Positions 1 to 64,000 of a stretch of DNA of 64,000 nucleotides are shown in pieces. The notes under the pieces were generated by a model. The model did no database searches, was not told the DNA's origin, and saw only the letters and a program-made list of their open reading frames with translations. The stretch is from Lachnospiraceae bacterium. Lineage in GTDB: Bacteria > Bacillota > Clostridia > Lachnospirales > Lachnospiraceae. The stretch lies in the NCBI GenBank assembly GCA_045112155.1, contig JBGUHN010000043.1, forward strand, positions 617 through 64,616. The letters are read 5' to 3'. How positions within the stretch are numbered: position 1 is the stretch's first letter; each line of letters starts with the position of its first letter. Made by a program: the position numbers and the translations under genes.

Positions 1-440
1 ACCTCCTCACTTAGTTTTATGCTGAACAATTCGCGTTTTTGTCCCGCGTGCGAGACCTGAATTTCGGATGACAGACAAGGCGCATACTTAGCCTGTCTCC
101 GGTTTCTTTCTTTTTGGATTGTCCTTATTCTACAGGCTGACCGTTAACGTTTTGTGTGAAATATGTTTACGTTTTGTGAAAAGTATCGAACCGCTTTTCA
201 TAGATTATGAACGGAAGATGAATGAATCCTTAAAATTGTAACAATTGTGCATTTATTTTGTGCAATATAGAGCAATTATCCGGTAGAGTGGAGTGTCTTC
301 TGCCTCACAGTATGAGGAGCGGTGAGCGCTGCGGTCACGTGTTGCAACGAAGAAGGAGCGGGGAGTTACTACGGTCAAGCGTCACAGATCAGGAGGGCTG
401 GCAAGTGAGTATCGCCAGTCGGAAAATATGAGGTGTTTAT

Positions 441-1274
441 ATGCAGTTAAATTCAATCAATCCGAAAACCGCCCACGAAAAGCTCGAGTATCTTCGCGAG
501 CACCTTGCAAATCTTGGCAGCGTTGCCATCGCTTTCTCAAGCGGTGTCGACTCGACCTTCCTGCTCAAAGTCGCCCATGACACCCTGGGTGAGCGGTGCG
601 CAGCCATCACAGTCAAGTCCCGCGTCTTTCCTGAGCGGGAATCCCGCGAAGCCGACAACTTCTGCCTGAAGGAAGGCATAAGGCACATCATTCTCGAATC
701 CGATGAGCTCAAAATAGAAGGTTTTCGGGAGAATCCTGCAAATAGATGCTACATCTGCAAGAAACACCTCTTCACCGGGATGTTGTCTGCCGCCCACGAT
801 GCGGGTTTCAAATACCTTGCGGAGGGGTCCAACATGGACGACCTCGGCGACTATCGCCCCGGCCTTCAGGCGATTGCGGAACTTCATATAGAAAGTCCAC
901 TGAGGAGCGCAGGTCTTACTAAGGCCGAGATCCGCTATTTATCAAGACAGATGGATCTTCCGACCTGGAGCAAGCCGTCCTACGCATGCCTTGCCTCCCG
1001 CTTTGTCTACGGAGAGGAAATCACGGCGGAAAAGCTCATGATGGTCGATAAGGCAGAGCAGCTCCTGCACGACATGGGACTCGGCCAGTACAGAGTAAGA
1101 ATTCATGGAAATATTGCGAGAATAGAGGTGTTACCGGAAGAATTTTCAGTTATAATAGAAGATAAGAACCGACAGCGGATATGTTCAGAACTCAGGGCGT
1201 ATGGATTTGCATATGTCACACTTGACCTTATGGGATATCGGACGGGAAGTATGAATGAGGTGCTGAAACAATAA
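441..1274 (+). CDS. larE: LarE-like PP-loop ATP pyrophosphatase / sulfur transferase (TIGR00268-type)
   Basis: 277-aa ORF. PP-loop 'AFSSGVDST' near the N-terminus. Conserved Cys in 'PSYACLASRF'. GAGGTG RBS 5 nt upstream of the ATG. Confidence 0.75.
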   Translation: MQLNSINPKTAHEKLEYLREHLANLGSVAIAFSSGVDSTFLLKVAHDTLGERCAAITVKSRVFPERESREADNFCLKEGIRHIILESDELKIEGFRENPANRCYICKKHLFTGMLSAAHDAGFKYLAEGSNMDDLGDYRPGLQAIAELHIESPLRSAGLTKAEIRYLSRQMDLPTWSKPSYACLASRFVYGEEITAEKLMMVDKAEQLLHDMGLGQYRVRIHGNIARIEVLPEEFSVIIEDKNRQRICSELRAYGFAYVTLDLMGYRTGSMNEVLKQ

Positions 1275-1331
1275 TAGTTAACAATCGCACAACTATGCCT
1301 GGAAATCTCAGGCAGAAAGGGGGCGGCTTAC

Positions 1332-3641
1332 GTGAGCATTGCATATAAGAGTGAAGTAAGAGTAGATGCTTTCGATAAAGTCACCGGCAGGACGAAGTAT
1401 TATGAAGATCTGATTCCGGCGGATGCACTTTACGTGCGCATCAAACATGCGGAAATTGCGCATGGCTTTGTAAAGAAGATCGATACGGAGGCGGCGGAGA
1501 GAATCCCCGGAGTTGTCAAGGTCCTGACCTGCTTTGACGTGCCGGACATTCCGTTCCCGACAGCCGGTCATCCGTGGTCAATGGACCCGTCGCATCAGGA
1601 TGTGGCTGACAGGCATTTGCTCAACCAGCATGTCCGCTACTGGGGTGATGACATTGCCGTCGTAATTGCGGAGGATGAGGTGTCTGCGTCCCAGGGTATC
1701 AGCGCGCTGAAAGTAGAGTATGAGGAGCTGCCGTTCGTTCTTGACGTGCAGAAGGCCATGGAGCCGGATGCGCCGCAGCTCCACGAAAAATTCCCGAACA
1801 ACATCCTGAAGCACACGTCCATGACGAAGGGCGATTACAAAAAAGCGATCGAGGAGCCTGGCCTCATCAAAGTTGAGGGCTGGTATGACACTCCGACTGT
1901 CCAGCACTGTCACATTGAAAATCACGGCTGCTTCGCCTACGAGGAAAATGGCCGCATGACTGTGGTCTCGTCGACGCAGATCCCCCACATCATCCGCCGC
2001 GTCGTCGGTCAGGCACTCGGCAGACCGTGGGGCAACATCCGAATTATCAAGCCTTACATCGGCGGCGGCTTCGGCAACAAGCAGGACGCCCTCTATGAGC
2101 CGCTCTGCGCATGGTGCTGCACACAGGTCGGTGGCAGATGTGTCCGGATTATCTGTTCGCGCGAGGAGACATTTGTATCCAACAGAGTTCGCCATGCGAT
2201 GCGCATCCATCTGGTGACCTGGCTCACCCCGGACGGATCGATCGCCGCCCGCAAAGTCGAGTGTTTCTCGAACCAGGGAGCTTATGCGTCCCATGGGCAT
2301 TCGATCTGCGCGAAGGCGATGGGATCATTTGCCCAGCATTATCCGTGTGCCCATATGGAATGCGATGCCTACACCGTCTTCACCAACCGCCCGACCGCCG
2401 GCGCGATGAGGGGGTATGGGATGCCGCAGGCTTCATTTGCAGACGAGTCCAATATCGAAGATTGCGCCGAGGCAGTCGGCATGGACCCGATGGAATTCAG
2501 GAATAAGAACATCATGCCGCAGGGCTTCGTGGACGGATTCTCCAAGAACGAGAACTTCTACGACACCTATCGCGAGTGCATGGCCAAGGGCGCCGCGTAC
2601 GTGGATTACGAGAAGAAGCGTGCGGAGTATGCAAATGACACCGGCCCGATCCGCCGCGGCATCGGCCTGGCAACGTTCTGGTACAACACGGGCGTTTACC
2701 CGATTTCGCTCGAGACCTCGTCCAACCGCATGTTGCTGAATCTCGACGGAACGGTCACAATGCAGTGCGGCGAGACGGAGATTGGTCAGGGCGCGGATAC
2801 CGCGTATGCGCAAATGACCGCCGAAGCCATCGGCCTCGCCAGCTACCGCGACGTTAATGTCGTGTCCTGCCAGGATACGGATATCACGCCTACGGGTCTT
2901 GGCGCTTACGCATCTCGCCAGACCTACATGGCAGGTTTCTCCATCAGCCAGACAGCTGCGCTGCTTAAGGAAAAGATTCTGAAGCATGCACAGGCTCTGA
3001 CAAGGCAGGCGCCGCTTAATCTTGATATCGTCGACGGTTATATCGTTCGCAAGGATGACAACAGAAGACTTATGAGTCTCTCCGAGCTGGCCATGACGGT
3101 CCAGTATGACCCGGTGAACAGTGACCATATCACAGCCGAGTCTACATATACAATAAGAAATAATGCGTATTCGTTCGGGTGCACATTTGCAGAAGTTGAG
3201 GTCAACATACCGATGTGCAAGGTGACAGTCACACGCATGGTCAACGTCCATGACTGCGGCAGACTGATCAACCCGGCACTGGCGGAAGCACAGGTCCACG
3301 GCGGCATGTCCATGGCGATCGGCTTCGGTGCCAGCGAGCAGCTGCTGTTCGACGAGAGGAACGGAAAGCCGCTCAATAACAACCTGCTCGACTACAAACT
3401 GTCAACTTTCATGGATCATCCCCGCCTCGAAGCCCTGTTCATCGAGAACCCGGAGCCGACCTCACCGTTCGGTACGAAGGCTCTCGGAGAGCCGCCGGCA
3501 TGTTCCGGCGCGCCGGCGATCCGCAACGCAATCAAGCAGGCGACAGGCGTAGCTATCGACCACATTCCGATCAACCCGCAGGTCCTTTACGCCGAACTCG
3601 TGAAAGCGGGCGTGATCCACGACGAATGGCAGGAGGTGTGA
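1332..3641 (+). CDS. xdhA: Xanthine dehydrogenase / aldehyde oxidase family molybdopterin-binding subunit
   Basis: 769 aa with a GTG start after an AAGGGGG RBS. Hammerhead plus Mo-binding regions with 'PYIGGGFGNK'. First gene of a Mo-FAD-FeS trio. Substrate not determinable from sequence. Confidence 0.85.
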   Translation: MSIAYKSEVRVDAFDKVTGRTKYYEDLIPADALYVRIKHAEIAHGFVKKIDTEAAERIPGVVKVLTCFDVPDIPFPTAGHPWSMDPSHQDVADRHLLNQHVRYWGDDIAVVIAEDEVSASQGISALKVEYEELPFVLDVQKAMEPDAPQLHEKFPNNILKHTSMTKGDYKKAIEEPGLIKVEGWYDTPTVQHCHIENHGCFAYEENGRMTVVSSTQIPHIIRRVVGQALGRPWGNIRIIKPYIGGGFGNKQDALYEPLCAWCCTQVGGRCVRIICSREETFVSNRVRHAMRIHLVTWLTPDGSIAARKVECFSNQGAYASHGHSICAKAMGSFAQHYPCAHMECDAYTVFTNRPTAGAMRGYGMPQASFADESNIEDCAEAVGMDPMEFRNKNIMPQGFVDGFSKNENFYDTYRECMAKGAAYVDYEKKRAEYANDTGPIRRGIGLATFWYNTGVYPISLETSSNRMLLNLDGTVTMQCGETEIGQGADTAYAQMTAEAIGLASYRDVNVVSCQDTDITPTGLGAYASRQTYMAGFSISQTAALLKEKILKHAQALTRQAPLNLDIVDGYIVRKDDNRRLMSLSELAMTVQYDPVNSDHITAESTYTIRNNAYSFGCTFAEVEVNIPMCKVTVTRMVNVHDCGRLINPALAEAQVHGGMSMAIGFGASEQLLFDERNGKPLNNNLLDYKLSTFMDHPRLEALFIENPEPTSPFGTKALGEPPACSGAPAIRNAIKQATGVAIDHIPINPQVLYAELVKAGVIHDEWQEV

Positions 3642-3644
3642 TTT

Positions 3645-4532
3645 ATGTATGATATGAAAGCACTTTATGAAGCCCGGAGCGTCGGGGAGGCAGTGGCCTT
3701 GCGCCTTGAACATCCGCAGGCTAAAATACTTGCCGGAGGTTCCGACGTTCTTGTTCAGCTGCGCGAAGGCAGACTGGCCGGCATGGAGTTTATTTCCATC
3801 TACGGGATTGATGCTCTGCGCGGTGTGACTATTGATGAGGATGAGAATATCCGAATCGGATCGCTGACGAGTTTTTCCCACATCACCCGCGACCCGATTA
3901 TCCAGAAATACTGCAATGTTCTCGGCGAGGCGGTCGATCAGGTCGGTTCTCCGCAGATCCGCAATATCGGAACGATCGGCGGCAACACCTGCAACGGCGT
4001 CACTTCCGCGGATTCGGCATCTACGCTCCACGCGTGGGAGGCCATCATCGAGCTGACGGGCAAAGACGGAATTCGCCGTCTTCCAATTAAGGACTTCTAC
4101 ATTAAAGCAGGAACAGTTGACATAAAGCCGGAGAATGGTGAGATTCAGACAGCGATCCTGATCCCGAAGGAGAGCTACGAGAACACATACGGCCACTATA
4201 TCAAGTATGGAATGCGGAACGCCATGGAGATTGCCACCCTCGGATGCAGCGTCAATGTCCGTCTTTCCGAGGACAAGTCCATCATCGAGCGGTGCCGCAT
4301 TGCCTACGGCGTTGCCGGCCCTGTGCCTATGCGATGTCCAACTTCGGAGGCCCTTGCGACCGGTCAGAGACCGTCGGCTGAGCTGTATGAGGCATTTGCA
4401 AAATCAGTCATCTCGGATATCAATCCGAGAAATTCCTGGAGATCATCCAAGGCTTTCCGCCAGCACATCGCGGTGGAGATGGCAGGAAAGTGCCTCGAAG
4501 AGGCGGTTCGCAGAGCGGGAGGTGAAGCCTGA
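3645..4532 (+). CDS. xdhB: Xanthine dehydrogenase family FAD-binding subunit
   Basis: 295 aa. FAD-binding molybdopterin-dehydrogenase motif 'ILAGGSDVLVQL'. Starts 4 nt after the preceding stop. Confidence 0.85.
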   Translation: MYDMKALYEARSVGEAVALRLEHPQAKILAGGSDVLVQLREGRLAGMEFISIYGIDALRGVTIDEDENIRIGSLTSFSHITRDPIIQKYCNVLGEAVDQVGSPQIRNIGTIGGNTCNGVTSADSASTLHAWEAIIELTGKDGIRRLPIKDFYIKAGTVDIKPENGEIQTAILIPKESYENTYGHYIKYGMRNAMEIATLGCSVNVRLSEDKSIIERCRIAYGVAGPVPMRCPTSEALATGQRPSAELYEAFAKSVISDINPRNSWRSSKAFRQHIAVEMAGKCLEEAVRRAGGEA

Positions 4533-5032
4533 TGAGCGCACAGTATAAGCTGGTCCGTTTCAATCTGAACGGCAAAGAGGTTGAGAAGATGGTGGATGTC
4601 CGCGCAAGTCTCACGGACATGCTCCGGAACGATTTCAGAATGACTTCTGTCAAGAAAGGCTGCGAGGTCGGAGAGTGCGGCGCATGCAACGTGCTGATCG
4701 ACGGCGAGGCCTTCAACTCCTGCATCTACCTTGCGATTTGGGCAGAGGGAAAGAAGATTCAGACTCTGGAGAGCCTGCTCGGTCCGGGCGGGGAGCTCTC
4801 GGATATTCAGGAGGCATTTGTGGAGGAGACCGCGATCCAGTGCGGCTTCTGCACACCTGGCTTCATCATGACGACGGTGGAGATCCTGAACGCAGGCAAG
4901 CTTTACTCCGACGAGGAGCTGAGGCGGCTGCTGGCCGGGCATCTGTGCCGCTGCACCGGGTACGAGAATATATTCCGGGCGGTCAAGAAGGTCATGTATA
5001 GGAGGCTTGGCAAAGAGCTGCCGGAGGCTTGA
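4532..5032 (+). CDS. xdhC: Xanthine dehydrogenase family [2Fe-2S] subunit
   Basis: 166 aa. Cys clusters 'CEVGECGACNV', 'CGFCTPG' and 'CRCTGY'. Start overlaps the previous stop (TGATG). Confidence 0.85.
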   Translation: MSAQYKLVRFNLNGKEVEKMVDVRASLTDMLRNDFRMTSVKKGCEVGECGACNVLIDGEAFNSCIYLAIWAEGKKIQTLESLLGPGGELSDIQEAFVEETAIQCGFCTPGFIMTTVEILNAGKLYSDEELRRLLAGHLCRCTGYENIFRAVKKVMYRRLGKELPEA

Positions 5033-5074
5033 TTGGCAGAGTGATGTACTATTGAAATATAATGGTTTTGTGGA

Positions 5075-5099
5075 GAGCGGCGCGGGGCGCCGCTCTTTT
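5075..5099 (+). terminator. Rho-independent terminator of the xdh operon
   Basis: GAGCGGCG / CGCCGCTC stem with a short G-rich loop, followed by TTTT. Lies 43 nt after the xdhC stop. Confidence 0.7.
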
Positions 5100-5105
5100 G
5101 TGCGT

Positions 5106-6010
5106 GGCGGGCAGTCATCATAGTTCAATGCGGCGTTTTTTGACTGCCCGGGTGGTATGGCGGGCAGTAGCTATCGACGAAACCTGCTTTAATCAACTGA
5201 AAGCAAGAAATTTGGCGGGCAGTCATCAAAGTTCAAAACGGCGCTTGGTGACTGTCCGGGTGGTATGGCGGGCAGTAGCTATCGACAAAATCAGCTTTAA
5301 TCAACTGAAAGCAAGAAATTTGGCGGGCAGTCGCCAAAGTTCAAAGCGGCGTATCGTGACTGCCCAGGTGGTATGGCGTACAGTCGCAATCCGTGAAATT
5401 AACTCTAAACAACTGAAAGCAAGAATAAAGGCAAACGGTCATGAAAGTTCAAAACGGTGCTTTGTGACTGCCCGGGAGTTAAGTCGGGCAGTCGCAAACA
5501 AAGAAATCAGCTCAAAATAACTGAAAGTAAGAAATCTGGCGGGCAGTCATGAAAGTTCAAAACGGCGCTTGGTGACTGCCCGGGCGATGAGTCGGGCAGT
5601 CGCAAACAAAGAAATCAGCTCAAAATAACTGAAAGCAAGAAATCTGGCGGGCAGTCATCATAGATCAAAGCGACGCTTCAAGACTGCCCGGATGGTATGG
5701 CGGGCAGTAGCTATCGATGAAATCAGCTCTAATCAACTTACGATAAAAATCTGATATAAACCAGTCTTACCATCACCGATTATCAAAATCGATAAAGGTG
5801 ACTGCTTCTAAGCAGTGAAAATAGTGGTGTTTTAAGCTGAGTTAACTAAAAATGAGCTAGCGAGACTGCCTGTGCACTGTGATCTGACCCTCGTATAGCA
5901 CTGCACATGTGCGTTATTTTTCAAAATCTACTGCCAACTTTTCGATTGCAAGATTTTGGCAGTCGTACATATCTAGAATTATAAACAAGACTGCCGGTCT
6001 TGCTTGCCAA
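5106..6010 (+). repeat. Composite repeat element copy 1: six 108-bp tandem units (5106-5750) plus conserved tail (5751-6010)
   Basis: Unit starts at 5106, 5214, 5322, 5430, 5538 and 5646. Each unit has CGGGCAGT boxes in +/-/+ orientation. The tail contains GTGACTGCTTCTAAGC and TATAGCACTGCACATGTGC, both shared with the other three copies. Confidence 0.9.
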
Positions 6011-6104
6011 ATGTTTTAGCAGCTGATTATTGTCTCGTTGTTAACGGAAAACACGATCCCTAAAAGGGAGGATTCAGCCCCGACAAAAAGGAGGATATTA
6101 ACAC

Positions 6105-6146
6105 CTAAAAAAGAAGGCTGACAGCACCCAATGGCGACTGTCAGCC
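6105..6146 (-). terminator. Rho-independent terminator of the 6218-7039 gene
   Basis: GGCTGACAG / CTGTCAGCC stem. On the minus strand it is followed by TTCTTTTTT. Confidence 0.6.
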
Positions 6147-6217
6147 TCTAATATACTACCTATAACCAGTGTCAGCATCGGATCTAATCAGTCAAAACCT
6201 CCCGATGTCAACATCAT

Positions 6218-7039
6218 TTAAAGGCAATAATGCTTGATCAACATTTCTACATACTGCACATTAAGTCTCTTCTTGCTCGTTTCCATTGTATAAATAAAGT
6301 TCTCTCCCGTAAAATAGCCACTCATATTATATTTTTCAATCTCGACCATTTTATCATCCCTGTAGTCATAATCATCCATCATTCCATAGTGTTCCCACAA
6401 AATCACTTTGCGTTTTCTGACATTCAGAGTTCTGAAGTCAGTGTGTACAGTACCTATATCTACAAGCTCAACAGGAAATTCGTACAGATAGGGCACGTTG
6501 TATTTGTCGAGAAGATCCGCAATTATTACTTCCGACTTTGAGCGCATGCGTTCGCCCTTTCGTGAATAGTAATTCGCATTTGTGTTGATGAAAACCTGTC
6601 CATCATATTCAACGGACAACCACTTTTTGACATATTCCTCATCAGACAGACTGACTGGGGTGATTAATTTCTGGCGGTGTTTGCCAATTTTGTCATAAAG
6701 GTCTTCCATTTGATTGCCCTGAATTTCATTTCTGAATCTTCGTATGCATTTCTTTTCAAATGCAGCCGCCTTAAGCACACGCTGATTATACTCATTTTGA
6801 GCAATTGTAAGAACTTTGTCCGAATCTTTTTTCTTGATATATTCTCCGACTTTGTCGTTGCTGTCTTTTAGCAAATAATACTGTGTCCGTCCATGGCTCG
6901 AACAAATTCTGATTCTTCCTTCAGGAATCTTTTTCCGGCTGCGATTAATTTTTCCTATTACATAATCGAGACTTTTTTCTCGGCTATCTAGCGTATCCAA
7001 TAAAGTGTTCAAGATTACTGTCCTCCTTTGTATACTCAT
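6218..7039 (-). CDS. Hypothetical protein with PD-(D/E)xK-like nuclease signature in the C-terminal half
   Basis: ORF in an AT-rich (~35% GC) islet. C-terminal pattern 'RSKSEVIIADLL..YLYEFPV..VHTDF..ILWEHYG' resembles restriction-endonuclease-fold families. ATG at 7039 preferred over the upstream TTG at 7069. No clear RBS. Confidence 0.45.
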   Translation of the reverse strand: MSIQRRTVILNTLLDTLDSREKSLDYVIGKINRSRKKIPEGRIRICSSHGRTQYYLLKDSNDKVGEYIKKKDSDKVLTIAQNEYNQRVLKAAAFEKKCIRRFRNEIQGNQMEDLYDKIGKHRQKLITPVSLSDEEYVKKWLSVEYDGQVFINTNANYYSRKGERMRSKSEVIIADLLDKYNVPYLYEFPVELVDIGTVHTDFRTLNVRKRKVILWEHYGMMDDYDYRDDKMVEIEKYNMSGYFTGENFIYTMETSKKRLNVQYVEMLIKHYCL

Positions 7040-7386
7040 TGTTTTGACTTTGCCTGCTAACGACGTCAAATAATAGATGTCGCATGATGAAAATGCGGCA
7101 TTTTATAATAGTTGAATGCAAATTATTAGCTTTGTATTAGTTTTGAAATGCAATCATAGAATTCTGCCATTATAAAAATGACAGTTATCACTTCATAAAA
7201 CAGTTATGTGAGCAATGCGTTGAAATAAGGGATTTTTGTTTGCATGAAATGCTTAAGTGAAAATGACATGCGTTTTGTCTGCTGCAAGATTAGCTGCGGA
7301 CGATTATGTGTATTATATCAGAGAGTTGACTAAAATGAAAGAAAACCATTACTTCATTTTCATGGCAAAGCATGAACGTCCACCCT

Positions 7387-7443
7387 CATGCGGGGAGGCA
7401 GCTCCAATGGACGTGGTACTCTGCTACGTTTCATAGAAACATT
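7387..7443 (+). repeat. Dispersed ~55-bp repeat family B, copy 1
   Basis: GGCAGCTCCAATGGACGTGGTACTCTGCTACGTTTCATAGAAAC. Near-identical to copies at 21021 and 25021 (x2). Confidence 0.8.
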
Positions 7444-7682
7444 GGGACTGCACTCATTGTGGTTGATCAAGCTTCTTTTATCAACAGAAAAATGGAAAAT
7501 AGTGCCTAAGTCATCACACTTTCGACGATGTTTGAACATACTTTACTCAGAGACGAGACACACTTTCTTCAAAAAATGAATGTAAATTGTCAACATCAGC
7601 TAAAGACACCGAAAACCTCGCGGGATATGAAAATATTCGAAAACATCCCGCAACTCAATGAAGAAAAGGAATAGACTACAGT

Positions 7683-10001
7683 ATGAAGAACAAGAAATAT
7701 TTAGCACTTATGATAGCAATGACTATGACAGCCGGACTCGCTGCATGTGGCACAACGACGACAACAACTGCGACGACAGCATCAGCTGCGGCTTCAGCAG
7801 GGACCGACGTTGAATCGTCAGCAACTGAAGTAAAGGCTGATAATGAGACGAAAGTGACCGCCAGAGTCGACAGCGTCTCTGGAAATACAATAAATGTTAC
7901 GCTTGGCGAGCTCGGCGGCAAACATGGCGGTCCGGGAGAAGATGGACAGGCAAGATCAGATATGAAGGGTGGAAAGAATAAGTCATCAGATTCAACTGAT
8001 TCACAGAGTAATGAGAGCCAGACAGATGACAATCAGACATCGACAGACAACAGCCAGACCCCGCCGGAGCTACCGGAAGGTCAGGCCCCAACAGGTGACA
8101 GTCAGGCCTCGACGGATAACGGTCAGACCCCACCGGAGCTGCCGGATGGCCAGACACCGACCACCGACGGTCAGACCCCGCCGGACCTTCCGGATGGCCA
8201 GACCCCGACAGACAACGGTCAGGCACCAACAGGTGACAGTCAGGCCCCGACAGACAACAGCCAGACGCCACCTGAGCTGCCGGAAGGCGAGGCACCGACC
8301 GCCGACGGTCAGACCCCGCCGGACCTTCCGAATGGTCAAGGCCGCGGCGAGATGAATATTGCCGATCTGTTCACGGCATCCGACGAGACCGCGACATATA
8401 CAATTGATGAATCTGTCCTGGATGGAATTACTCTCGAGGAAATCACAGAGGGAATGATCCTCACAATCACACTGAACGAAGATGGAAGTGTTGCAAATGT
8501 GGCAGAAGCCTCATTTAAAGACGGCCACGGCGGACCGGATGGCATGGGGGGACCTAATGGAATGGGTAAGCCGGGTGACATGGGTCAGCAGGGAAGCAAC
8601 GGTCAGCCGGGCAGCAATGGTCAGCAGGGCGGCATGGGTCAGCCGGGTGGCATGGGAGGCCCGGGCGGCATGGGAGGACCGGGCAGCGACGCCGCTTCCA
8701 TTGATTATTCCGCTGTGACAACATATTCCGAGAATACTCAGACAAGCGGCGAGACATATACATCAACAGGAACTGATGAAAATGCAGTCCTTGTCGACAG
8801 CGGCGCTGAAGTAAAAATTGACAAAGCGACCGTAACGAGAACGTCGAACGACAGCACCGGCGGGGATAACGCCAGCTTCTATGGAGTAGGCGCAGCCCTT
8901 CTTGCCAAGGACGGCACTCTGTATGTCGAAGACTCCAATATCACAACTGATGCAGCCGGAGGCGCAGGTGTATTCGCCTACGGTGACGGCACAGCTTATG
9001 TGGAAGACACAACAATCAACACAAACCAGAACGCATCGGGCGGCATCCATGTAGCCGGCGGCGGAACTCTCTACGCATGGGACCTCGATGTCACGACCAA
9101 CGGTGGTTCCGCGGCGGCGATCCGTTCCGACAGAGGCGGTGGAACTATGGTCGTAGAGGGTGGCAGCTATACATCAAACGGATCCGGTTCACCGGCAGTC
9201 TACACGACAGCTGACATTACGATTGAAGATGCTGATCTCACAGCGACGGGCTCGGAGGCTGTCTGCATTGAAGGTCTCAACACACTGCGCCTTTTTGACT
9301 GTGACCTGACGGGCAATATGCCGGATGACAATCAGAACGATGTTACCTGGGATGTCATTGTGTACCAGAGCATGTCCGGCGACTCCGAGATCGGCACAGG
9401 CAACTTCAGCATGGTCGGGGGCACGCTGACGAGCAAGAACGGCGGCCTATTCTACACGACCAATACATCCAGTGAGATTCTGCTCTCCGATGTCGACATC
9501 AACTACTCAGAAGACAACGATTTCTTCCTGCAGGTGACCGGTAACACCAATAAGCGCGGCTGGGGCAGTGCAGGTGCAAATGGTGCTCAGTGCATTTTCA
9601 CCGGCGACTCTCAGGATGTTTCCGGCAAGATCGTATACGACAGCATCAGCACTCTCGATTTCTACCTTACAAATGGCAGCACCTTGACCGGATACTTCGT
9701 CGATGACGAAACCTGGGCCGGCAACGGCGGTGACGGTTACTGCAATGTGTATGTAAGCGGCGATTCAGTCTGGACAGTTACGGAGGATTGCACGATTGAC
9801 GCGCTCTATGCCGCCGGCAAGATTGTCGATGCGGACGGAAATAACGTGACAGTTAAGGGTGAGGACGGCACTGTCTATGTACAGGGAAACAGCGGAATCA
9901 CCGTGACAGTATCTTCTTACTCTACAGAGGATAAGAGCGCCGATGCTCTGCAGACACCTTCTTACAGTAACTTTGAAGTAGCGGAGCCGGACGAAGACTG
10001 A
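7683..10001 (+). CDS. Secreted lipoprotein with Pro-rich and Gly-rich low-complexity linkers and a beta-helix-like C-terminal domain
   Basis: Lipobox 'MTAGLAAC'. Tandem 'QTPPELP(E/D)GQ' repeats (about 8000-8340). 'GMGGPGG' tract. C-terminal repeated 'G..T(L/M)(Y/V)(V/A)ED..I/L' strands typical of parallel beta-helix proteins. Confidence 0.6.
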   Translation: MKNKKYLALMIAMTMTAGLAACGTTTTTTATTASAAASAGTDVESSATEVKADNETKVTARVDSVSGNTINVTLGELGGKHGGPGEDGQARSDMKGGKNKSSDSTDSQSNESQTDDNQTSTDNSQTPPELPEGQAPTGDSQASTDNGQTPPELPDGQTPTTDGQTPPDLPDGQTPTDNGQAPTGDSQAPTDNSQTPPELPEGEAPTADGQTPPDLPNGQGRGEMNIADLFTASDETATYTIDESVLDGITLEEITEGMILTITLNEDGSVANVAEASFKDGHGGPDGMGGPNGMGKPGDMGQQGSNGQPGSNGQQGGMGQPGGMGGPGGMGGPGSDAASIDYSAVTTYSENTQTSGETYTSTGTDENAVLVDSGAEVKIDKATVTRTSNDSTGGDNASFYGVGAALLAKDGTLYVEDSNITTDAAGGAGVFAYGDGTAYVEDTTINTNQNASGGIHVAGGGTLYAWDLDVTTNGGSAAAIRSDRGGGTMVVEGGSYTSNGSGSPAVYTTADITIEDADLTATGSEAVCIEGLNTLRLFDCDLTGNMPDDNQNDVTWDVIVYQSMSGDSEIGTGNFSMVGGTLTSKNGGLFYTTNTSSEILLSDVDINYSEDNDFFLQVTGNTNKRGWGSAGANGAQCIFTGDSQDVSGKIVYDSISTLDFYLTNGSTLTGYFVDDETWAGNGGDGYCNVYVSGDSVWTVTEDCTIDALYAAGKIVDADGNNVTVKGEDGTVYVQGNSGITVTVSSYSTEDKSADALQTPSYSNFEVAEPDED

Positions 10002-10034
10002 GATAGAGGTCAGTTGCCCAATGCTTCATATGAG

Positions 10035-10064
10035 GCTGTCGCCACGTGCGACGGCCTTTTTTTC
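10035..10064 (+). terminator. Rho-independent terminator
   Basis: GGCTGTCGC / GCGACGGCC stem (one G-U pair), 5-nt loop, then TTTTTTT. Confidence 0.7.
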
Positions 10065-10166
10065 ATTCATCCATTTTCCCATGCATTTTGTCAGTTGTTT
10101 ATCCTACCATGTTTAAAGATGTTATACTGGCTACAAGAAACGACATAAATGTAACGGAGGAAAAAT

Positions 10167-11375
10167 ATGAATTTCTCAGTTGATTCACAGATATTGACCA
10201 ATATCGATCCCGATTTGAGCACAATTGAAAATGAGATTAAGAATTCAGCCAATGCAGCGTATGATATTGGTAAACGGATGAGGATGAAGAGCCTTGCGTC
10301 TGAGATCCTCAGTCTGAAGTTAAGGAGTAATGCGCGGACGATTATGTCTCTTGCTGACAATGTTAAGAGTTATCGGACAGCCTTGAAAAATATTACCCAG
10401 GAATATGTCACATACGAAGCAGCGATTCGAGAAGAGTTTCTGCCGGCGTCGGGTGGTGTAAGGCGCGTGAGAAACCTGACGCAGGAGTCGGGAATTTTTG
10501 ACGACCACGGAAGCTATGGCGGAGATCAGGGGGACATGCTTAGCAACCAGGCAAAGAAGCAGATTTTATGGTGGACAATTGGCGGTAATCAGGCTCTTTA
10601 TGATGCAGTACGTACGTATCCTCAGTATGCAGATTATTCGGACGGTCAGATTAAAAAATTGTTCGAAAAAATAAACAGTGAGGGCTGCGGTTACGTGTCT
10701 ATGGCAAATGCGATATTTGTGCAGTACCATGGCGATGCTGATGCATTTGAAAGAGACTTTGGGTTCCCAATGTACGATGAAAACGGAGAATACAATTTTG
10801 ACCGGCTTCTTCTCGATATTTACGCTGAGACAGATGACAAATACTTTCTTGATGAAGAATATGGTTCGACATCATATGCCAATGACGTTCTCAAGACATA
10901 TATAGGACATGAAGATGAATTCAGAAGAGAATTCGGTGTGCCATTGTATCAGAATGGTGACAATACCAGATATAATCCGGCAGCTCAGCAGGCAGTACTT
11001 GACCGGGTCGGCGATAGAACGGTTGTAGAGCAGCAGACAAAAGGTATAAATTACTTGAACTTTGAGAATCGTCTGCAACACTATCTGAAAGAAAAAAATA
11101 TTCCTGTAAGTTCTAAAGTCGAACCCTTGCCTTCAACGAAAGATGTGAAATCATACCTCGAGTCGGGTAAAAGCATTAGTGTACTTGATGAACATTTCAA
11201 TCTTTACGATGATAAAGGGAATATTGCGCATAAGAATGTCGGAGGGCATTGGATGACAATAACCGGAGTCACAGACGATGGTAGATTAGTTGTCTCATCC
11301 TGGGGTGATAAGTATTATTTAAAACCGGACGAACTTAGTGGGGTTACAATCGAGGTGACGGATATTTATGTATAA
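10167..11375 (+). CDS. Candidate polymorphic-toxin-like protein: N-terminal helical domain plus C-terminal papain-fold Cys/His domain
   Basis: 402 aa with no signal peptide. Putative catalytic Cys in 'NSEGCGYVSMANAIF' and His in 'GGHWMTITGVTDDG'. AT-rich (~38% GC) relative to flanks. Confidence 0.45.
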   Translation: MNFSVDSQILTNIDPDLSTIENEIKNSANAAYDIGKRMRMKSLASEILSLKLRSNARTIMSLADNVKSYRTALKNITQEYVTYEAAIREEFLPASGGVRRVRNLTQESGIFDDHGSYGGDQGDMLSNQAKKQILWWTIGGNQALYDAVRTYPQYADYSDGQIKKLFEKINSEGCGYVSMANAIFVQYHGDADAFERDFGFPMYDENGEYNFDRLLLDIYAETDDKYFLDEEYGSTSYANDVLKTYIGHEDEFRREFGVPLYQNGDNTRYNPAAQQAVLDRVGDRTVVEQQTKGINYLNFENRLQHYLKEKNIPVSSKVEPLPSTKDVKSYLESGKSISVLDEHFNLYDDKGNIAHKNVGGHWMTITGVTDDGRLVVSSWGDKYYLKPDELSGVTIEVTDIYV

Positions 11376-11793
11376 TGGGTTGATTTATATGTTCAAACAT
11401 CCCGGTTCAAGGCGGATCATGCCAGCTATTGCGCTCGGGTTTATTTTAAGTATGGCTGTTGTCGGGTGTGGAAAATATGATGTAAATGCGAATTTGAACG
11501 TACCGGAATCTATTGAGTCTCCTGCAGAGGAATATGTTGAGGATAATGACGGAGGTAATGTTATGACAAGAGAGTTTGTTGAAGTTGCGCTGGTCGCGGA
11601 TGATCATATTATGCTGGAAAACACAAAAGGTATTTTTTATTGGGTCGATATTAAGTATAATGAGAATTATTCAGAAGGTGATCTTCTGTGTCTTGTTTTC
11701 CGCGATAAGGAAAAACTGCAGGAAGACTGCTACAGGGTGGAGCCGATAGAGCTGTATCCGAATGACAACAGAGTTAACATACCCAGTGTATAA
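11368..11793 (+). CDS. Small lipoprotein, candidate cognate immunity protein
   Basis: 141 aa. Overlaps the upstream stop by 8 nt. Signal/lipobox 'LSMAVVGCGK'. GAGGTG RBS upstream. Same AT-rich islet. Confidence 0.45.
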   Translation: MYNGLIYMFKHPGSRRIMPAIALGFILSMAVVGCGKYDVNANLNVPESIESPAEEYVEDNDGGNVMTREFVEVALVADDHIMLENTKGIFYWVDIKYNENYSEGDLLCLVFRDKEKLQEDCYRVEPIELYPNDNRVNIPSV

Positions 11794-11875
11794 AAATTTC
11801 AGGTAATTGCGAAACTCACTGCGAAGTCGAAAACCGGTTTTGCAATTGCCTGAAAAAGTCTTGAAAGGAATCTTG

Positions 11876-13441
11876 ATGAAAGTCTGTCTTCTCAACGAAT
11901 CATTCCCGCCTGTCCTTGACGGCGTTGCCAATGTACTTTTGAACTATGCGAAATATCTCCCGAGCGATTTCAATTCGCCGGTCATCGTCGGCACTCCGCG
12001 CTATCCGGATGCCGACTATTCTGCGTATCCGTACGAGGTGGTGGCGTATCCGAGCTTTAATACGGCTTCATTTGCAAATGGATACCGCACCGGCTACCCC
12101 CTCCAGGAAAAAGCGATATCTAAGCTGGCTGAATTCGAGCCGGATATCATTCACAGCCATGGCCCTGCGTCTTCAAATGTAATCGCCAGACTTCTCCGCG
12201 AGCGCACGAGCGCGCCGATCGTGTTCACGTACCACACCAAATACGACATTGACCTGCGCAGGATTTTCAAGATTCGTCAGGTCGCGGATGAGACGATCAA
12301 GGCCATGGTCGGCAATATCGAGGCCTGTGACGATGTCTGGACCGTCAGCCGTGGAGCCGGAGAGAGCCTGAAAGCCCTGGGTTTCAAGGGTGACTACCAT
12401 GTCATGAACAACGGCGTCGATTTTGAGCGTGGGCGCGTTGATGCGGAGAATGTCCGGAAAGTGACAGAGGGCTATGACCTCCCGGACGGTGTTCCCGTGT
12501 TCCTTTTTGTCGGACGTATCATCACTTATAAGGGAATTCCCATGATTCTCGATGCGCTCAAAATTTTGTCCGATGCCGGGCACGACTTCCGCATGGTGTT
12601 TATAGGAAAGGGACCGGACATGGAGCTCATGCAGAAAAAGGCAGAGGAACTGGGAATCGGTGGGGACAGACCGGGAATGGGCAAATGCATTTTCACCGGC
12701 CCCATCTATGACCGCGACGCGCTCAGGGCATGGAATACGAGAGCGGACCTGTTCCTGTTCCCGTCGACATTTGATACAAATGGACTCGTCGTCCGCGAGG
12801 CAGCCGCCTGCGGTCTGGCCAGCGTGCTGGTCAAGGATTCCTGTGCCGCCGAGGGAGTGACGGATAACAGGAACGGCTTCCTGATTGAAGAGACGGCAGA
12901 GTCGATGGGAGATCTTCTCATTAGATTATCCGGTGAGATGGATCATGTGCATGATGTCGGAACGCATGCCATGGATGAAATATATATGTCATGGCGCGAT
13001 GCGGTGGCTGAGGCTTACGAGCGTTACGCCTGGCTCCTCGAGGAGAAGGCCTGCGGACGCCTTCGCGAGCCCGAGACTAAGGCTACGGACTATCTGGTGA
13101 AACTGGCTGCCCGCAGCATGGATGAGGCTGCCCGCGCCCGCAGAGTCCGAACAGAGTTCTTCAATGACTTCAAGGATACAGCCATCGGAATGATGGATAA
13201 TATCCAGGAGGCCGGGGAGGGGCTCAGCGATATGCTTGAACGAGTGAGCACCGGAACCGGCGAAAAGGTGCAGCAGGTCGTCAGCGGGACCGGCGAGAAA
13301 GTCCAGCAGGTAGTGACCGGGACCGGTGAGAAAGTGCAGCAGGCTGTGACTGAAGCTGAGCAGAAGGTGAAATCTAATCTGACCTTCATGTCTCAGGAGG
13401 TTCTGCAGAGCTACGAGAATATGGCGCACGACAGTGAGTAA
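11876..13441 (+). CDS. GT4-family glycosyltransferase with C-terminal 11-residue-repeat extension
   Basis: Start 'MKVCLLNESFPPVLDGVANV' after an AAAGGA RBS. GT4 core ('FVGRI..KG', 'FPSTFDTNGLVVREAAACG'). Three 33-bp repeats encode '(S/T)GTGEKVQQVV' at 13246-13345. Confidence 0.8.
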   Translation: MKVCLLNESFPPVLDGVANVLLNYAKYLPSDFNSPVIVGTPRYPDADYSAYPYEVVAYPSFNTASFANGYRTGYPLQEKAISKLAEFEPDIIHSHGPASSNVIARLLRERTSAPIVFTYHTKYDIDLRRIFKIRQVADETIKAMVGNIEACDDVWTVSRGAGESLKALGFKGDYHVMNNGVDFERGRVDAENVRKVTEGYDLPDGVPVFLFVGRIITYKGIPMILDALKILSDAGHDFRMVFIGKGPDMELMQKKAEELGIGGDRPGMGKCIFTGPIYDRDALRAWNTRADLFLFPSTFDTNGLVVREAAACGLASVLVKDSCAAEGVTDNRNGFLIEETAESMGDLLIRLSGEMDHVHDVGTHAMDEIYMSWRDAVAEAYERYAWLLEEKACGRLREPETKATDYLVKLAARSMDEAARARRVRTEFFNDFKDTAIGMMDNIQEAGEGLSDMLERVSTGTGEKVQQVVSGTGEKVQQVVTGTGEKVQQAVTEAEQKVKSNLTFMSQEVLQSYENMAHDSE

Positions 13442-13642
13442 TATGCGCTTAAAATAGGGAGTGCCTCTGCGATTCTATGTGACCAAGGTGGTGTGCTGTC
13501 CTGCCTGTGACATCCGCAGTAGAGCAGGGCAAGAAGGGAATCAACCTTGGATTATGTCGGCTGTTATTGGCTTGCTCTCTGCATTTTTGCCAAATGATCG
13601 ATAGCTGAATAGCATTATGCTGCATATTTGGAGGGACAAAAA

Positions 13643-15388
13643 ATGGACCGGGATTTCAGGCGAATGTCATTATATCAGATATGGATACGCAGCTTCTGTG
13701 ACGGCAACGGCGATGGAATCGGCGACCTGTACGGTGTGTACGACAAGCTGGATTATATAGCCTCGCTTGGTGTGGACGGAATCTGGTTCTCCCCGATTTA
13801 CCCGTCGCCGAACGCAGACTACGGCTATGACATCTCGGACTACCGGGACATTCATCCGGATTACGGCACGCTCGACCAGTTCAAAAAAGTCCTGAACCGG
13901 GCTCACGAGCTTGGCCTTGCTGTCCTCATGGACCTGGTCATCAACCATACATCAGACGAGCACATGTGGTTCCGCGAGAGCTGCAAGGGCAAGGATAACC
14001 CGTACAGCGACTACTACATCTGGCGCGACCCGCGATTCAAGGGTGAGAACAAGCTGCCTCCGAACAACTGGTACAGCCAGTTCGAAGGACTGGCATGGGA
14101 GTACAGTGAGGAGAGAGGCCAGTATTATCTGCATGTATTTGCAAAAAAACAGCCGGACCTAAACATGGACAACCCGAAAGTGCGCGAGGAAGTCAAGGAA
14201 ATCATGCGTTTCTGGCTGGACATGGGTGTAGACGGCTTCCGCGAGGACGTGATTACCTACATTTCCAAGGAGGAAGGCCTGCCGGACGGAATACCGTTTC
14301 TGCCGGCTATCAACGGGCTGCCGTTTTACAAGGACGGGCCCAATCTTATGCAGTACCTTCATGAGTTCCGCGATGTCGCGAGGGAGTACAATGCGCTGCA
14401 AATAGGTGAAGCCCCCATGACGCCCGTCTCCACCGCTCTCGCTTACATTTCAGGCGAGGATCGGGTCCTCGATATGATGATCCAGTTCGACACAATGATG
14501 GCGGATTGCATCCTGACCGAATATGTCTGGCACAAATTCAGCCTTCGGAAGTTGAAGAGGGCCTATACCAAGTGGCAGACAAAGCTTGCGGGGAAGGCAT
14601 GGAACGCCCTGTACCTTGAGAACCATGATCATCCGCGCATTATCAGCCGCTACGGCGATGAGAAAAACTTCTGGAGGGAATCCGGCACCTGCCTTGCAGC
14701 CAGCTATATTTTCCAGCAGGGCTGCCCGTTCATCTATCAGGGGCAGGAGATCGGCATGACAAATATCCGCATGAAGTCGATCGACGACTACCTTGACGTC
14801 TCATCGAAGAATGCGTATAAGACCTTCCGGAAGCATTCCTCCGAGAAAAGACGCATGTCCTTCATTCATGTATCGAGCCGCGATTCCGCAAGGACGCCGA
14901 TGCAGTGGGACGGAACAAAGTATGCCGGTTTTTCAACCGTCAAGCCGTGGTTCAGGGTCAACCCCAACTATCACAGAATTAATGTGGCTGAGCAGGACCG
15001 TGATCCGGACAGCATCCTGAACTTTTATCGCAGGTGCCTTGAGCTTCGTAAGAATTCAGAGACGCTGATATACGGCGATTATAAAGAGTATTATTCGATG
15101 CACCCGAAGCTCTATATGTATGAGAGGACATATGAGGGGGAGAGGGTGCTGGTCGTGTGTTCATTTGCAAAAAAGAACTTAAAGTTCTCGTTCCCCGGAG
15201 CCTGGAAGAAGGCGGAGAGGGAGCTGCTTCTCAGTAACTATGCGGAAGCTGAGAGTGTAAGTTCTATGGATAGCGCCCCTGGCACGGAGTCAGAGAGTGA
15301 GAGTTCACAGAACAACATGCTTGACACGAGGGCAGAGCGTGTGCTGAGACCGTATGAGGCGAGAGTGTATGTTCTGAGGACTGAGTGA
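13643..15388 (+). CDS. GH13 alpha-glucosidase / oligo-1,6-glucosidase-like
   Basis: 'GDGIGDL', 'DGIWFSPIY', 'DLVINHTSDEH', 'GFREDV' and 'LENHDHPR' GH13 signature regions. GGAGGG RBS 6 nt before the ATG. Confidence 0.9.
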   Translation: MDRDFRRMSLYQIWIRSFCDGNGDGIGDLYGVYDKLDYIASLGVDGIWFSPIYPSPNADYGYDISDYRDIHPDYGTLDQFKKVLNRAHELGLAVLMDLVINHTSDEHMWFRESCKGKDNPYSDYYIWRDPRFKGENKLPPNNWYSQFEGLAWEYSEERGQYYLHVFAKKQPDLNMDNPKVREEVKEIMRFWLDMGVDGFREDVITYISKEEGLPDGIPFLPAINGLPFYKDGPNLMQYLHEFRDVAREYNALQIGEAPMTPVSTALAYISGEDRVLDMMIQFDTMMADCILTEYVWHKFSLRKLKRAYTKWQTKLAGKAWNALYLENHDHPRIISRYGDEKNFWRESGTCLAASYIFQQGCPFIYQGQEIGMTNIRMKSIDDYLDVSSKNAYKTFRKHSSEKRRMSFIHVSSRDSARTPMQWDGTKYAGFSTVKPWFRVNPNYHRINVAEQDRDPDSILNFYRRCLELRKNSETLIYGDYKEYYSMHPKLYMYERTYEGERVLVVCSFAKKNLKFSFPGAWKKAERELLLSNYAEAESVSSMDSAPGTESESESSQNNMLDTRAERVLRPYEARVYVLRTE

Positions 15389-15391
15389 ATC

Positions 15392-16354
15392 TTACCGGCT
15401 TGCGGAGCGGACCCGCGCAAGAGCGCTACTCACTCTTGAGAAGTCGATGGAGCACTTGCTTTCTGAAATATGGATCGGGATGACCGAGTTAAAATCATAT
15501 TTTTCCGGGTAAAAATCATCGCTGCGCAGGTCATAAACCAGAACGGTGTCATGGTCCGGATCGACGATCCAGTATTCTTTTACGCCGGCGTTCTGATACT
15601 TGTGAAGTTTGAGCAGCATGTCTTTTGCTCGTGTGGCGGGAGAGAGGATCTCCAGTGTGAGGTCCGGAGCTCCGTCGAGAGCATTTGCACCCAAATCATA
15701 TGGATGACAGATTATGAAGATATCAGGTTGGACCATCGTCTTATTATCGCAGTCCAGCCTGACATCGCATGGAGCGACAAAGACTTCGCATTCGCCTTCG
15801 TGGGCATCGGCGCACTCACGGAACAGGAGAAACAACTCCCCAAGAATCTTCTGATGGATGACAGCCGGGGCGGCCATATCATAGAAGACACCGTCAATCA
15901 GTTCGACGCGGCGCTCATCTGGCAGGGCATAGTAGTCATCGAGAGTGTATTCGCCGTTTTTCTTTTCTGTCTGGGTCTGCGGTGCGTGTGCACCGCTTTT
16001 GTTTATAGTCGATGGCTTGTCGTTTTCAACTGCATATGGCTTGTCGCTTTCAAAATTATGCAGCGCGTTGTAGTTCGGCATAGCTTCTTTGACAGCATAC
16101 GCAGGCCTTTCTTTGGGCGGCTCATATCTGGTTCCACTTTTCTCTGATACGGATCTGGCAACTGACCTTTCCTTTTTCTGCTCCTCTGTGAGCAGTACAG
16201 TCTCGATCGCTTCGAGCGTGACTCTTCTTGGCGCCTTCGTTGCTCCGCTCATGATCTTCTGGATAGTGCTGAGGGGGATTCCGGAGGACTGCGATATCAT
16301 TTCATTTGTAAGACCGAGCTCGGTCTTTTTATTTTTCATTTCTTCGAGCGTCAT
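15392..16354 (-). CDS. XRE-type HTH domain fused to Uma2 (DUF820) restriction-endonuclease-like domain
   Basis: N-terminal 'LTNEMISQSSGIPLSTIQKIMSG' HTH. C-terminal 'ELIDGVFYDMAAP..H..I', 'VQPDIFII', 'APDLTLEILSP', 'YQNAGVKEYWIVDP', typical of the Uma2 family. Confidence 0.75.
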   Translation of the reverse strand: MTLEEMKNKKTELGLTNEMISQSSGIPLSTIQKIMSGATKAPRRVTLEAIETVLLTEEQKKERSVARSVSEKSGTRYEPPKERPAYAVKEAMPNYNALHNFESDKPYAVENDKPSTINKSGAHAPQTQTEKKNGEYTLDDYYALPDERRVELIDGVFYDMAAPAVIHQKILGELFLLFRECADAHEGECEVFVAPCDVRLDCDNKTMVQPDIFIICHPYDLGANALDGAPDLTLEILSPATRAKDMLLKLHKYQNAGVKEYWIVDPDHDTVLVYDLRSDDFYPEKYDFNSVIPIHISESKCSIDFSRVSSALARVRSASR

Positions 16355-16570
16355 AGAATTTCCCTTCGATTTAAAAAGTTACTCAGTAGATTCACGAGAT
16401 TTTTTGATGTTTTATACTACTAATTATGCCATGGAATCGCAAAATGTCAATAAGGAATATTATTAAAATAGCAATAAAAGTGTATAAATAATACAATATA
16501 ATTGCAAAATGGATATTATGGATGCCGGATCATTTAATCAAGCGAGTTCGCAGTTCATTTAAGCTTGGTC

Positions 16571-17295
16571 GGCAGTCGATCTTGTGAAATAATGCACATG
16601 TGCAGTGCCATATAAGGGTCAAATCAAGGTGCAAAGGCAGTCTCAATGATTCATTTTTACTTAAATCAGCTTATTATTCAAAAAAATGTACAGCTTAGAA
16701 GCAGTCACTTTTATTGAGTTTGATATTCGATGACGGTATGACTGTCTTATATCAGATTTTCGCTCTCAGTAGAATAGAGGTGGTTTCAGCGAACGCAACT
16801 GCCCTCCATGACATCCGGGCAGTAGGGAACGCCAAATAGAAGTAAGATGACTGCCCGCCCTTATTCTTGCATTCAGTAGAATAAAGAAGATTTCAATGAT
16901 AGCGACTGCCCTCCATGACATCCGGGCAGTCTTAAGCCCCGAACTGAACTAAGATGACTGCCGGCCCTCATTCTTGCTTTCAGTAGAATAAAGTTGATTT
17001 CAATGATAGCGACTGCCCTCCATGCCACCCGGGCAGTTACGAACGCCGCATTGAACTAAGATGACTGCCCGCCCTCATTCATGCATTCAGTAGAAAAAAG
17101 TTGATTTCAGCGAACGCGACTGCCCTCCATGACACTCGGGCAGTTACGAACGCCGCATTGAACTAAGATGACTGCCCGCCCTCATTCATGCTTTCGGTAG
17201 AAAAAAGTTGATTTCAATGATAGCGACTGCCCGCCTAACGCTCGGGCAGTCACTGAACGCCGCATAAGCTCAAGATGACCGTCGCCACTCAACAA
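16571..17295 (-). repeat. Composite repeat element copy 2 (inverted): tail 16571-16750, about five 108-bp units 16751-17295
   Basis: GACTGCCCTCCATGACATCCGGGCAGT...ATGACTGCCCGCC units with a 108-bp phase (e.g. 16903, 17011, 17119, 17227). Tail holds GCACATGTGCAGTGCCATATAAGGGTC and GCTTAGAAGCAGTCAC. Confidence 0.9.
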
Positions 17296-17320
17296 AATGA
17301 GGGCTGACAAATGAGGGGTG

Positions 17321-17356
17321 AAAAAAGGGCTGCCGCACCAATCCGTGCAGCAGCCC
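17321..17356 (-). terminator. Rho-independent terminator of the 17499-19823 gene
   Basis: GGGCTGC / GCAGCCC stem. On the minus strand it is followed by TTTTTT (A-run at 17321-17326 on the plus strand). Confidence 0.65.
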
Positions 17357-17498
17357 TCGTGTGAAGCTCTGTTTTTAATCTTTGACGCAGATTTCTCGTG
17401 ACATAAGTCTAAGATGAATTCGAAAAGTGAAGCTTGCCGCTGACATGGGATAGAGACCCGTGGCAAGAACATCACGGTGTTATTGAATATGTTTCTAC

Positions 17499-19823
17499 TT
17501 ATTTCAAATCAATCCCATAGAACTCACAGTCTCTCGTTCCCACGACCAACCGGCTGTTATAGACCGCCGGCGATGCCTCAACGCACTCGGTCGTCAGCTG
17601 AAGCTCCGTCTTCACCTCGCCCGTCACGCCATCCAGCATGTAGCCCTTGCCGTCGAAGGTGAAATAAATGACAGTGCCGTTACCCTGTGAATCATAAACG
17701 CACACCGGTGAAGACCATGTGTACACCGCGCTGTGCTCCCAGACGATATCGCCGGTCTCTTTATTCAGGCAGGTGAGCACGCCGCCGTACTCGTCACCGG
17801 TCTTTGCGACCGTCACATAGACGTAATTGTCGAGCGAATTCCTGCCGATCGCCGGTGTCGACTGGACACCGCCTGAGACGCCGGATTCCGAATAACATGT
17901 GTAATCGGTCTTCCAGACGACCTCGCCGGTCTCAGCGTCAATTTTCCAAATAGGAACGGTCGCAGTGCTCTCGCTCCGCCACCCAAGATGGAATGAGGTG
18001 CTCACATAGAGATACAGGTGGCCGTTTTCGATGGAGAGAGCGGGGGAACCATTTGAATCATCAAGAATATCCTGAGCCCAGACGACCCGGAGAGTCTTAA
18101 GATCAAGGCACCACAGGATTCCGCCGTTGTCGCACACGAACAGGTACCCCTTGTAGATGCAGCACGAGTCTTCCATGCCGAGCCAGAAATTTTCATCGGA
18201 GGAGCGGGTGCCCCAGTAGTTCCATTTGATGATATTGTCAGGATCGATGGAAAGCGTCCCCGCAGCGGCATCGTAGTTCGTGTTCAGGTGCATGAGGTAG
18301 AGGATTCCATTTTCACCGGGATAAATCAGCGTGTCTGTCTCCGCGTCGACCAGTGCCGAGGAGTCGAAGAAGCTGAGGTTTCTTAGTGCAAATGAATCAT
18401 CATTCCCAAACGTATACATCACACTACAGTCGAGCAAATTAATGACGAACACGCGCGATGTCCCCTCCGAACTGTTGTATCCGGAGCCGACATACATGAT
18501 CGGGTAACCTCTGGGGTCCAGTGCGCCGGCACCCTTGAAGGTGTAACCGAGATACATGTTGTCGCGTGTCTGCTCGCCTGTCTCGAGATCTATGAAGTAG
18601 ATGTAGCCGTCCATGCTGGCGTAGATGACTTCGACAAGATCGTCTTTGTTCTTGGCGGAGTCATACATATTCATATGCTGCTTGACTTCACGCGGCCATT
18701 TCATCATGAGGGGCTGGCCGGTCCAGCCGTTGCCGCTCCAGGTATGACCTGCTGAATCCATCGTGCCCGTCTGTCTTGTCCAGGCAATTTCCATGGAACC
18801 CGTGAGCGTATTGACTGCGCCGTAAGTGGGGTCATCTCGGAAATTGTTGCCGCGGAAACCGACGATACCGTCGACATCAGTGTAGGCACTGGGAACTCCG
18901 AATTCGCCATTGAAGAACGGGACGTGTGAATCGCGGTCCTCAATATCCTGACCATCGATATTTACACCCGTGTAATCGAACATGTTGCTCGGATCAGTCG
19001 CGTCCGTGGAGTGCGGCTCAAAGCTGATCTCCTCATAATCAGGGGTTGCTTTGACCGGGGCGGAAACATCGCCAGTGGTGGCAGCGGAGCTCTCGGCAGC
19101 AAGAGTGGATTCCGTCGTGATTGTATCGGCAGTGGCGGTTTGCGTGGTTTCGGGCTGTGTGGCATTTGCACTCTTTCGACCCTTCACCAGACGCACGACT
19201 CCGAAGCACAGCAAAAGGAATGCTGCTGCGCAGGCGGCAATGATAATGAGGCGCTTGCGGTATTCGCGCCTTCTTCGCATCTGCGCTTTCTTGCGGCGGC
19301 GCGCGCGGTCACGGCGCTCCTGATCGAATTCAGGATCAGTGGATTCGGTCGGGAGGGGGATGCGGTTCTTGCTGCGGCCGGAGGCCTTGCGGCTTGCTCT
19401 GGCTTCCGGATCCGGCCCGGATGCAGCTCTGCTACCGGTCTTGATTTCCTGCTCCGGATCAGATGAAGTCTGGTGTCTTGTGTTGAGTTCTCGATCCGAC
19501 GCAGTGGCCGTTCGGCTGCGGCGCTTTCTTGATGAGTTGCTGGTAGAACTATTAACCGGGCTATCGGCTGACCTTTTTATCGAGCTGTCGGTAGAGCTGC
19601 GACCTTCACTCAGTGGCTCAGTGCTTGCACGTCTTCTTTTTGTTGAGCTTGAGCTGCCTGCTGAGCTGCGACCCACACTCTGTGTTTCAGCGCTTGAGCG
19701 TCTTCTTTTCGCGGTGCCGTCTGATGTCCTGCGCTTTTTAGAGGAGCTGCCGGCGACCTTTTCTGTATCAGGAAGCGTGTCCTGACTTGCAGGCCGCTTC
19801 TTTGGTCTTGTCTCGTTATCCAT
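17499..19823 (-). CDS. Membrane-anchored protein with disordered Ser/Arg-rich N-terminus and PQQ-like beta-propeller ectodomain
   Basis: ATG at 19823 sits 7 nt after GAGGAA. One TM 'LIIIAACAAAFLLLCFGVV'. C-terminal repeated blades ('VVWAQD', 'VVWKTDY', 'IVWEHS') as in BamB/PQQ-repeat proteins. Confidence 0.6.
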   Translation of the reverse strand: MDNETRPKKRPASQDTLPDTEKVAGSSSKKRRTSDGTAKRRRSSAETQSVGRSSAGSSSSTKRRRASTEPLSEGRSSTDSSIKRSADSPVNSSTSNSSRKRRSRTATASDRELNTRHQTSSDPEQEIKTGSRAASGPDPEARASRKASGRSKNRIPLPTESTDPEFDQERRDRARRRKKAQMRRRREYRKRLIIIAACAAAFLLLCFGVVRLVKGRKSANATQPETTQTATADTITTESTLAAESSAATTGDVSAPVKATPDYEEISFEPHSTDATDPSNMFDYTGVNIDGQDIEDRDSHVPFFNGEFGVPSAYTDVDGIVGFRGNNFRDDPTYGAVNTLTGSMEIAWTRQTGTMDSAGHTWSGNGWTGQPLMMKWPREVKQHMNMYDSAKNKDDLVEVIYASMDGYIYFIDLETGEQTRDNMYLGYTFKGAGALDPRGYPIMYVGSGYNSSEGTSRVFVINLLDCSVMYTFGNDDSFALRNLSFFDSSALVDAETDTLIYPGENGILYLMHLNTNYDAAAGTLSIDPDNIIKWNYWGTRSSDENFWLGMEDSCCIYKGYLFVCDNGGILWCLDLKTLRVVWAQDILDDSNGSPALSIENGHLYLYVSTSFHLGWRSESTATVPIWKIDAETGEVVWKTDYTCYSESGVSGGVQSTPAIGRNSLDNYVYVTVAKTGDEYGGVLTCLNKETGDIVWEHSAVYTWSSPVCVYDSQGNGTVIYFTFDGKGYMLDGVTGEVKTELQLTTECVEASPAVYNSRLVVGTRDCEFYGIDLK

Positions 19824-20148
19824 CACTATATTCCTCTGTAATTTGATAATAGTGTACTAATATACAATAATAACATATCTGAGGACGAAGCGTCATACTT
19901 TCTTGATAATCATTGAAACTTCCTGAGTTAACTTTTTTCGCGGGTAAAGCATGTCTGGGTCTAAGGCGGACAGGATTCGAGCTACGCGCGAAAAGCCCCA
20001 ATGAAGCCATACGCGCGTAAAACAAGTCATGGAACAGAGCGGGAGCGCCGGGCGAAGGTGTGATTGCAATGCGCAAAGCGCCGTTTTCTTCAGTATGCAT
20101 TTACCACCCCGGATTTTTTTGTTATACTCGAAAAGTACCAGGAAACAC

Positions 20149-21018
20149 ATGAATAATAGAAGAACCAGGCAGGTCTCTGCCTCACAAAACCACATGAATA
20201 AATACAAACTCCTTGCCCTCGACATGGACGGCACCCTCCTGAATTCAAACAAGAAAATATCGGATGAGACCGCCCGATGGCTCACGCGCCTTTCGGAGAC
20301 CGGCGTCAAGATTGCCCTGTGCACAGGCCGCAACATCGCGGAAATTCGCGAATACGATGAACAGCTGACCGGAGTTCGGTATGCAATCCTGAACAGCGGC
20401 ACGATTCTGTATGACACGCATGACTTCGCTCACCCGATTTACACGATCACTCTGGACGAGCGGTACGTCCGCCGGGCCCTGGAGCTCACGCGGAAAGCGA
20501 ACGGCATGTTCCATCTGCACACCATCACCGGCTCGGTCGTCGACCCGTCCGACATCCCGCGGATGGCGGAGTATTCGATGGGGGTTTACCAGCCTATGTT
20601 TGCAAATGTCTGCCTCCACACCACCGACTTCGACTCCTACATCACGGACCACAGCTATGAAGTTTTGAAAGTCTGCATGTACCACCGCCGGCCTGAGGAC
20701 CGCGTGGTCTCACGCAGCATATTAGAAAAGGAGGATGTGCAGCTCGTCTACTCCGAGAAGACAGCTCTCGAAGTCTCACCTAAGGGGACGACGAAGGAGC
20801 TGGGACTCAGACGCCTCTGCGAGTACTTGCACATTTCACCCGAGGAGACCGTTGCCGTGGGGGATGCGGAGAATGATTTGGAGGTGTTGGGATTTGCAGG
20901 ACTTTCCGTCGCGATGGGAAATGCCAGACCGGAAGTCAAGGAAATCTGCGACCTGGTCGTAGGAGACAATGACCACGACGGGATCGTTGATGTGGTCCAT
21001 AGGGTTTTCGGCTTGTAA
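20149..21018 (+). CDS. Cof-type HAD-IIB phosphatase
   Basis: 'LLALDMDGTLLN' motif I and 'AVGDAENDLEVL' motif IV. The start could also be the ATG at 20194. Confidence 0.8.
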   Translation: MNNRRTRQVSASQNHMNKYKLLALDMDGTLLNSNKKISDETARWLTRLSETGVKIALCTGRNIAEIREYDEQLTGVRYAILNSGTILYDTHDFAHPIYTITLDERYVRRALELTRKANGMFHLHTITGSVVDPSDIPRMAEYSMGVYQPMFANVCLHTTDFDSYITDHSYEVLKVCMYHRRPEDRVVSRSILEKEDVQLVYSEKTALEVSPKGTTKELGLRRLCEYLHISPEETVAVGDAENDLEVLGFAGLSVAMGNARPEVKEICDLVVGDNDHDGIVDVVHRVFGL

Positions 21019-21020
21019 TT

Positions 21021-21080
21021 ATGTGTGCGGCGCCTATGGACGTGGTACTCTGCTGCTACGCTTCATAGATACATTAATGG
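21021..21080 (+). repeat. Dispersed repeat family B, copy 2
   Basis: GCGGCGCCTATGGACGTGGTACTCTGCTGCTACGCTTCATAGATAC, immediately after the HAD stop codon. Confidence 0.8.
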
Positions 21081-21147
21081 GGATTTTCCCCTGAGAAAAC
21101 ATTGATATGGAAATGTTCAGATGAACAAATCACACTAGGAGGGAACT

Positions 21148-21915
21148 ATGTTAAAAGACCCGGTAAAGACTAAAGATGAAATTGTACAGTGGATCCGTGA
21201 TTATTTTGCTGCAAATGGTCCCACCTGCAGCGCCATCGTCGGCATCTCCGGAGGCAAAGACTCGAGCGTAACGGCTGCGCTCCTTAAAGAAGCGCTCGGA
21301 AAAGATCGGGTCATCGGCGTCATGATGCCCAACGGGATTCAGAGTGACATCAGCGATTCGCAGGAAATTGTTGATCTGCTCGGAATTCCGAACGTTACAG
21401 TCAACATCAAGGCAGGATTTGATGGAATGTTCGGCGCGATCAACGAAGCCCTCGCGGCTGAGCAGCCCGGCGGCATCACAAAGCTGTCCCGTGACTCTGA
21501 GATCAACCTTCCTCCGCGCCTTCGCATGAGCACACTGTATGCCATCGGGCAGGCCTGCCCGAACGGCGGCCGTGTTGCCAACACCTGCAACCGTTCCGAA
21601 GACTTCATCGGCTACTCGACAAAGTTCGGCGATGCAGCCGGCGACTTCAGCCCGCTGTCCAACCTTCTGGTCCATGAAGTCATCCAGATCGGCGAGGTGC
21701 TGGGTATCCCGGAGAGATTGACGAAGAAGGCTCCGAGCGATGGCTTGTCCGGAATGACGGATGAGGACAAGATTGGCTTCACGTACGCAGTGCTCGATCA
21801 CTATATTCTGACCGGTGAGTGTGAGGATGAGGCAACCAAGGCAAAGATTGACAGAATGCACAGGCTGAATTTGCACAAGCTGCAGCTGATGCCTGCGTAT
21901 AAACCGGCAGAATAA
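21148..21915 (+). CDS. nadE: Ammonia-dependent NAD+ synthetase
   Basis: 255 aa. PP-loop 'GISGGKDSSV'. NadE-like 'NRSE..IGY.TK.GD' region. Confidence 0.85.
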   Translation: MLKDPVKTKDEIVQWIRDYFAANGPTCSAIVGISGGKDSSVTAALLKEALGKDRVIGVMMPNGIQSDISDSQEIVDLLGIPNVTVNIKAGFDGMFGAINEALAAEQPGGITKLSRDSEINLPPRLRMSTLYAIGQACPNGGRVANTCNRSEDFIGYSTKFGDAAGDFSPLSNLLVHEVIQIGEVLGIPERLTKKAPSDGLSGMTDEDKIGFTYAVLDHYILTGECEDEATKAKIDRMHRLNLHKLQLMPAYKPAE

Positions 21916-22020
21916 GAACAGGCAGCTGCGTGCTGCAGAAGCAGATATCGGCAGAATAAGAACAGGCAGCTGCGTTATACAGAAGCAGATATCGACAGAA
22001 TACGAAAGCAGGCAGCAGGG
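21906..22020 (+). repeat. 44-bp tandem repeat x2.6
   Basis: GGCAGAATAAGAACAGGCAGCTGCG..CAGAAGCAGATATC at 21906 and 21950, with a partial third copy. The first unit contains the nadE stop codon. Confidence 0.85.
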
Positions 22021-22071
22021 AGATGTAAGCAAGTGTTTGAAACGGACACTTCTTATCGACAGAGGTTGAAA

Positions 22072-22731
22072 ATGATAAAAGGATTCATACCCAGACATGT
22101 AGGGAACCGCACAGTTCTTGGGACTCTTGACGCGATGCGCAGAGGGGAGAAAAATATGCATGGACTGCTGAGATCGAACTACGCGAATAATAGATTTGCA
22201 ATCAGGAACCACCGGGATTCCATCCGGCGGGCGCACGGACTCGTCGAAGACCAGAGAAATTACACTGACATGAAATTCGGGAAGGTGACGATGGCGTATG
22301 CGGGGTGCGAGGTATTTGCAGCCGGGAACGCGCTCAGGGCACTCACCGGGCGCCCGGTCAATTACCCGAAGCTCATCGAGCGCTTTGAGAGGGATGGCAT
22401 GATCCTGCTCGGCGGTTTCGGGACGGCACCTAAGGCAATCTCGGAGTTCTTTGAGGAGTGCGGATACGAGACAGAACTGGTGACCCATGAGGAGCTGTTC
22501 GACAGTGTTGCGGCGGTCAACGATGTGTCGATCCTGACCCTGTACAATGACGGTGAGGACATCATGCAGAAGGTCCACACAGTCTGCGTGACTCGTGAGA
22601 AGGACGGATATTACGCGCACAATGTCTATTGCGATGGCACCGTGGTCGGTCCGTGCAAGTCGATTGAGCAAATGTTATCCGACATCAACGGCGGCCGCTC
22701 CAAAGGAATCTCGCTGATTGGGATCTCTTAA
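22072..22731 (+). CDS. Papain-fold Cys/His protein (peptidase-like), paralogous to the C-terminal domain of the 10167 protein
   Basis: 'AYAGCEVFAAGNAL' (Cys) and 'LYNDGEDIMQKVHTVCVTREKDG' (His), comparable to 'LYDDKGNIAHKNVGGHWMTITGVTDDG' in the 10167 protein. GAGGT RBS before the ATG at 22072 (ORF opens at GTG 22033). Confidence 0.45.
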   Translation: MIKGFIPRHVGNRTVLGTLDAMRRGEKNMHGLLRSNYANNRFAIRNHRDSIRRAHGLVEDQRNYTDMKFGKVTMAYAGCEVFAAGNALRALTGRPVNYPKLIERFERDGMILLGGFGTAPKAISEFFEECGYETELVTHEELFDSVAAVNDVSILTLYNDGEDIMQKVHTVCVTREKDGYYAHNVYCDGTVVGPCKSIEQMLSDINGGRSKGISLIGIS

Positions 22732-22854
22732 ATTTGAGAGCAGTCAGGAGAGCAGCTGGCGGTAACATATCTCTGAATATTTGAGCTGACTGCAGTGGAG
22801 AGCTATGACTTGGGAATGTACCAGCCATATCTTTGACATGGTATACATAATATT

Positions 22855-24213
22855 ATGATCAGTAGCATCAGTATAGATAAGTTTGGGGACATCGATTCCC
22901 TGCAGCTACAATTGAAAAAATTCCACAGGGTGGACGTGAGCAGCGGGGGTGCCTCGCTGCTTACTATGTTGCTCGCGCTTAGTCAGAGCTTACTGCCGGG
23001 ATACGCATACGACTGGCAGAATGTGACGCGGCCGGGTGAGAGCAGCTTTGGAACCGGAAGGCTTGCGGTGAGGGGGAAGGTGTTTGACGGGGGGACATTT
23101 GCAAAGTGCCTTCATGAGGACAGCTCCTACTGCTCGTGCGGGGCCGAGTTCGTGATTGAGAATCCGGAGAATCCGGTGGAGGATGCTGGCTCACCTGATA
23201 GGAGCGATCATGGTGCTGCAGGGTCGGACGGGAATAACGTCGCTGATGCAGAACGGGGCAGGACCAGCGCTGCCGGTGCGAAGCAGGCGAAAAAGACCCG
23301 TCCTCTGTATGCGGACAGAAAGCGGGCCGGAGCGGACGATTTCCGTGAGCTGTGCAGGCTTTTTGGAGAGAAATTTGCAAATGTCAAAAGGTTCGCTCTT
23401 GGGATAGAAACCTCATTTGCAGAAAAGAGCGGCGACAACATTCTCTCATATCAGTTGATCAGCATACGGTGCGAGAGAGTGTGGGATGATGACATAACGA
23501 GCTTTTTCGAACTGGTGCTGTACAAAAACGGCACGAACTATGACCTTTACTGGGACGACCTGCCGGACATTCGCGGCGTAAGGACGAGTGGGCGCGCGAA
23601 AGGGTGCAACGTCCGGATGCGGAACCTTGCGGTTCTTGATATCGTGTCGGACGGAGTTCAGGACGGCGCAAGCTTTGAGGAGGTGCTGCCGAGCGTGGTC
23701 AGGATTTCGAGGATTGCGGCGGACCAGTTCGGAACGTTGAGATTTCTTGATGTCAGGTCGTGGGTGGCTGATCCGGGAGACGACTGCAATGTCGGATCGC
23801 AGGAGTGTGCTCAAGACACGTGTTGCTATGCGGAATCGCAGGAGTCAGTCAAGGGACCCTGCTACTATGTCGGTGCTCACGGTGAGTACACGGAGGCTGT
23901 AATCAGAACATACACAGAGGAAAAAATCAGGGTCGCGTGGCTGGACCCGGCGACGGGCGAGATTCGGCATGGACTTTTTGAGGAAGCCTATGAGGCTTGG
24001 AAAAATGAGATTGGCGGTCCGCGCCGAGATGAGAGCGAAAACAAAACCGGCAGCCCGCATAAGCACAGAACCAGGGCAGAGGAAGCGGCCCTTGTTCAGG
24101 GGCTGGTCCTCCGCACCGGTGAGACGCTGGTTCTGAGCGGTGATGCCGGGCTGCCGGATAAATTCTTTAATTTTCTTTCCCGTATGGGAAGACAGATTGT
24201 ACAGATTAGATAG
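22855..24213 (+). CDS. Hypothetical protein with degenerate SMC/ABC-ATPase-like termini
   Basis: 452 aa. The N-terminus 'ISSISIDKFGDIDSLQLQL..VSSGGASLLTMLLAL' looks like a RecF/SMC-type first strand plus a Walker A that has lost GK(S/T). The C-terminus 'ETLVLSGDAGL' is Walker-B-like without the acidic pair. No confident family. Confidence 0.35.
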   Translation: MISSISIDKFGDIDSLQLQLKKFHRVDVSSGGASLLTMLLALSQSLLPGYAYDWQNVTRPGESSFGTGRLAVRGKVFDGGTFAKCLHEDSSYCSCGAEFVIENPENPVEDAGSPDRSDHGAAGSDGNNVADAERGRTSAAGAKQAKKTRPLYADRKRAGADDFRELCRLFGEKFANVKRFALGIETSFAEKSGDNILSYQLISIRCERVWDDDITSFFELVLYKNGTNYDLYWDDLPDIRGVRTSGRAKGCNVRMRNLAVLDIVSDGVQDGASFEEVLPSVVRISRIAADQFGTLRFLDVRSWVADPGDDCNVGSQECAQDTCCYAESQESVKGPCYYVGAHGEYTEAVIRTYTEEKIRVAWLDPATGEIRHGLFEEAYEAWKNEIGGPRRDESENKTGSPHKHRTRAEEAALVQGLVLRTGETLVLSGDAGLPDKFFNFLSRMGRQIVQIR

Positions 24214-24223
24214 TTCCAGGCGA

Positions 24224-24335
24224 ATCAGATGATCCCTGACAGCTTAGACGTTCCAAGCAGATCAGATGACCCCTGACAGCTTAGACGTTCCAAGCAGATC
24301 AGATGATCCCTGACAGCTTTGACGCCCTAAGCTGA
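24224..24335 (+). repeat. 37-bp tandem repeat x3
   Basis: ATCAGATGA(T/C)CCCTGACAGCTTAGACGTTCCAAGCAG starting at 24224, 24261 and 24298. Confidence 0.85.
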
Positions 24336-24992
24336 TCAAATCGCTCCCATATGTTTGATGAGATACTGCATCTCAATCTGCTTGAGGAAGATTTCCATAT
24401 AACCCTTCAGGATCAGCAGATCCTGCTCCGGATACTTCTCCTCATAGTGCGTATAGTTGTCGCCGAGAATCCTGCGCAGATCCGGCGTGTTGATCAAATC
24501 CTTCTGCAGCAGGTAATCGGAGATCGCGTCAAAAAGCTGCTTGGTGACGACCTCCTCCGCCGGCTTGCCAAGTTCGCTCAGCGCGTAATCCTTGACCAGA
24601 GTCTCGAGGGCGGAGCAGTAGCCGAGGGCTGCAAGCTCAGTGTCGCCTGCCTTCTCTGAGCGCAGCGACTGATTGTACATGGCGATAAAGCGGGGAGAAA
24701 TTTTCTCCAGAGTGTCATTTGTATACTCCTTTGCGAGGCTCGGATAGATGCAGACGACTTCGGCGTCTGTGTTGCCGGATTCGCGGAGATTTGCAAAAAA
24801 GAAAGTTTTGCTGCAGCTGGTGCATTTGACGGAGGAGAGGAGGAGGTTGGCATTTGCAGAAAATGCAAATACCTCCCGCGCCGTCGACACCGCATCCGTC
24901 CCCGTTCCGCAGTGCGGACAGACCGCCGGTTTCAAATAAAACCCGGTGTAGCCCTGCTGAAATTCACTGGCATTTTTTCTGATAAAATTCAT
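24336..24992 (-). CDS. Zinc-ribbon plus DUF4145-like helical domain protein
   Basis: ATG at 24992 after an AAAGGA RBS. 'CPHCG...CTSC' four-Cys ribbon. C-terminal 'ALETLVKDY...LRRILGDNYTHY' matches the DUF4145 pattern. Confidence 0.6.
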   Translation of the reverse strand: MNFIRKNASEFQQGYTGFYLKPAVCPHCGTGTDAVSTAREVFAFSANANLLLSSVKCTSCSKTFFFANLRESGNTDAEVVCIYPSLAKEYTNDTLEKISPRFIAMYNQSLRSEKAGDTELAALGYCSALETLVKDYALSELGKPAEEVVTKQLFDAISDYLLQKDLINTPDLRRILGDNYTHYEEKYPEQDLLILKGYMEIFLKQIEMQYLIKHMGAI

Positions 24993-25020
24993 ACTGATTC
25001 CTTTCTTTTCCAAGTCTGGC

Positions 25021-25146
25021 ATGCGGTGCGGCAGCACCTATGGACGTGGTATCCTGCTGACCTTCATAGACAAAAGAACGACGTGCATACGGTGCGGCAG
25101 CACCTATGGACGAGGTACCCTGCTGCGCTTCATAGACAAAAGAACG
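25021..25146 (+). repeat. Dispersed repeat family B, copies 3 and 4 (tandem, 65-bp spacing)
   Basis: GGTGCGGCAGCACCTATGGACG(T/A)GGTA(T/C)CCTGCTG..CTTCATAGACAAAAGAACG occurs twice. Confidence 0.85.
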
Positions 25147-25178
25147 TCGTCCTTGACAGAGAGGAGACCCTGCGGACT

Positions 25179-25448
25179 TTATTCTGCATCGGTGTCTGAG
25201 GCGTCACTCTCCGCGTTTGCATTTGCCTGCATCTCCTCAACGGTGGCGATTCTGAAGTTGACATATTTTTTAATCAAATCCGGAACAAGCCCGTGGACCT
25301 CTGCCGCTTCCACAATCGTCTCCATCTGAGCGCTGGGGCAGTTTATGCAGCCCATGCCGCACTCCATGAGGGCGCGGGCAGCAATTGGATATCTGCTGAT
25401 TGCTTCACCGATGGTCATATCGTCTGTTACATATTCAATAGTTGCCAA
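25179..25448 (-). CDS. DUF1858 / hybrid-cluster-protein-associated redox disulfide domain protein
   Basis: 89 aa. 'MTIGEAISRYPIAARALMECGMGCINCPSAQMETI' is typical of the family. TTG start 7 nt after AGGAGG. Confidence 0.7.
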   Translation of the reverse strand: MATIEYVTDDMTIGEAISRYPIAARALMECGMGCINCPSAQMETIVEAAEVHGLVPDLIKKYVNFRIATVEEMQANANAESDASDTDAE

Positions 25449-25533
25449 TTTTATACCTCCTGTGCTTAATCCAATGAGTTTTGGATTGTATCTTAATTTC
25501 GTATTTCAATAGCTGCAGTCATGCAGTTTTTTT

Positions 25534-25767
25534 ATCTCAGTGGGGGAAGACCCCCCTTCTGCAAGCGGTGGGTAAATCAATATCCTGCTCGTCTCAGTGG
25601 CGGGTTACAATCCCCCACTGAGATAAACGCTCCGCGAGGGCGCAGAACGTCAAGTGGACGTTCGCTTTGCGCCGACCGTAGCGAAGCGGAGACCGCAGGG
25701 ATTCGGTTTGGAATTATGTCAGCTCACGCTGACCCGAATCCCGCGCCAAGTCTCGCGAGCGAGACTT
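25534..25767. ncRNA. Candidate structured RNA / regulatory element (family and strand unknown)
   Basis: Nested perfect stems: 25534-25547 with 25611-25624 (14 bp), competing with 25592-25600/25615-23 (9 bp). Also 25630-35/25686-91, 25639-51/25657-73, 25698-706/25734-42 enclosing 25718-23/25728-33, and 25748-55/25760-67. Lies in a 590-bp gene-free gap. Confidence 0.3.
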
Positions 25768-25947
25768 GAATTCGGATTACAACACCGCTCTTATAGTACA
25801 TGGAAATTGTGATGTCCCTGTGACTTGGAGCAGTTTTTTTGTGCCACAAACCCGGTATGGCGCGTAAAGTTCGCATTATACCGCTCGCACGTAGGGCTGC
25901 ACTTCATAAGATGGCGTTTTTGATCTATGCCGCGGAAGAACCGAGCC

Positions 25948-26060
25948 AAATGCGTGGGAATCCTTTAGTGAAAAGATCTGTCCCAAATGCGTGAAAATCC
26001 TTTAGTGAAACGAACCGTCCTCAATGCGTGAAAATAATTCAGTGAGAATAACCGTCCCCG
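25948..26060 (+). repeat. 37-bp tandem repeat x3, overlapping the 3' end of the cyclo-ligase gene
   Basis: AATGCGTG(G/A)(G/A)AAT..TTTAGTGAAA.GA.C.GTCC with AATGCGTG at 25949, 25986 and 26023. A fourth isolated copy lies at 26712-26748. Confidence 0.8.
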
Positions 26061-26623
26061 AAACGTGACTCTGTCACAATGATGTCCATAGTGACATCGT
26101 TCTCGCCCGCACACACCGCATCTAACTTCTGAGCCTCGAAAGCCACAAGGATTTTTACCGCCCGCGGACACCTCAAAAGATAGCGATCGTAATAGCCGCC
26201 CCCGTGACCGAGCCTGTTACCGGCTTCGTCGAAGCCGACGCAGGGAACGAGCACGACATCGATCTCTTCCGGTCGGATGATTCGTGACCTTTTTGGGTCG
26301 GGGCTTAAGATATCGAACTTTCCTTTTACAAATGCATCGGATGCGTCCGGCATCGCAGCCTCCATGAGCCCGTGCGGATATGTGACCGGCCAGCAGACCC
26401 GCTTCCCGCGAGAGGCTGCCCACTCATGAAACCTTCTTAGGTCCACTTCATCCCAGGTTGCCATGTAGGAAAAGATAGTCTCTGCGCGGATTGCCGGTTC
26501 CAAAGTCGTGAGAGTTTGGCAGACTGCATGTGAATATGCCGCCCTCTCAGCATCAGAAAGATTCCGCCTCGTAGCGAGACACTGGCTTCGTTGTCGATTC
26601 TTAATATTTCTTAATGTTTCCAT
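26039..26623 (-). CDS. 5-formyltetrahydrofolate cyclo-ligase
   Basis: 194 aa with the 'GNRLGHGGGYYDRYL' signature. Confidence 0.85.
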   Translation of the reverse strand: METLRNIKNRQRSQCLATRRNLSDAERAAYSHAVCQTLTTLEPAIRAETIFSYMATWDEVDLRRFHEWAASRGKRVCWPVTYPHGLMEAAMPDASDAFVKGKFDILSPDPKRSRIIRPEEIDVVLVPCVGFDEAGNRLGHGGGYYDRYLLRCPRAVKILVAFEAQKLDAVCAGENDVTMDIIVTESRFGDGYSH

Positions 26624-26711
26624 GTGATTCCGCTGTTAGAGACGTGTCTAAAAACCTATGGGGCTTTACAATTAGTGCAGGGTACATCGACACATGCAAC
26701 TTCGCAATCAG

Positions 26712-26748
26712 AGTTTAGTGAAAGGAACCATCCCCGATGCGTGAAAAT
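26712..26748 (+). repeat. Isolated copy of the 25948 repeat unit
   Basis: GTTTAGTGAAAGGAACCATCCCCGATGCGTGAAAATC, lying between the AAA gene stop and the cyclo-ligase start. Confidence 0.7.
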
Positions 26749-27881
26749 CAAAGCTCCTTAAGATCCGGCGTCATGATCGTCGTAATATCATTCTCGCTCG
26801 GGTCCTTCATCTCAGCGACGCGTGTCGCCTGATTTGTGATAATGCTTTCGAAGAGGTTGCGGACGTCGCGGGCATTTGCAAAATTCTCGCCCTTGTGGGC
26901 TTCGCGTTCACGGATCATCTTCTCGATTGCAAGCTTTGCCTCGTAGCTGTAGGTGTAGTTGTATTTACGCATGTTGAGCTCAAATATTGAAATCAGCTCA
27001 TCCGCAGTATAGTCCGGGAACTCGATGTACTTGTTGAAACGGGACTTGAGACCCGGATTGCTCTCAACAAATTTCTTCATGAGCTCGGTGTAGCCCGCAA
27101 CGATGACGACAAGATCCTTGCGGTTGTCCTCCATTGCCTTGAGGATCGTGTCGATGGCCTCCTGACCGTAGTCAGCCCCCTCTTTGTTCAGGGTGTAGGC
27201 TTCGTCGATGAAGAGGATTCCGCCCATGGCTTCCTGGATCTTGTCCTGAGTCTTGATGGCTGTCTGGCCGACGAACCCCGCGACGAGCCCGGAGCGGTCG
27301 ACCTCTACAAGCTGACCATTTGAAAGAACGCCGATCTCTTTGTAGAGTTTGGCGAGAATTCGGGCGACGGTGGTCTTGCCGGTTCCCGGGTTGCCGGAGA
27401 ACACAAGGTGCAGAGACACGGGAACTGTTTTCATTCCGCGCTCCTCACGAAGCTTCTGGGTCTTGACCAGGTTCACGAGCTCCTTGACATCCTTTTTGAC
27501 CGCGTCGAGACCGACAAGCTCATTCAGATCGTCCATGCCGGTCTTCTCGGGTTTTGCCTGCTTGGGCTTTTTCTGGGGACCGGTCGCCTTGGCGAATTTG
27601 TCTTCATCCGCTTTGGCAGTGGTTTCGGAGGTTGCGGCGCCGGTGTCATTTGCAGCTCCCTGCTTTCCGGCAGCTCCGCTCTGGGAAGCAGGTTTTCCCT
27701 GCGCGGGAGCAGCGCCTCCTTGAGGCTTTTTTGTCATCGTGGTCTTTGAGGATTTTCCGTCAGTACTGCTGGTTTTAATTGTACTGTTCATCAGATCCTG
27801 ATTGCCCCCGAAGAAGTCTTTGAGCATTTCTTTCCTTATATTGTCTATTGAGCGATTGATGTCATTTATATCACTGGACAT
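26748..27881 (-). CDS. SpoVK/CbxX-type AAA+ ATPase
   Basis: Walker A 'GNPGTGKTTVAR' and Walker B 'ILFIDEAYTL'. N-terminal low-complexity region. GAGGAG RBS. Confidence 0.8.
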   Translation of the reverse strand: MSSDINDINRSIDNIRKEMLKDFFGGNQDLMNSTIKTSSTDGKSSKTTMTKKPQGGAAPAQGKPASQSGAAGKQGAANDTGAATSETTAKADEDKFAKATGPQKKPKQAKPEKTGMDDLNELVGLDAVKKDVKELVNLVKTQKLREERGMKTVPVSLHLVFSGNPGTGKTTVARILAKLYKEIGVLSNGQLVEVDRSGLVAGFVGQTAIKTQDKIQEAMGGILFIDEAYTLNKEGADYGQEAIDTILKAMEDNRKDLVVIVAGYTELMKKFVESNPGLKSRFNKYIEFPDYTADELISIFELNMRKYNYTYSYEAKLAIEKMIREREAHKGENFANARDVRNLFESIITNQATRVAEMKDPSENDITTIMTPDLKEL

Positions 27882-28036
27882 GTCATTTCTCCTCGAAGAT
27901 TTTATGCAGATTTGATGTTATTATATGCTGATTTTTCGTGCGGTGCAAGGAGAAGCGGGGGGTGCCTTTGGACCTGGCTGGTTTCAACGAGATGATGGCA
28001 GTGACTTTATAGCAGTAAGTCTTAGCTAATCTTATG

Positions 28037-28066
28037 TTGTTTAGCTGTTTATACTACATTTATAAT
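28037..28066 (+). promoter_or_regulatory. Candidate sigma-70-type promoter for the 28144 gene
   Basis: TTGTTT, 18-nt spacer, TATAAT (28061-28066), about 80 nt upstream of the ATG. Confidence 0.3.
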
Positions 28067-28143
28067 GGTTACATAAATCATATCGGTGATATCTGCTTCA
28101 TGAACTGAAGATGAAGCAACCAAGCTGAAGACGGGGAAAGACT

Positions 28144-29310
28144 ATGCAGCCTAAAACAAACAACAAATCATTGGGACAGCGGCTTTTTAAAGCGATTGCT
28201 GTTATTCTTGGTCTGCTTATTCTGGTGTGTGCCGCCTATGCTGTCTATGTATTCGTGTCCTACCACAGAATAGAAGACAAGCAGGAACTCACGGTCATGA
28301 ATAAGAATGAGGGGATCACTGACGACGCAACCAATGGCACCACTTCCGGCGCTGCTAACAGCACCAACAATACTGCAGATACAGCCAAAACCAACACCGA
28401 ATACTCCATCGTCACCTACAATGTAGGCTTTGGAGCCTACACGCCGGACTACAGCTTCTTCATGGATGGCGGCAAATCCTCCTGGGCTAAGAGCAAGGAC
28501 AGCGTGATAGAAACAATCGGGGGATGTATAAAAACCCTGCTGGACATCGATCCGGATATCTCTTTAATAGAAGAAATAGACCTGAACGCCACCAGAAGTT
28601 ATCATGTGCCGGAGCTGGATTACTTTGCGAGAGACCTGGCTTATGAGAACTATGTGTTTGCGGTCAACTATGATTCAGCCTTCCTGTTCTATCCCCTGAC
28701 TCAGCCGCACGGCAAGACGCTGGCAGGAATCGGGACCTTCTCGAAATTCCCGATCACATCTGCTGTGCGCCGCAGCTTTCCAATTTCCGAGGGCTTTTCG
28801 AAAATCTTAGATCTGGACAGATGTTATTCGGTTGCCAAGATCCCGGTCGAAAACGGACGGGAGCTTGTGGTCTATGCCGTCCACATGTCAGCCTACGGCA
28901 ATTCCGCTGAGGTGCGCGAGGGCCAGAAGATAATGCTTCTTCAGGACATGAAAGAAGAGGTTGACAAGGGAAATTATGTGATTTGCGGTGGAGATTTTAA
29001 TCACGATCTTGTCGCGGATGATAGTTCGACTGATGTCGAAAGCTGGGCGTATCCGTTCCCGAGGTCATATATTCCTGAGGGGCTGCACATATGTCTGGAT
29101 TATCTTACAAATGAAGAAAAAGCCGCACTTGCACCCACCTGCCGTAGTGCGGAGACCGAGATGAAGCCCGACATGGTGACATATGTGCTGGATGGCTTCA
29201 TTATCTCGGACAATGTTGAGCAGGTGTCCTATGAGACAGTAGACACCGGGTTCGAGTATTCAGACCATAACCCGGTGAGACTTGTATTCAAATTGAGCGA
29301 GGGCAGTTGA
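28144..29310 (+). CDS. Membrane-anchored endonuclease/exonuclease/phosphatase (EEP) family protein
   Basis: N-terminal TM 'AIAVILGLLILVCAAYAVYVFV'. 'IVTYNVGFG', 'GGDFNHD' and 'SDHNPV' EEP motifs. Confidence 0.75.
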   Translation: MQPKTNNKSLGQRLFKAIAVILGLLILVCAAYAVYVFVSYHRIEDKQELTVMNKNEGITDDATNGTTSGAANSTNNTADTAKTNTEYSIVTYNVGFGAYTPDYSFFMDGGKSSWAKSKDSVIETIGGCIKTLLDIDPDISLIEEIDLNATRSYHVPELDYFARDLAYENYVFAVNYDSAFLFYPLTQPHGKTLAGIGTFSKFPITSAVRRSFPISEGFSKILDLDRCYSVAKIPVENGRELVVYAVHMSAYGNSAEVREGQKIMLLQDMKEEVDKGNYVICGGDFNHDLVADDSSTDVESWAYPFPRSYIPEGLHICLDYLTNEEKAALAPTCRSAETEMKPDMVTYVLDGFIISDNVEQVSYETVDTGFEYSDHNPVRLVFKLSEGS

Positions 29311-29313
29311 AGT

Positions 29314-30645
29314 TTACTCAGCAGCCTCACCGTTCACAAATGAAACCGTCATCACCGTCCCCACGCCAACCTTGCTCTCCATGTCAATCACAGCCCCATG
29401 AAGCATAGCGCTGTGCTTCACGATCGAAAGCCCGAGACCGGTTCCGCCGGTCTCTTTTGAGTGGCTCTTGTCGACGCGGTAGAAGCGCTCGAACGCGCGC
29501 TCCTGCTCCGACTCGGGTATGCCGATGCCGGTATCTTTCACTCGCAGGGTCACGACGCCGTCGACTCGGCCGACCCAGACGTCTACTTTTCCATTTTCCT
29601 TATTATACTTGATAGCGTTTTCGCAAATGTTATACACCATCTCATCCAGCGGCTGCCTGATTCCCAGTACAGATTCATGACTGCCGGACATTGTTATGCG
29701 CACATTTCGGCGCTGGGCTTCATCGGAGAGGCGGTCGCAGACTGCATTTGCAATATCATAGAGATCAAGCTGTTCCTTACTGGCATAGATTTCATTCTCA
29801 TCGAGCTTTGAGAGTCGAATTGTGTCGTCGATCAGCCGCATCAGCCGCTGGGCTTCCCGGTAAATCTTTTCGGAAAACTTCGGTATGTCCTCCTCGCGGA
29901 CCAACCCTTCCTTCATGATTTCCGCGTAACCGGAGATGGAGGTGAGAGGGGTCTTGAGTTCGTGGGAGACATTTGCAGAAAACTCTTTGCGCAGGTTCTC
30001 ATTGGCCGCCGTCTCCTTATTCTGCCGGTCGATGCGCAGCAGGAGGGGCTGGAGCTCCTCGTAGACCTCGTTCTTCAGCGGATCGTTCAGATCCAGATCG
30101 TTGATCGGGCGGACCAGGCGGTCGGCCTCCCGACGGGAACTCAATATCGCTATAAAAGTAATGACAATGGTCATCAGAATGACCAGCGGAGACAGGCTCA
30201 GCGCGATGATGAAAATGCTATCCATCTCCTTTGACAGACGCAAAATGTTTCCGTCATCGAGACGCTTGGCATAATAGAACCGCTGCACCTTGACGCTGTC
30301 GGAGCTTCTCAGGTCGGTGCCGGTGCCATAGGCCAAAGCGTCGATAATCTCCGGACGCTTGCTGTGATCCTCAAGAGTGATCTCGTCCTCCACTGAATCG
30401 TAGAGAACCTGGCCGTCGGGGCTGATCAGCGTTGCACGCGTCGTATTTTGCAGGTTGCCGAGCTGCTCGATATAGCTTCCGCCGAAGTGATTGATGCAGT
30501 CGGAGAGGTATTCGGCCTCCTGGGCGATCTCCCGCTGCATGTTCGACCGGCCTTCATGGTAGATCTCGCCGATCATGATTGAAAATGCCACCACGACCGT
30601 CAGCATAATATGTATCAATATAGAAGTTCGAATTCTTTTTCTCAT
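29314..30645 (-). CDS. Sensor histidine kinase (PhoR/VicK-like)
   Basis: Two TMs. H-box 'SHELKTPLTSISGYAE'. N, G1 and G2 boxes ('ENAIKYN', 'DTGIGIP', 'GGTGLGLSIV'). Confidence 0.85.
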   Translation of the reverse strand: MRKRIRTSILIHIMLTVVVAFSIMIGEIYHEGRSNMQREIAQEAEYLSDCINHFGGSYIEQLGNLQNTTRATLISPDGQVLYDSVEDEITLEDHSKRPEIIDALAYGTGTDLRSSDSVKVQRFYYAKRLDDGNILRLSKEMDSIFIIALSLSPLVILMTIVITFIAILSSRREADRLVRPINDLDLNDPLKNEVYEELQPLLLRIDRQNKETAANENLRKEFSANVSHELKTPLTSISGYAEIMKEGLVREEDIPKFSEKIYREAQRLMRLIDDTIRLSKLDENEIYASKEQLDLYDIANAVCDRLSDEAQRRNVRITMSGSHESVLGIRQPLDEMVYNICENAIKYNKENGKVDVWVGRVDGVVTLRVKDTGIGIPESEQERAFERFYRVDKSHSKETGGTGLGLSIVKHSAMLHGAVIDMESKVGVGTVMTVSFVNGEAAE

Positions 30646-30735
30646 GATCTATTTTTCTTAGAAGTTCGGATTCATTTTCTCATGATATATTTTCTTAGAA
30701 GTTCGGATTCGCTTTCTCATGATTTCTTCTTCTCT
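30621..30735 (-). repeat. 37-38-bp tandem triplication of the response-regulator-stop / kinase-start junction
   Basis: TAGAAGTTCG(A/G)ATTC.(T/C)TTTCTCATGAT units at 30621, 30659 and 30696. On the minus strand each encodes ATGAGAAA..GAAT.CGAACTTCT (MRKRIRTS). Confidence 0.85.
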
Positions 30736-31417
30736 GCTTTGAGCGCATGCGATATCCGATGCCTCGGACGGTCTCAATGCAGTCACCGGCTTCGCCGAGC
30801 TTTTGGCGAAGAGTCGCAATATGCACATCGAGCGTGCGGGATTCGCCTGAGAAGTCGTGCCCCCAGATCTCATCTATCAGAGAAGATCTCGGGATAACAA
30901 TTTCTGGATTGCTGAGGAGCCGCTTCATCAGCTCAAATTCTTTGTTGGTCAGGTCGATTGCTTTGCCGTTAAGATGGAAGGAATGCTTCATCTCATTAAG
31001 CTCAAAGCGGCCGTAACGGAGGCTGCTGTCCGACTCTTTCTCCACGGTGGTCCTGCGAAGAACCGCGCGAATCCTGGATATGAGCTCCATCATGCCGAAA
31101 GGTTTAGTGACATAGTCATCAGCTCCCATATCGAGAGCCATGACCTTGTCATATTCGGCGCCTTTGGCTGTCAGCATGATGACCGGGATTTTTTGGGTCT
31201 CCGCCTGTTTCTTGATTTGATGAAGGATTTCCATGCCGTCGACCCCGGGCAACATGATGTCAATAAGGATGAGATCAGGGAGATCGTCCTCCTCGATGGC
31301 TTTGTAGAAGGAGCTGCCGTCTTCAAAGCCGCGGGCAGAGAAGCCGGTCGTCTCGAGTGTGTATGTGACCAGTTCGCGGATGCTGGAATCGTCTTCTATG
31401 CAATAAATTAGGCTCAT
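30695..31417 (-). CDS. OmpR/PhoB-family response regulator
   Basis: ATG at 31417 sits 9 nt after GGAGGA. Receiver 'IEDDSSIREL..LILIDIMLPGVDG..LTAKG'. Winged helix 'LTNKEFELMKRL..TLDVHIATLRQKL..VRGIGYRM'. Confidence 0.85.
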   Translation of the reverse strand: MSLIYCIEDDSSIRELVTYTLETTGFSARGFEDGSSFYKAIEEDDLPDLILIDIMLPGVDGMEILHQIKKQAETQKIPVIMLTAKGAEYDKVMALDMGADDYVTKPFGMMELISRIRAVLRRTTVEKESDSSLRYGRFELNEMKHSFHLNGKAIDLTNKEFELMKRLLSNPEIVIPRSSLIDEIWGHDFSGESRTLDVHIATLRQKLGEAGDCIETVRGIGYRMRSKQRRRNHEKANPNF

Positions 31418-31624
31418 TTGAAATTGTCCTCCGATGCTGATTGATACCTGCGGACTCCTCTTCGCTTCGGTCGGAAACACAGGCTTGCCAGCATTTAGTG
31501 TGAGGTATATGCTGGCATGTTCTCGCGCATACATAATTAATTGTAAAAAAATGGAGATAAAAGTGCAATAGCGGATTGAGTTTCGTTCCTTACACAATTA
31601 AAATGTACGTGGCAGTGTGATAAT

Positions 31625-31908
31625 AGCTGCCTTGGCCTGTGGGCATATGGAATTAATGCTTCAATGGCCCATGGGCTCATGATCTACGAATCATGAAAGG
31701 CAACGAATTTTGGATTTCATGGGAAAATAGCTGCCTTTGGTCTGAGGGCGCATGTTCCACGAATCATGAGAGGCAACAGATTTTGGATTTTCAATGGAAA
31801 AAAGTTGCCTTTGGTCTGAGGGCGCATGTCCGACAGATCATGAAAGGCAACAGATTTTGGATTTTCAATGGAAAATAGTTGCCTTTGGTTTGTGGGCACT
31901 TGTTAAAC
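31625..31908 (+). repeat. 74-bp tandem repeat (about 3.5 units) upstream of the 31930 gene
   Basis: AG(C/T)TGCCTTTGGTCTGAGGGCGCATGT...ATCATGA(A/G)AGGCAACAGATTTTGGATTTTCAATGGAAAA at 31729, 31803 and 31877. Each unit has the inverted repeat GTTGCCTTT/AAAGGCAAC. Confidence 0.85.
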
Positions 31909-31929
31909 TAGCAAGACGGAGAATAAAAT

Positions 31930-33477
31930 ATGAAGAAAATAATTCGACGAGCCGCAGCGATATGCATGGCGGTGATGATCCTTGCATCCGGCTGCGGCAG
32001 CGGGAGTGAGCCTGCGGCGGTGCCGGATGAATCGACAGTTGAGGCAATAGAGAAAATTCAGATTGAAATCGAGTATGATGGCGACGAAGTGCTTGGAGAT
32101 GCGATCCGCAAAGCTACGTATGGGTTTAACGAATCCCAGGATATCTATGTGGCATCTGTGGGGAGTACGGGGGTTAACCTCCAAGAGTTGGCCGGCGACC
32201 CGCAAAGTGCCGAGAGCATGACGGATGAAGTTGATGGAACAGAAAGTGCTGAGAGCCAGTCGGAAGAAGCCGGTGGGACAGAGAATAGCGAGGACCTGTC
32301 GCCTGACAGTGGTCAGCGTGTTGGATCACTGACAGCTTCCGTGGTTTTTACAGATGACAACATGGCAGCAGCGTATGCCTCGGACTACCGACGACTGGAC
32401 CTTCGTACTTGCAAGAGCAGTGAGTCGGGAAAGAACTCGCTGTACAGTATCATCGATTCACTTCCTGAGCACATGTATGAAACAGTGTGCGACGAGGAGC
32501 GTGGAATCTTTTATCTGCCTGTCTCAGTGACTGCACCAGTTCTTTATTATAATAAGACGGTGTATGATGGGTTAGGTTTGTCCCTTCCGCAGACATTTTC
32601 ACAGCTGAGAGACAATAGTTTGAATATCTATGCAAAGTACAGGACACCGGGCTATCTTCCTTATGATCTTGAAGGTGATGTCGTCGCCATGATGAGGGAG
32701 CAGGAAGCGCTGGCGGTTCAGTCTGAGAGCGGGAGTGAGAGCGGTGCAGAGGCTGGCGATGTGGGCACGCAGATTGGCGAAGCAGGTGCGCAAACTGGCA
32801 ACTCAGGAGATCAGGCTGGCAATACTGGCGTCCAAACAGGTGATGCAAGCACACAGGCCGGCAATACAAGTACGCAAACAGCACCGGGAAGCGCTGATAA
32901 CAGCGACCTTCAGCAAACAATGACGGATGCTGAAGTTCTTCAATTCTTTGCGGGAAACTGCGAAGCAGGATACTTCAGGATGGTTCAGCATGAGGCGTCT
33001 CCGGCACTGGATTTTGCTACGGGCGCTGTTGCAGCATTTGCCGGAACTCCGGAAGATTATGAGATGGCTACAGCGGGTGTGACTTTTGATGTGGGGACAA
33101 TTCCCTGGATCATGGATTGCGAGGATGCCATATATTGGGTTGATACCAGTGGGATGATCTTCTTTGACCAGGGAGATGAGAGGAACGCCGGAGCGGCAGC
33201 TTTTGCTGAGTATCTGCTCAGGGACGATGTGTGTTCTGAGTTTCTGGAATCTGTCGGCGGGCTCTCACCATACCGCACGGTGTACGAGTCACAGGCCTAC
33301 CGTAAGAACAGGCGGGGATTCGATGAAATCACAATGGCTGCTTCAGATGAGATTCAGCGGGCTGACTTTGTGCTCATGTCCGATCCGAAACGCAGAGAGC
33401 TTGATGAGCTGCTTCTTTATATAATTGACAAGCGGGTGACGGCTGAGGACGCTGTGAGGATTTTTGTGGGGAGCTGA
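31930..33477 (+). CDS. Lipoprotein, extracellular solute-binding-protein-like, with low-complexity inserts
   Basis: Lipobox 'ILASGCGS'. 'FYLPVSVTAPVLYYNKTVYDGLGL' resembles family-1 SBPs. No adjacent permease genes. Confidence 0.5.
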   Translation: MKKIIRRAAAICMAVMILASGCGSGSEPAAVPDESTVEAIEKIQIEIEYDGDEVLGDAIRKATYGFNESQDIYVASVGSTGVNLQELAGDPQSAESMTDEVDGTESAESQSEEAGGTENSEDLSPDSGQRVGSLTASVVFTDDNMAAAYASDYRRLDLRTCKSSESGKNSLYSIIDSLPEHMYETVCDEERGIFYLPVSVTAPVLYYNKTVYDGLGLSLPQTFSQLRDNSLNIYAKYRTPGYLPYDLEGDVVAMMREQEALAVQSESGSESGAEAGDVGTQIGEAGAQTGNSGDQAGNTGVQTGDASTQAGNTSTQTAPGSADNSDLQQTMTDAEVLQFFAGNCEAGYFRMVQHEASPALDFATGAVAAFAGTPEDYEMATAGVTFDVGTIPWIMDCEDAIYWVDTSGMIFFDQGDERNAGAAAFAEYLLRDDVCSEFLESVGGLSPYRTVYESQAYRKNRRGFDEITMAASDEIQRADFVLMSDPKRRELDELLLYIIDKRVTAEDAVRIFVGS

Positions 33478-33599
33478 TGAAACCCAACAGGAGCAAAGGC
33501 AGCAACATAACTCGGAAGCAATGTGCCGTCACGCACATTGAACTTATTGAAAACACAAAAGAGATTGTCTCATCATTCTGAACTCTTGACAAAGATAGT

Positions 33600-34795
33600 T
33601 TAGATGAGTAGGCAGTCTCTTTTTTTATGCGGATGTGTGCTCGACTGCCAAAACGAGAATAGGCAGTATATTTTGCAAAACAATACGCATGTGCAGTGCT
33701 ATACAAGGGTCAAATCAAGTGCCTTAGGCAGTCACGCAAGATCGTTTTAAGCTTAATCAGCTGAATGATAATGAAAAAATGTAGTTCAGAAGCAGTCACC
33801 TTTATTGAGTATGGTATTCGATGACTGTATGACTTTCTTAAATCAGATTTTCGTTTTCAGTAGAACAGAGGTGGTTTCAGCGAAAGCTACTGCCCACCAT
33901 GACACGTGGGCAGTCACGAACCGCCGCATTGACCTAAGATGACTGTCCGCCATCAATCTTGCTTTCAGTAGAATAGAGTAAATTTCAATGAAAGCTACTG
34001 CCCACCCTGACATGCGGGCAGTCACGAACCGCCGCTTTGACTTAAGATGACTGCCCGCCATCAATCTTGCTTTCAGTAGATCAGAGGTGATTTCAGCGAA
34101 AGCTACTGCCCACCATGATACCCGGGCAGTCACAAACCGCCGCATTGACCTATGATGACTGCCCGCCATCATTCTTGCCTTCAGTAGATCAGAGTAAATT
34201 TCAATGAAAGCCACTGCCCGCCATGACACTCGGGCAGTCACGAACCGCCGCATTGACCTATGATGACTGCCCGCCATCAATCTTGCTTTCGGTAGAATAG
34301 AGTAAATTTCAATGAAAGCTACTGCCCGCCATGACACTCGGTCAGTCACGAACCGCCACATTGACCTAAGATGACTGCCCGCCATCATTCTTGCCTTCAG
34401 TAGAATAGAGTAAATTTCAATGAAAGCCACTGCCCACGATGATACTCGGGCAGTCACGAACCGCCGCATTGACCTAAGATGACTGCCCACCAACATTCTT
34501 GCTTTCAGTAGAATAGAGTAAATTTCAATGAAATCTACTGCCCGCCATGACACGCGGTCAGTCACGAACCGCCGCATTGATCTAAGATGACTACCCGCCA
34601 TCAATCTTGCTTTCAGTAGAATAGAGTAAATTTCAATGAAATCTACTGCCCGCCATGCAACTCGAGCAGTCACGAACCGCCACATTGACCTAAGATGACT
34701 GTCCGCCAACATTCTTGCTTTCAGTAGAATAGAGGTGATTTCAGCGAAAGCCACTGCCCGCCATCATCCTTGTTCAGTAGAATAGAGAAGAATTC
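33600..34795 (-). repeat. Composite repeat element copy 3 (inverted): tail 33600-33842, about nine 108-bp units 33843-34795
   Basis: Same unit and tail as the other copies (GCATGTGCAGTGCTATACAAGGGTC, CAGAAGCAGTCAC). The spurious 303-codon ORF 33843-34754 runs through the array. Confidence 0.9.
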
Positions 34796-34831
34796 AATAA
34801 AAGAGACTGCCGCATAAATGCAGCAGCCTCT
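34795..34831 (-). terminator. Rho-independent terminator of the Hpt gene
   Basis: AGAGGCTGC / GCAGTCTCT stem on the minus strand, followed by TTTATTG. Directly abuts the first repeat unit. Confidence 0.55.
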
Positions 34832-34877
34832 TTATAAATTACAAGCCAAAGCAATCACAAGCCATTCAGCCCGACAC

Positions 34878-35240
34878 TCAAGCCCCCACCTTCTCAGTGA
34901 ACTCATTAAAGAGCCCCACAACCCTCGCGTAGTTATCCTCCAGGCAAGAGCGGACACTCTCTCCGCTGTAAGCCGGGCGCAGATCCTCGACCAGCGAGCA
35001 CACAGCCTCGTAGAGAGGGGTCAGTGACAGGTTGCCGGTATCGCCCTTCAGCCCGTGGGCAGCCTCGAACGCGCGGCGGTAATCGCCGGCCTCCATAGCC
35101 TGAGCCAGCTTACCCATGCCGTTCTCCTGAACGAACCCGGACAGCAGGGTCTCATAAAAATCCTCATCTCCGCCAAGGCGTTCCAGCCCCTCCTCGATAT
35201 CACATCCCCAATCTTCTAACACATCAAGCATGTCAGCCAT
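34878..35240 (-). CDS. Histidine phosphotransfer (Hpt) domain protein
   Basis: 120 aa from the ATG at 35240. 'AAHGLKGDTGNLSL' HxxKG motif. The upstream part of the tracked ORF is a 45-bp repeat. Confidence 0.8.
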   Translation of the reverse strand: MADMLDVLEDWGCDIEEGLERLGGDEDFYETLLSGFVQENGMGKLAQAMEAGDYRRAFEAAHGLKGDTGNLSLTPLYEAVCSLVEDLRPAYSGESVRSCLEDNYARVVGLFNEFTEKVGA

Positions 35241-35270
35241 TAAATACCCCTCAATATTTGTTTTTTCTAA

Positions 35271-35442
35271 AAATCGCAACGATAGTGAGGTAAGCAACAT
35301 AGCCCCCTGCCCACTAAACCGCAACGATAGTGAGATGAACAACATAGATCCCTGCCCACTAAATCGCAACGACAGTGAGATGAGCAACATAGCCCCCTGC
35401 CCGCTAAATCGCAACGACAGCGAGATGAACGCCGCCCGGGAG
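35271..35442 (-). repeat. 45-bp tandem repeat x3.8 between the kinase stop and the Hpt start
   Basis: AAA(T/C)CGCAACGA(T/C)AGTGAG.T.A.CAACATAG..CCCTGCCC.CT at 35271, 35316, 35361 and 35406. Confidence 0.85.
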
Positions 35443-35447
35443 AAGAA

Positions 35448-38400
35448 TCATCTTCCCGCCCCCTCAATCTGCTGGGCCAACGTCTGGAACAGCCTCTCCG
35501 AATCGATCGGCTTAGTCAGGCACGTATTCATGCCTGCATCAAAGCACTTATCCTCCGTCTCGGCCTGCACATCCGCCGTCAGCGCAATGATCGGAATCGT
35601 CTTCGCGTCCGCCGTGCCGCTCGAGCGGATCTCCGCCGTGGCCGCAAGCCCGTCCTTGACCGGCATCATAAGATCCATCAGGATAGCCTGATAGTGGAAA
35701 GCGCCCTGCTCAATGAAGAAATCCACTGCCTCCTGGCCGTCGTGAGCCAGCGTGACGTGCAGCCCCTTCTTCTCAAGCAGCCGTATGATGACCTCCGCGT
35801 TGATCTTCGTATCCTCGGCGAGCAGAATGTTCTTCCCGTAGAACAGGCGGTCCTCATAGGCGGTGGTCGTTGAATTCAGCAGGGCGATCTGCTCGCCCGT
35901 GGCCATCGCGTACTTGAGAATGATCCTGAACTCTGTTCCTTCGCCGAGCTTCGATCTGCAGGAAATCGTGCCGCCGAGCAGGTCGACGAGGCTTTTGCAT
36001 ATATACAGTCCAAGGCCGGTCCCCTCTCTCAGCCCGGCATCAGTCACCTCCTGTTCAAATGGCAGGAACATCCGATTCTGGAAATCCTCCGACATGCCGA
36101 TACCCGTATCCGAGATCGTGTAGGAGTGGGTGACCGTGTTGTCCCCGTAAGTGACGTCGCAGGCAAAACGTATCGTTCCGCCCTTGGGCGTGAACTTGAC
36201 CGCGTTGGAGAGCAGATTCATCAGAATGCGCTCCACATGCTCAGTATCCATCAGGACATAGCGGCTCTTGTTGCCGTGGATATAATATTCAAACTTCTGC
36301 CCGGAATTCATCGTCCGGGATTCGATGATCGTGTGGATCTCGTCCAGCAAATCATCCTCTCTGACAGTCTGGCACACCGAAACGACCTTGCCCGCATTCA
36401 GCCGGCTGGTCTCGAGGATCTCCCCGATGAGGTTCGTGAGATAGCGTCCGGCAGAGGCGATCTTCTCAAGATTCTCTCTGACGACCGGTGTGAGATCCGG
36501 TTCCTCGAGGGTGAGATTAGTAAGACCCAGAATAGCCGTCATCGGTGTACGCATATCGTGGCTCATGTGGGAGAGGAAAGTCTCCTTCTCGTGGCCGCGC
36601 TTCACCGCAGCCCGAAGGGCCTTCGCCATCTCCTCGATCTGCTGCTTGTCATCGATCTGGATAGCCGTGTCGATGAATGTGAGCACGAGACCGCGCAGCT
36701 TTCTGTTCCGGCGCACCGAGGCGTCGTATTCGTCGTGCTCGTAGGACATTTCATTTGTCTGGAACGGAGCGATACGGATCAGGTATGTCTGCCCGCTGAT
36801 CGACGCGGCAAGATGCTCCGACGGCTTCTTGGTCGCAAGGACTTCGCGGCAGAGGGCAAGCAGGTCGATTGTTGCGAAATTAAAGGAAATATAGCGCAGC
36901 GAGCGCCCGACATCCTGGTCGGCAACATTGAACTCCGTGGAGATATACTCCGTGAACTTGCGAATATTCAGATCCTGGTCGACCATAAGGACGCCGACCA
37001 TCGTGGACGACAGGAAATTGGCCATATCGTCATTGACGCCTGCCAGCTCGCTCACCTTCGACTGGTACTCGGAGTTGACAGTGTAGAGCTCCTCGTTGAC
37101 CGACTGGAGCTCCTCGTTGGAGGACTGGAGTTCTTCATTGGCGGTGAGTAGCTCTTCATTTGCAGCCTGCAGCTCCGCGTTGACCGACTCGAGCTCGCCG
37201 ACCGTCCGCCGCAGATTGTCCTGAGCGACCTTCAGCTCGCGCTCGAGGCTCGCGATCCTCTGGGCAGCCTGAGTGTCGATCCGGTATTCCTTCATATCCT
37301 TCTCGACCTCGCGGTGACCGCGCAGGAAAGCGACTGCGCAGTAGCCAGTGCGAGTGGCCTGGTTATCATAAATCGGCTGCGCGACGATCGAAATATATTC
37401 TACGTTCTCATCGATCAGGACCGGAATCTTGTCATAGGCCACGCGGTCCTGCAGCTCGCGGCATTCCCGCAGCACGGTCGAGACCGCGATTTTTAGGTCA
37501 GTCCGGATCATTGCAAATATATCCAGCGTCACCGCGCCCGTCGGCACGTTCAGCACTTTTGAGCAGTCGCCGTAAGTGCGCACGAGCTCGTTTCTCTCAT
37601 CGACCAGTACACAGGCGGGCATCATCGCTTCGAGTGTCGAGAGGTCGAGCTCGGAGGCCTTGTACTGAGTGTCCGCCGCCGACTCCTGCCTCGGGATTGC
37701 CAGCGGGATCATGTTCTGGTCCAGAGACTGCATCGCGTAGGAAATCCGCTCGTGGGGCGGAGCTTTGCCTTCGAGGTTGTGGACGAAGATTTTTTCATTT
37801 GCACAGAGGACGCGGAACACGTCATCGTAATTGATAACGGATTCGGAGCGGCCGAGGAAGAGATAGCCGCGGTCATTCAGCGCCATGTGGAAAATGCCGA
37901 AAAGATTCCGCTGCAGCACCGTCTGGAAATAGATCAGCAGATTTCTGCAGCTGATGAGGTCGAGCTTCCCGAACGGCGGATCCTGGAAAACGTTGTGTTG
38001 TGCAAATACAATCATCTTCCGCAAATCATGCCTCACCACATACGTATTCCCCTTGCGCGCAAAGTAGCGGGACAGGCGCTGCACACTCACATCTTCTATA
38101 ATATTGTCGCCGTAGACGCCCTTGCCGGCTGCCGCGATCGAATCGGGATCGAGGTCTGTCGCAAATATCTTTATATCCCGTCTCTCCCCAAGCTCCTCCA
38201 TGACTTCCATAAAGAGGATGGCGATCGAGTAGGCTTCCTCACCGGTGGAGCAGCCCGCGACCCAGACGCGGATCTGGTCGCTCTGGCCCGCATTCATAAC
38301 AAGAGTCTTAATGACTCTCTCTTTGAGCACCTCAAAATAATCAGCGTCACGGAAGAAACTCGTGACTCCGATCAATACTTCCTTGGCCAGGACTCTGGCC

Positions 38401-39194
38401 TCCTCGGGATTATTCTTCAGGTAAGTCACATACTCCCGGAGATTCCGGTTGTGAGTGACCACCAGTCGGCGCTCGATCCTGCGCAGGATCGTCGTCTGTT
38501 TATAATAGGTATAATTTGTATTCGTGATATTCTTCAGAATCGAGAATACCTGCGAGAGGAGATCTTCATCCGTCAGCTGGAGCTTGCTCGTCGCGTCGAC
38601 CAGGGAGGCAGAGATGTGGGCCATCTCGCGGGCGATCGCGTCCGGTGCCTGCACGATATCGACAAACCCTGTGGCAATCGCGTTGCGGGGCATGCCGTCG
38701 AACTTGGCGCTCTCGGGTGACTGGACGATGATGACGCCGTTTTGCTCTTTGATGGAGCGGATACCATTGGTACCATCCGAACCTGTGCCGGACAGAATGA
38801 TAGCCACAGCCCGATTCTCATAGGCCCGGGCAAGTGAGCGGAAAAAGACGTCGATCGGGTGATTGATCTTCGTGTGGTTGTACTCCGTCAGGTGAAGTAT
38901 ATCCGACGTGATTTCAAGATTATAGCGCGGCGGGATCATATAAATGTGATTGCGCCGTACCTGCATGCCGTCGCGGGCTTCGATGACCGGCATGGAGGTG
39001 TATTTGCCCAAAATATCAGTGAGTAACGACTTGTGGTCCGGGGCAAGATGCTGAATTATGACGAACGACATTCCCGTGTTTCCGGGCAGAAATGTCAGGA
39101 ACTGCTGCAGAGCCTCAAGGCCGCCCGCCGACGCGCCGATGCCGACGACGCAGCTGGGTGGAAGCTCCTGCCGAATTTCATTATTGTATTCCAT
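35448..39194 (-). CDS. CheB methylesterase - CheR methyltransferase - PAS - coiled coil - HisKA/HATPase - receiver fusion protein
   Basis: ATG at 39194 sits 6 nt after GGAGG. 'VVGIGASAGGLEAL' (CheB), 'VWVAGCSTGEEAYSIA' (CheR SAM site), H-box 'SHMSHDMRTPMTAILG', 'GTGLGLYICK', receiver 'ILLAEDTKIN..ILMDLMMPVKDG..ALTA'. Confidence 0.85.
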   Translation of the reverse strand: MEYNNEIRQELPPSCVVGIGASAGGLEALQQFLTFLPGNTGMSFVIIQHLAPDHKSLLTDILGKYTSMPVIEARDGMQVRRNHIYMIPPRYNLEITSDILHLTEYNHTKINHPIDVFFRSLARAYENRAVAIILSGTGSDGTNGIRSIKEQNGVIIVQSPESAKFDGMPRNAIATGFVDIVQAPDAIAREMAHISASLVDATSKLQLTDEDLLSQVFSILKNITNTNYTYYKQTTILRRIERRLVVTHNRNLREYVTYLKNNPEEARVLAKEVLIGVTSFFRDADYFEVLKERVIKTLVMNAGQSDQIRVWVAGCSTGEEAYSIAILFMEVMEELGERRDIKIFATDLDPDSIAAAGKGVYGDNIIEDVSVQRLSRYFARKGNTYVVRHDLRKMIVFAQHNVFQDPPFGKLDLISCRNLLIYFQTVLQRNLFGIFHMALNDRGYLFLGRSESVINYDDVFRVLCANEKIFVHNLEGKAPPHERISYAMQSLDQNMIPLAIPRQESAADTQYKASELDLSTLEAMMPACVLVDERNELVRTYGDCSKVLNVPTGAVTLDIFAMIRTDLKIAVSTVLRECRELQDRVAYDKIPVLIDENVEYISIVAQPIYDNQATRTGYCAVAFLRGHREVEKDMKEYRIDTQAAQRIASLERELKVAQDNLRRTVGELESVNAELQAANEELLTANEELQSSNEELQSVNEELYTVNSEYQSKVSELAGVNDDMANFLSSTMVGVLMVDQDLNIRKFTEYISTEFNVADQDVGRSLRYISFNFATIDLLALCREVLATKKPSEHLAASISGQTYLIRIAPFQTNEMSYEHDEYDASVRRNRKLRGLVLTFIDTAIQIDDKQQIEEMAKALRAAVKRGHEKETFLSHMSHDMRTPMTAILGLTNLTLEEPDLTPVVRENLEKIASAGRYLTNLIGEILETSRLNAGKVVSVCQTVREDDLLDEIHTIIESRTMNSGQKFEYYIHGNKSRYVLMDTEHVERILMNLLSNAVKFTPKGGTIRFACDVTYGDNTVTHSYTISDTGIGMSEDFQNRMFLPFEQEVTDAGLREGTGLGLYICKSLVDLLGGTISCRSKLGEGTEFRIILKYAMATGEQIALLNSTTTAYEDRLFYGKNILLAEDTKINAEVIIRLLEKKGLHVTLAHDGQEAVDFFIEQGAFHYQAILMDLMMPVKDGLAATAEIRSSGTADAKTIPIIALTADVQAETEDKCFDAGMNTCLTKPIDSERLFQTLAQQIEGAGR

Positions 39195-39219
39195 ATGCAT
39201 CCTCCGTAAAACCATTCGA

Positions 39220-39412
39220 CTCAGCGGAGAAACCGCTTCTTCCAGATACGGAAACTCAACAACGGTCTTGGCGGGAGAGGCTCCGCCACTTTGTGAGTGA
39301 GTTCTGACATAATACTCTCAGTCGGAGAGACTCTGCCACTCAGGGGTGAGTTTAGGCAAAAAGGCCTCAGACGGAGAAAAGTTTCTCTAAGGTGGTGAGT
39401 CGAAAGAATTGG
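39220..39412. repeat. Degenerate ~48-bp tandem repeat x4 in the divergent intergenic region
   Basis: Units CTCAG.CGGAGA.A....C..C.ACT.AGG.GTGAGT starting near 39220, 39266, 39315 and 39365. Confidence 0.6.
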
Positions 39413-39492
39413 CTGATATTAGAATAAAACAAAAAAGGTGAATAGTAAAGTAAAGCATTTGCAAATCCAATTTCGACCACTCATACCTGTAT

Positions 39493-39520
39493 TTGCAAAA
39501 CACCCACACTGAGGTATAAT
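39493..39520 (+). promoter_or_regulatory. Candidate promoter of the 39560 kinase gene
   Basis: TTGCAA (inside a TTTGCAAA motif), 16-nt spacer, perfect TATAAT (39515-39520), 40 nt upstream of the ATG. A 10-bp palindrome ATTTGCAAAT lies 34 bp further upstream (39457-39466). Confidence 0.5.
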
Positions 39521-39559
39521 AAGAACGAAAATACAGGTATTGTACACGGAGGAAACCTC

Positions 39560-41173
39560 ATGAAAAAAATAGATGTTAAAACCATGAAGAAAAAAGTCAT
39601 GGAAGGTATGCTTGCCACGTTCCTGGACAATGACTATGAACGCGTCTACATCATCGACATCGCTGAGCGCAAGTGCTGTGATATATACGACCTGAGATTC
39701 ACCGAAGATTTCGAGGAGGTGCCGTGGCACGACTACGATGCCGTCCTCTTCAAAACACTGCGCGGCATTAGAGCTGACATGAGCTCGGCAGAGCTCCGGC
39801 AAAAGTTCTCGCTCGACAACGTGGAAAAGGAACTCGAATCCCGCACAGCTTACAGCATATATTACAGCTTCAACGGCCGCGGCGACAGGCACATGCATCG
39901 CCGGGCTACCTTCTACCGCATTGAGGGCGTTACGGATCTTGTCTGCTACTCCGTCCAGGATCTGACAGACTACGTTGAGAATGAGCAGAGCGAGCAGCGC
40001 AAGCTGCAGGCGGCGCTGCTGGATGAGAAGCAGGCTTCATTTGCACAAAGATCTCTGCTCAGCAGACTCAGCCGTGACGTACGCACGCCAATCAACTCTA
40101 TCATAGGACTTGCGGAAATAGCTCACTCGGAGCTCGGCAACCCCGAAGTTCTCGAGAGATATCTTAAGGAAATAGCGACGTCCGGAGAGTACATATCCGG
40201 CATCCTGGAAGACATTATCAACCTGTATCAGATCGAGAACAATGAGATTGTCCTTCAGCCAGAGAAAGTTAATATGAGAAAATTCCTGTCCGAGATCGAA
40301 AACGAGCACCGCCCGAAGGCTCTCGAGAATGGACAGCACTTTACAGTTAAGCGCGAACGGCTGGCCAGCACGGTCGTCCTGGCCGACCGCTACAGACTGA
40401 CTCAGATCATTCGGAATCTGCTTGCGAACGCTTTCTACAATCTGCCCGCGGGCGGATCGGTCATCATGAACGTCGCTGAGTTTGACAGGCAGGGGGACAG
40501 CACGACCCTCAGCGTGTCCGTGCAGTCGAGCGGCGGCATAGAGCCGGAACGCCTCGAAGCCATTTTCGATGCTGAGGCCTCGAGGAGCAGCCGGGAGCTG
40601 GCAGTCAACGACAAAGTCGGCCTCGGGCTCATCATCGCCCGGAGCTACATAGTGGCCATGGACGGCGAGGTCCGCGCGGAGAACTGGCAGGGACAGGACA
40701 CAAAGATTACTTTCCGCGTGAAGCTGCCGATCCCGTTCGAGCAGCGCGAGAACTACGCAAAGCAGACAAGAATCAGCTCGGAGACCCCGGTCATGAACGG
40801 CCGCCGTATCCTGCTGGTCGACGATCACAAGCTTACCATCGAGATTGGCAACAAGCTGATTGAGAAGACCGGCGCGGAGGTCGTCACCGCCAGGAACGGC
40901 AAGGAAGCCCTCGATATCTTTGCCGAGGACAGTGAGAGCTTCGACATGATCCTTATGGATATCCGCATGCCTGTCATGGACGGCCTTACAGCGACCCGGG
41001 CAATCCGCGAGCTTGACCTGCGCGGGGCCGCGGACGTTCCGATCGTGGCAATGACGGCCAGTGTGTTCGAGGATGACATCAGGGAGAGCTTCAGCGCGGG
41101 CATGAATGCGCATCTGGTGAAGCCGTTCGGCCCGAGGGAGTTGTATCAGGTGATGGAGAGGTTTCTTAAATAA
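39560..41173 (+). CDS. Cytoplasmic hybrid histidine-kinase-like protein with degenerate H-box and intact receiver
   Basis: HisKA-like 'LLSRLSRDVRTPINSIIGLAE' has Arg where the phospho-His is expected. N box 'NLLANA', degenerate G1 'SSGGIE', G2 'GLGLIIARS'. Receiver 'ILLVDDHK..ILMDIRMPVMDG..AMTA..LVKP'. Confidence 0.75.
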   Translation: MKKIDVKTMKKKVMEGMLATFLDNDYERVYIIDIAERKCCDIYDLRFTEDFEEVPWHDYDAVLFKTLRGIRADMSSAELRQKFSLDNVEKELESRTAYSIYYSFNGRGDRHMHRRATFYRIEGVTDLVCYSVQDLTDYVENEQSEQRKLQAALLDEKQASFAQRSLLSRLSRDVRTPINSIIGLAEIAHSELGNPEVLERYLKEIATSGEYISGILEDIINLYQIENNEIVLQPEKVNMRKFLSEIENEHRPKALENGQHFTVKRERLASTVVLADRYRLTQIIRNLLANAFYNLPAGGSVIMNVAEFDRQGDSTTLSVSVQSSGGIEPERLEAIFDAEASRSSRELAVNDKVGLGLIIARSYIVAMDGEVRAENWQGQDTKITFRVKLPIPFEQRENYAKQTRISSETPVMNGRRILLVDDHKLTIEIGNKLIEKTGAEVVTARNGKEALDIFAEDSESFDMILMDIRMPVMDGLTATRAIRELDLRGAADVPIVAMTASVFEDDIRESFSAGMNAHLVKPFGPRELYQVMERFLK

Positions 41174-41254
41174 TTATAGGTAGAATTATTCTTTTGTTCA
41201 TGCCTGGAGGCTAATAACAGATAGAGTTATTCTTTTATTCATGCTTGAGGATTT

Positions 41255-42260
41255 AGTGGCTGCCGCGCTGGGTGGCGTAGATGGCAGTCGCTATCATTGA
41301 AATCAACTCTAATCTACTGAAGGCTAGAATGATGGCATTCGGTCATAAAAGTTCAAAATGGTGTTTCGTGACTGCCCGCGTATTTTGCGGGCAGTCGTTT
41401 TTATTGAAATTAGCTCTATTCTACTGAAGGCAAGAATGCTGGCATTCGGTCATCTTTACTCAAAGCGGCGTTTCATGACTGCCCGGGTGTTGTGGCGGGC
41501 AGTCGCTAACATTGAAATCAGCTCTATTCTACTGAAGGCAAGAATGCTGGCAATCGGTCATGAAAGTTCCAAACGGGGTTCCGTGACTGCCGGAGTGTCA
41601 TGGAGGGCAGTAGCTTTCATTGAAATCACCTCAATTCTACTGAAGGCAAGAATGCTGGCAATCGGTCATGAAAGTTCAAAACGGGGCTCCGTGACTGCCG
41701 GGGTATCATGGAGGGCAGTAGCTTTCATTGAAATCACCTCAAATCTACTGAAGGCAAGAATGCTGGCAATCGGTCATGAAAGTTCCAAACGGGGTTCCAT
41801 GACTGCCCGAGTTGAGAAACGGGCAGTCGCGTTCGCTGAAACCAACTTTTGTCTACTGCTGATCAAAAACTCATATAAGAACGTCTTACCATCACATAAT
41901 ATCAAATTCAGAAAAATAGACTGCTTCTAGGCTTTCGTTTTTGGAGGGCGAACAGCGGATTTACCTAAGAATGAGTCAGCGTGACTGCCCTGGGCAGATG
42001 ATTCAACTCTCGCATGGCACTGCACATATGTGATATTTTGCAAGATCGACTGCCGGCTTTACTTTGCGCAATCCAGCCGGATTGAACCGATTAGCGAAGG
42101 CAGCAATCACACATCAAAATCAAGATTTTGCTGCCTCCGCCATCGACCCGATGAAACCCACCAAGCGCAAAGGCAGCAACCGCGCCTTGGAAGCAGGATT
42201 TTGCTGCCTCCGCCATCGACCCGATGAAATTCAACAAGAGCAAGGCAGCCATAAACCCAA
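41255..42260 (+). repeat. Composite repeat element copy 4: about 5.5 108-bp units (41255-41860), tail (41861-42060), GGCAGC-box extension (42061-42260)
   Basis: Units carry the array-specific box-a variant GGCA(A/T)TCGGTCAT. The tail has CATGGCACTGCACATATGTG and GACTGCTTCTAGGC. Direct repeat GATTTTGCTGCCTCCGCCATCGACCCGATGAAA at 42124 and 42197. Confidence 0.9.
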
Positions 42261-42387
42261 AAGAGCAAGTGTATGGTAGAATTCTAAAGAAATTGGAAGA
42301 CCAAGTTTGTTGTTTTTATACAAGCGATGGTTTATAATACAACAGTATATATCTAAATGTAGTGTAGTAGGGGTTATAGACACAATT

Positions 42388-44487
42388 ATGGATGAATATA
42401 GCAATGAGAAAAAAGAAGGCTTCTTCAGCAGACTGATCGACGCAGTCCTCGGCATATTCGGAGGAGGCAGCAAGAAGAAATCCGATTCGACCGCTGTGGC
42501 AAATATCAAAGCCAAGGAACTGTCCAGAATTGACTTGCTTGAGATGCTGGTCGAGCTTGGCAAGGAAAATGCAAGACTGAAGGCTGAAATCGAAGATCAG
42601 GGCCGTGAGATCGAGAAGAAAGAGCTTCTCCTTCAGGCAGCCCGCAAGAATACCCCGGTACTGACGACCGGAGAAGAAGTCAATCTGGGACCTTCGGATG
42701 CCCAGAATTCAGCGTCTTCATACAGAACGCAAATGCAGGCTGCTGAGTCAGAAGCCAGAGCCATTGATGCGGAGAGGAGAGCTGCAGAAGCGGCACTTCG
42801 GGCTGCGGAAGCTGAGCAGAGAGCCCTCAAGGCAGAAGCCATGGTAGAGGCCGCGGAGCGACGTGCCCGTGAGGCTGAGGAGAAGGCAGCTCAGGCAGAG
42901 CTTCAGATTCAGGAAGCACAGAGTGTCATGGATGACTTGACAGCGGCTCCGGATGCTGCGGAAGCGGAAATTCCGGTAGAACCTACAGCTATGGCAGTGG
43001 AATCTGAGGCGACGGAAGTGGTATCTGAAGAGGCAGAGAGCCTTGCTGAGGCAGACATGGGGGCAGAGATTCCTATGGAAGCAGAGGTTTCTGCAGAATC
43101 AGACGCTGAAGCAGAGGTTCCTGCAGAATCAGATGCTGAAGCAGAGACTCCTGTAGAAGCAGATGAAGAAGTCGAAGATACAGAGGATCTGGTAGAAGTA
43201 GTTGAGGAACCAGCCACGCCGGAAGAAGTTGCTGCTCTGGAAGATGTAATTGCGGAGTCGGAGAATCCGGTAGAAGCACTTGCTGAGGTGCAGGCTCCGG
43301 CAGAAACTGCTGCAGAAGTAGAGCTTGCAGAAGCGGTTAATTCGGCAGAAGTAGAGCTTGCAGAAGCAGCTGATTCTACAGAAGCCGAGATTGTAGAAGA
43401 GGCAACTCCGGCAGTCGAAGAGACTGCAATCGAAGAGACAGCTGAGGCAGCAGAAGAGACAATCTCTCAGGCAACTGCAGAGCCTGCCGAACAAATCACC
43501 GAGACAATAAAAGAAGAAACTGTTCAGGAACCGGCGGATATTGAAACAGAAGATGAAGATATTAATGAAGATTCACTGTACTCCGCCCCGATTCCCGGAA
43601 GTCTCGAAGCAATCATCGCCGCCAGCGCAGCTGCGGCAGCGCTTCGAAGCAGAGCTTTTTCTGATGAAGCATTGGAAGAAGCGACAGCTGAAGAGCGAGC
43701 AATAGCGGAACTTGTTGAAGAGACGCCAATCGAAGAGCCCACTGCAGAAGAGTCAGTAGAAGAGACGCCAATCGAAGAGCCCACTGCAGATGAGTCAGTT
43801 GAAGCAGAGCCGATCGAAGCAGTGCCTGCAGATGAAGAGTCGGTCGAAGAGACACCAGTCGAAGAGGCACCGATTGAAGAGATCCCTGAAGAAGAGTTCG
43901 TTGCAGAAGCGCCAATTCCAGGCAGCCTCGAAGCAATCATCGCCGCCAACGCGGCAGCGGCAGCACTTCGAAGCAGAGCTTTTTCTGATGCAGCATTAGA
44001 AGAAGCGACATTTGAAGAGCGAGAGATGGCGGAACCGGTTGAAGAGACGCCAATCGAAGAGCCCGCTGCAGATGAGTCAGTTGAAGCAGAGCCGATCGAA
44101 GCAGTACCTGCAGATGAGGAGTCAGCCGAAGAGGCACCTGCAGAAGAGGAGCCGATCGAGACAGCTCCTGCAGCCGAAGCCGAGCCTGCAGCAGAAGCAG
44201 CACCTGCAGCAGAAGCAGCACCGGCAGCGGAGCCAATCAAGGCAGCAGCAGCCGCACCGGCAGAAGCCGCCCCAACAGCAGAACCCAAAGCCGTAGCAGA
44301 AACCGAGGCAACAGCAGAGGCTGAAGTTAAAGAAGCCCCGGCCCCAGTAAAAGAACCCCACACACGGCCCGCCCACAGACCCGAACCGCTCCGCGCCTCC
44401 AGGCCGCGGACCGGACGCTCCGGACACCCGGAGGGCAGGGTCTCCATGAGGGAAGCCGCAAGAAGGGCAGGATTAAGCAAAGATTAA
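42388..44487 (+). CDS. Highly acidic Glu/Ala-rich repeat protein with N-terminal amphipathic/coiled-coil module
   Basis: ATG at 42388 ('MDEYSNEKKEGFFSRLIDAVLGIFGG'). Coiled-coil 'AERRAAEAALRAAEAEQRALKAEA'. 324-bp internal duplication (43585 and 43909). Basic C-terminal tail. Confidence 0.6.
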   Translation: MDEYSNEKKEGFFSRLIDAVLGIFGGGSKKKSDSTAVANIKAKELSRIDLLEMLVELGKENARLKAEIEDQGREIEKKELLLQAARKNTPVLTTGEEVNLGPSDAQNSASSYRTQMQAAESEARAIDAERRAAEAALRAAEAEQRALKAEAMVEAAERRAREAEEKAAQAELQIQEAQSVMDDLTAAPDAAEAEIPVEPTAMAVESEATEVVSEEAESLAEADMGAEIPMEAEVSAESDAEAEVPAESDAEAETPVEADEEVEDTEDLVEVVEEPATPEEVAALEDVIAESENPVEALAEVQAPAETAAEVELAEAVNSAEVELAEAADSTEAEIVEEATPAVEETAIEETAEAAEETISQATAEPAEQITETIKEETVQEPADIETEDEDINEDSLYSAPIPGSLEAIIAASAAAAALRSRAFSDEALEEATAEERAIAELVEETPIEEPTAEESVEETPIEEPTADESVEAEPIEAVPADEESVEETPVEEAPIEEIPEEEFVAEAPIPGSLEAIIAANAAAAALRSRAFSDAALEEATFEEREMAEPVEETPIEEPAADESVEAEPIEAVPADEESAEEAPAEEEPIETAPAAEAEPAAEAAPAAEAAPAAEPIKAAAAAPAEAAPTAEPKAVAETEATAEAEVKEAPAPVKEPHTRPAHRPEPLRASRPRTGRSGHPEGRVSMREAARRAGLSKD

Positions 44488-44507
44488 TAATCTAAGCGGG
44501 AGCATTC

Positions 44508-44966
44508 ATGACAGATAAAGAGTTAAAACGAATAGGCCGAGCCGAACTCCTCGAGCTACTGCTCGCGCAGAGTGAAGAAAACGAGGCGCTTCAGATAAGA
44601 ATAGAAGAACTCGAGCAGGAACTGCGGCACCGTGAGATAATAATTGCAAATGCCGGCACGATCGCCGATGCAGCCTTTCAGCTGAACGGTGTATTCGACG
44701 CAGCGGGAGCTGCAGCTGTACAGTATCTTGAAAATATCAAACGGCTCAATCGTCAGCTCGAGCTGAAAGCTCAGGAGATGGGCATCAAAGTTGAGGATAT
44801 TGAAGTCCCGGGCGAAAAAGCAGAAGCAGAAAACGACAGCAACAGTGAGTCAGGCACAACACACACTGTGGTATCCGGTGAGGCGGCCAGTAATCTTGTG
44901 AGAGGATACTCTCTCACAGATCTGGAACGTTTGCTGGCACAGGAAAAAGGTGAAGACCTGAGGTGA
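44508..44966 (+). CDS. Small coiled-coil protein sharing the 'R..(D/E)LLE(L/M)L(L/V)....EN..L' module with the preceding protein
   Basis: 152 aa. 'RAELLELLLAQSEENEALQIRIEELEQEL' compares with 'RIDLLEMLVELGKENARLKAEIEDQ' in the 42388 protein. Confidence 0.55.
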   Translation: MTDKELKRIGRAELLELLLAQSEENEALQIRIEELEQELRHREIIIANAGTIADAAFQLNGVFDAAGAAAVQYLENIKRLNRQLELKAQEMGIKVEDIEVPGEKAEAENDSNSESGTTHTVVSGEAASNLVRGYSLTDLERLLAQEKGEDLR

Positions 44967-44974
44967 GGGAGCAC

Positions 44975-45574
44975 ATGGCAGAACAACAACGGATGCACAG
45001 AAGCGGCAGATTTGGGCCGACAACAGAGCAGATTCGTCACGAGTTGGAGAGGGTGCGGTATCGAAGGACATTTGCAAATACCCTCCGAAGCACTATTTTC
45101 ATTCTGATCGTCGTATCAGCATCAGCGGTCCTCATAGCGGTACTGCTCCTGCCGGTACTTAGAATTTACGGTCACTCAATGAACGACACATTGGATGAGG
45201 GCGATGTAGTTGTCTCCATCAAGGGAAGTTCGTTCAAGACCGGCGACATTATCGCCTTCTATTACAATAACAAGCTGCTTGTAAAGCGAGTAATCGGACA
45301 GCCGGGTGACTGGGTAGATATCGACGAGGCAGGAAACGTGTACGTCAACCAGGTCATGCTCGAGGAGCCGTACCTCAATTCCAAAGCCTTCGGCGAGACG
45401 AACATCGAGCTCCCCTATCAGGTGCCCGAGTCAAGAATATTCGTCCTTGGAGACAACAGGGACGTATCCATAGATTCGAGAAACACATCAGTAGGATGCG
45501 TTGCGGAGGAACAGATCGCCGGAAAGATTGTATTCAGGGTGTGGCCGATCGATAAGATGGGAATTATAAAGTAG
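44975..45574 (+). CDS. lepB: Signal peptidase I (S26)
   Basis: 'GHSMNDTLDEGD' (Ser box), 'VKRVIGQPGD' (Lys box), 'GDNRDVSIDSR'. N-terminal TM. The ORF opens at GTG 44963, overlapping the previous stop. Confidence 0.85.
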   Translation: MAEQQRMHRSGRFGPTTEQIRHELERVRYRRTFANTLRSTIFILIVVSASAVLIAVLLLPVLRIYGHSMNDTLDEGDVVVSIKGSSFKTGDIIAFYYNNKLLVKRVIGQPGDWVDIDEAGNVYVNQVMLEEPYLNSKAFGETNIELPYQVPESRIFVLGDNRDVSIDSRNTSVGCVAEEQIAGKIVFRVWPIDKMGIIK

Positions 45575-45946
45575 AAATCCTGCACTTCGAGCGGCGGCAC
45601 CCGGTCACATAAAACACGCTTAGATTGTACTAAAATAAATACAATATTTGGCACGATAAGTTTTCAAAAAGTGTATCATCAGTATCCTTTTTGTGTCCTT
45701 TTTGTGTCCTTTTTGGTGGTAGTATATTGAATAGATTTTTATCTGTATAACTATGTCCACAAAAGGGCTTGGCGGAATATCCGCCATCGAATATGCGTAC
45801 GATGAGTATCTGCTTAACGACAGAGGAAAGGGGTGCAGGCGTATAGATACGCAGCTCCAACAGGCATTCATAGGCATCTATTGCATCTGCAAATGCAAGA
45901 CTGCTGATGAGCATCGCGAAAAACCTGTATAAAGCAAGCGAAACAT

Positions 45947-46810
45947 ATGAGGAAATGGCTCAAAAAGCATCTTGTAAACATGATATTGTTCGGAATTATC
46001 CTGATAGGTCTCGGCCTGTTGGCATATCCGACATTTGCAGACTGGTGGAACTCATTCCACCAGGCTAGAGCAATCCAATCGTACGCTGCGGCTGTCGCAA
46101 ATCTGGACAGAGAAGAATATGACCGCATTATCTCAGCGGCTGAGGAGTATAACAAGGAACTTGCCCGGATAGGTCCCATCTGGAACATGACCCGGGAACA
46201 GATCCGGGAGTACAACGAAGAGCTGACAATCGATGAGAGCGGCATCATGGGCTATATTGATATCCCGAAGATAAACGTCAAGCTGCCGATCTATCATGGC
46301 ATTGATGAGGATGTCCTTAAGGTTGCTATCGGTCATATTGCCGGGACCAGCCTCCCCGTAGGCGGAGACGGTACACACTGCGTTCTCTCCGGACACCGAG
46401 GCCTTCCGAGCGCAAGGCTCTTCACTGACCTGGACAAGGTCGCTGAAGGCGATACGTGGACGCTGACAGTCCTCGACAGAACATACACATATGAGTGCGA
46501 CCAGATCCGAGTCGTCGAGCCGACGGACCTTTCGACTTTGGGTATGATAGATGGCAAAGACTACTGCACGCTTGTCACCTGCACTCCGTATGGTGTCAAC
46601 TCGCACAGACTGCTGGTAAGAGGACATCGAATTGCAAATGCATCCGGCGAGGCCAACGTCATCGCTGACGCCATCCTGATCGAGTCAGTGTACATTGCAC
46701 CGTTCATCGCAGTTCCGATGCTGGTCGTTCTGATCATCGAAATGCTGATTGTAACCGGCAGAAAACGCAGAAAGAAGGCAGCGATGGAGGCTCTCAAACG
46801 AGAAGTCTAA
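45947..46810 (+). CDS. srtC: Class C (pilus-type) sortase
   Basis: 'GHRGLPSARLF' and 'TLVTCTPYGVNSHRLLVRGHR' (TLxTC). N- and C-terminal TM segments. Confidence 0.85.
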   Translation: MRKWLKKHLVNMILFGIILIGLGLLAYPTFADWWNSFHQARAIQSYAAAVANLDREEYDRIISAAEEYNKELARIGPIWNMTREQIREYNEELTIDESGIMGYIDIPKINVKLPIYHGIDEDVLKVAIGHIAGTSLPVGGDGTHCVLSGHRGLPSARLFTDLDKVAEGDTWTLTVLDRTYTYECDQIRVVEPTDLSTLGMIDGKDYCTLVTCTPYGVNSHRLLVRGHRIANASGEANVIADAILIESVYIAPFIAVPMLVVLIIEMLIVTGRKRRKKAAMEALKREV

Positions 46811-47268
46811 TTCTTTGAGATTCTTTATAAAAAGCAAGTTGACGTTACTTGTACATTATTGGTAGTATTATAATGGCAAGTAATTGTATGGAATGATAAC
46901 GCTGACAATGATCTGTCGCGTTTATACGAATAATCCTAAGCTTTACTGCTGAAAGAGAGGGGTGGATGACTCCTATGATTGTAAAACTTGAGATACCGCG
47001 CATAAGGGGGAAACCCCATGAGATAAGGGAAACTATGAGGCTTGCTGTCATAGAGAGCAGGCGGGTCGCCATGTCGAACAAACAGAGGATACGGCGGTCA
47101 AAGACTCGAGAGAGAGTGTGGTTAAAATCCGCATCCCAAAATCCAAGATCTCCGAATGAGATATGGGGTTTTTAAGCAATAAATATATGTAACTCGTTGA
47201 CCAAAACACAAAATAGCATTTCCTATGAATTATAAAATAAATAAGGGAAATGGAGAAAGGAAAAGTTC

Positions 47269-48996
47269 ATGAAGAATCTTAAAAAAATCATGGCTCTGAT
47301 CGTTGCAATGGTAATGATCGTGGGCACAATGAGCAGCATGACCGTCTTTGCAGCTCAGGGCGCTGCAAAAGAAGACGGCAAAGTAGTCATCACAGGCTTG
47401 GATAAGGATGACACAGTAAAATTGTACAAGGTCATCGGCTGGACAGAGAGCACTGGCTGGGAACTTGAAGAGGGTTTTACAGTTCCTCAGTTTGATGGAA
47501 AACTTGGAACAAAGAATCAGGCTATTTCTATCGACACGGGTGTTGTCGAAACAATCAACGGCCAGATTACAGATACAATGGATCCGGTAGCAACCGCAAC
47601 TATTGATGCTTCCGGCAAGTTTGAAGCCGAAGTAGACCCCGGCATGTACATTGCCATTGTTACAGCCGCAACACCGGGTACAGTTTACAACCCGATCATT
47701 GTTTCCTCTGACTTCGTAGTTGATGGAAATTCTATCGATGCTTCTGCTGCTGATTCAGTTATCCCGAATTCCGTATCCGGTGCTGAAGCTGTTGCAAAGA
47801 AGAGCACACTTGAGCTCAAGAAGGAAGGCACAGACGAGACATCTGTCGATGGTAACAAGAATGAGACAGTAGCTGTTGGTGATACAGTCAATTTCAAGAT
47901 TGAGACAGAGATTCCTCCGTTCGCAACATACAACAACCCGATTTTCACCATCACTGATGAACTGTCTGATGGCATTAAACTGGGCGACGTAGAGACTATC
48001 GTAGTCACAAAGCCGGAAGGCGCTCATAGAGATACAGACTACACTGTTACAAAGGACGGTGATCATAAGTTCACAGTTAAGTTCGATAAAGATTATCTGA
48101 AGACAATTGCTGCAAATACTGATGTACAGATTGATTATCCGGCAACCATCACTTCCGATGCTGTAAAGTCTGTAAATCCGGAAAACAATACTGTAACTCT
48201 TGAGTATCAGAGAGATCCGAAGAGCAACAGTGATAAGACAACCGAGAAGGTTCGTGACATCACAAATCACTATTCCTTCACTATCGACGGTAACCTTCTT
48301 GGCGACGACAACTACAGCGCAACTGAAGTTGTCAAGGTTGGCGTATCCGCTGATGGCTCAGAAATCATTGAGAAAGTTACTCTTGCAAATCAGAACTCCG
48401 TTGGCGCTCTTGAGGGTGCTACCTTCAAGCTTGTTTATGCAGAAGCCGTTAAGGATAAAGATGGCAATACAGTACATGCTGCTAACGATATTGTTGAAAC
48501 ATATGACAAAGACGGACAGAAAATCACTTGGGATGATAAAAAGATCATCTCTGGCGCAGACGGACGTATCAACATTACTGGTCTTGATGCCGGCAAGTAT
48601 AAGCTGATCGAGGTTAAAGCTCCGAATGGCTACATCAAGATGCAGGAAGCTGTTGATGTCGAGATTCAGGCAACTGTTAAGAATGTTACTTATAAAGATG
48701 AAGACGGCTGCACAATCAACACAACTGAACTTGAGTCTTATAAGATCATCATTGGTGGCAAGGAAACAGCTAGCTACACAATCACAAACAGCAAGGACGT
48801 TACAAAGGCAACTTCTGACAAGGGCGATACTGTAGTTGGTATCGATGCAAGTTCCGGTAAGATCAAGAACACCAAGGGCGTTGAGCTTCCGAGCACTGGT
48901 GGCATCGGCACAACCCTGTTCTACATCATTGGTGCTATCCTTGTAGTTGGCGCTGGCATCCTCCTGGTAACACGCCGCCGCATGAGCGCAAAATAA
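47269..48996 (+). CDS. LPXTG-anchored pilin / Cna-B-type isopeptide-domain surface protein
   Basis: Signal peptide. C-terminal 'LPSTGGIGTTLFYIIGAILVVGAGILLVTRRR' sorting signal. 'GKYKLIEVKAPNGY' Cna-B-like domain. GGAGAAAGGA RBS. Confidence 0.8.
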   Translation: MKNLKKIMALIVAMVMIVGTMSSMTVFAAQGAAKEDGKVVITGLDKDDTVKLYKVIGWTESTGWELEEGFTVPQFDGKLGTKNQAISIDTGVVETINGQITDTMDPVATATIDASGKFEAEVDPGMYIAIVTAATPGTVYNPIIVSSDFVVDGNSIDASAADSVIPNSVSGAEAVAKKSTLELKKEGTDETSVDGNKNETVAVGDTVNFKIETEIPPFATYNNPIFTITDELSDGIKLGDVETIVVTKPEGAHRDTDYTVTKDGDHKFTVKFDKDYLKTIAANTDVQIDYPATITSDAVKSVNPENNTVTLEYQRDPKSNSDKTTEKVRDITNHYSFTIDGNLLGDDNYSATEVVKVGVSADGSEIIEKVTLANQNSVGALEGATFKLVYAEAVKDKDGNTVHAANDIVETYDKDGQKITWDDKKIISGADGRINITGLDAGKYKLIEVKAPNGYIKMQEAVDVEIQATVKNVTYKDEDGCTINTTELESYKIIIGGKETASYTITNSKDVTKATSDKGDTVVGIDASSGKIKNTKGVELPSTGGIGTTLFYIIGAILVVGAGILLVTRRRMSAK

Positions 48997-49171
48997 TCTG
49001 AAGAGTCAATTCTGAAGATTAGGTGTAGAAGCAACTAATTAGTTAAATAGAATGCACTGTAGTTGTTCTGGAAACTGTGGGCATCTTCAGTGCATTCTTC
49101 TTTCTGAAAAATTACGGGAAAGCCTTACAGAGGCTGGGCTTGTCTCCGCTTTGAGAGGTGCCGTGCTTAAA

Positions 49172-49205
49172 GCCTCCTCGGGTGTAATGCTCGGGGAGGC
49201 TTTTT
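49172..49205 (+). terminator. Rho-independent terminator after the pilin gene
   Basis: GCCTCC(T)CG ... CG(G)GGAGGC stem followed by TTTTT. Confidence 0.65.
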
Positions 49206-49262
49206 ATATGATAAGTCTTAGTTCCTGTCGGGAACGGGAGATAGTCGAAAGGAAACTTCCGC

Positions 49263-50753
49263 ATGGAAAAAACTTCATTTTTCACGGGAATTAAACAAGA
49301 AGTAAAGTCGTTTTTTGGAGCCGTTTCTAAGGCAAATGAAACAGTCTATCTTGTCTTACTGACTCTTTATGTCATTATTTATTTAATTCTGAAAGTCTTC
49401 TGGAATTCAAATGCTGACGGGATTGTTGCAACTATTAAGTATACCCTTCTTGGTGTTGTCATGTGGGGTGCAGCTGTCTATCTTTTTTTTGTAATAGCTG
49501 AATGGAAAAGTTTATGGAATGAGACTATATGGCTCATCCTTGTAGGGGTTGCTATCTTAGCGGCAACTTATTTTTTTAGTAAGAAGATGAGCACAAACTC
49601 TTATGAGGTTGTGATGGATATATTTTTCTGTATGATGGCATGCGGAAAGGATTATAAGAAAATCCTGCGCTGCATCCTTTGCGTTACAGTCGCAATGCTG
49701 ATTATTGCAGGAATTGGCATGCCGCTCGGCTTTACATCTGACGTCGGCAAACCGGACACAAGCGTACCTGGACACTCACTTGGAATTGAGTATCCTAACT
49801 CCTGGGGATACCTTGTGTTCTTAGCCCTGGCTCTTCTTTGGTATTTATATATCAGATTTAAACCGGCACTCACATTTATAGTCTTTTGGGCTGTCAGTGC
49901 GTTTATGTATAGCTACATAACCTGCCGAACGATAGCCGGAATTACAATCATTTTCCCATTTCTTGCTTTGGTTGTAAATTTCATAGAGAAGAGAATTGAC
50001 CGGAAGGTCGGCGAGGGCACATTTTATGGCAATAAGCCACTGCGATGGATCGTAACGGCTATTCCCTATCTTGCCTTTGCGTTCATGATGTTCTCAAGTA
50101 TGCAGGTCGATTGGTGGTACAAGTATTATCATGGACCCCTCAGAAATCTCGCATGGCGTTTTCTGATGGGTGGCCTTTATTTCAGGACTTACGGCATTCC
50201 TGTATTCGGAAATCCATATAGATCGAATGTCTATACTTATATAAATGTCCAGGGCGAATTCATTAAGGTGGGTATTCTCGACAGTTCATTTGCTGCCTAC
50301 CTGATCATGAGAGGCGCAGTATGGATGGCATATACACTGCTGTGGCTGTGCATAGCTCACTGGAAGGCTCTCAAAAAAAGAGATTATGCTATCATATTAA
50401 TCGGGACCATAATGCTGGGTTTTGCTATGATGGAACGTCCAGGACTTGATATGTGGTATAATTTTATTCTACTGTATCCGTTGGCTAAAGTAATCAGTAA
50501 GCCTGGAACAGAGGATGTACTGGAGTTTGCTGGTGTGGTAGAGCCCGAACATCATGGAGATACAGGGGAAATGCCAAGTCATGAGGATTCGTCAGACGTA
50601 CCTGAAATGAGGGCGGATGATGAGAAAGAACAGCTCAGTGACTTGGATACATCTGTCGCCATGGAGCCTGTGACAGAGGAAGGGATTGAACCGGAAATAG
50701 TAGACTTGGATACAACTGTTGAAACAGGACCAAAAGAAGAAGATACAGAGTAG
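49263..50753 (+). CDS. Polytopic membrane protein, possible polysaccharide polymerase/ligase-like, with acidic C-terminal tail
   Basis: 496 aa with 10 or more hydrophobic segments. Sits at the head of the polysaccharide locus. No diagnostic motif recognised. Confidence 0.35.
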   Translation: MEKTSFFTGIKQEVKSFFGAVSKANETVYLVLLTLYVIIYLILKVFWNSNADGIVATIKYTLLGVVMWGAAVYLFFVIAEWKSLWNETIWLILVGVAILAATYFFSKKMSTNSYEVVMDIFFCMMACGKDYKKILRCILCVTVAMLIIAGIGMPLGFTSDVGKPDTSVPGHSLGIEYPNSWGYLVFLALALLWYLYIRFKPALTFIVFWAVSAFMYSYITCRTIAGITIIFPFLALVVNFIEKRIDRKVGEGTFYGNKPLRWIVTAIPYLAFAFMMFSSMQVDWWYKYYHGPLRNLAWRFLMGGLYFRTYGIPVFGNPYRSNVYTYINVQGEFIKVGILDSSFAAYLIMRGAVWMAYTLLWLCIAHWKALKKRDYAIILIGTIMLGFAMMERPGLDMWYNFILLYPLAKVISKPGTEDVLEFAGVVEPEHHGDTGEMPSHEDSSDVPEMRADDEKEQLSDLDTSVAMEPVTEEGIEPEIVDLDTTVETGPKEEDTE

Positions 50754-50797
50754 ATAGAATAATTCGTGTTCGAGAATAAGCACCGGAGGCGCATACT

Positions 50798-52921
50798 ATG
50801 ATTAAACGAAATCAGGAGTATCTGAACCGCATAAACGCGGTCCTGGATTTCCTTCTTGTATTTCTTTCATATCTTTTTTCCGCATGGTTCCGCCTGAAGG
50901 TTCTTCACGGATGGTGGGAGAACCAGGGATTATCGCGCCCGATGATCATAGCATCCCTGTTCTATGCCGCCGGGCTTCTTATGATGCTCTCAATTCTCGG
51001 CTTCTATAATTCTACTCGTGTCCGTAAGCTTTCCTGGAAGCTTACCACCTTATTTATTGCGACCACGATTTCAATTTTTGCCGTAACGGCATTCATCTTT
51101 GTATTCAAAATCGAGGACGTATCCCGCGGTATTATCGCGATCTTTTACGTGCTGACACTGGCCCTCCTTGGCGGTAAGCAGATGTTGACGCGAGCCGTGC
51201 TGAATCAGCTGCGAAAGACCGGTTATAACATCAAGCACGAGATACTTGTAGGCACAGGAAAACTTGCAAAGCAATATCAGGAAGACCTGAGCAACGAGCC
51301 GGAACTCGGAATTCAGGTTGATAAAAGTGTGACGACGGACAGTGAACTGAAAGACGTTCTTAAGAGTACACACATCGATGAAGTTGTCATTGCACTTGAA
51401 CCGGAAGAATATGGCAACATCACGAAAATCATTGCTGTCTGTGAGAAGTATGGCGTCAAGTACTTCGTCATTCCGTTCTACAATGATATGATTCCTGCTC
51501 ACCCCGTGTTTGAGAGCGTCGGCAGGACCAGACTCGTCAATATGAGGGCAAATCGGCTTGAGAGCATAGGCTGGGCGGTTCTCAAGAGATCATTTGACTT
51601 TATCATGAGTGCGATTGGGCTGATCATACTAAGCCCGCTGCTTGCTTTTCTGGCAATTGGAGTGAAACTCAGCTCCCCGGGACCTGTCTTCTTCAGACAG
51701 GAGCGCGTCGGTCTGAACCGCAAGAATTTTGAAATGCTCAAGTTCCGGTCCATGGTCGTGAATGACACCTCTGACACAGCATGGAGCAAGAGAGGTGATA
51801 GTCGGCGTACAAAATTCGGTTCATTTATCCGCAAAACAAGCCTGGACGAACTGCCGCAGCTGATAAACGTCCTTAAAGGAGATATGAGCCTGGTAGGACC
51901 GCGGCCGGAGCTGCCGTACTTTGTGGATCAGTTCAAAGAAGAAATCCCGCTCTATATGGTAAAGCACCAGGTCAAGCCCGGCATAACTGGGTGGGCTCAG
52001 GTCAAAGGATACCGCGGTGATACCAGCATTAAGAAGCGCATAGAGCTTGATCTGTGGTATATTGACAACTGGAGTCCATTGCTCGATCTTCAGATTCTGT
52101 TCATGACTGTGCCGTGGGCGATGATCAATGACGAAAGATCCGTGAATGTTCGGGAATCCGACGTTAAGATCATCGTGGCAACCCATAAGCCCTATTGGAT
52201 GCCGTCAGATCCCCTTTATGTTCCGCTTCAAGTCGGTGCGGAAGGCAAAGAGAGCTTAGGCCTCACACCGGATAATACAGGAGAGAACATCAGCTATAAG
52301 AACGCCAATTACTGCGAGCTGACAGGTCTCTACTGGGCATGGAAGAATCTGCCCTGTGAATACCTTGGCCTGGCACATTACAGACGCCAGTTCACTATGC
52401 TTAAAGGGACAAGTGACAGAAGGGATGTGCTGACCTTGGATCAGGCCCAGCTGCTATTTGCAAATGTCGACGTTCTGCTTCCTAACAGGCGCAACTACTG
52501 GATCGAGACCAATTACAGCCAGTATGTGCATGCACATCACAAGGAAGACCTGGATGAGACCAGAAAAATCATAGAAGAGAAGTACCCAGAGTATATTCCC
52601 GCTTACGATAAATCGATGAAGAAGACCACCGGTCACAGATTTAATATGTTTATCATGAAGAAGGAATTGGCAGATGCTTACTGTGCATGGCTCTTCGATA
52701 TTCTCTTCGAACTGGAAAAACGTCTGGACATAAGCAGCTATAACAAGAACGACCAGCGCGTCTTTGGATTTGTGTCGGAGCGGCTGTTAGATGTGTGGCT
52801 GATGACCAACAATATCAAAAGCAAGGATATTCCGTATATCTTCCTTGAGAAGGAGAACTGGATCACTAAGGGCATCAACTTTATCATGAGGAAGATTGAC
52901 AGAAAACGGAAGGAAAGGTAA
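50798..52921 (+). CDS. Undecaprenyl-phosphate sugar phosphotransferase (WbaP/CpsE-type) fused to a DUF4422-type putative glycosyltransferase
   Basis: 'KRSFDFIMSAIGLIILSPLL..SPGPVFFRQERVG..FEMLKFRSM..DELPQLINVLKGDMSLVGPRP', then a C-terminal domain 'IIVATHKPYWMP..YVPLQVGA..NANYCELTGLYWAWKN..GLAHYRR'. Confidence 0.75.
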   Translation: MIKRNQEYLNRINAVLDFLLVFLSYLFSAWFRLKVLHGWWENQGLSRPMIIASLFYAAGLLMMLSILGFYNSTRVRKLSWKLTTLFIATTISIFAVTAFIFVFKIEDVSRGIIAIFYVLTLALLGGKQMLTRAVLNQLRKTGYNIKHEILVGTGKLAKQYQEDLSNEPELGIQVDKSVTTDSELKDVLKSTHIDEVVIALEPEEYGNITKIIAVCEKYGVKYFVIPFYNDMIPAHPVFESVGRTRLVNMRANRLESIGWAVLKRSFDFIMSAIGLIILSPLLAFLAIGVKLSSPGPVFFRQERVGLNRKNFEMLKFRSMVVNDTSDTAWSKRGDSRRTKFGSFIRKTSLDELPQLINVLKGDMSLVGPRPELPYFVDQFKEEIPLYMVKHQVKPGITGWAQVKGYRGDTSIKKRIELDLWYIDNWSPLLDLQILFMTVPWAMINDERSVNVRESDVKIIVATHKPYWMPSDPLYVPLQVGAEGKESLGLTPDNTGENISYKNANYCELTGLYWAWKNLPCEYLGLAHYRRQFTMLKGTSDRRDVLTLDQAQLLFANVDVLLPNRRNYWIETNYSQYVHAHHKEDLDETRKIIEEKYPEYIPAYDKSMKKTTGHRFNMFIMKKELADAYCAWLFDILFELEKRLDISSYNKNDQRVFGFVSERLLDVWLMTNNIKSKDIPYIFLEKENWITKGINFIMRKIDRKRKER

Positions 52922-52926
52922 ATTCT

Positions 52927-53820
52927 ATGGAAAAGGTTTGTGCCGTTATCGTCACATATAACCGGGTGACGATGCTTAAAAAGTGCCTCGATTCTCTTAA
53001 GCAGCAGACCGTTTCCTGTGATATACTGGTCATCGATAACGACAGCACAGATTCCACTGCGGAATATCTTGCCAAAAGAGATGACATAATTAATATTCGG
53101 CTGGATAAAAATCTGGGCGGGGCAGGCGGATTCAATAAAGGTTTGCGAAAGGCGGTTGAGCTCGGATATGATTATTTCTGGCTGATGGACGATGACGTTA
53201 TTCCTGATCCTGAAGCGCTTGAAAAGCTCCTTCTTGCAGACAAGGTACTTGATGGGAACTATGGGTGGCTGTCATCGGTTCCTCTCTGGACAGACGGAAA
53301 CGGCTGCAGGATGAATAAGCATAAGTTGAGTGGAGAGTTCTATGACAATATCGGTCTTTTGAAATATGGGCTGTTTAGAGCAAATCAGGCAACATTTGTC
53401 GGGCTGTTCATACGCCGGGCTACCATTTTATCAGCAGGCCTCCCCATAAAAGAGTTTTTTATCTGGGGAGATGACATAGAGTTCACGAGACGAATTGCTG
53501 TCAGGATGGGCATTCCCAGCTACATTGCCGGGCAGAGCATAGTTACTCATGCGATGAAGGATAATAACGGAAGCAATATAGCCCGGGACGGTGTTGAGCG
53601 TCTTTCAAGATATAACTATGCATACCGGAACGAAAACTATCTTTACAGAAAAGAAGGAATCAAAGGTTTTTGCTATTACTTTGCCAAGTGTGGGAAAAAC
53701 ATTGTATGTTCTCTTTTTTTGGCGAAAGATAACAAGCTGAAAAGAGTAGGGATTATCTTGAAGCAGTTTTTTACAGGTCTGTTTTTTAACCCGAAGGTAG
53801 AGTATATTGATCAAGAGTAA
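52927..53820 (+). CDS. GT2-family glycosyltransferase
   Basis: 'CAVIVTYNR..LKKCLDSLKQQT..ILVIDNDSTDST..NLGGAGGFNKG..WLMDDD'. Confidence 0.8.
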   Translation: MEKVCAVIVTYNRVTMLKKCLDSLKQQTVSCDILVIDNDSTDSTAEYLAKRDDIINIRLDKNLGGAGGFNKGLRKAVELGYDYFWLMDDDVIPDPEALEKLLLADKVLDGNYGWLSSVPLWTDGNGCRMNKHKLSGEFYDNIGLLKYGLFRANQATFVGLFIRRATILSAGLPIKEFFIWGDDIEFTRRIAVRMGIPSYIAGQSIVTHAMKDNNGSNIARDGVERLSRYNYAYRNENYLYRKEGIKGFCYYFAKCGKNIVCSLFLAKDNKLKRVGIILKQFFTGLFFNPKVEYIDQE

Positions 53821-53826
53821 GCGGAG

Positions 53827-54609
53827 GTGGACTTGAATCGTGTTTTACATACCCTGAGAAAGAATAAGTTTCTCTTTGAAGAACTGGTAATCAGGGACTT
53901 TAAACAAAAATATAAAAGAACAGCTCTCGGTATGCTGTGGAGCATACTGAATCCTTTACTTACATTACTTGTAATGCGGCTTGTTTTTACAAACTTTTTC
54001 GGAAGGAATACACCTTACTATACTACATATCTTTTTGCAGGAAACTTGATGTTCTCATATTATAGAGAACAGACCTCCGGCGGGATGAATTCTTTGATGA
54101 TGAATGCCCATATATTCACAAAGATCAACATTCCTAAATATTTGTTCCTGCTGTCCAAAAGCATATCAGCAATAATTAATTTTGGCCTCACATTGATTGT
54201 TTTCTTTTTCTTTGTGGCTATCGACGGTGTCCCGCCTCACTGGACCATGCTGGCAATTGTTTATCCGATTATAACATTAACAATGTTTAACGTCGGAGTA
54301 GGCATGGTTCTTTCGGCGTTATATGTATTTTTCAGAGATATATCATATATCTATGACATTTTTACACTTTTGTTGATGTACATGTCAGCCATATTCTACA
54401 AGGTCGATGATTTTCCGGTATGGATTCAGAGGGTATTTCTGATAAATCCTATATATGCCAATATCAAGTATGTGAGGGTGGCAGTAATCGACGGTAACCT
54501 TCCCTCTGTATCTTATCATCTTCTCTTGCTTCTCTATGGATCAATTGCCCTGGGCATTGGTGCGTGGATTTATAAGAAGTATAACCATCAGTTTTTATAT
54601 TATGTCTGA
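53827..54609 (+). CDS. ABC-2-type polysaccharide/teichoic-acid export permease (Wzm/TagG-like)
   Basis: 260 aa with six hydrophobic segments. 'FKQKYKRTALGMLWSILNPLL' N-terminal signature. GTG start after GCGGAG. Confidence 0.75.
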   Translation: MDLNRVLHTLRKNKFLFEELVIRDFKQKYKRTALGMLWSILNPLLTLLVMRLVFTNFFGRNTPYYTTYLFAGNLMFSYYREQTSGGMNSLMMNAHIFTKINIPKYLFLLSKSISAIINFGLTLIVFFFFVAIDGVPPHWTMLAIVYPIITLTMFNVGVGMVLSALYVFFRDISYIYDIFTLLLMYMSAIFYKVDDFPVWIQRVFLINPIYANIKYVRVAVIDGNLPSVSYHLLLLLYGSIALGIGAWIYKKYNHQFLYYV

Positions 54610-54623
54610 AGGATAAATGCTCT

Positions 54624-55547
54624 ATGACAACAGCGATTAAAGCGGATCATGTATCTATAAGATACATGAAGGGCGATTTTAAAGATATAGGTTTAAAAGA
54701 ATATGTCCTTAGAAAACTGACACATAAGTATAAAGTGGTAGAGTTCTGGGCAGATAAGGACGTTTCTTTTTCTATAAACCAAGGGGATATGCTTGGTATT
54801 ATTGGCTCGAATGGTGCAGGAAAGTCCACGCTGCTTAAGGCTATTTCAGGAATTATGGTGCCTACAGAAGGTAATATTTCTGTCAAGGGAAATATTGCGG
54901 CTTTATTAGAGCTGTCCTCCGGTTTTGACAGCGACTTGACGGTCAAAGAGAATGCATATCTGCGCGGTGCTATGCTTGGCTATACGCGGGAATTCATGAA
55001 CCAGAAGTACGAAGAAATAATTCACTTTGCAGAGCTGGAGGATTTTCAGGACCATCGGTTTAAACAGCTCTCAAGTGGAATGAAATCGCGACTTGCATTC
55101 TCGATTGCATGTCTTGTTGAGCCTGACATCTTGATTCTTGATGAAGTGCTAAGTGTAGGTGACGGAGCGTTCCGAAAGAAATCGGAAGGCAAAATGAAAG
55201 AAATTCTGGCTGGAGGAGTAACTGGTATTCTTGTTTCCCACAGTATTGAGCAGGTACGTACAATGTGCAACAAGATTTTGTGGCTCGACCATGGTAAACA
55301 AGTATGCTTTTCAGATGAGCCAAAGATGATTTGTGATGCGTATGAAGAATTCCTGATAACGAAAAAGCTGCCGGCTGGTAAAGAGGAAATTGAGTTAAAT
55401 GCTGTGAAATTCCAGGAACGCTTAGCAAAGCAAAGAGAAAAAAAAGAAAAAACTGAACTTGAAAGATTGCTTGACATATTAAAGAAAAGTGATCGATATG
55501 CTGCAACTGAGGCTGCTAGAGAGTATTTAAAAGGCATTGAAAGCTGA
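54624..55547 (+). CDS. ABC transporter ATP-binding protein (Wzt/TagH-like)
   Basis: Walker A 'GSNGAGKST', signature 'LSSGMKSRL', Walker B 'ILILDE'. C-terminal extension. Confidence 0.85.
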   Translation: MTTAIKADHVSIRYMKGDFKDIGLKEYVLRKLTHKYKVVEFWADKDVSFSINQGDMLGIIGSNGAGKSTLLKAISGIMVPTEGNISVKGNIAALLELSSGFDSDLTVKENAYLRGAMLGYTREFMNQKYEEIIHFAELEDFQDHRFKQLSSGMKSRLAFSIACLVEPDILILDEVLSVGDGAFRKKSEGKMKEILAGGVTGILVSHSIEQVRTMCNKILWLDHGKQVCFSDEPKMICDAYEEFLITKKLPAGKEEIELNAVKFQERLAKQREKKEKTELERLLDILKKSDRYAATEAAREYLKGIES

Positions 55548-55603
55548 AATTTGTAGTACATGGAAGAATGACTAGTTGTAATAATGTGAATATGGGAGAG
55601 ATT

Positions 55604-56647
55604 ATGAAAGATGAAAATCCCATAAAAGTCTCAGTTATTATACCCGTATACAACACCGAAAAATATCTGAGAGAATGTCTAGATAGTATAGTAAATCAGA
55701 CACTAAGGGAAATAGAAATAATCTGTGTAGATGATGGATCGACGGATGGGTCATTAGAGATTCTGCGGGAATATGAACATAAGGATTCTCGCATAAGGGT
55801 ATTTACTCAACCGAATAATAATGCCGGTGCAGCCAGAAACAATGGGTTCAGGTATGCTGTCGGAGAATATTTGTCATTCCTAGATTCGGATGATTATTTT
55901 GAACCACAGATGCTGGAAATGGCATATTTAAAGGCGAAGAATCAAAGTGCTGAGATCGTCGTTTTCCGATCAAATAGTTTTGACATGGACAGCAATTCCT
56001 ACAAGGAACTAGGATATACGATACGAAGAGCCAATCTTCCCGAACACGAGCCTTTCGCAGGAATAGAAGTAAAGAAGGACTTTTTCCAAACCTTTGTTGG
56101 CTGGGCATGGGATAAAATCTTTTTGAGAGAGTATATCGAGGAGAAGAACTTAAGATTTCAGGAACAGCGAACGACAAATGACATGTTTTTTACGTTCATG
56201 GCAATGGTTGAAGCAAATCGTATTGCAACGATAGAAGATGTTCTTGCGCATCATCGCACAAACGTAAGGACATCTTTGGAAGCAACAAGAACAAAATCGT
56301 GGGACTGCTTTTACTATGCTTTGCTCGCTTTACGGAAGGGGCTTATAGATGCGGGTTTATTCAGCCATTTCGAGAAAGATTTTATTAATTATAGCCTTCA
56401 TTTTTCTCTTTGGAATCTCAATAGGATGAAGGAACCTGAGCGAGAAGAGCTCTTTAATAAGTTGAAAAATGTATGGTTTGAAGAATTAGGAGTGTCAGAG
56501 TACCCTAAAAAAAATCTATATCATTGGAACGAAAAACTTCAATATAAACTTATTATGAGACTTCCTTATAATGGGGTGGAAAAGATGGTATACATATTTG
56601 TACAGTTTGGAAAAGACAACATTAAGAAGGCTTTTAAGAAAACTTAG
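55604..56647 (+). CDS. GT2-family glycosyltransferase
   Basis: 'VSVIIPVYNTEKYLRECLDSIVNQTLREIEIICVDDGSTDGS' and 'LDSDD'. ATG at 55604 after GGGAGAG. Confidence 0.8.
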   Translation: MKDENPIKVSVIIPVYNTEKYLRECLDSIVNQTLREIEIICVDDGSTDGSLEILREYEHKDSRIRVFTQPNNNAGAARNNGFRYAVGEYLSFLDSDDYFEPQMLEMAYLKAKNQSAEIVVFRSNSFDMDSNSYKELGYTIRRANLPEHEPFAGIEVKKDFFQTFVGWAWDKIFLREYIEEKNLRFQEQRTTNDMFFTFMAMVEANRIATIEDVLAHHRTNVRTSLEATRTKSWDCFYYALLALRKGLIDAGLFSHFEKDFINYSLHFSLWNLNRMKEPEREELFNKLKNVWFEELGVSEYPKKNLYHWNEKLQYKLIMRLPYNGVEKMVYIFVQFGKDNIKKAFKKT

Positions 56648-56715
56648 ATCTTGGATATAGTATTTGAGCTATTAGGCGTTTTGTTACACGTTATAAATAA
56701 TTAGAGGATGTAGAT

Positions 56716-57759
56716 ATGAAAAAAATGATCAAAGGAACTATAAGATACATAGTTGGAAAATCTGCAAAGACCCGAGAAATAATTACACGCTTAAATGACG
56801 TGGTTTTAGAGCATTATGATGATATTCCAAGTAGACAAAAAAGAAAATCTGAAGAGCTGTTTTCAAAAAAAGCTACATTTACTGGTTCAAGTATTGATAA
56901 TCTAAATTGTAGAATATTGACAAAAGAAGAGAGAGCCAATGAACTAAAGCAACTGTTTTACCGGAACTGTAATTACTATTTAAATCTGGAAAATCCAAAA
57001 ACGTTCAATCAAAAAATTCAGTGGCTAAAGCTTAATTGGTATGACGAAGATTTAAGTCGTGCAGTAGATAAGGCCGAATTCAAAAATTATATTGCGGAGA
57101 AAATAGGAGACGGATTTACGGTCCCTCTTTTTGGCGTATGGGAAAAAGAAAGTGAGATAGATTTTGATACTCTGCCGAATAGCTTTGTCTTGAAGTCAAC
57201 TGTACAGAGCGATGGACGACATATTATTGTGGTACATGACAAATCGTTAATCGATCGCGATAGATTGCTTACAACCTTGAGTTCATGGCTGCTTCCCAGA
57301 AATAATCTGTGCAGTTCCTATTGTGTTGCTTATTCAAAAGTTAAACCAAGAATAATAGCAGAGCAGTTTATTGAGGGCTTTGATGATTCGTTGACGGATT
57401 ATAAGTTCATGTGCTTCAATGGCAAGGTTGAGATGTTATTTGTTGTTTCTGATCGAAAGAAAAAGATGTCAATTAATTTTTATGATTTAGATTGGAATTT
57501 ATTACCTTTTACACGTAAGTATCCAAATACAAAACATCCAGTAAAAAAACCAAAAAACTTTGACAAAATGGTCGAAATTGCTAAAGAGCTTTCAAAGCCG
57601 TTTCCTTTTGTTCGTGTCGATTTTTATGAATCTGCGGAAGGCAAACTTTATGTTGGAGAGTTAACTTTTTATCCGGGAGGAGGATATGAGACTTTTCAAC
57701 CGATGGAGTGGGATTATAAATTAGGAGACATGTTACATCTTCCTGAGGCAAATATATAA
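56716..57759 (+). CDS. TupA-like ATP-grasp fold amidoligase, paralog 1
   Basis: 'FNQKIQWLKL', 'LPNSFVLKST', 'DYKFMCFNGK', 'FPFVRVDFYE..LYVGELTFYPGGG'. Confidence 0.7.
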   Translation: MKKMIKGTIRYIVGKSAKTREIITRLNDVVLEHYDDIPSRQKRKSEELFSKKATFTGSSIDNLNCRILTKEERANELKQLFYRNCNYYLNLENPKTFNQKIQWLKLNWYDEDLSRAVDKAEFKNYIAEKIGDGFTVPLFGVWEKESEIDFDTLPNSFVLKSTVQSDGRHIIVVHDKSLIDRDRLLTTLSSWLLPRNNLCSSYCVAYSKVKPRIIAEQFIEGFDDSLTDYKFMCFNGKVEMLFVVSDRKKKMSINFYDLDWNLLPFTRKYPNTKHPVKKPKNFDKMVEIAKELSKPFPFVRVDFYESAEGKLYVGELTFYPGGGYETFQPMEWDYKLGDMLHLPEANI

Positions 57760-57783
57760 TTATCAAGGATTAGGGTGGAAATA

Positions 57784-58788
57784 ATGATAAAAAAGGTTAA
57801 GAGAATTGCAAAGAAATTACCTGTGGTGGAAAAACTGTATAGAAGGGTAAAAAATAAAACTGTTGATGGTGATGTATTGTACCCGAGCGTTCAAGATATT
57901 CAATATAATAAACGTATTCATAACTATATGCTTTCGACCCATCTAGGCGAACCGATAAATCGTTGGGTCATAGAACAGATGTCTTATCGGGTTACCGGAA
58001 GGTTTCCGAATCTCGATAATCCCACAGGATTTAACGAAAAAATGCAGTGGATGCGACTGCATTATCATGACCCTTTAATGACAAGATGCGTTGATAAATG
58101 CAGCTTTAAAGATTATATCCGAGAAGTTGTTGGTGAGAAATATGTCGTTCCGCTCTATGGCGCATGGAATAATGTCAACGAAATAGACTTTGAATCTCTT
58201 CCAGAGGCATTTGTTCTTAAATCAACTTGGGGTTGGGGAGACCTTCAAAATATTATAGTCAAAAAGAAAGAAAAGCTAGATATAAATCGTGCAAAAGCGA
58301 TGATGGCAGAATGGCTTATGCCATGGAATAATTATTACTATCAGTCATTCGAATGGGATAGTAAAGATATCCCGCCACGCATTATAGCAGAAAAGTTGCT
58401 GCAACCTTCTAATGGGGAGATTGTAGATTATAAGTTTTATTGCTTTAATGGAATCTGCAAGTATTTCCTTGTGTGTAAGGACAGAAAGACTGAAACAAAG
58501 TACATTAACTATGACCTGAATTTTAATTGTTTAAAATTGTCGCCTAATAGTTATGTTACAAAAGAAGCTTTTCACGCGCCTGACAATTATTCAGAAATGC
58601 TGTCGTTAGCTGAAAAGCTGGCAAAGCCATTTCCTCTGGTACGTGTTGATTTTTATGATGTCGATGGAAAGATATACGTAGGAGAGATGACATTCTCGCC
58701 AGGTGGGGGATTTAATACATATTATAATGAGTGGGATGAGAAACTTGGATCATATTTAACTCTTCCAGAGGCTAATGTCCCGGAATAA
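57784..58788 (+). CDS. TupA-like ATP-grasp fold amidoligase, paralog 2
   Basis: 'FNEKMQWMRL', 'LPEAFVLKST', 'DYKFYCFNG', 'FPLVRVDFYD..IYVGEMTFSPGGG'. The ORF opens at GTG 57775. Confidence 0.7.
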   Translation: MIKKVKRIAKKLPVVEKLYRRVKNKTVDGDVLYPSVQDIQYNKRIHNYMLSTHLGEPINRWVIEQMSYRVTGRFPNLDNPTGFNEKMQWMRLHYHDPLMTRCVDKCSFKDYIREVVGEKYVVPLYGAWNNVNEIDFESLPEAFVLKSTWGWGDLQNIIVKKKEKLDINRAKAMMAEWLMPWNNYYYQSFEWDSKDIPPRIIAEKLLQPSNGEIVDYKFYCFNGICKYFLVCKDRKTETKYINYDLNFNCLKLSPNSYVTKEAFHAPDNYSEMLSLAEKLAKPFPLVRVDFYDVDGKIYVGEMTFSPGGGFNTYYNEWDEKLGSYLTLPEANVPE

Positions 58789-58823
58789 TAAATAGTTGCT
58801 TTTATGAAGCAAAGGGAATCTTG

Positions 58824-60128
58824 ATGAATCATGCAAACAATATATTAAAAAAGTCTTTGATTATGGTTACCATACTTCTGTGTTTGCCTATAATAGTGTG
58901 GGCTTTCGTGAGTGTCAGGAAGACAATCTCTGAAGATGCATCTTCTTCCGTAGTCTCTGAAGATGAAATATATAGATACGAAAAAGGAAAGCCTGCTTTT
59001 GGAGAATGGACAAGAGCTTCTAGTGATTGTGCACTTCCGCGGTATAGAAAAACGGGTAATGGTTTTTTTGAGCAAATTAAACCTACAACATCAAACACTG
59101 CAAGAATAATGTGCGCCGGTGATATGATGTGCGAGCCGGTTATGTCAAAGGCTGTTTTTAAGAATAACAAGTTTTTCTTCGAAGCATGCTTTGACAAAGC
59201 AAAAAAAGTATTTGAAGCATCTGATTTTGCCATTGCGAATTTGGAAACGTCAGTCGACCAAGATTCTCCTTATGCAATTGATAAACATGTATTAACCGAT
59301 CGATATCATTGTAACGCTCCGTTAGAGTATCTTGATGCAGTTCGTTGGGGTGGAATAGATGCCGTAACAATGGCGAATAATCATACCTGTGATACAGGCG
59401 TATCTGGTTTGCTTCACACAATTCAGAACGTAGAAGGTCGTGACCTTATCCATACAGGCGCATTCACTTCTCCGCAAGATAAGCATTATTTTATTGTTGA
59501 CATCAACGGAATTAAAGTCGCGTTTTTTTCATACACGCAACATATTAACAGCCGGCTTGATGAGAAGTGCTTTACGCCGGAAGGTCGACAAGTAATGCTT
59601 AGCTTGTATTCAAAGGAAAGATTAGAAAGTGATCTAAAAGCTGCTAGGGCTGATGGTGCGGAGTTTACGATAGTTTATATACATTTTTGGTGCAAGGACT
59701 ATACACATGAAGTCCAAGACAGCCAAAAAGCTTGCGCAAGAGAGATAGCAGAGGCTGGTATTGATTGCATTGTTGGTGGGCACCCTCATGCTGTCCAGCC
59801 TTATGACGAGATTGTCACTTCTGCTGGTAAACGTGTTCCTATTTGCTACTGTCTTGGTAATTTCATTACGAGCGATGTTAACAAGACCACGAGAACTAAT
59901 TATATTTACGAATTATTTCTTGAAAAAGATTCGTCTGGCCTCGTTCGTATTACACAAGAAAAGGTAATTCCTTGCAGTGTAGTTGAATTCCCTGAGAAAA
60001 GCGGCTATGTTGTATTCCCGACACCCAAAAACTGGCGAGACGGACAGGAGAATGCAGCGCTTCAGAAAGCAGAAGATTATATAAAAGAATACTTGGGTGA
60101 TAAAATCGAGATCGATTATAATGAATGA
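58824..60128 (+). CDS. CapA/PGA_cap-family metallophosphoesterase-like protein
   Basis: N-terminal TM. 'MCAGDMM', 'NLETSV', 'MANNHTCDTG', 'GGHPHAVQP'. Confidence 0.7.
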   Translation: MNHANNILKKSLIMVTILLCLPIIVWAFVSVRKTISEDASSSVVSEDEIYRYEKGKPAFGEWTRASSDCALPRYRKTGNGFFEQIKPTTSNTARIMCAGDMMCEPVMSKAVFKNNKFFFEACFDKAKKVFEASDFAIANLETSVDQDSPYAIDKHVLTDRYHCNAPLEYLDAVRWGGIDAVTMANNHTCDTGVSGLLHTIQNVEGRDLIHTGAFTSPQDKHYFIVDINGIKVAFFSYTQHINSRLDEKCFTPEGRQVMLSLYSKERLESDLKAARADGAEFTIVYIHFWCKDYTHEVQDSQKACAREIAEAGIDCIVGGHPHAVQPYDEIVTSAGKRVPICYCLGNFITSDVNKTTRTNYIYELFLEKDSSGLVRITQEKVIPCSVVEFPEKSGYVVFPTPKNWRDGQENAALQKAEDYIKEYLGDKIEIDYNE

Positions 60129-60258
60129 TAATTGTTTATCGCGTTAATGTTGAGGGAGTTGTATTTAACCTTCCATTCAGTTATCCTTATATGATTGTGA
60201 GGATGGGATAAATACCACTCCTTATATATTTTCCACATTATCATTAGGGGAAATGGTT

Positions 60259-61341
60259 ATGCCAAACAGTTCAAATAGAAATGCTCTGGATTTTTTAAAG
60301 TTTGTATTTTCTGTTGTCATCGTTTTATTTCATTCTCGAATGCTGACAGCAGACCAATCAGAATGGATTGTTATCAATGGACGAGCAGGTGTTGAATTTT
60401 TCTTTATTGTTTCCGGATGTTTGATGTGCGCATCATCTGACAGAAGAAGCAGCAGCGGCAATATCGGTTTCGATACATTCATTTTTATGCGGAATAAGAT
60501 ATGTCGTTTGATGCCAAATTTTCTAGTTGCATATATCATTTCGTTTATTGTTTACCACTACAACGCAGGAATAGGAAACTGGAGAGTGATAGTGACTAAT
60601 GCAGCAAAAGCTTTGCCAGAAATTCTGTTTATCAAGAACAGTGGAATCAGATTTGCAAGCTATAATGGACCTACTTGGTACATTTCTGCGATGCTTTTGA
60701 GTATGTTGGTATTATATCCATTCTTGCGAAAAATGGGTGATAGCTTTTATGTGCTTGCTACAGTAATAATGCTTTTCATCTTAGGATATTTTTTTCAAAC
60801 TTTCGGAACACTATCAGATCTTGAAAACTGGAATGGTTGGATATTAAAAGGAACGTTACGTGCTATGTCGGGCTTATGTGCTGGCTGCCTATGTTATAAA
60901 GGAAGCATTGTACTTGGGAGACATAGATGTACTGTATTTGGAAAAGCGGTTTTCACTGTGATTGAATGGGGAGGATATATTTTAGCCATTATCCTCTGCT
61001 GTTCCTTTTTCTCATCTGTATGTGATTACCTGATTTTTCTTCTGTTTATGATTAGTGTCACCATCACTTATGCAAATATTAGCTTTGATGATATCATCTT
61101 CCACGCCCACTTTTTTCATTGGCTCGGAATATATAGCTATTCCCTCTATCTTGGTCATTCCTGTTGGAGGGAATTCACAAGTAATATATATCCAATAGGG
61201 TGGAGTTTTAGACGGCGGGTAATCTGTTATTTGGTTATTTCTGTCTGGAATGGCCTGCTAATACATTATCTTTCTGTTTTTTTAAGAGAACTGGGACGGA
61301 TGAAGGGAAAGTCTCTTATGAAAATATTTTTCGTGCAATAA
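60259..61341 (+). CDS. Acyltransferase family 3 (OafA-like O-acyltransferase) membrane protein
   Basis: 'NRNALDFLKFVFSVVIVLFHS' plus about 10 TMs. The second ATG is preferred on RBS spacing. Confidence 0.75.
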   Translation: MPNSSNRNALDFLKFVFSVVIVLFHSRMLTADQSEWIVINGRAGVEFFFIVSGCLMCASSDRRSSSGNIGFDTFIFMRNKICRLMPNFLVAYIISFIVYHYNAGIGNWRVIVTNAAKALPEILFIKNSGIRFASYNGPTWYISAMLLSMLVLYPFLRKMGDSFYVLATVIMLFILGYFFQTFGTLSDLENWNGWILKGTLRAMSGLCAGCLCYKGSIVLGRHRCTVFGKAVFTVIEWGGYILAIILCCSFFSSVCDYLIFLLFMISVTITYANISFDDIIFHAHFFHWLGIYSYSLYLGHSCWREFTSNIYPIGWSFRRRVICYLVISVWNGLLIHYLSVFLRELGRMKGKSLMKIFFVQ

Positions 61342-61392
61342 GGCAACATCAATAAAAATGCTTATAATGATTTTGAATGAGGAGATATAATC

Positions 61393-62367
61393 ATGAATAC
61401 AGTTGGCTTTCTTATTAGTCACAAGAACAATGAAAAGCGGAGAGCTTTGATGCCATGTGATCTTGAAAAAATTCAACATTTGGATAACTTGATATTTGAA
61501 AATCGCTATGGAGAGTCTTTGGGTATATCTGAAGAAGAATATCTTGAGAAAGGAGTCAAATTTGCCTCCAGAGCCGAGGTCCTCAAAGCGGATGTACTTG
61601 TTGATGTTAAACTTGGCGATGCCGATTATCTCAATCAGATAAAGCCAGGAACGATATTATGTGGTTGGGCACACTCTGTGCAAAATATTGAGTTCACGAG
61701 CGAAACGCTTCGTTCAGGTCACACTGTTATAGCATGGGAGAATATCTTTGAAGATGGTCGCTATATTTTTTATAGAAATCGTGAAGTAGCTGGAGAGGCT
61801 GCGGTGATCCATGCGTTTAGATATTGTGGAAAAATGCCCTACGATGCTAAGGTAGCCATAATAGGAAATGGTCAGACAGCAAAGGGAGCATTACGTGTAC
61901 TTCATGGATTAGGTGCAAGCGTAGATGTTTACCCAAGAAAATTTGAAAAACTATTCATAAAAAAGATGTATGAATATGATGTGTTAATAAACTGCGTGAT
62001 GTGGGATACAGATAGAAAGGATAGGATTATTTATAGAGAGGATTTGAAAAAGATGCGTCCGGGGACATTAATTATTGATGTCAGCTGTGATCCCCATTTG
62101 GAGATTGAGACATCACATCCTACGACTATTGATGATCCTGTGTATGTAGTTGATGGAATCATTCACTATGCCGTTGATAATACTCCAGCAATGTATCCAT
62201 ATACTGTTACTAAAACCTTAAGTCGTAGTTTTGCTCATTATGTAGATGCACTTGTTACCGGTGATTACCCAGACAACCTTGCTGCAGCAATAGATGTGGA
62301 GCAAGGCATAATAAAAAATGAAGCAATACGTCGTTTCCGTGAGGCAAGAGGAATCTTTTGTAGGTAA
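61393..62367 (+). CDS. N5-(carboxyethyl)ornithine synthase-like AlaDH/PNT-family dehydrogenase
   Basis: 324 aa. 'GFLISHKNNEKRRALMP' N-terminus. Rossmann 'VAIIGNGQTAKGALRVL'. Overall layout of the CEOS/alanine dehydrogenase family. GAGGAG RBS. Confidence 0.6.
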   Translation: MNTVGFLISHKNNEKRRALMPCDLEKIQHLDNLIFENRYGESLGISEEEYLEKGVKFASRAEVLKADVLVDVKLGDADYLNQIKPGTILCGWAHSVQNIEFTSETLRSGHTVIAWENIFEDGRYIFYRNREVAGEAAVIHAFRYCGKMPYDAKVAIIGNGQTAKGALRVLHGLGASVDVYPRKFEKLFIKKMYEYDVLINCVMWDTDRKDRIIYREDLKKMRPGTLIIDVSCDPHLEIETSHPTTIDDPVYVVDGIIHYAVDNTPAMYPYTVTKTLSRSFAHYVDALVTGDYPDNLAAAIDVEQGIIKNEAIRRFREARGIFCR

Positions 62368-62373
62368 GGCGTT

Positions 62374-63261
62374 ATGACAGCGAAGAAGATGATAAAACTC
62401 CTGAAGGACATCTTATGCAGAATTTCGCCCGAATTACTTAGTAAATATCAATTTAGGCGTATGCTCGGAAGGAAATTGAATTTGGCATGTCCATCTGGAT
62501 TAGATGCCAAAATCATGTGGCTTAAATTTAATACTTATAGGAATAATCCCTTAGTATCAAAGTGCTCGGATAAATATGCGGTGCGAGAGTATATCATATC
62601 TTGCGGCTATCCGGAAATTATAAATGATTTATATGGCGTTTGGGAAAAAGCGGAAGATATTGATTGGGAACAACTTCCAGAAGCATTTGTGCTTAAGTGC
62701 AATCACGGATGTGGCTATAATTGGATTTGCCCTGACAAAGGTGCAGCTGATAAAAATAAAGTGATGGATCAGTTAAAACAGTGGATGAGGGAAGACTACT
62801 GGTTGCAATTTGCTGAGCTTCAATATCGCGATATCCATAAGTTGATAATCTGTGAGAAGTATTTGGGAAAGCATTTGGTAGATTACAAGTTTTATTGCTT
62901 TAATGGCAAACCTTTATATGTCCTTACTTGTGTTGGACGTGAAGGTGGACTGCCAAGCCATATGCCAGATCATGAGAATCCAAAGTTTTTCTTCTTTGAT
63001 CGTGATTGGAATATGTGTAAGCTAACAAATGATAGTTTGTATTGTTCAACAGATTTATATATTCCGCGTCCTGAAAATTTGGATAGAATGTGGGAGATTG
63101 CAGAAAAACTTTGTGAACCTTTCCCTTTTGTAAGAGTGGACCTTTATGACGTAAATGGTCATGTTGTTTTTGGTGAGTTAACATTTACCCCCTCTGCTGC
63201 TTTGGATACTAGTCGCTTACCTGAGACAGATAAATATTTTGGAGAGCTGCTTACACTTTAA
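62374..63261 (+). CDS. TupA-like ATP-grasp fold amidoligase, paralog 3
   Basis: 'LDAKIMWLKF', 'LPEAFVLKCNHG', 'DYKFYCFNGK', 'FPFVRVDLYD..VVFGELTFTP'. Confidence 0.7.
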   Translation: MTAKKMIKLLKDILCRISPELLSKYQFRRMLGRKLNLACPSGLDAKIMWLKFNTYRNNPLVSKCSDKYAVREYIISCGYPEIINDLYGVWEKAEDIDWEQLPEAFVLKCNHGCGYNWICPDKGAADKNKVMDQLKQWMREDYWLQFAELQYRDIHKLIICEKYLGKHLVDYKFYCFNGKPLYVLTCVGREGGLPSHMPDHENPKFFFFDRDWNMCKLTNDSLYCSTDLYIPRPENLDRMWEIAEKLCEPFPFVRVDLYDVNGHVVFGELTFTPSAALDTSRLPETDKYFGELLTL

Positions 63262-63310
63262 TAGTGTGATAAATGATAAGGTTTTTCCTCAAATTGAAGA
63301 GTGATGTGAT

Positions 63311-63427
63311 ATGTCTTTTAATACTTTGGAGTTCATGCTTTTACTTGCAGTGACGACGAGCATGTACTTTCTACTACCATTTAAGCTACGCAATCCCTTA
63401 TTGTTGATCATTCCAGGAACGATATGA
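63311..63427 (+). pseudogene. Truncated MBOAT (DltB/AlgI-like) N-terminal remnant, 38 codons
   Basis: 'MSFNTLEFMLLLAVTTSMYFLLPFKLRNPLLL' matches the usual MBOAT N-terminus. A stop follows after 38 codons. Confidence 0.55.
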
Positions 63428-64000
63428 AATTGGACGATGTTCGCGATCCCTTTGTAAGCAGAAAGTATAACTATTACAAAGGCGGATACCCACAGTACAA
63501 CTATACTACTAACGACGAACTATTCTGGGACAAGGTTTTTAACGGCCCTGAAATCAATGAGGTGAGCCTAAAATATGTACCGATGATTAAACGGCTCTGC
63601 GAGGAAAACGGCATCGCAATGGCTATCATTAAGAGCCCTAATTACAGCCGATGGGGGTATGATGATAAGCAGACAAAAATTGTACGAGACTACGCTGCAG
63701 AACTAGGCGTACCCTTTATAGATTTTCACCTTAAAGAAAACTGCAACTTTGAGGAGTGGGATTACGGCTATGAGACTGGTCGCTTGAATGTATTCGGCGT
63801 GAAGAAGTTAAGCGAAACCTTGGGACGATACCTGTCTGAGGACTTTGGTTTACAGCCGACTATATTGTCTGAGAAGGATAAGGCTGCGTGGGATGAGTGT
63901 GTGGACTGGTATTACAAGAAAGCGGAAGAGAACGGGTGCAGTATAACGGAGGGGCGAATTGCCCAAATATGCAACCGTGATAGTGCGATTCGCCTACGCT
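63424..64000 (+). CDS. SGNH/DltD-like acyltransferase-partner protein, apparently N-terminally truncated; open to the window end
   Basis: The frame is open only from 63385, with the first ATG at 63424 overlapping the remnant stop (ATATGA). No N-terminal TM. 'YETGRLNVFGVKKLSETLGRYL' resembles SGNH block V. GC is higher than in the segment to its left. Confidence 0.4.
   Translation, partial: MKLDDVRDPFVSRKYNYYKGGYPQYNYTTNDELFWDKVFNGPEINEVSLKYVPMIKRLCEENGIAMAIIKSPNYSRWGYDDKQTKIVRDYAAELGVPFIDFHLKENCNFEEWDYGYETGRLNVFGVKKLSETLGRYLSEDFGLQPTILSEKDKAAWDECVDWYYKKAEENGCSITEGRIAQICNRDSAIRLR

Follow-up and report, generated by a model that had tools for sequence, protein, structure and literature searches.

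Polar composite repeats with a terminator-like head, a tandem-unit body and a box-rich tail in rumen and gut Lachnospiraceae

We report a repeat family, previously uncatalogued, whose full element is polar and consists of three modules, a head, a body of tandem units and a tail; it resembles composite repeats of other bacteria such as BOX and REP/BIME. Four copies take up about 3.6 kb (about 6%) of the window, as we call the whole stretch of 64,000 nucleotides of Lachnospiraceae DNA analysed here, and the same architecture was found in 89 arrays from the window and from MAG and metagenome loci of rumen and gut Lachnospiraceae. The most probable reading, to which we assign a probability of roughly 0.6, is that these are non-coding, non-autonomous composite interspersed repeats of Lachnospiraceae chromosomes, akin to both BOX/SPRITE and REP/BIME elements. 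A first-pass annotation of the window had recognised the four copies, put their extent at about 4 kb and described them as an array followed by a tail; both parts stand, while a conserved terminator-like hairpin module at the 5' end had been missed.

Together the four arrays hold about 25 units of 107/108 bp, and each array runs into the same ~200-bp tail. The motif CGGGCAGT occurs 42 times in the window, every time within the arrays, against a chance expectation of 1.4 +/- 1.2 (maximum 5) in the shuffled window. Tandem Repeats Finder (TRF) placed the arrays at 5105-5738 (copy 1; period 108, 5.9 copies, 81% matches), 16766-17262 (copy 2; period 107), 33855-34764 (copy 3; period 108, 8.4 copies) and 41283-41809 (copy 4; period 108, 4.9 copies), and also picked up a half-period of 52-55 bp. 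Copy 1, on the forward strand, comprises six 108-bp units at 5106..5753 (TRF, unit HMM), and the unit starts proposed earlier (5106, 5214, 5322, 5430, 5538 and 5646) were reproduced exactly by the unit HMM. Directly 5' of this array a hairpin and T-run of intrinsic-terminator type (5072..5099, forward strand) occupies the position of the head, with a stem sequence that is not the family's; the tail (5746..5996) begins with an HMM match at 5746-5936 and continues as isolated GGCAGT/ACTGCC boxes up to about 5996. Copy 2 lies on the reverse strand, with a head hairpin GGGCTGCTGCAC..GTGCGGCAGCCC and T6 at 17321..17356 (from RNA folding and the alignment of family heads), then the junction motif TTTTGTTGAGTGGC, five 107-bp units at 16753..17287, the first with a degenerate box 1 (GGCGACGGTCAT), and a tail at 16530..16760 in which the HMM match (16760-16570) is followed by two terminal ACTGC(C/G)-box segments to about 16530. 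Copy 3, also on the reverse strand, has a head hairpin GAGGCTGCTGCA..TGCGGCAGTCTC with a T-run at 34799..34830 (RNA fold), one or more partial units followed by eight full 108-bp units at 33844..34811, and a tail at 33605..33851 (HMM match 33851-33661, then extra GGCAGT/ACTGCC boxes). Copy 4 (41253..41872, forward strand) starts mid-unit at a box 2/box 3-like hairpin, continues with five units, has a degenerate box 1 (GGCAATCGGTCAT) and leads into a tail at 41865..42055 (HMM match). The tail is thus present in all four copies, as first described, and gap-free over about 190-220 nt; of the features ascribed to it, the complete 10-bp palindrome GCACATGTGC is confined to copies 1 and 2.

In the family the head is a 12-15-bp GC-rich hairpin followed by a T-run and the junction TTTTGYTGAGTGG; this head motif is present in 38 of 74 arrays. 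Its predicted RNA folds are stable: -21.3 kcal/mol (z -3.5) for the front hairpin of copy 1, -29.3 kcal/mol (z -6.9) for the head of copy 2 and -23.5 kcal/mol (z -9.7) for that of copy 3. For 26 heads from different loci RNAalifold predicted 12 pairs, and compensatory double changes occur in 4 of these; the aligned stems have G·U in about 60 cells and A·C in about 7, so the stem is maintained on the sense strand. In one locus (L016) the head comes after the upstream gene's own terminator, so it is part of the element. At another (L092), homology to the copy-1 locus spans the front hairpin and ends at 5110, the element start. The head thus combines a stable GC-rich sense-strand stem with a U-tract and a position 3' of a co-oriented gene, and we predict that it ends transcription of the upstream gene by intrinsic termination in the sense-strand RNA. 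If so, termination would explain why only co-oriented insertion behind genes is tolerated.

The element usually lies behind a co-oriented gene (17 of 22 cases), and the gene on its downstream side is convergent in 16 of 26. All four window copies are co-oriented with their upstream gene, on both strands and under a uniformly positive GC skew, so the polarity of the element follows transcription and not replication. The neighbours are diverse housekeeping genes; among 140 neighbour proteins we counted 127 Pfam families, a single transposase and no recurrent gene family.

The body consists of 1-12 tandem units, with periods of 108 (131 cases), 107 (64), 106 (11) and 109 bp (3). Each unit has four invariant CAGT/ACTG boxes, namely CAGTCAT (box 1), RTGACTGCCCGG (box 2), GGGCAGT (box 3) and ACTGAA (box 4), and the ACTG/CAGT columns were without variation both in 85 units and in 38 non-redundant ones. 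Box 2 can pair with either box 1 or box 3. The box 2/box 3 hairpin, ACTGCC(C)-N12-14-(G)GGCAGT, was found in essentially all 301 units and was the only one predicted by RNAalifold, with an invariant 6-bp stem and 0 compensatory pairs; mutual information across units gave a lineage signal only. The +/-/+ box layout of the first description, GGCGGGCAGTCAT, about 22 nt, GTGACTGCCCGG, 7 nt and GGCGGGCAGT, was correct, whereas perfect cores are not found three times in every unit (in copy 1, 10 of 12 on the plus and 4 of 6 on the minus strand). The mutually exclusive three-box hairpins exist in some lineages but are no invariant of the family. Family-wide, box 1 does not keep its GGG, and the alternative pairing that survives is CAGTCAT/ATGACTG versus ACTGCCC/GGGCAGT, the two sharing one ACTG. 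At column 64, directly after CAGT, about 45% of units have A and about 35% have C, the others having T or G. Unit identity was 0.80 within arrays and 0.70 between arrays, and the units are partly homogenised within an array. In the unit alignment the boxes are centred on columns 7.5, 40.5, 60.5 and 93.5, and because their spacings of 33, 20, 33 and 22 bp (3.1, 1.9, 3.1 and 2.1 helical turns) are near whole turns, all boxes would lie on one face of B-DNA, a reading made post hoc. Two promoter-like motifs were set aside. The reverse-strand sequence TTGCCA-16-TAGAAT, found in every copy 4 unit, is no feature of the family but a by-product, limited to one lineage, of the degenerate box 1. An sRNA starting from the extended -10-like TGATATAAG at the unit/tail junction was rejected, as many copies lack the motif and share no terminator.

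The tail measures about 200-230 bp and contains five direct (G)ACTGC boxes. In 56 tail sequences no consensus RNA fold was found, though the ACTGC boxes are conserved; in a related strain (L102) its terminal 22-nt ACTGC(C/G)-box segment has been amplified seven times. Mean conservation was 0.857 for tails and 0.803 for fourfold-degenerate sites of the flanking genes, with the tail higher in 16 of 25 pairs; some tails lie far above synonymous sites (0.93 vs 0.54; 0.93 vs 0.76) and others lie below them (0.67 vs 0.80). The tail of copy 4 is 93% identical to that of L062, although the proteins encoded downstream share only 61% identity. Three other interpretations of the tail were rejected: two decayed units (weak local similarity only, E >= 0.02), a sigma-54 promoter at TGGCACTGCACATGTGC (by inspection of the sequence, the GC of the -12 element is shifted by 2 nt and the GG is missing in copies 1 and 3), and a small ORF from CACATGTG (no ribosome-binding site, variable length, lost in copy 4).

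Beyond the window, the architecture was constant across many loci, species and samples. Of the 79 arrays whose 3' flank was 200 nt or longer, 77 led directly into the tail, and in the two exceptions insertion sequences interrupt the element, IS insertions being seen in the tail. Element copies occupy orthologous sites in several species, and their unit number changes rapidly between near-identical strains. The copy-2 locus has five units in the window, six in L093, three in L102 and, in L099, a head with 0.7 unit and no tail, an internal deletion remnant in an otherwise syntenic genome. The copy-1 locus has six units in the window and five in L085 and L087; in L086 and L092 a different segment stands in place of the element. 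At exactly the copy-1 site of another strain we also noted a possible sister family, with both palindrome arms replaced together (TTACGCGC/GCGCGTAA) and a similar AAAGCARGAATG linker.

The first-pass annotation could not assign the repeat to a described family, and our searches bear this out. Rfam, at gathering and E-value thresholds, gave no match in the window and only tRNAs in 12 related loci (below threshold RAGATH-27 came closest, scoring 23 bits where 76 are required). The element had no BLAST match among plasmids and phages and no match in pattern scans of viral contigs, and literature searches by motif strings and by topic returned unrelated matches only. Neither was any transposase, integrase or cas gene detected in a Pfam scan of the 40 main ORFs of the window, in agreement with the earlier reading, and no RAYT (Y1 HUH) gene was found in these ORFs or among the 140 neighbour proteins. 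The two large xanthine-dehydrogenase subunit genes at 1332-4532 were recognised through precomputed domain hits to their identical counterparts in L085. L102 carries an ordinary IS200/IS605 element, with TnpB and a TnpA with the HIH motif; its end hairpins, considered as relatives of the boxes, had no convincing similarity by eye.

Among known systems, the MIRUs of Mycobacterium consist of 40-100-bp tandem units at dispersed intergenic loci, in a fixed orientation to the flanking genes and with a strain-variable copy number, and our arrays resemble them in all these respects. MIRUs, however, sit inside operons, with short ORFs overlapping the flanking stop and start codons, whereas the arrays described here follow terminators, lack a conserved ORF and have head and tail modules. 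REP/BIME or REPIN clusters had been proposed as the nearest analogy; this broadly holds, yet the closest architecture is that of the Firmicute BOX (A-Bn-C) and SPRITE elements and not that of REPINs. SPRITEs are likewise dispersed, intrinsic-terminator-like repeats near gene 3' ends that may be co-opted as terminators, but a SPRITE is a single hairpin, while here the hairpin is the first module of an array-plus-tail element. In Streptococcus, BOX has the form boxA-(boxB)n-boxC, with boxE/boxF types in S. suis (PMC3049150). As in BOX, the 5' and 3' modules here are fixed and the number of tandem modules between them varies, giving a head, 1-12 units and a tail; both elements are present as many dispersed intergenic copies in a Firmicute host, have no gene of their own, are enriched downstream of coding sequences and differ in length between strains through gain and loss of middle modules. 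Module size and architecture set them apart. Our unit is 108 nt long and the tail about 200 nt, against 45 nt and 50 nt in BOX; the terminal inverted repeat of the BOX end modules was not found; the 5' module is a predicted terminator and the tail is made of direct boxes without a predicted fold; and the host belongs to a different order of bacteria.

REP/BIME/REPIN elements are associated with RAYT (Y1 HUH) transposases (PMC3116915, PMC3733652), and the defining mark of REPs is a tetranucleotide, GTAG (or CGTC), that is conserved at one palindrome end (PMC3733652). In our units GTAG follows box 3 in only about 45% and there is no CGTC tag, no RAYT was found in the window, and the repeating unit is a 108-bp, four-box one combined with a unique, polar head and tail. 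The box 2/box 3 hairpin is nonetheless an imperfect palindrome of the REP kind (20-40 bp, many extragenic copies), and the likeness extends to short GC-rich palindromes in alternating orientation, mosaic tandem clusters with conserved linkers (as in BIME-2), an extragenic position, often behind genes, and recognition by sequence and not by pairing alone. REPs are also targets of insertion sequences, as are the tails here.

As the boxes are strictly conserved without compensatory variation, they are probably recognition sites, as yet putative, of a sequence-specific trans-acting protein, which could be the enzyme behind the making or moving of the element, or a host protein that binds DNA. Arrays may grow and shrink by slippage or unequal recombination, and new copies could arise via trans-mobilisation or gene conversion. 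Comparison via flanking proteins yielded no clean pair of filled and empty sites, only replacements and a deletion remnant; no target-site duplication was found, and the alignment of head against tail as a terminal inverted repeat scored 18, with shuffles at 14.6 +/- 2.1 (maximum 24). Mobility is therefore putative. Orthologous placement and tail conservation are as compatible with a host function or with gene conversion as with a selfish element.

A rival reading is that the element, instead of spreading as selfish DNA, is kept by selection because its ACTGCC/GGCAGT boxes load or titrate a sequence-specific DNA-binding protein, for example a nucleoid-associated, centromere-like or regulatory one. 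Box invariance, the tail's direct boxes without pairing partner or RNA fold, the placing of boxes on one helical face (post hoc) together with the 52-55-bp half-period, the retention of copies at orthologous loci across species, and those tails that far exceed synonymous sites would all suit such a role. It gives no reason, however, for the co-orientation or for a strand-specific RNA hairpin at the element start; unit number is free to vary, L099 has lost array and tail, other tails fall below synonymous sites, and no candidate cognate protein was identified among the 140 neighbour proteins or adjoins any copy. On balance we consider a host function at the DNA level unlikely.

A further, more novel reading is that a trans-acting nuclease or recombinase, for example of the HUH type, recognises the ACTGCC boxes and, by a strand-specific hairpin mechanism not described before, copies or re-initiates 5'-ward from an anchored tail next to terminators. 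The 3' tail is always complete while 5' ends vary and often lie mid-unit, box-initial segments are amplified in tandem (the 108-bp units; the 22-nt segment of L102), and the possible sister family has both arms replaced together, all of which would fit. We regard this mechanism as rather doubtful; if it were true, Firmicutes would have their own equivalent of the REP/RAYT partnership, with another tag and another product architecture.

That the element acts as a long non-coding RNA, from its own gene or derived from a 3'-UTR, either as a CsrB-like protein sponge or as a precursor of unit-length RNAs in the manner of ToxI, strikes us as distinctly improbable. Its polarity does track transcription, the box 1/box 2 stem has more G·T than A·C (48 vs 19), and units fold better on the sense strand (-30.6 against -26.9 kcal/mol; 232 of 301 units), but this asymmetry could stem from base composition alone. 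Little read-through is expected because of the strong predicted terminator at the element start, no conserved promoter precedes the units (TGATATAAG being absent from many copies) and no conserved 3' terminator follows the tail; RNAalifold gave no structure for the tail and, for the unit, only its one invariant stem without covariation. Many dispersed copies per genome and the lack of a conserved downstream gene ill suit a sponge RNA or a type III antitoxin, the downstream genes being mutually unrelated and mostly convergent.

The reading as a classical MITE, or as paired transposon ends on which a DDE transposase acts through their terminal inverted repeats, is largely refuted. Copies 3 and 4 do bracket a 6.4-kb two-component gene block in inverted orientation, copies 1 and 2 are inverted too, and the irregular direct boxes of the tail recall Tn7- and Mu-type ends, which have multiple transposase-binding sites. 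However, head and tail share no terminal inverted repeat, the tails point outward in one window pair and inward in the other, most 8-kb loci have a single copy and pairs are sometimes direct (L079, L065), no target-site duplication was seen, and a transposase was neither found in the window scan nor recurrent near copies. Protein-coding repeats (108 is divisible by 3, and an ORF of 303 aa at 33843..34754 spans copy 3), a CRISPR-like array and an assembly artefact are all refuted, because 37% of periods (106, 107 or 109 bp) cannot be divided by three, each frame is open in at most 41 of 85 units and the variation lacks codon periodicity; because the entire unit recurs at 70-90% identity, with no unique spacers (as the first pass had said) and no cas domains in the 40 ORFs; and because the same architecture with varied unit numbers, the units differing by 12-30% and hence not collapsed or duplicated reads, recurs in independent NCBI, ENA, JGI and Logan assemblies.

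REP/BIME, BOX and MIRU elements have shaped ideas on mRNA stability, termination, nucleoid structure and domesticated transposases, and serve in strain typing; hardly anything of the kind has been reported from uncultured Lachnospiraceae, the dominant group in rumen and gut communities. If the composite repeats reported here are only neutral or selfish DNA, they amount to a useful annotation and not a discovery. Their polarity, with the terminator first and the box-rich tail last, and the strict 6-7-nt boxes nevertheless make a cognate binding or mobilising protein a concrete object of search. Because unit numbers differ between strains whose flanks are 98-99% identical, the element is a ready-made strain marker and a source of MAG fragmentation: short-read assemblies are broken by the arrays, and Logan contigs stop inside them.

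We propose, as the best-supported reading, that the four repeat copies of the window belong to a new family of non-autonomous composite interspersed repeats, in which a head hairpin is followed by a body of 107- or 108-bp tandem units and a tail of ~200 bp. Tandem Repeats Finder (TRF) placed the arrays at 5105-5738 (copy 1, + strand, period 108, 5.9 copies), 16766-17262 (copy 2, - strand, period 107), 33855-34764 (copy 3, - strand, period 108, 8.4 copies) and 41283-41809 (copy 4, + strand, period 108, 4.9 copies), and likewise detected a half-period of 52-55 bp. A unit HMM trained on the six copy-1 units recovered ~25 units across the window and matched exactly the copy-1 unit coordinates of the first-pass annotation. 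The sequence CGGGCAGT occurs 42 times in the window, in the arrays only (shuffles, 1.4 ± 1.2), mean per-column identity is 82% over 24 aligned window units, and the four tails align without gaps over ~190-220 nt. These results bear out the first-pass description of 108-bp arrays with three-box hairpins and a conserved tail, although it had placed three cores in each unit and perfect triple cores are missing from some; its tail palindrome GCACATGTGC is complete in copies 1 and 2 but not in copies 3 and 4.

The exact tail pattern GACTGCC-N27-GCACTGCACAT, scanned over one genome per species, matched 28 stretches, and the HMMs for unit and tail confirmed 23 of these as the element. The confirmed stretches come from MAGs labelled Lachnospiraceae or Eubacterium sp. 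(rumen, goat/sheep ileum, gut); the other five, including Anaerolineales, Pelomonas and Pseudomonadota, had no HMM match and were discarded as chance. Among 56 metagenome stretches retrieved with a unit pattern, 53 carried the element. It was not found in plasmids, phages or viral contigs. The collection holds 89 arrays and 301 near-full-length units; below, L-numbers denote related loci in other MAGs, genomes or metagenome contigs. Where at least 200 nt of contig lay past the last unit, the array led directly into the tail in 77 of 79 cases, both exceptions (L074, L065) having an insertion sequence (IS) at the unit/tail junction. Complete arrays have 2-12 unit matches, and L066 has one unit only, then the tail.

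Invariant in 85 units of several species are the CAGT/ACTG cores of four boxes (box 1 CAGTCAT, box 2 RTGACTGCCCGG, box 3 GGGCAGT, box 4 ACTGAA); the GGG of box 1 seen in the first-pass annotation is lineage-specific and not family-wide. In the unit alignment successive box centres are separated by 33, 20, 33 and 22 bp, spacings that, read post hoc, are near whole helical turns. The invariant boxes are putative protein recognition sites, and a DNA-binding platform with a host function is an alternative to which we give a lower probability than to an interspersed repeat family. We likewise consider a repeated-hairpin RNA less probable. The ACTG of box 2 is shared by two alternative and hence mutually exclusive stems, one with box 1 (CAGTCAT/ATGACTG) and one with box 3 (ACTGCCC/GGGCAGT). 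RNAalifold predicted the box 2/box 3 stem alone in 38 non-redundant units, with no compensatory changes, mutual information over the units gave nothing beyond lineage signal, and 56 non-redundant tails yielded no consensus structure, their conserved features being five direct (G)ACTGC boxes. Units fold somewhat better on the sense strand (-30.6 vs -26.9 kcal/mol antisense; 232/301 units), an advantage that could be explained by base composition. In copy 4, each unit has on the - strand (41418-41769) a sigma-70-like TTGCCA-16-TAGAAT (9-10/12 positions). No other window copy has this match, which arises because box 1 is degenerate in this lineage; it reads backwards into the histidine kinase gene upstream and could drive antisense transcription.

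The junction motif TTTTGYTGAGTGG stands 5' of the first unit in 38/74 arrays, preceded in ~15 independent loci by a hairpin, GGGGCTG(C/T)CGCA-loop-TGCGGC(A/G)GCC. In the window this head hairpin belongs to copies 2 and 3; another terminator hairpin occupies its position in copy 1, and copy 4 begins mid-unit. These hairpins are strong, with folding energies of -21 to -29 kcal/mol (z-scores -3.5 to -9.7). Over 26 aligned heads, RNAalifold predicted 12 pairs, four with compensatory double changes, and the excess of G·U over A·C cells (~60 vs ~7) shows that the element maintains the stem in its sense strand. At L016 the upstream gene has its own terminator and the head then follows, so the head belongs to the element. 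It is similar to the box 2/box 3 hairpin of the unit (GGCTGCCGC/GCGGCAGCC vs GACTGCCCG/CGGGCAGTC), plus a T-run, and is predicted to be an intrinsic terminator. Between the copy-2 head and first unit lies a 14-nt tandem repeat, AAAATGAGGGCTGA (17294-17325, 2.3 copies), which is a duplicated TCAGCCCTCATTTT junction.

The element is also polar with respect to its neighbours, the nearest upstream gene being co-oriented in 17/22 cases and the nearest downstream gene convergent in 16/26. All four window copies are preceded by a co-oriented gene, irrespective of its strand, and GC skew is positive throughout the window; polarity is therefore tied to transcription and not to replication direction. 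The same placement has been reported for pneumococcal BOX, RUP and, above all, terminator-like SPRITE (Croucher et al., PMC3049150). The 283-aa gene converging on the copy-1 tail (6218-7069), one of several sizeable window ORFs without Pfam or NCBIfam match, is kept at the locus in L002, L085 and L087.

Unit number changes rapidly. Contig JBGVKR010000062.1 (NCBI assembly GCA_045123875.1) is 99.7% identical to the window outside an array of five units, against six in its counterpart. The copy-1 locus has six units in the window and five in two other strains, with unrelated genes instead in several, and the copy-2 locus has five in the window, six in L093 and three in L102; in L099 (ruminal_MAG_65) copy 2 is reduced to its head plus 0.7 of a decayed unit and lacks the tail. 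The tail (3') is constant and 5' ends vary, 19/74 arrays starting mid-unit. Units are more alike within arrays (identity 0.80) than between them (0.70). At orthologous loci tail identity averages 0.857, slightly above the 0.803 for fourfold-degenerate sites of flanking genes, the tail being higher in 16/25 pairs with a wide spread in both directions, which is compatible with weak constraint plus gene conversion among copies. The last 22-nt tail segment, ACTGCCGACCGCGCTAAATAA, which begins with an ACTGCC box, is tandemly amplified seven-fold in L102 (1118-1260) and has two diverged copies in the window (16577-16530); segments of this kind seem prone to such amplification.

In L092, homology to the window stops precisely where the element begins (window 5110), and copy 1 is replaced (1289-1817) by eight TTACGCGC-N22-GCGCGTAA hairpins, the first five ~73 bp apart, with a linker, AAAGCARGAATG, similar to AAAGCAAGAATG of the unit. 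This second hairpin type (TTACGCGC, a ~22-nt loop containing AAAGC..GAATG, GCGCGTAA) occurs once in the window (19983-20019, between PQQ-propeller and HAD hydrolase genes) and once at L073 (3472-3508), a short way 5' of a GGCAGT-type array. The two types are perhaps sister families, both palindrome arms being swapped in this one.

Copies are dispersed among unrelated housekeeping loci of several species, and we infer that they spread through trans-mobilisation or gene conversion. This is the weak point of the proposed repeat family, as the loci and neighbour proteins examined yielded neither a clean insertion nor a target duplication nor a cognate enzyme. The 140 neighbour proteins, one of them a transposase, represent 127 Pfam families from ordinary metabolism, transport and regulation, which argues that the element belongs to neither an operon nor a defence system. 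Window genes encode xanthine-dehydrogenase subunits, glycosyltransferases, an amylase, two-component systems, a pilin, a sortase and polysaccharide synthesis proteins; the absence of transposase and integrase noted earlier was confirmed. A coding repeat is dismissed by periods of 108 (131 cases), 107 (64), 106 (11) and 109 (3), a best frame open in at most 41/85 units and variation without codon periodicity; a CRISPR by the absence of unique spacers and cas genes; a catalogued RNA by the lack of an Rfam match; and a MITE with terminal inverted repeats by the absence of any such repeat shared by head and tail.

Streptococcal BOX (A-Bn-C) is closest in architecture, the first module of the element being SPRITE-like, and BIME clusters of REPs are close in logic. 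Yet the GTAG tag of REPs follows box 3 in just ~45% of units, and the BOX terminal inverted repeat is absent between head and tail. Because the defining tests of both families thus failed, we file the element as neither, but in the general class of bacterial composite interspersed repeats. The REP/BIME analogy of the first-pass annotation holds in logic, with BOX nearer in architecture and GTAG not conserved, and its view that no described family could be assigned stands.

REPs are targets of some IS elements, and the tail, which looks like an IS target, resembles them in this. Insertions within the element are placed in or close to the unit/tail junction (AATCTGATATAAG) and around tail position 70. 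One is an IS of the Mutator/IS256 family at L074 1430-2830, with matching ends beside tails in L002 (~2838-2862) and L007 (~85-195); another, at L065 1500-2300, is IS3-like. At L087 (5189-5290) a low-complexity poly-G-rich stretch breaks the tail before a fragment resembling the L074 IS end; the stretch probably reflects faulty assembly or basecalling where an IS has inserted. A strain that shares 98% identity with the window carries an IS200/IS605-type element (L102 1415-3467; also L103) ~150 bp past the copy-2 tail, between promoter and start of an HTH-Uma2 gene. This IS encodes a TnpA with HIH motif (- strand) and a 379-aa TnpB (OrfB_IS605), so the lineage does possess Y1 HUH transposases; the hairpins at its ends have no obvious likeness to the ACTGCC boxes.

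Sizeable ORFs at 6218-7069 (-), 10167-11793, 21151-25037 and 49263-50753 had no Pfam or NCBIfam match. The window is a genome segment unusually rich in minisatellite-like arrays, with further short tandem repeats of period 37 (24201-24338, 25936-26058, 30621-30723), 44 (21905-22016) and 66 (25019-25150). A 74-bp repeat (31673-31904, 3.1 copies), with a hairpin AAAGGCAAC..GTTGCCTTT per unit and a sequence unrelated to the GGCAGT family, occupies the divergent intergenic region upstream of a solute-binding-protein gene (31930). A 45-bp repeat (35271-35428, 3.5 copies) lies between CheB/CheR hybrid kinase and Hpt genes; the true start of the 178-aa ORF at 34878-35414 is probably later, because the L028 and L067 orthologues are 120 aa long and the Hpt domain starts at residue 101, which would make this repeat intergenic. 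Just past the copy-4 tail (42095-42235), upstream of the gene for a 726-aa repeat-rich surface-type protein, are two ~70-nt repeats, each with a hairpin GGCAGCAA..TTTTGCTGCC followed by TCCGCCATCGACCCGATGAAA.

Follow-up and report, generated by a model that had tools for sequence, protein, structure and literature searches.

The TupA-like ATP-grasp ligases take their name from TupA of the Bacillus halodurans teichuronopeptide, and the Lactococcus lactis N(5)-(carboxyethyl)ornithine synthase (CEOS; EC 1.5.1.24) uses NADPH to condense pyruvate reductively with the side-chain amine of ornithine or lysine. In the O-antigens of Providencia rustigianii O14 and Proteus mirabilis O13, GalA is amidated with N-epsilon-(1-carboxyethyl)-L-lysine (PMC10609480; PMC5560731 Table S4), in line with what was stated for these genera in an earlier reading of the DNA studied here (hereafter, the sequence-only reading). 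In the ABC-type capsule of Campylobacter jejuni HS:2, the TupA-like domain of Cj1438, which is fused to a GT2 domain, amidates the C6 carboxylate of GlcA (PMC11800379). Finally, the lasso-peptide epimerase MslH, which acts on a C-terminal Trp, relies on catalytic residues including Asp11, Glu44, Asn87, His88, Asp91, His259, and His295 (PMC10406935).

The window, i.e., the whole stretch of DNA analyzed, comprises 64,000 nt of a Lachnospiraceae bacterium (assembly GCA_045112155.1, contig JBGUHN010000043.1, forward strand 617 to 64,616). All six ORFs of the 56716-63261 cassette were recovered in the ORF list on the + strand, where the sequence-only reading had placed them, and Pfam searches returned the families that it had named: three TupA-like proteins, CapA, acyltransferase-3, and AlaDH/PNT. 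The ABC-2 exporter and GT2 genes seen upstream were likewise identified, which gives the locus an ABC exporter-dependent layout (PF01061, PF00005, and PF00535). The genes are as follows.

49263..50753, + strand, polytopic membrane protein with many hydrophobic segments in its translation and an acidic C-terminal tail
50798..52921, + strand, polyprenyl-phosphate hexose-1-phosphate transferase (initiating, WcaJ/EPS_sugtrans type) fused to DUF4422 (Pfam and NCBIfam)
52927..53820, + strand, glycosyltransferase GT2a (PF00535, 79.6 bits)
53827..54609, + strand, ABC-2 exporter permease (PF01061, 50.1 bits)
54624..55547, + strand, ATPase of the ABC exporter (PF00005, 93.4 bits)
55568..56647, + strand, glycosyltransferase GT2b (PF00535, 142.8 bits)
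56716..57759, + strand, TupA-like amidoligase 1, TupA1 (PF14305 ATPgrasp_TupA, 192.9 bits)
57775..58788, + strand, TupA-like amidoligase 2, TupA2 (PF14305, 178.9 bits; ORF start GTG at 57775, ATG at 57784 in the sequence-only reading)
58821..60128, + strand, CapA-like protein of calcineurin-like fold with an N-terminal membrane anchor (PF09587 PGA_cap, 190.4 bits)
60253..61341, + strand, acyltransferase-3, integral membrane (PF01757 Acyl_transf_3, 67.4 bits, profile positions 2-323 of 326)
61393..62367, + strand, short AlaDH/PNT-family CEOS-like enzyme (Pfam AlaDh_PNT_N and AlaDh_PNT_C)
62374..63261, + strand, TupA-like amidoligase 3, TupA3 (PF14305, 141.4 bits)

Little space separates the cassette genes (intergenic gaps of 6 to 124 nt), which share one strand and follow the 5′-to-3′ order phosphoglycosyl transferase, GT2s and ABC-2 exporter, and then the TupA, CapA, acyltransferase-3, and CEOS-like genes. 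The initiating transferase matched Bac_transf (241 bits), CoA_binding_3, and DUF4422 (300 bits) in Pfam, as well as TIGR03023 above its cut-off (428 bits). Pfam and NCBIfam searches with the product of 49263..50753 gave no match, and its nearest named Atlas clusters, the O-antigen ligase family and WcaD, provide a lead only; it is possibly a Wzy/WaaL-like polymerase or ligase, and its membership in the locus is uncertain. The acyltransferase-3 probably O-acylates a glycan. No ugd gene was found within the assembled locus; two UDP-glucose 6-dehydrogenase-type (ugd) genes and an epimerase gene lie on another contig of the genome (C39). LCP ligases are encoded in the genome as well, away from the locus. 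The product may be a wall polymer, a capsule, or an EPS.

TupA1, TupA2, and TupA3 all exceed the PF14305 cut-off (25 bits), share 37 to 40% pairwise identity (40% for TupA1 and TupA2), and retain the ATP-grasp motifs. They are the only three PF14305 genes of the genome, all of them inside the cassette, and the family occurs above the cut-off in just 53 of 400 genomes sampled from the class; this arrangement is not due to chance. An AGAGGA RBS precedes the TupA1 ATG, and the TupA1 clade includes GT2-TupA fusions. Specifically, the GT2b and TupA1 orthologs of Butyrivibrio sp. TB form a single fused protein, with one ORF (L003, 5665-7752) matching GT2b at 430 bits and TupA1 at 534 bits, and a Muribaculaceae MAG carries a comparable fusion. 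To judge by these proteins, GT2b is the split partner of TupA1, which is predicted to amidate the uronic-acid carboxyl of the growing chain. TupA3 starts 6 nt past the stop codon of the CEOS-like gene, and in 8 of the 11 members of its clade a CEOS-like gene is immediately adjacent; TupA3 is thus the predicted cognate ligase for the opine or diamino-acid step. The ligases may attach up to three different amino acids, as first proposed, or may just as well act in succession to make a short peptide or branched side chain.

The ligases and the CapA-like protein could also make a peptide or poly-amino-acid chain on the glycan, or co-polymerized with it, as in the teichuronopeptide that gave the TupA family its name. 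Three ligases in one cassette would fit such a product, as would the up to five ATP-grasp genes of related loci (two TupA-like and three ATPgrasp_ST in Butyrivibrio) and the two free carboxyls of an opine, which could be extended. Yet Cj1438C, the cited family member with measured activity, forms single amides on GlcA, the minimal proteobacterial cassette has a single ligase, and failure to find CapC in the genome makes a PgsBCA-type polyglutamate synthase unlikely. We regard such a chain as not very likely.

The enzyme encoded at 61393..62367 is probably a reductive opine synthase of the CEOS-like type. It conserves R16, K73, H94, and D229, i.e., the AlaDH catalytic and pyruvate-binding residues for the 2-oxo acid, and lacks a 12-residue loop and a segment of ~30 residues of AlaDHs. 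The CEOS-annotated protein of L. lactis, another short AlaDH/PNT protein (310 to 324 aa for the two), has the same Arg/Lys/His/Asp set and both deletions. The two are 31% identical (E 3e-42), and a homolog with 78% identity to the window protein is named N(5)-(carboxyethyl)ornithine synthase by NCBI. The resemblance to CEOS claimed in the sequence-only reading thus holds for architecture and deletions; it does not extend to the amine and 2-oxo-acid substrates, which are not readable from the sequence given a near-equal identity to true AlaDHs (28 to 31%) and the position of the Lactococcus enzyme in the tree, on a long branch outside the separate large clade formed by the window protein's family.

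Linkage provides a second line of evidence. Neighbor families were assigned by Pfam in 75 loci of CEOS-like relatives for which 8 kb or more of flank was available, and the co-occurrence of CEOS-like and ligase genes in polysaccharide loci proved strongly positive across phyla. An ATP-grasp ligase lies within 10 kb of the CEOS-like gene in 40 of the 75 (TupA-like in 25, ATPgrasp_ST in 20, RimK-like in 4), and Ugd, epimerase, and CapA-like genes occur in 19, 22, and 13 loci, respectively. About 30 of these loci, e.g., in Planococcus, Christensenellaceae, and Erysipelotrichaceae, have no glycan or ligase genes, so the family is not exclusively glycan linked. In the class sample, with its low TupA background, seven genomes carry a CEOS-like gene, and in four of them a TupA-like gene lies no more than ~1.5 kb from it, directly adjacent in three. 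A search for CEOS-ligase fusion proteins found none. Collectively, these data support a functional tie between CEOS-like genes and ATP-grasp amidoligases in glycan loci across phyla. They also bear on whether the enzyme is instead an amino-acid dehydrogenase that feeds the ligases with standard amino acids (e.g., L-alanine from pyruvate and ammonia), with no opine formed. Family membership, the full set of AlaDH catalytic residues, the similar identities to AlaDHs and CEOS, and the name 'alanine dehydrogenase' that some sources give to distant relatives are all compatible with that role, which is nonetheless quite unlikely: the AlaDH segments are missing, CEOS-annotated proteins outscore AlaDHs when compared by a single method (tblastn, 158 and 125 versus at most 110 bits), and housekeeping alanine supply would not account for how closely ligase genes flank it in many phyla.

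CapA had been read as poly-gamma-glutamate machinery. We rejected this assignment, as a search whose control recovered Bacillus subtilis CapC detected none in this genome (97.4% complete). The solved relative of the CapA-like proteins next to CEOS genes is the epimerase MslH (PDB 8GQ9), a member of the same PGA_cap/CapA Pfam family, which a profile built from CEOS-linked CapA-like proteins matches with an E value of 8e-37. D101, E142, N187, H188, D191, H288, and H323 of the window protein are invariant among these CapA-like proteins, and these hold the equivalents of the seven MslH residues listed above; MslH His261 is replaced by Gly. MslH works in the cytoplasm, on a ribosomal peptide, whereas the CapA-like protein has a hydrophobic N-terminal helix preceded by basic residues, which anchors a domain facing outward. 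The residue modified by MslH has a free alpha-carboxylate, as does an N-alpha-uronoyl amino acid. By analogy, the CapA-like protein is a candidate epimerase of a free-carboxylate amino acid.

Each of the eleven ORFs in 50798-63261 is intact and encodes a product of a length typical of its family. GC content drops from ~0.50-0.55 to 0.35-0.40 across the cassette, and the contig ends ~450 nt past the window, so the locus may go on elsewhere. A contig of 8.1 kb that comes from another study, representing an independent strain ~96% identical (345 substitutions), spans 55343-63408 unbroken and backs the assembly of the cassette. Its four small indels (58789, 61353, 61365, and 63312) are all intergenic, which at ~4% divergence we count as evidence of selection on the cassette genes. 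Decay of the cassette, as a fragment of recent transfer that is unexpressed or has lost its product, is highly improbable in view of these indels, the intact ORFs, and the conserved catalytic motifs, despite the GC fall, the nearby contig end, what may be a truncated MBOAT/partner pair at the right edge (as first read), and the absence of any RNA run among those listed as holding the stretch.

We consider it rather likely that the locus specifies an ABC-exported acidic glycopolymer whose carboxyls are amidated with amino acids, including an opine made by the CEOS-like enzyme. The reading of an amino-acid- and opine-decorated polymer thus stands in its families, layout, CEOS-ligase linkage, and ugd genes, and not in the role of CapA; its basis is comparative genomics rather than chemistry. 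Families, conserved catalytic residues, and recurrent linkage are observed, and from them we infer every chemical step. The cassette would be an operon-like, horizontally acquired unit in the genome of an animal-gut Clostridia member. The phosphoglycosyl transferase-DUF4422 fusion and the two GT2s would build an undecaprenyl-linked acidic chain on the cytoplasmic face, with the C39 genes (two ugd, one epimerase) supplying uronic acids. TupA1, located beside GT2b as in the fused Cj1438, would spend ATP on joining an amino-acid amine to a uronate carboxyl in amide linkage, and TupA2 and TupA3 would add further amino acids to other glycan carboxyls or to those of the first substituent. The CEOS-like enzyme would reductively condense an amine with a 2-oxo acid at the expense of NAD(P)H (most likely the side-chain amine of lysine or ornithine with pyruvate), yielding an N-(1-carboxyethyl) opine, either free for ligation by its partner TupA3 or on polymer-bound lysine. 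After export through the ABC-2 transporter, the acyltransferase-3 would O-acylate the polymer and the outward-facing CapA-like protein would modify an amino-acid substituent, possibly by epimerization.

With the teichuronopeptide and PgsBCA systems, the locus shares the PF14305 and PF09587 names and the idea of an acidic wall polymer of uronic and amino acids; in contrast, it encodes glycosyltransferases and an ABC exporter of its own, in a genome with no detected CapC, and nothing indicates polyglutamate. As for CEOS, the Lactococcus copy examined stands alone among plasmid stress genes, with no glycan-synthesis link in that locus, unlike the window's family, which often sits inside glycan loci. 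By its published description, Cj1438 corresponds to GT2b and TupA1, split here and fused in Butyrivibrio. However, the groups it attaches are serinol or ethanolamine, taken from their phosphates, rather than amino acids, and C. jejuni has a single such ligase domain, with no CEOS-like, CapA-like, or acyltransferase-3 partner. The carboxyethyl-lysine-GalA amide of the Providencia and Proteus O-antigens is the end product that the sequence-only reading predicted. We found no published gene-to-structure assignment for the Providencia compound. In Providencia rettgeri, a block of ATP-grasp, CEOS-like, wzx, glycosyltransferase, wzy-like, epimerase, and ugd genes adjoins cpxA, and the same block recurs in V. 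cholerae as well as on a plasmid of E. coli; none of the 120 best matches was from Proteus. The block may, by analogy, underlie a carboxyethyl-lysine O-antigen in the P. rettgeri strain. The pairing of ligase and opine synthase across phyla points to genes, so far unassigned, for carboxyethyl-amino-acid decorations of polysaccharides. The Providencia block differs from the window in its Wzx/Wzy-dependent rather than ABC-dependent export, its RimK-like rather than TupA-like ligase, present as a single copy, and its lack of a CapA-like gene. It encodes a CEOS-like protein of 371 aa, 32% identical to that of the window, and follows the same logic of ATP-grasp ligase, CEOS-like enzyme, ugd, and epimerase.

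ORF mapping and Pfam scans bore out the gene list and coordinates of the sequence-only reading, which had proposed an ABC-exported wall polymer decorated with amino acids or opines. The cassette consists of eleven genes, all on the + strand, that occupy 50798-63261 with gaps of 6 to 124 nt:

Gene 1, + strand: WcaJ-type phosphoglycosyl transferase fused to DUF4422 (TIGR03023, 428 bits)
Gene 2, + strand: GT2 glycosyltransferase
Gene 3, + strand: ABC-2 permease
Gene 4, + strand: ABC ATPase
Gene 5, 55568-56647, + strand: second GT2 (GT2b)
Gene 6, 56716-57759, + strand: TupA-like ATP-grasp protein 1 (TupA1)
Gene 7, 57775-58788, + strand: TupA-like ATP-grasp protein 2 (TupA2)
Gene 8, 58821-60128, + strand: PGA_cap (CapA-like) protein
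Gene 9, 60253-61341, + strand: acyltransferase-3 (AT3)
Gene 10, 61393-62367, + strand: 324-aa protein of the alanine dehydrogenase (AlaDH)/PNT family
Gene 11, 62374-63261, + strand: TupA-like ATP-grasp protein 3 (TupA3)

An ABC-dependent glycopolymer gene set is thus present, i.e., a polyprenyl-phosphate glycosyl-1-phosphate transferase, glycosyltransferases, and an adjacent ABC-2 permease/ATPase pair; Pfam and NCBIfam scans detected no Wzx in the cassette. AT3 matches PF01757 over its full length (67.4 bits, cut-off 31; positions 2-323 of the 326-position profile), and the TupA-like, AT3, and CapA-like proteins are not named by any NCBIfam model. The source genome is 97.4% complete in 90 contigs, and the window is nearly an entire contig, which ends ∼450 nt beyond it. 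The same stretch is present in animal gut metagenomes, with no RNA runs listed as containing it. An 8.1-kb contig from a second study spans 55343-63408 unbroken at ∼96% identity, and all four of its listed indels fall in intergenic spacers, indicating that the cassette is real rather than a product of misassembly and that its reading frames are intact in a diverged strain. GC content, ∼0.50-0.55 on the left side of the window, drops to 0.35-0.40 within the cassette, consistent with acquisition from a low-GC donor.

Several features border the cassette. Just upstream of the phosphoglycosyl transferase gene, a 496-aa polytopic membrane protein with a Glu/Asp-rich C-terminal tail is encoded at 49263-50753 (+). 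It has no Pfam or NCBIfam match, and its nearest named Atlas clusters, O-antigen ligase (Wzy_C) and WcaD polymerase, offer a weak lead toward a Wzy/WaaL-like protein. Directly to the left of the glycan locus, genes for a signal peptidase I, a sortase, and an LPXTG Cna-B-type pilin were recognized by Pfam at 44963-48996. The final ORF of the contig (317 aa; 63424-63999, continuing at L001:2551-3504 past the right edge of the window) belongs to no clear family, its GH85_C match being weak. The independent 8.1-kb contig stops at 63408, at this same edge.

The assignment of three genes to the TupA family was confirmed by PF14305 scores of 192.9, 178.9, and 141.4 bits (cut-off 25), with alignments running from profile position 1 or 2 to 240 of 241. 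These are the only PF14305 genes of the source genome, and the family exceeds its cut-off in 53 of 400 sampled genomes of the class, mostly in one or two copies. The three paralogs share 37-40% mutual identity and keep the ATP-grasp lysine and acidic Mg-binding motifs. K160 (FVLK), D228-Y-K230, R300-V-D302, and E315, to which we ascribe nucleotide- and Mg-binding roles from general knowledge of ATP-grasp enzymes, are invariant in their alignment. A sequence search of the PDB with TupA1 returned no match at E values up to 1. The best experimental anchor for the role of these proteins is Campylobacter jejuni Cj1438, a protein of an ABC-type capsule system in which the TupA-like C-terminal domain amidates glucuronic acid at its C6 carboxylate (PMC11800379). 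Cj1438 has a GT2-TupA architecture, as do a single 681-aa protein of Butyrivibrio sp. TB and a comparable fusion in a Muribaculaceae MAG, whereas in the window GT2b and TupA1 correspond to the split version of the Butyrivibrio protein. By analogy, ATP-dependent amidation of a glycan carboxyl group is predicted for the window's ligases.

TupA3 is the likely cognate ligase of the AlaDH/PNT-family enzyme, since it falls in an 11-member clade of the TupA tree in which 8 members lie directly beside a gene of that enzyme family, and since it starts 6 nt after the stop codon of the window's own. A related cassette in Butyrivibrio sp. TB (L003, FOER01000006.1, 5710-16666) carries five ATP-grasp genes around such a gene, namely, one GT2-TupA fusion, one TupA-like gene, and three ATPgrasp_ST genes (one with an LRR_5 domain), followed by an ABC-2 exporter and with transposases nearby. 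The arrangement points to a mobile context and to a side chain that is longer and peptide-like. Butyrivibrio sp. TB, a cultured carrier, has orthologs of TupA1, TupA3, and the window's AlaDH/PNT-family enzyme with 67-78% identity.

The AlaDH/PNT assignment of gene 10 was upheld by a two-domain match (PF05222 and PF01262). Its product was aligned with its close family, a Lactococcus protein, one proteobacterial relative, and two AlaDHs. In this alignment, R16, K73, H94, and D229 correspond to the catalytic or pyruvate-binding Arg15, Lys74/75, His95/96, and Asp269/270 of AlaDH and are invariant in the family. The protein scores 99 bits with the NCBIfam AlaDH equivalog, whose cut-off is 392, a score by which that model excludes it from the alanine dehydrogenases. 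In the PDB, the best-scoring relatives are AlaDHs (∼94 bits). Homologs with 68-78% identity are named N5-(carboxyethyl)ornithine synthase (CEOS) by NCBI and JGI. A plasmid search retrieved a CEOS-annotated protein of Lactococcus lactis (31% identity over 291 residues, E 3e-42), and in the same tblastn run CEOS-annotated matches scored 158 and 125 bits versus at most 110 bits for true AlaDHs. Two deletions relative to AlaDH, of 12 and ∼30 residues, are common to the window family and the Lactococcus protein. On the other side, identity separates the two possibilities poorly (31% to the Lactococcus protein versus 28-31% to AlaDHs), and in a FastTree phylogeny the Lactococcus enzyme forms a long branch outside the large clade of the window protein. 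Where AlaDHs have an acidic residue after beta-2, the window protein has Pro-Arg-Lys, a slight hint that it may share the NADPH dependence of CEOS, which condenses pyruvate with the side-chain amine of ornithine or lysine. Reductive amination of a 2-oxo acid is thus a well-supported prediction from the conserved residues, and membership in the CEOS subfamily is plausible, if not proven. Gene fusions were also considered as Rosetta-stone support and set aside: only two longer CEOS-domain proteins (756 and 711 aa) were found, and their extra parts match no Pfam domain and no ligase, CapA, or glycan family of the related loci.

The association of CEOS-like genes with ATP-grasp ligases, for which the sequence-only reading had proposed a co-occurrence search, recurs across bacteria. 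The CEOS-like gene itself is patchy: of 399 genomes sampled from the class, 7 carry it, and it was found in no other member of the window's own family among the 12 sampled. A TupA-like gene lies within ∼1.5 kb of it in four of the seven carriers and is directly adjacent in three, the window included. A scan of one genome per species yielded >518 relatives, of which the best 80 loci were taken with 10-kb flanks and annotated with the window's proteins and with clustered neighbour families named by Pfam; counts refer to the 75 of these best loci whose flanks reach 8 kb or more. An ATP-grasp ligase is present in 40 of the 75 (TupA-like in 25, sugar-transfer-associated ATP-grasp in 20, RimK-like in 4), a UDP-glucose/GDP-mannose dehydrogenase in 19, an NAD-dependent epimerase in 22, and a CapA-like gene in 13. 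About 30 loci, from Planococcus, Christensenellaceae, Erysipelotrichaceae, and some Clostridium, lack ligase and glycan genes, so that the CEOS-like family has stand-alone as well as glycan contexts. Direct TupA adjacency, found in both Bacillota and Bacteroidota, is clustered on the CEOS tree (11 changes versus 19 for shuffled labels, with 0 of 500 shuffles as low). That CEOS-like genes pair, across three phyla, with three distinct ATP-grasp families argues that the constant element is the logic of making an N-carboxyalkyl amino acid and ligating it, rather than shared operon ancestry.

Five MAG loci assigned to very different taxa, Clostridiales and Phascolarctobacterium among them, carry near-identical CEOS-like genes (L022, L023, L027, L028, and L033). 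All five have an ABC-2 permease/ATPase pair highly similar to that of the window (∼290 and ∼230 bits) ∼8 kb from the CEOS-like gene and on the opposite strand; the flank of a sixth clade member, labelled Collinsella (L025), is too short to show the pair. Such near-identity in distant taxa could reflect either recent horizontal spread or binning errors. In the non-glycan contexts, the recurrent neighbours are a large CotH-kinase/lamin-tail-domain protein in a Clostridiaceae/Christensenellaceae group (L048:6357-9704) and a 1383-aa TPR and peptidase C39-like protein in a Planococcus group (L039:11431-15579).

The CapA-like protein has a clear PGA_cap domain (PF09587, 190.4 bits), and its reading as poly-gamma-glutamate machinery did not survive. 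Pfam scans revealed neither capB/pgsB nor capC/pgsC in the locus, and a search for CapC (PF14102) that does recover it in Bacillus subtilis gave no match in this 97.4%-complete genome. The N-terminus holds a membrane anchor preceded by basic residues, a topology predicted to place the catalytic domain outside the cell. At least seven further loci have a CapA-like gene as the immediate neighbour of a CEOS-like gene, and a profile of 15 CEOS-linked CapA-like proteins has a sole strong match of solved structure, MslH, the epimerase of the C-terminal tryptophan of a lasso peptide (E 8e-37). Mutagenesis of MslH identified eight needed residues, Asp11, Glu44, Asn87, His88, Asp91, His259, His261, and His295 (PMC10406935). 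Seven of them have invariant equivalents in the 15 proteins, which in the window protein are D101 (Asp11), E142 (Glu44), N187 (Asn87), H188 (His88), D191 (Asp91), H288 (His259), and H323 (His295); the position of His261 is occupied by Gly. The D101 pairing is deduced from the GD motif, as Asp11 lies outside the displayed alignment, and the equivalent residues could be common to PGA_cap proteins at large. An N-alpha-uronoyl amino acid exposes a free alpha-carboxylate as the C-terminus of a peptide does, making epimerization after export a reasonable hypothesis. The CapA reading should change from polyglutamate synthesis to a candidate MslH-like ectoenzyme.

Genes for uronic-acid supply are found elsewhere in the source genome. 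On contig C39, close to its end (L109:7765-11607), a tandem pair of UDP-glucose 6-dehydrogenase-type genes precedes one for an NAD-dependent epimerase, so uronic acids can be made, from genes unlinked to the cassette in this assembly. The first dehydrogenase ORF (506 aa) has an XRE-type helix-turn-helix segment ahead of the dehydrogenase part, which could reflect either a fusion or an ORF called too long. Three LCP ligase genes outside the cassette make attachment of the polymer to the wall possible; it could equally be a capsule or an exopolysaccharide. The earlier interpretation is supported in part: the product is likely an acidic glycopolymer that is exported by the ABC transporter and carries amides formed by the ATP-grasp ligases. 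Among its substituents, an N-carboxyalkyl amino acid of the opine type is probable, standing by itself at about an even chance; the substituents may comprise up to three different amino acids and may be either single residues or a short peptide.

A broader proposal is that CEOS-like and ATP-grasp genes form a widespread, phylum-crossing module by which gut Clostridia, Bacteroidota, and Proteobacteria decorate their surface glycans with N-carboxyalkyl amino acids, and that the often-neighbouring CapA-like proteins are extracytoplasmic MslH-type epimerases. After export, these would act on the amide-linked amino acid or opine and invert its stereocentre adjacent to the free carboxylate. Both parts together we consider unlikely, if worth stating. 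Were they true, the CapA/PgsA family would comprise general post-export amino-acid epimerases of cell-surface polymers. Apart from this broad proposal, the recurrent pairing of CEOS-like and ligase genes offers a concrete candidate gene pair for a long-known, genetically unassigned decoration and predicts opine- or amino-acid-decorated glycans in many uncultured gut Clostridia and Bacteroidota, with a bearing on immune recognition, phage receptors, and charge-dependent colonization. It also suggests a possible function for orphan CapA-like proteins outside polyglutamate synthesis.

The plasmid search also retrieved a capsule-type locus on an Escherichia coli plasmid. In order, it carries wza-wzb-wzc, a WecA-like gene, and genes for a 322-aa "hypothetical" and a 371-aa CEOS-annotated protein (32% identity to that of the window), and continues with wzx, glycosyltransferases, an EpsG-type polymerase, an epimerase, and a nucleotide-sugar dehydrogenase. 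The 322-aa protein was rejected as TupA-like, having no match to the TupA profile; hhalign relates it to the RimK-like ATP-grasp cluster found beside Bacteroidota CEOS-like genes (99.7% probability). Homologs of the plasmid CEOS-like protein occur in Aeromonas, Shewanella, Vibrio cholerae, Edwardsiella, and Providencia rettgeri; the block sits directly after cpxA in P. rettgeri, and the same block is present in V. cholerae. Our literature search found no gene-level account of carboxyethyl-lysine or opine decoration of polysaccharides, and a paper on Proteus O-antigen genetics does not discuss CEOS-like or ATP-grasp genes. Amide-linked amino acids on polysaccharides, including N-epsilon-(1-carboxyethyl)lysine, are long-known serotype-defining epitopes of Proteus and Providencia, with O13, O14, and O23 among the serotypes that carry carboxyethyl-lysine. 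In Providencia rustigianii O14, the trisaccharide repeat contains GalA amidated with N-epsilon-(1-carboxyethyl)-L-lysine (PMC10609480), and Proteus mirabilis O13 has GalA6(R-Cet-L-Lys) (PMC5560731, Table S4). We infer that such an O-antigen structure would call for a cassette combining one ATP-grasp ligase and one CEOS-like enzyme with ugd, an epimerase for uronates, and two or three glycosyltransferases.
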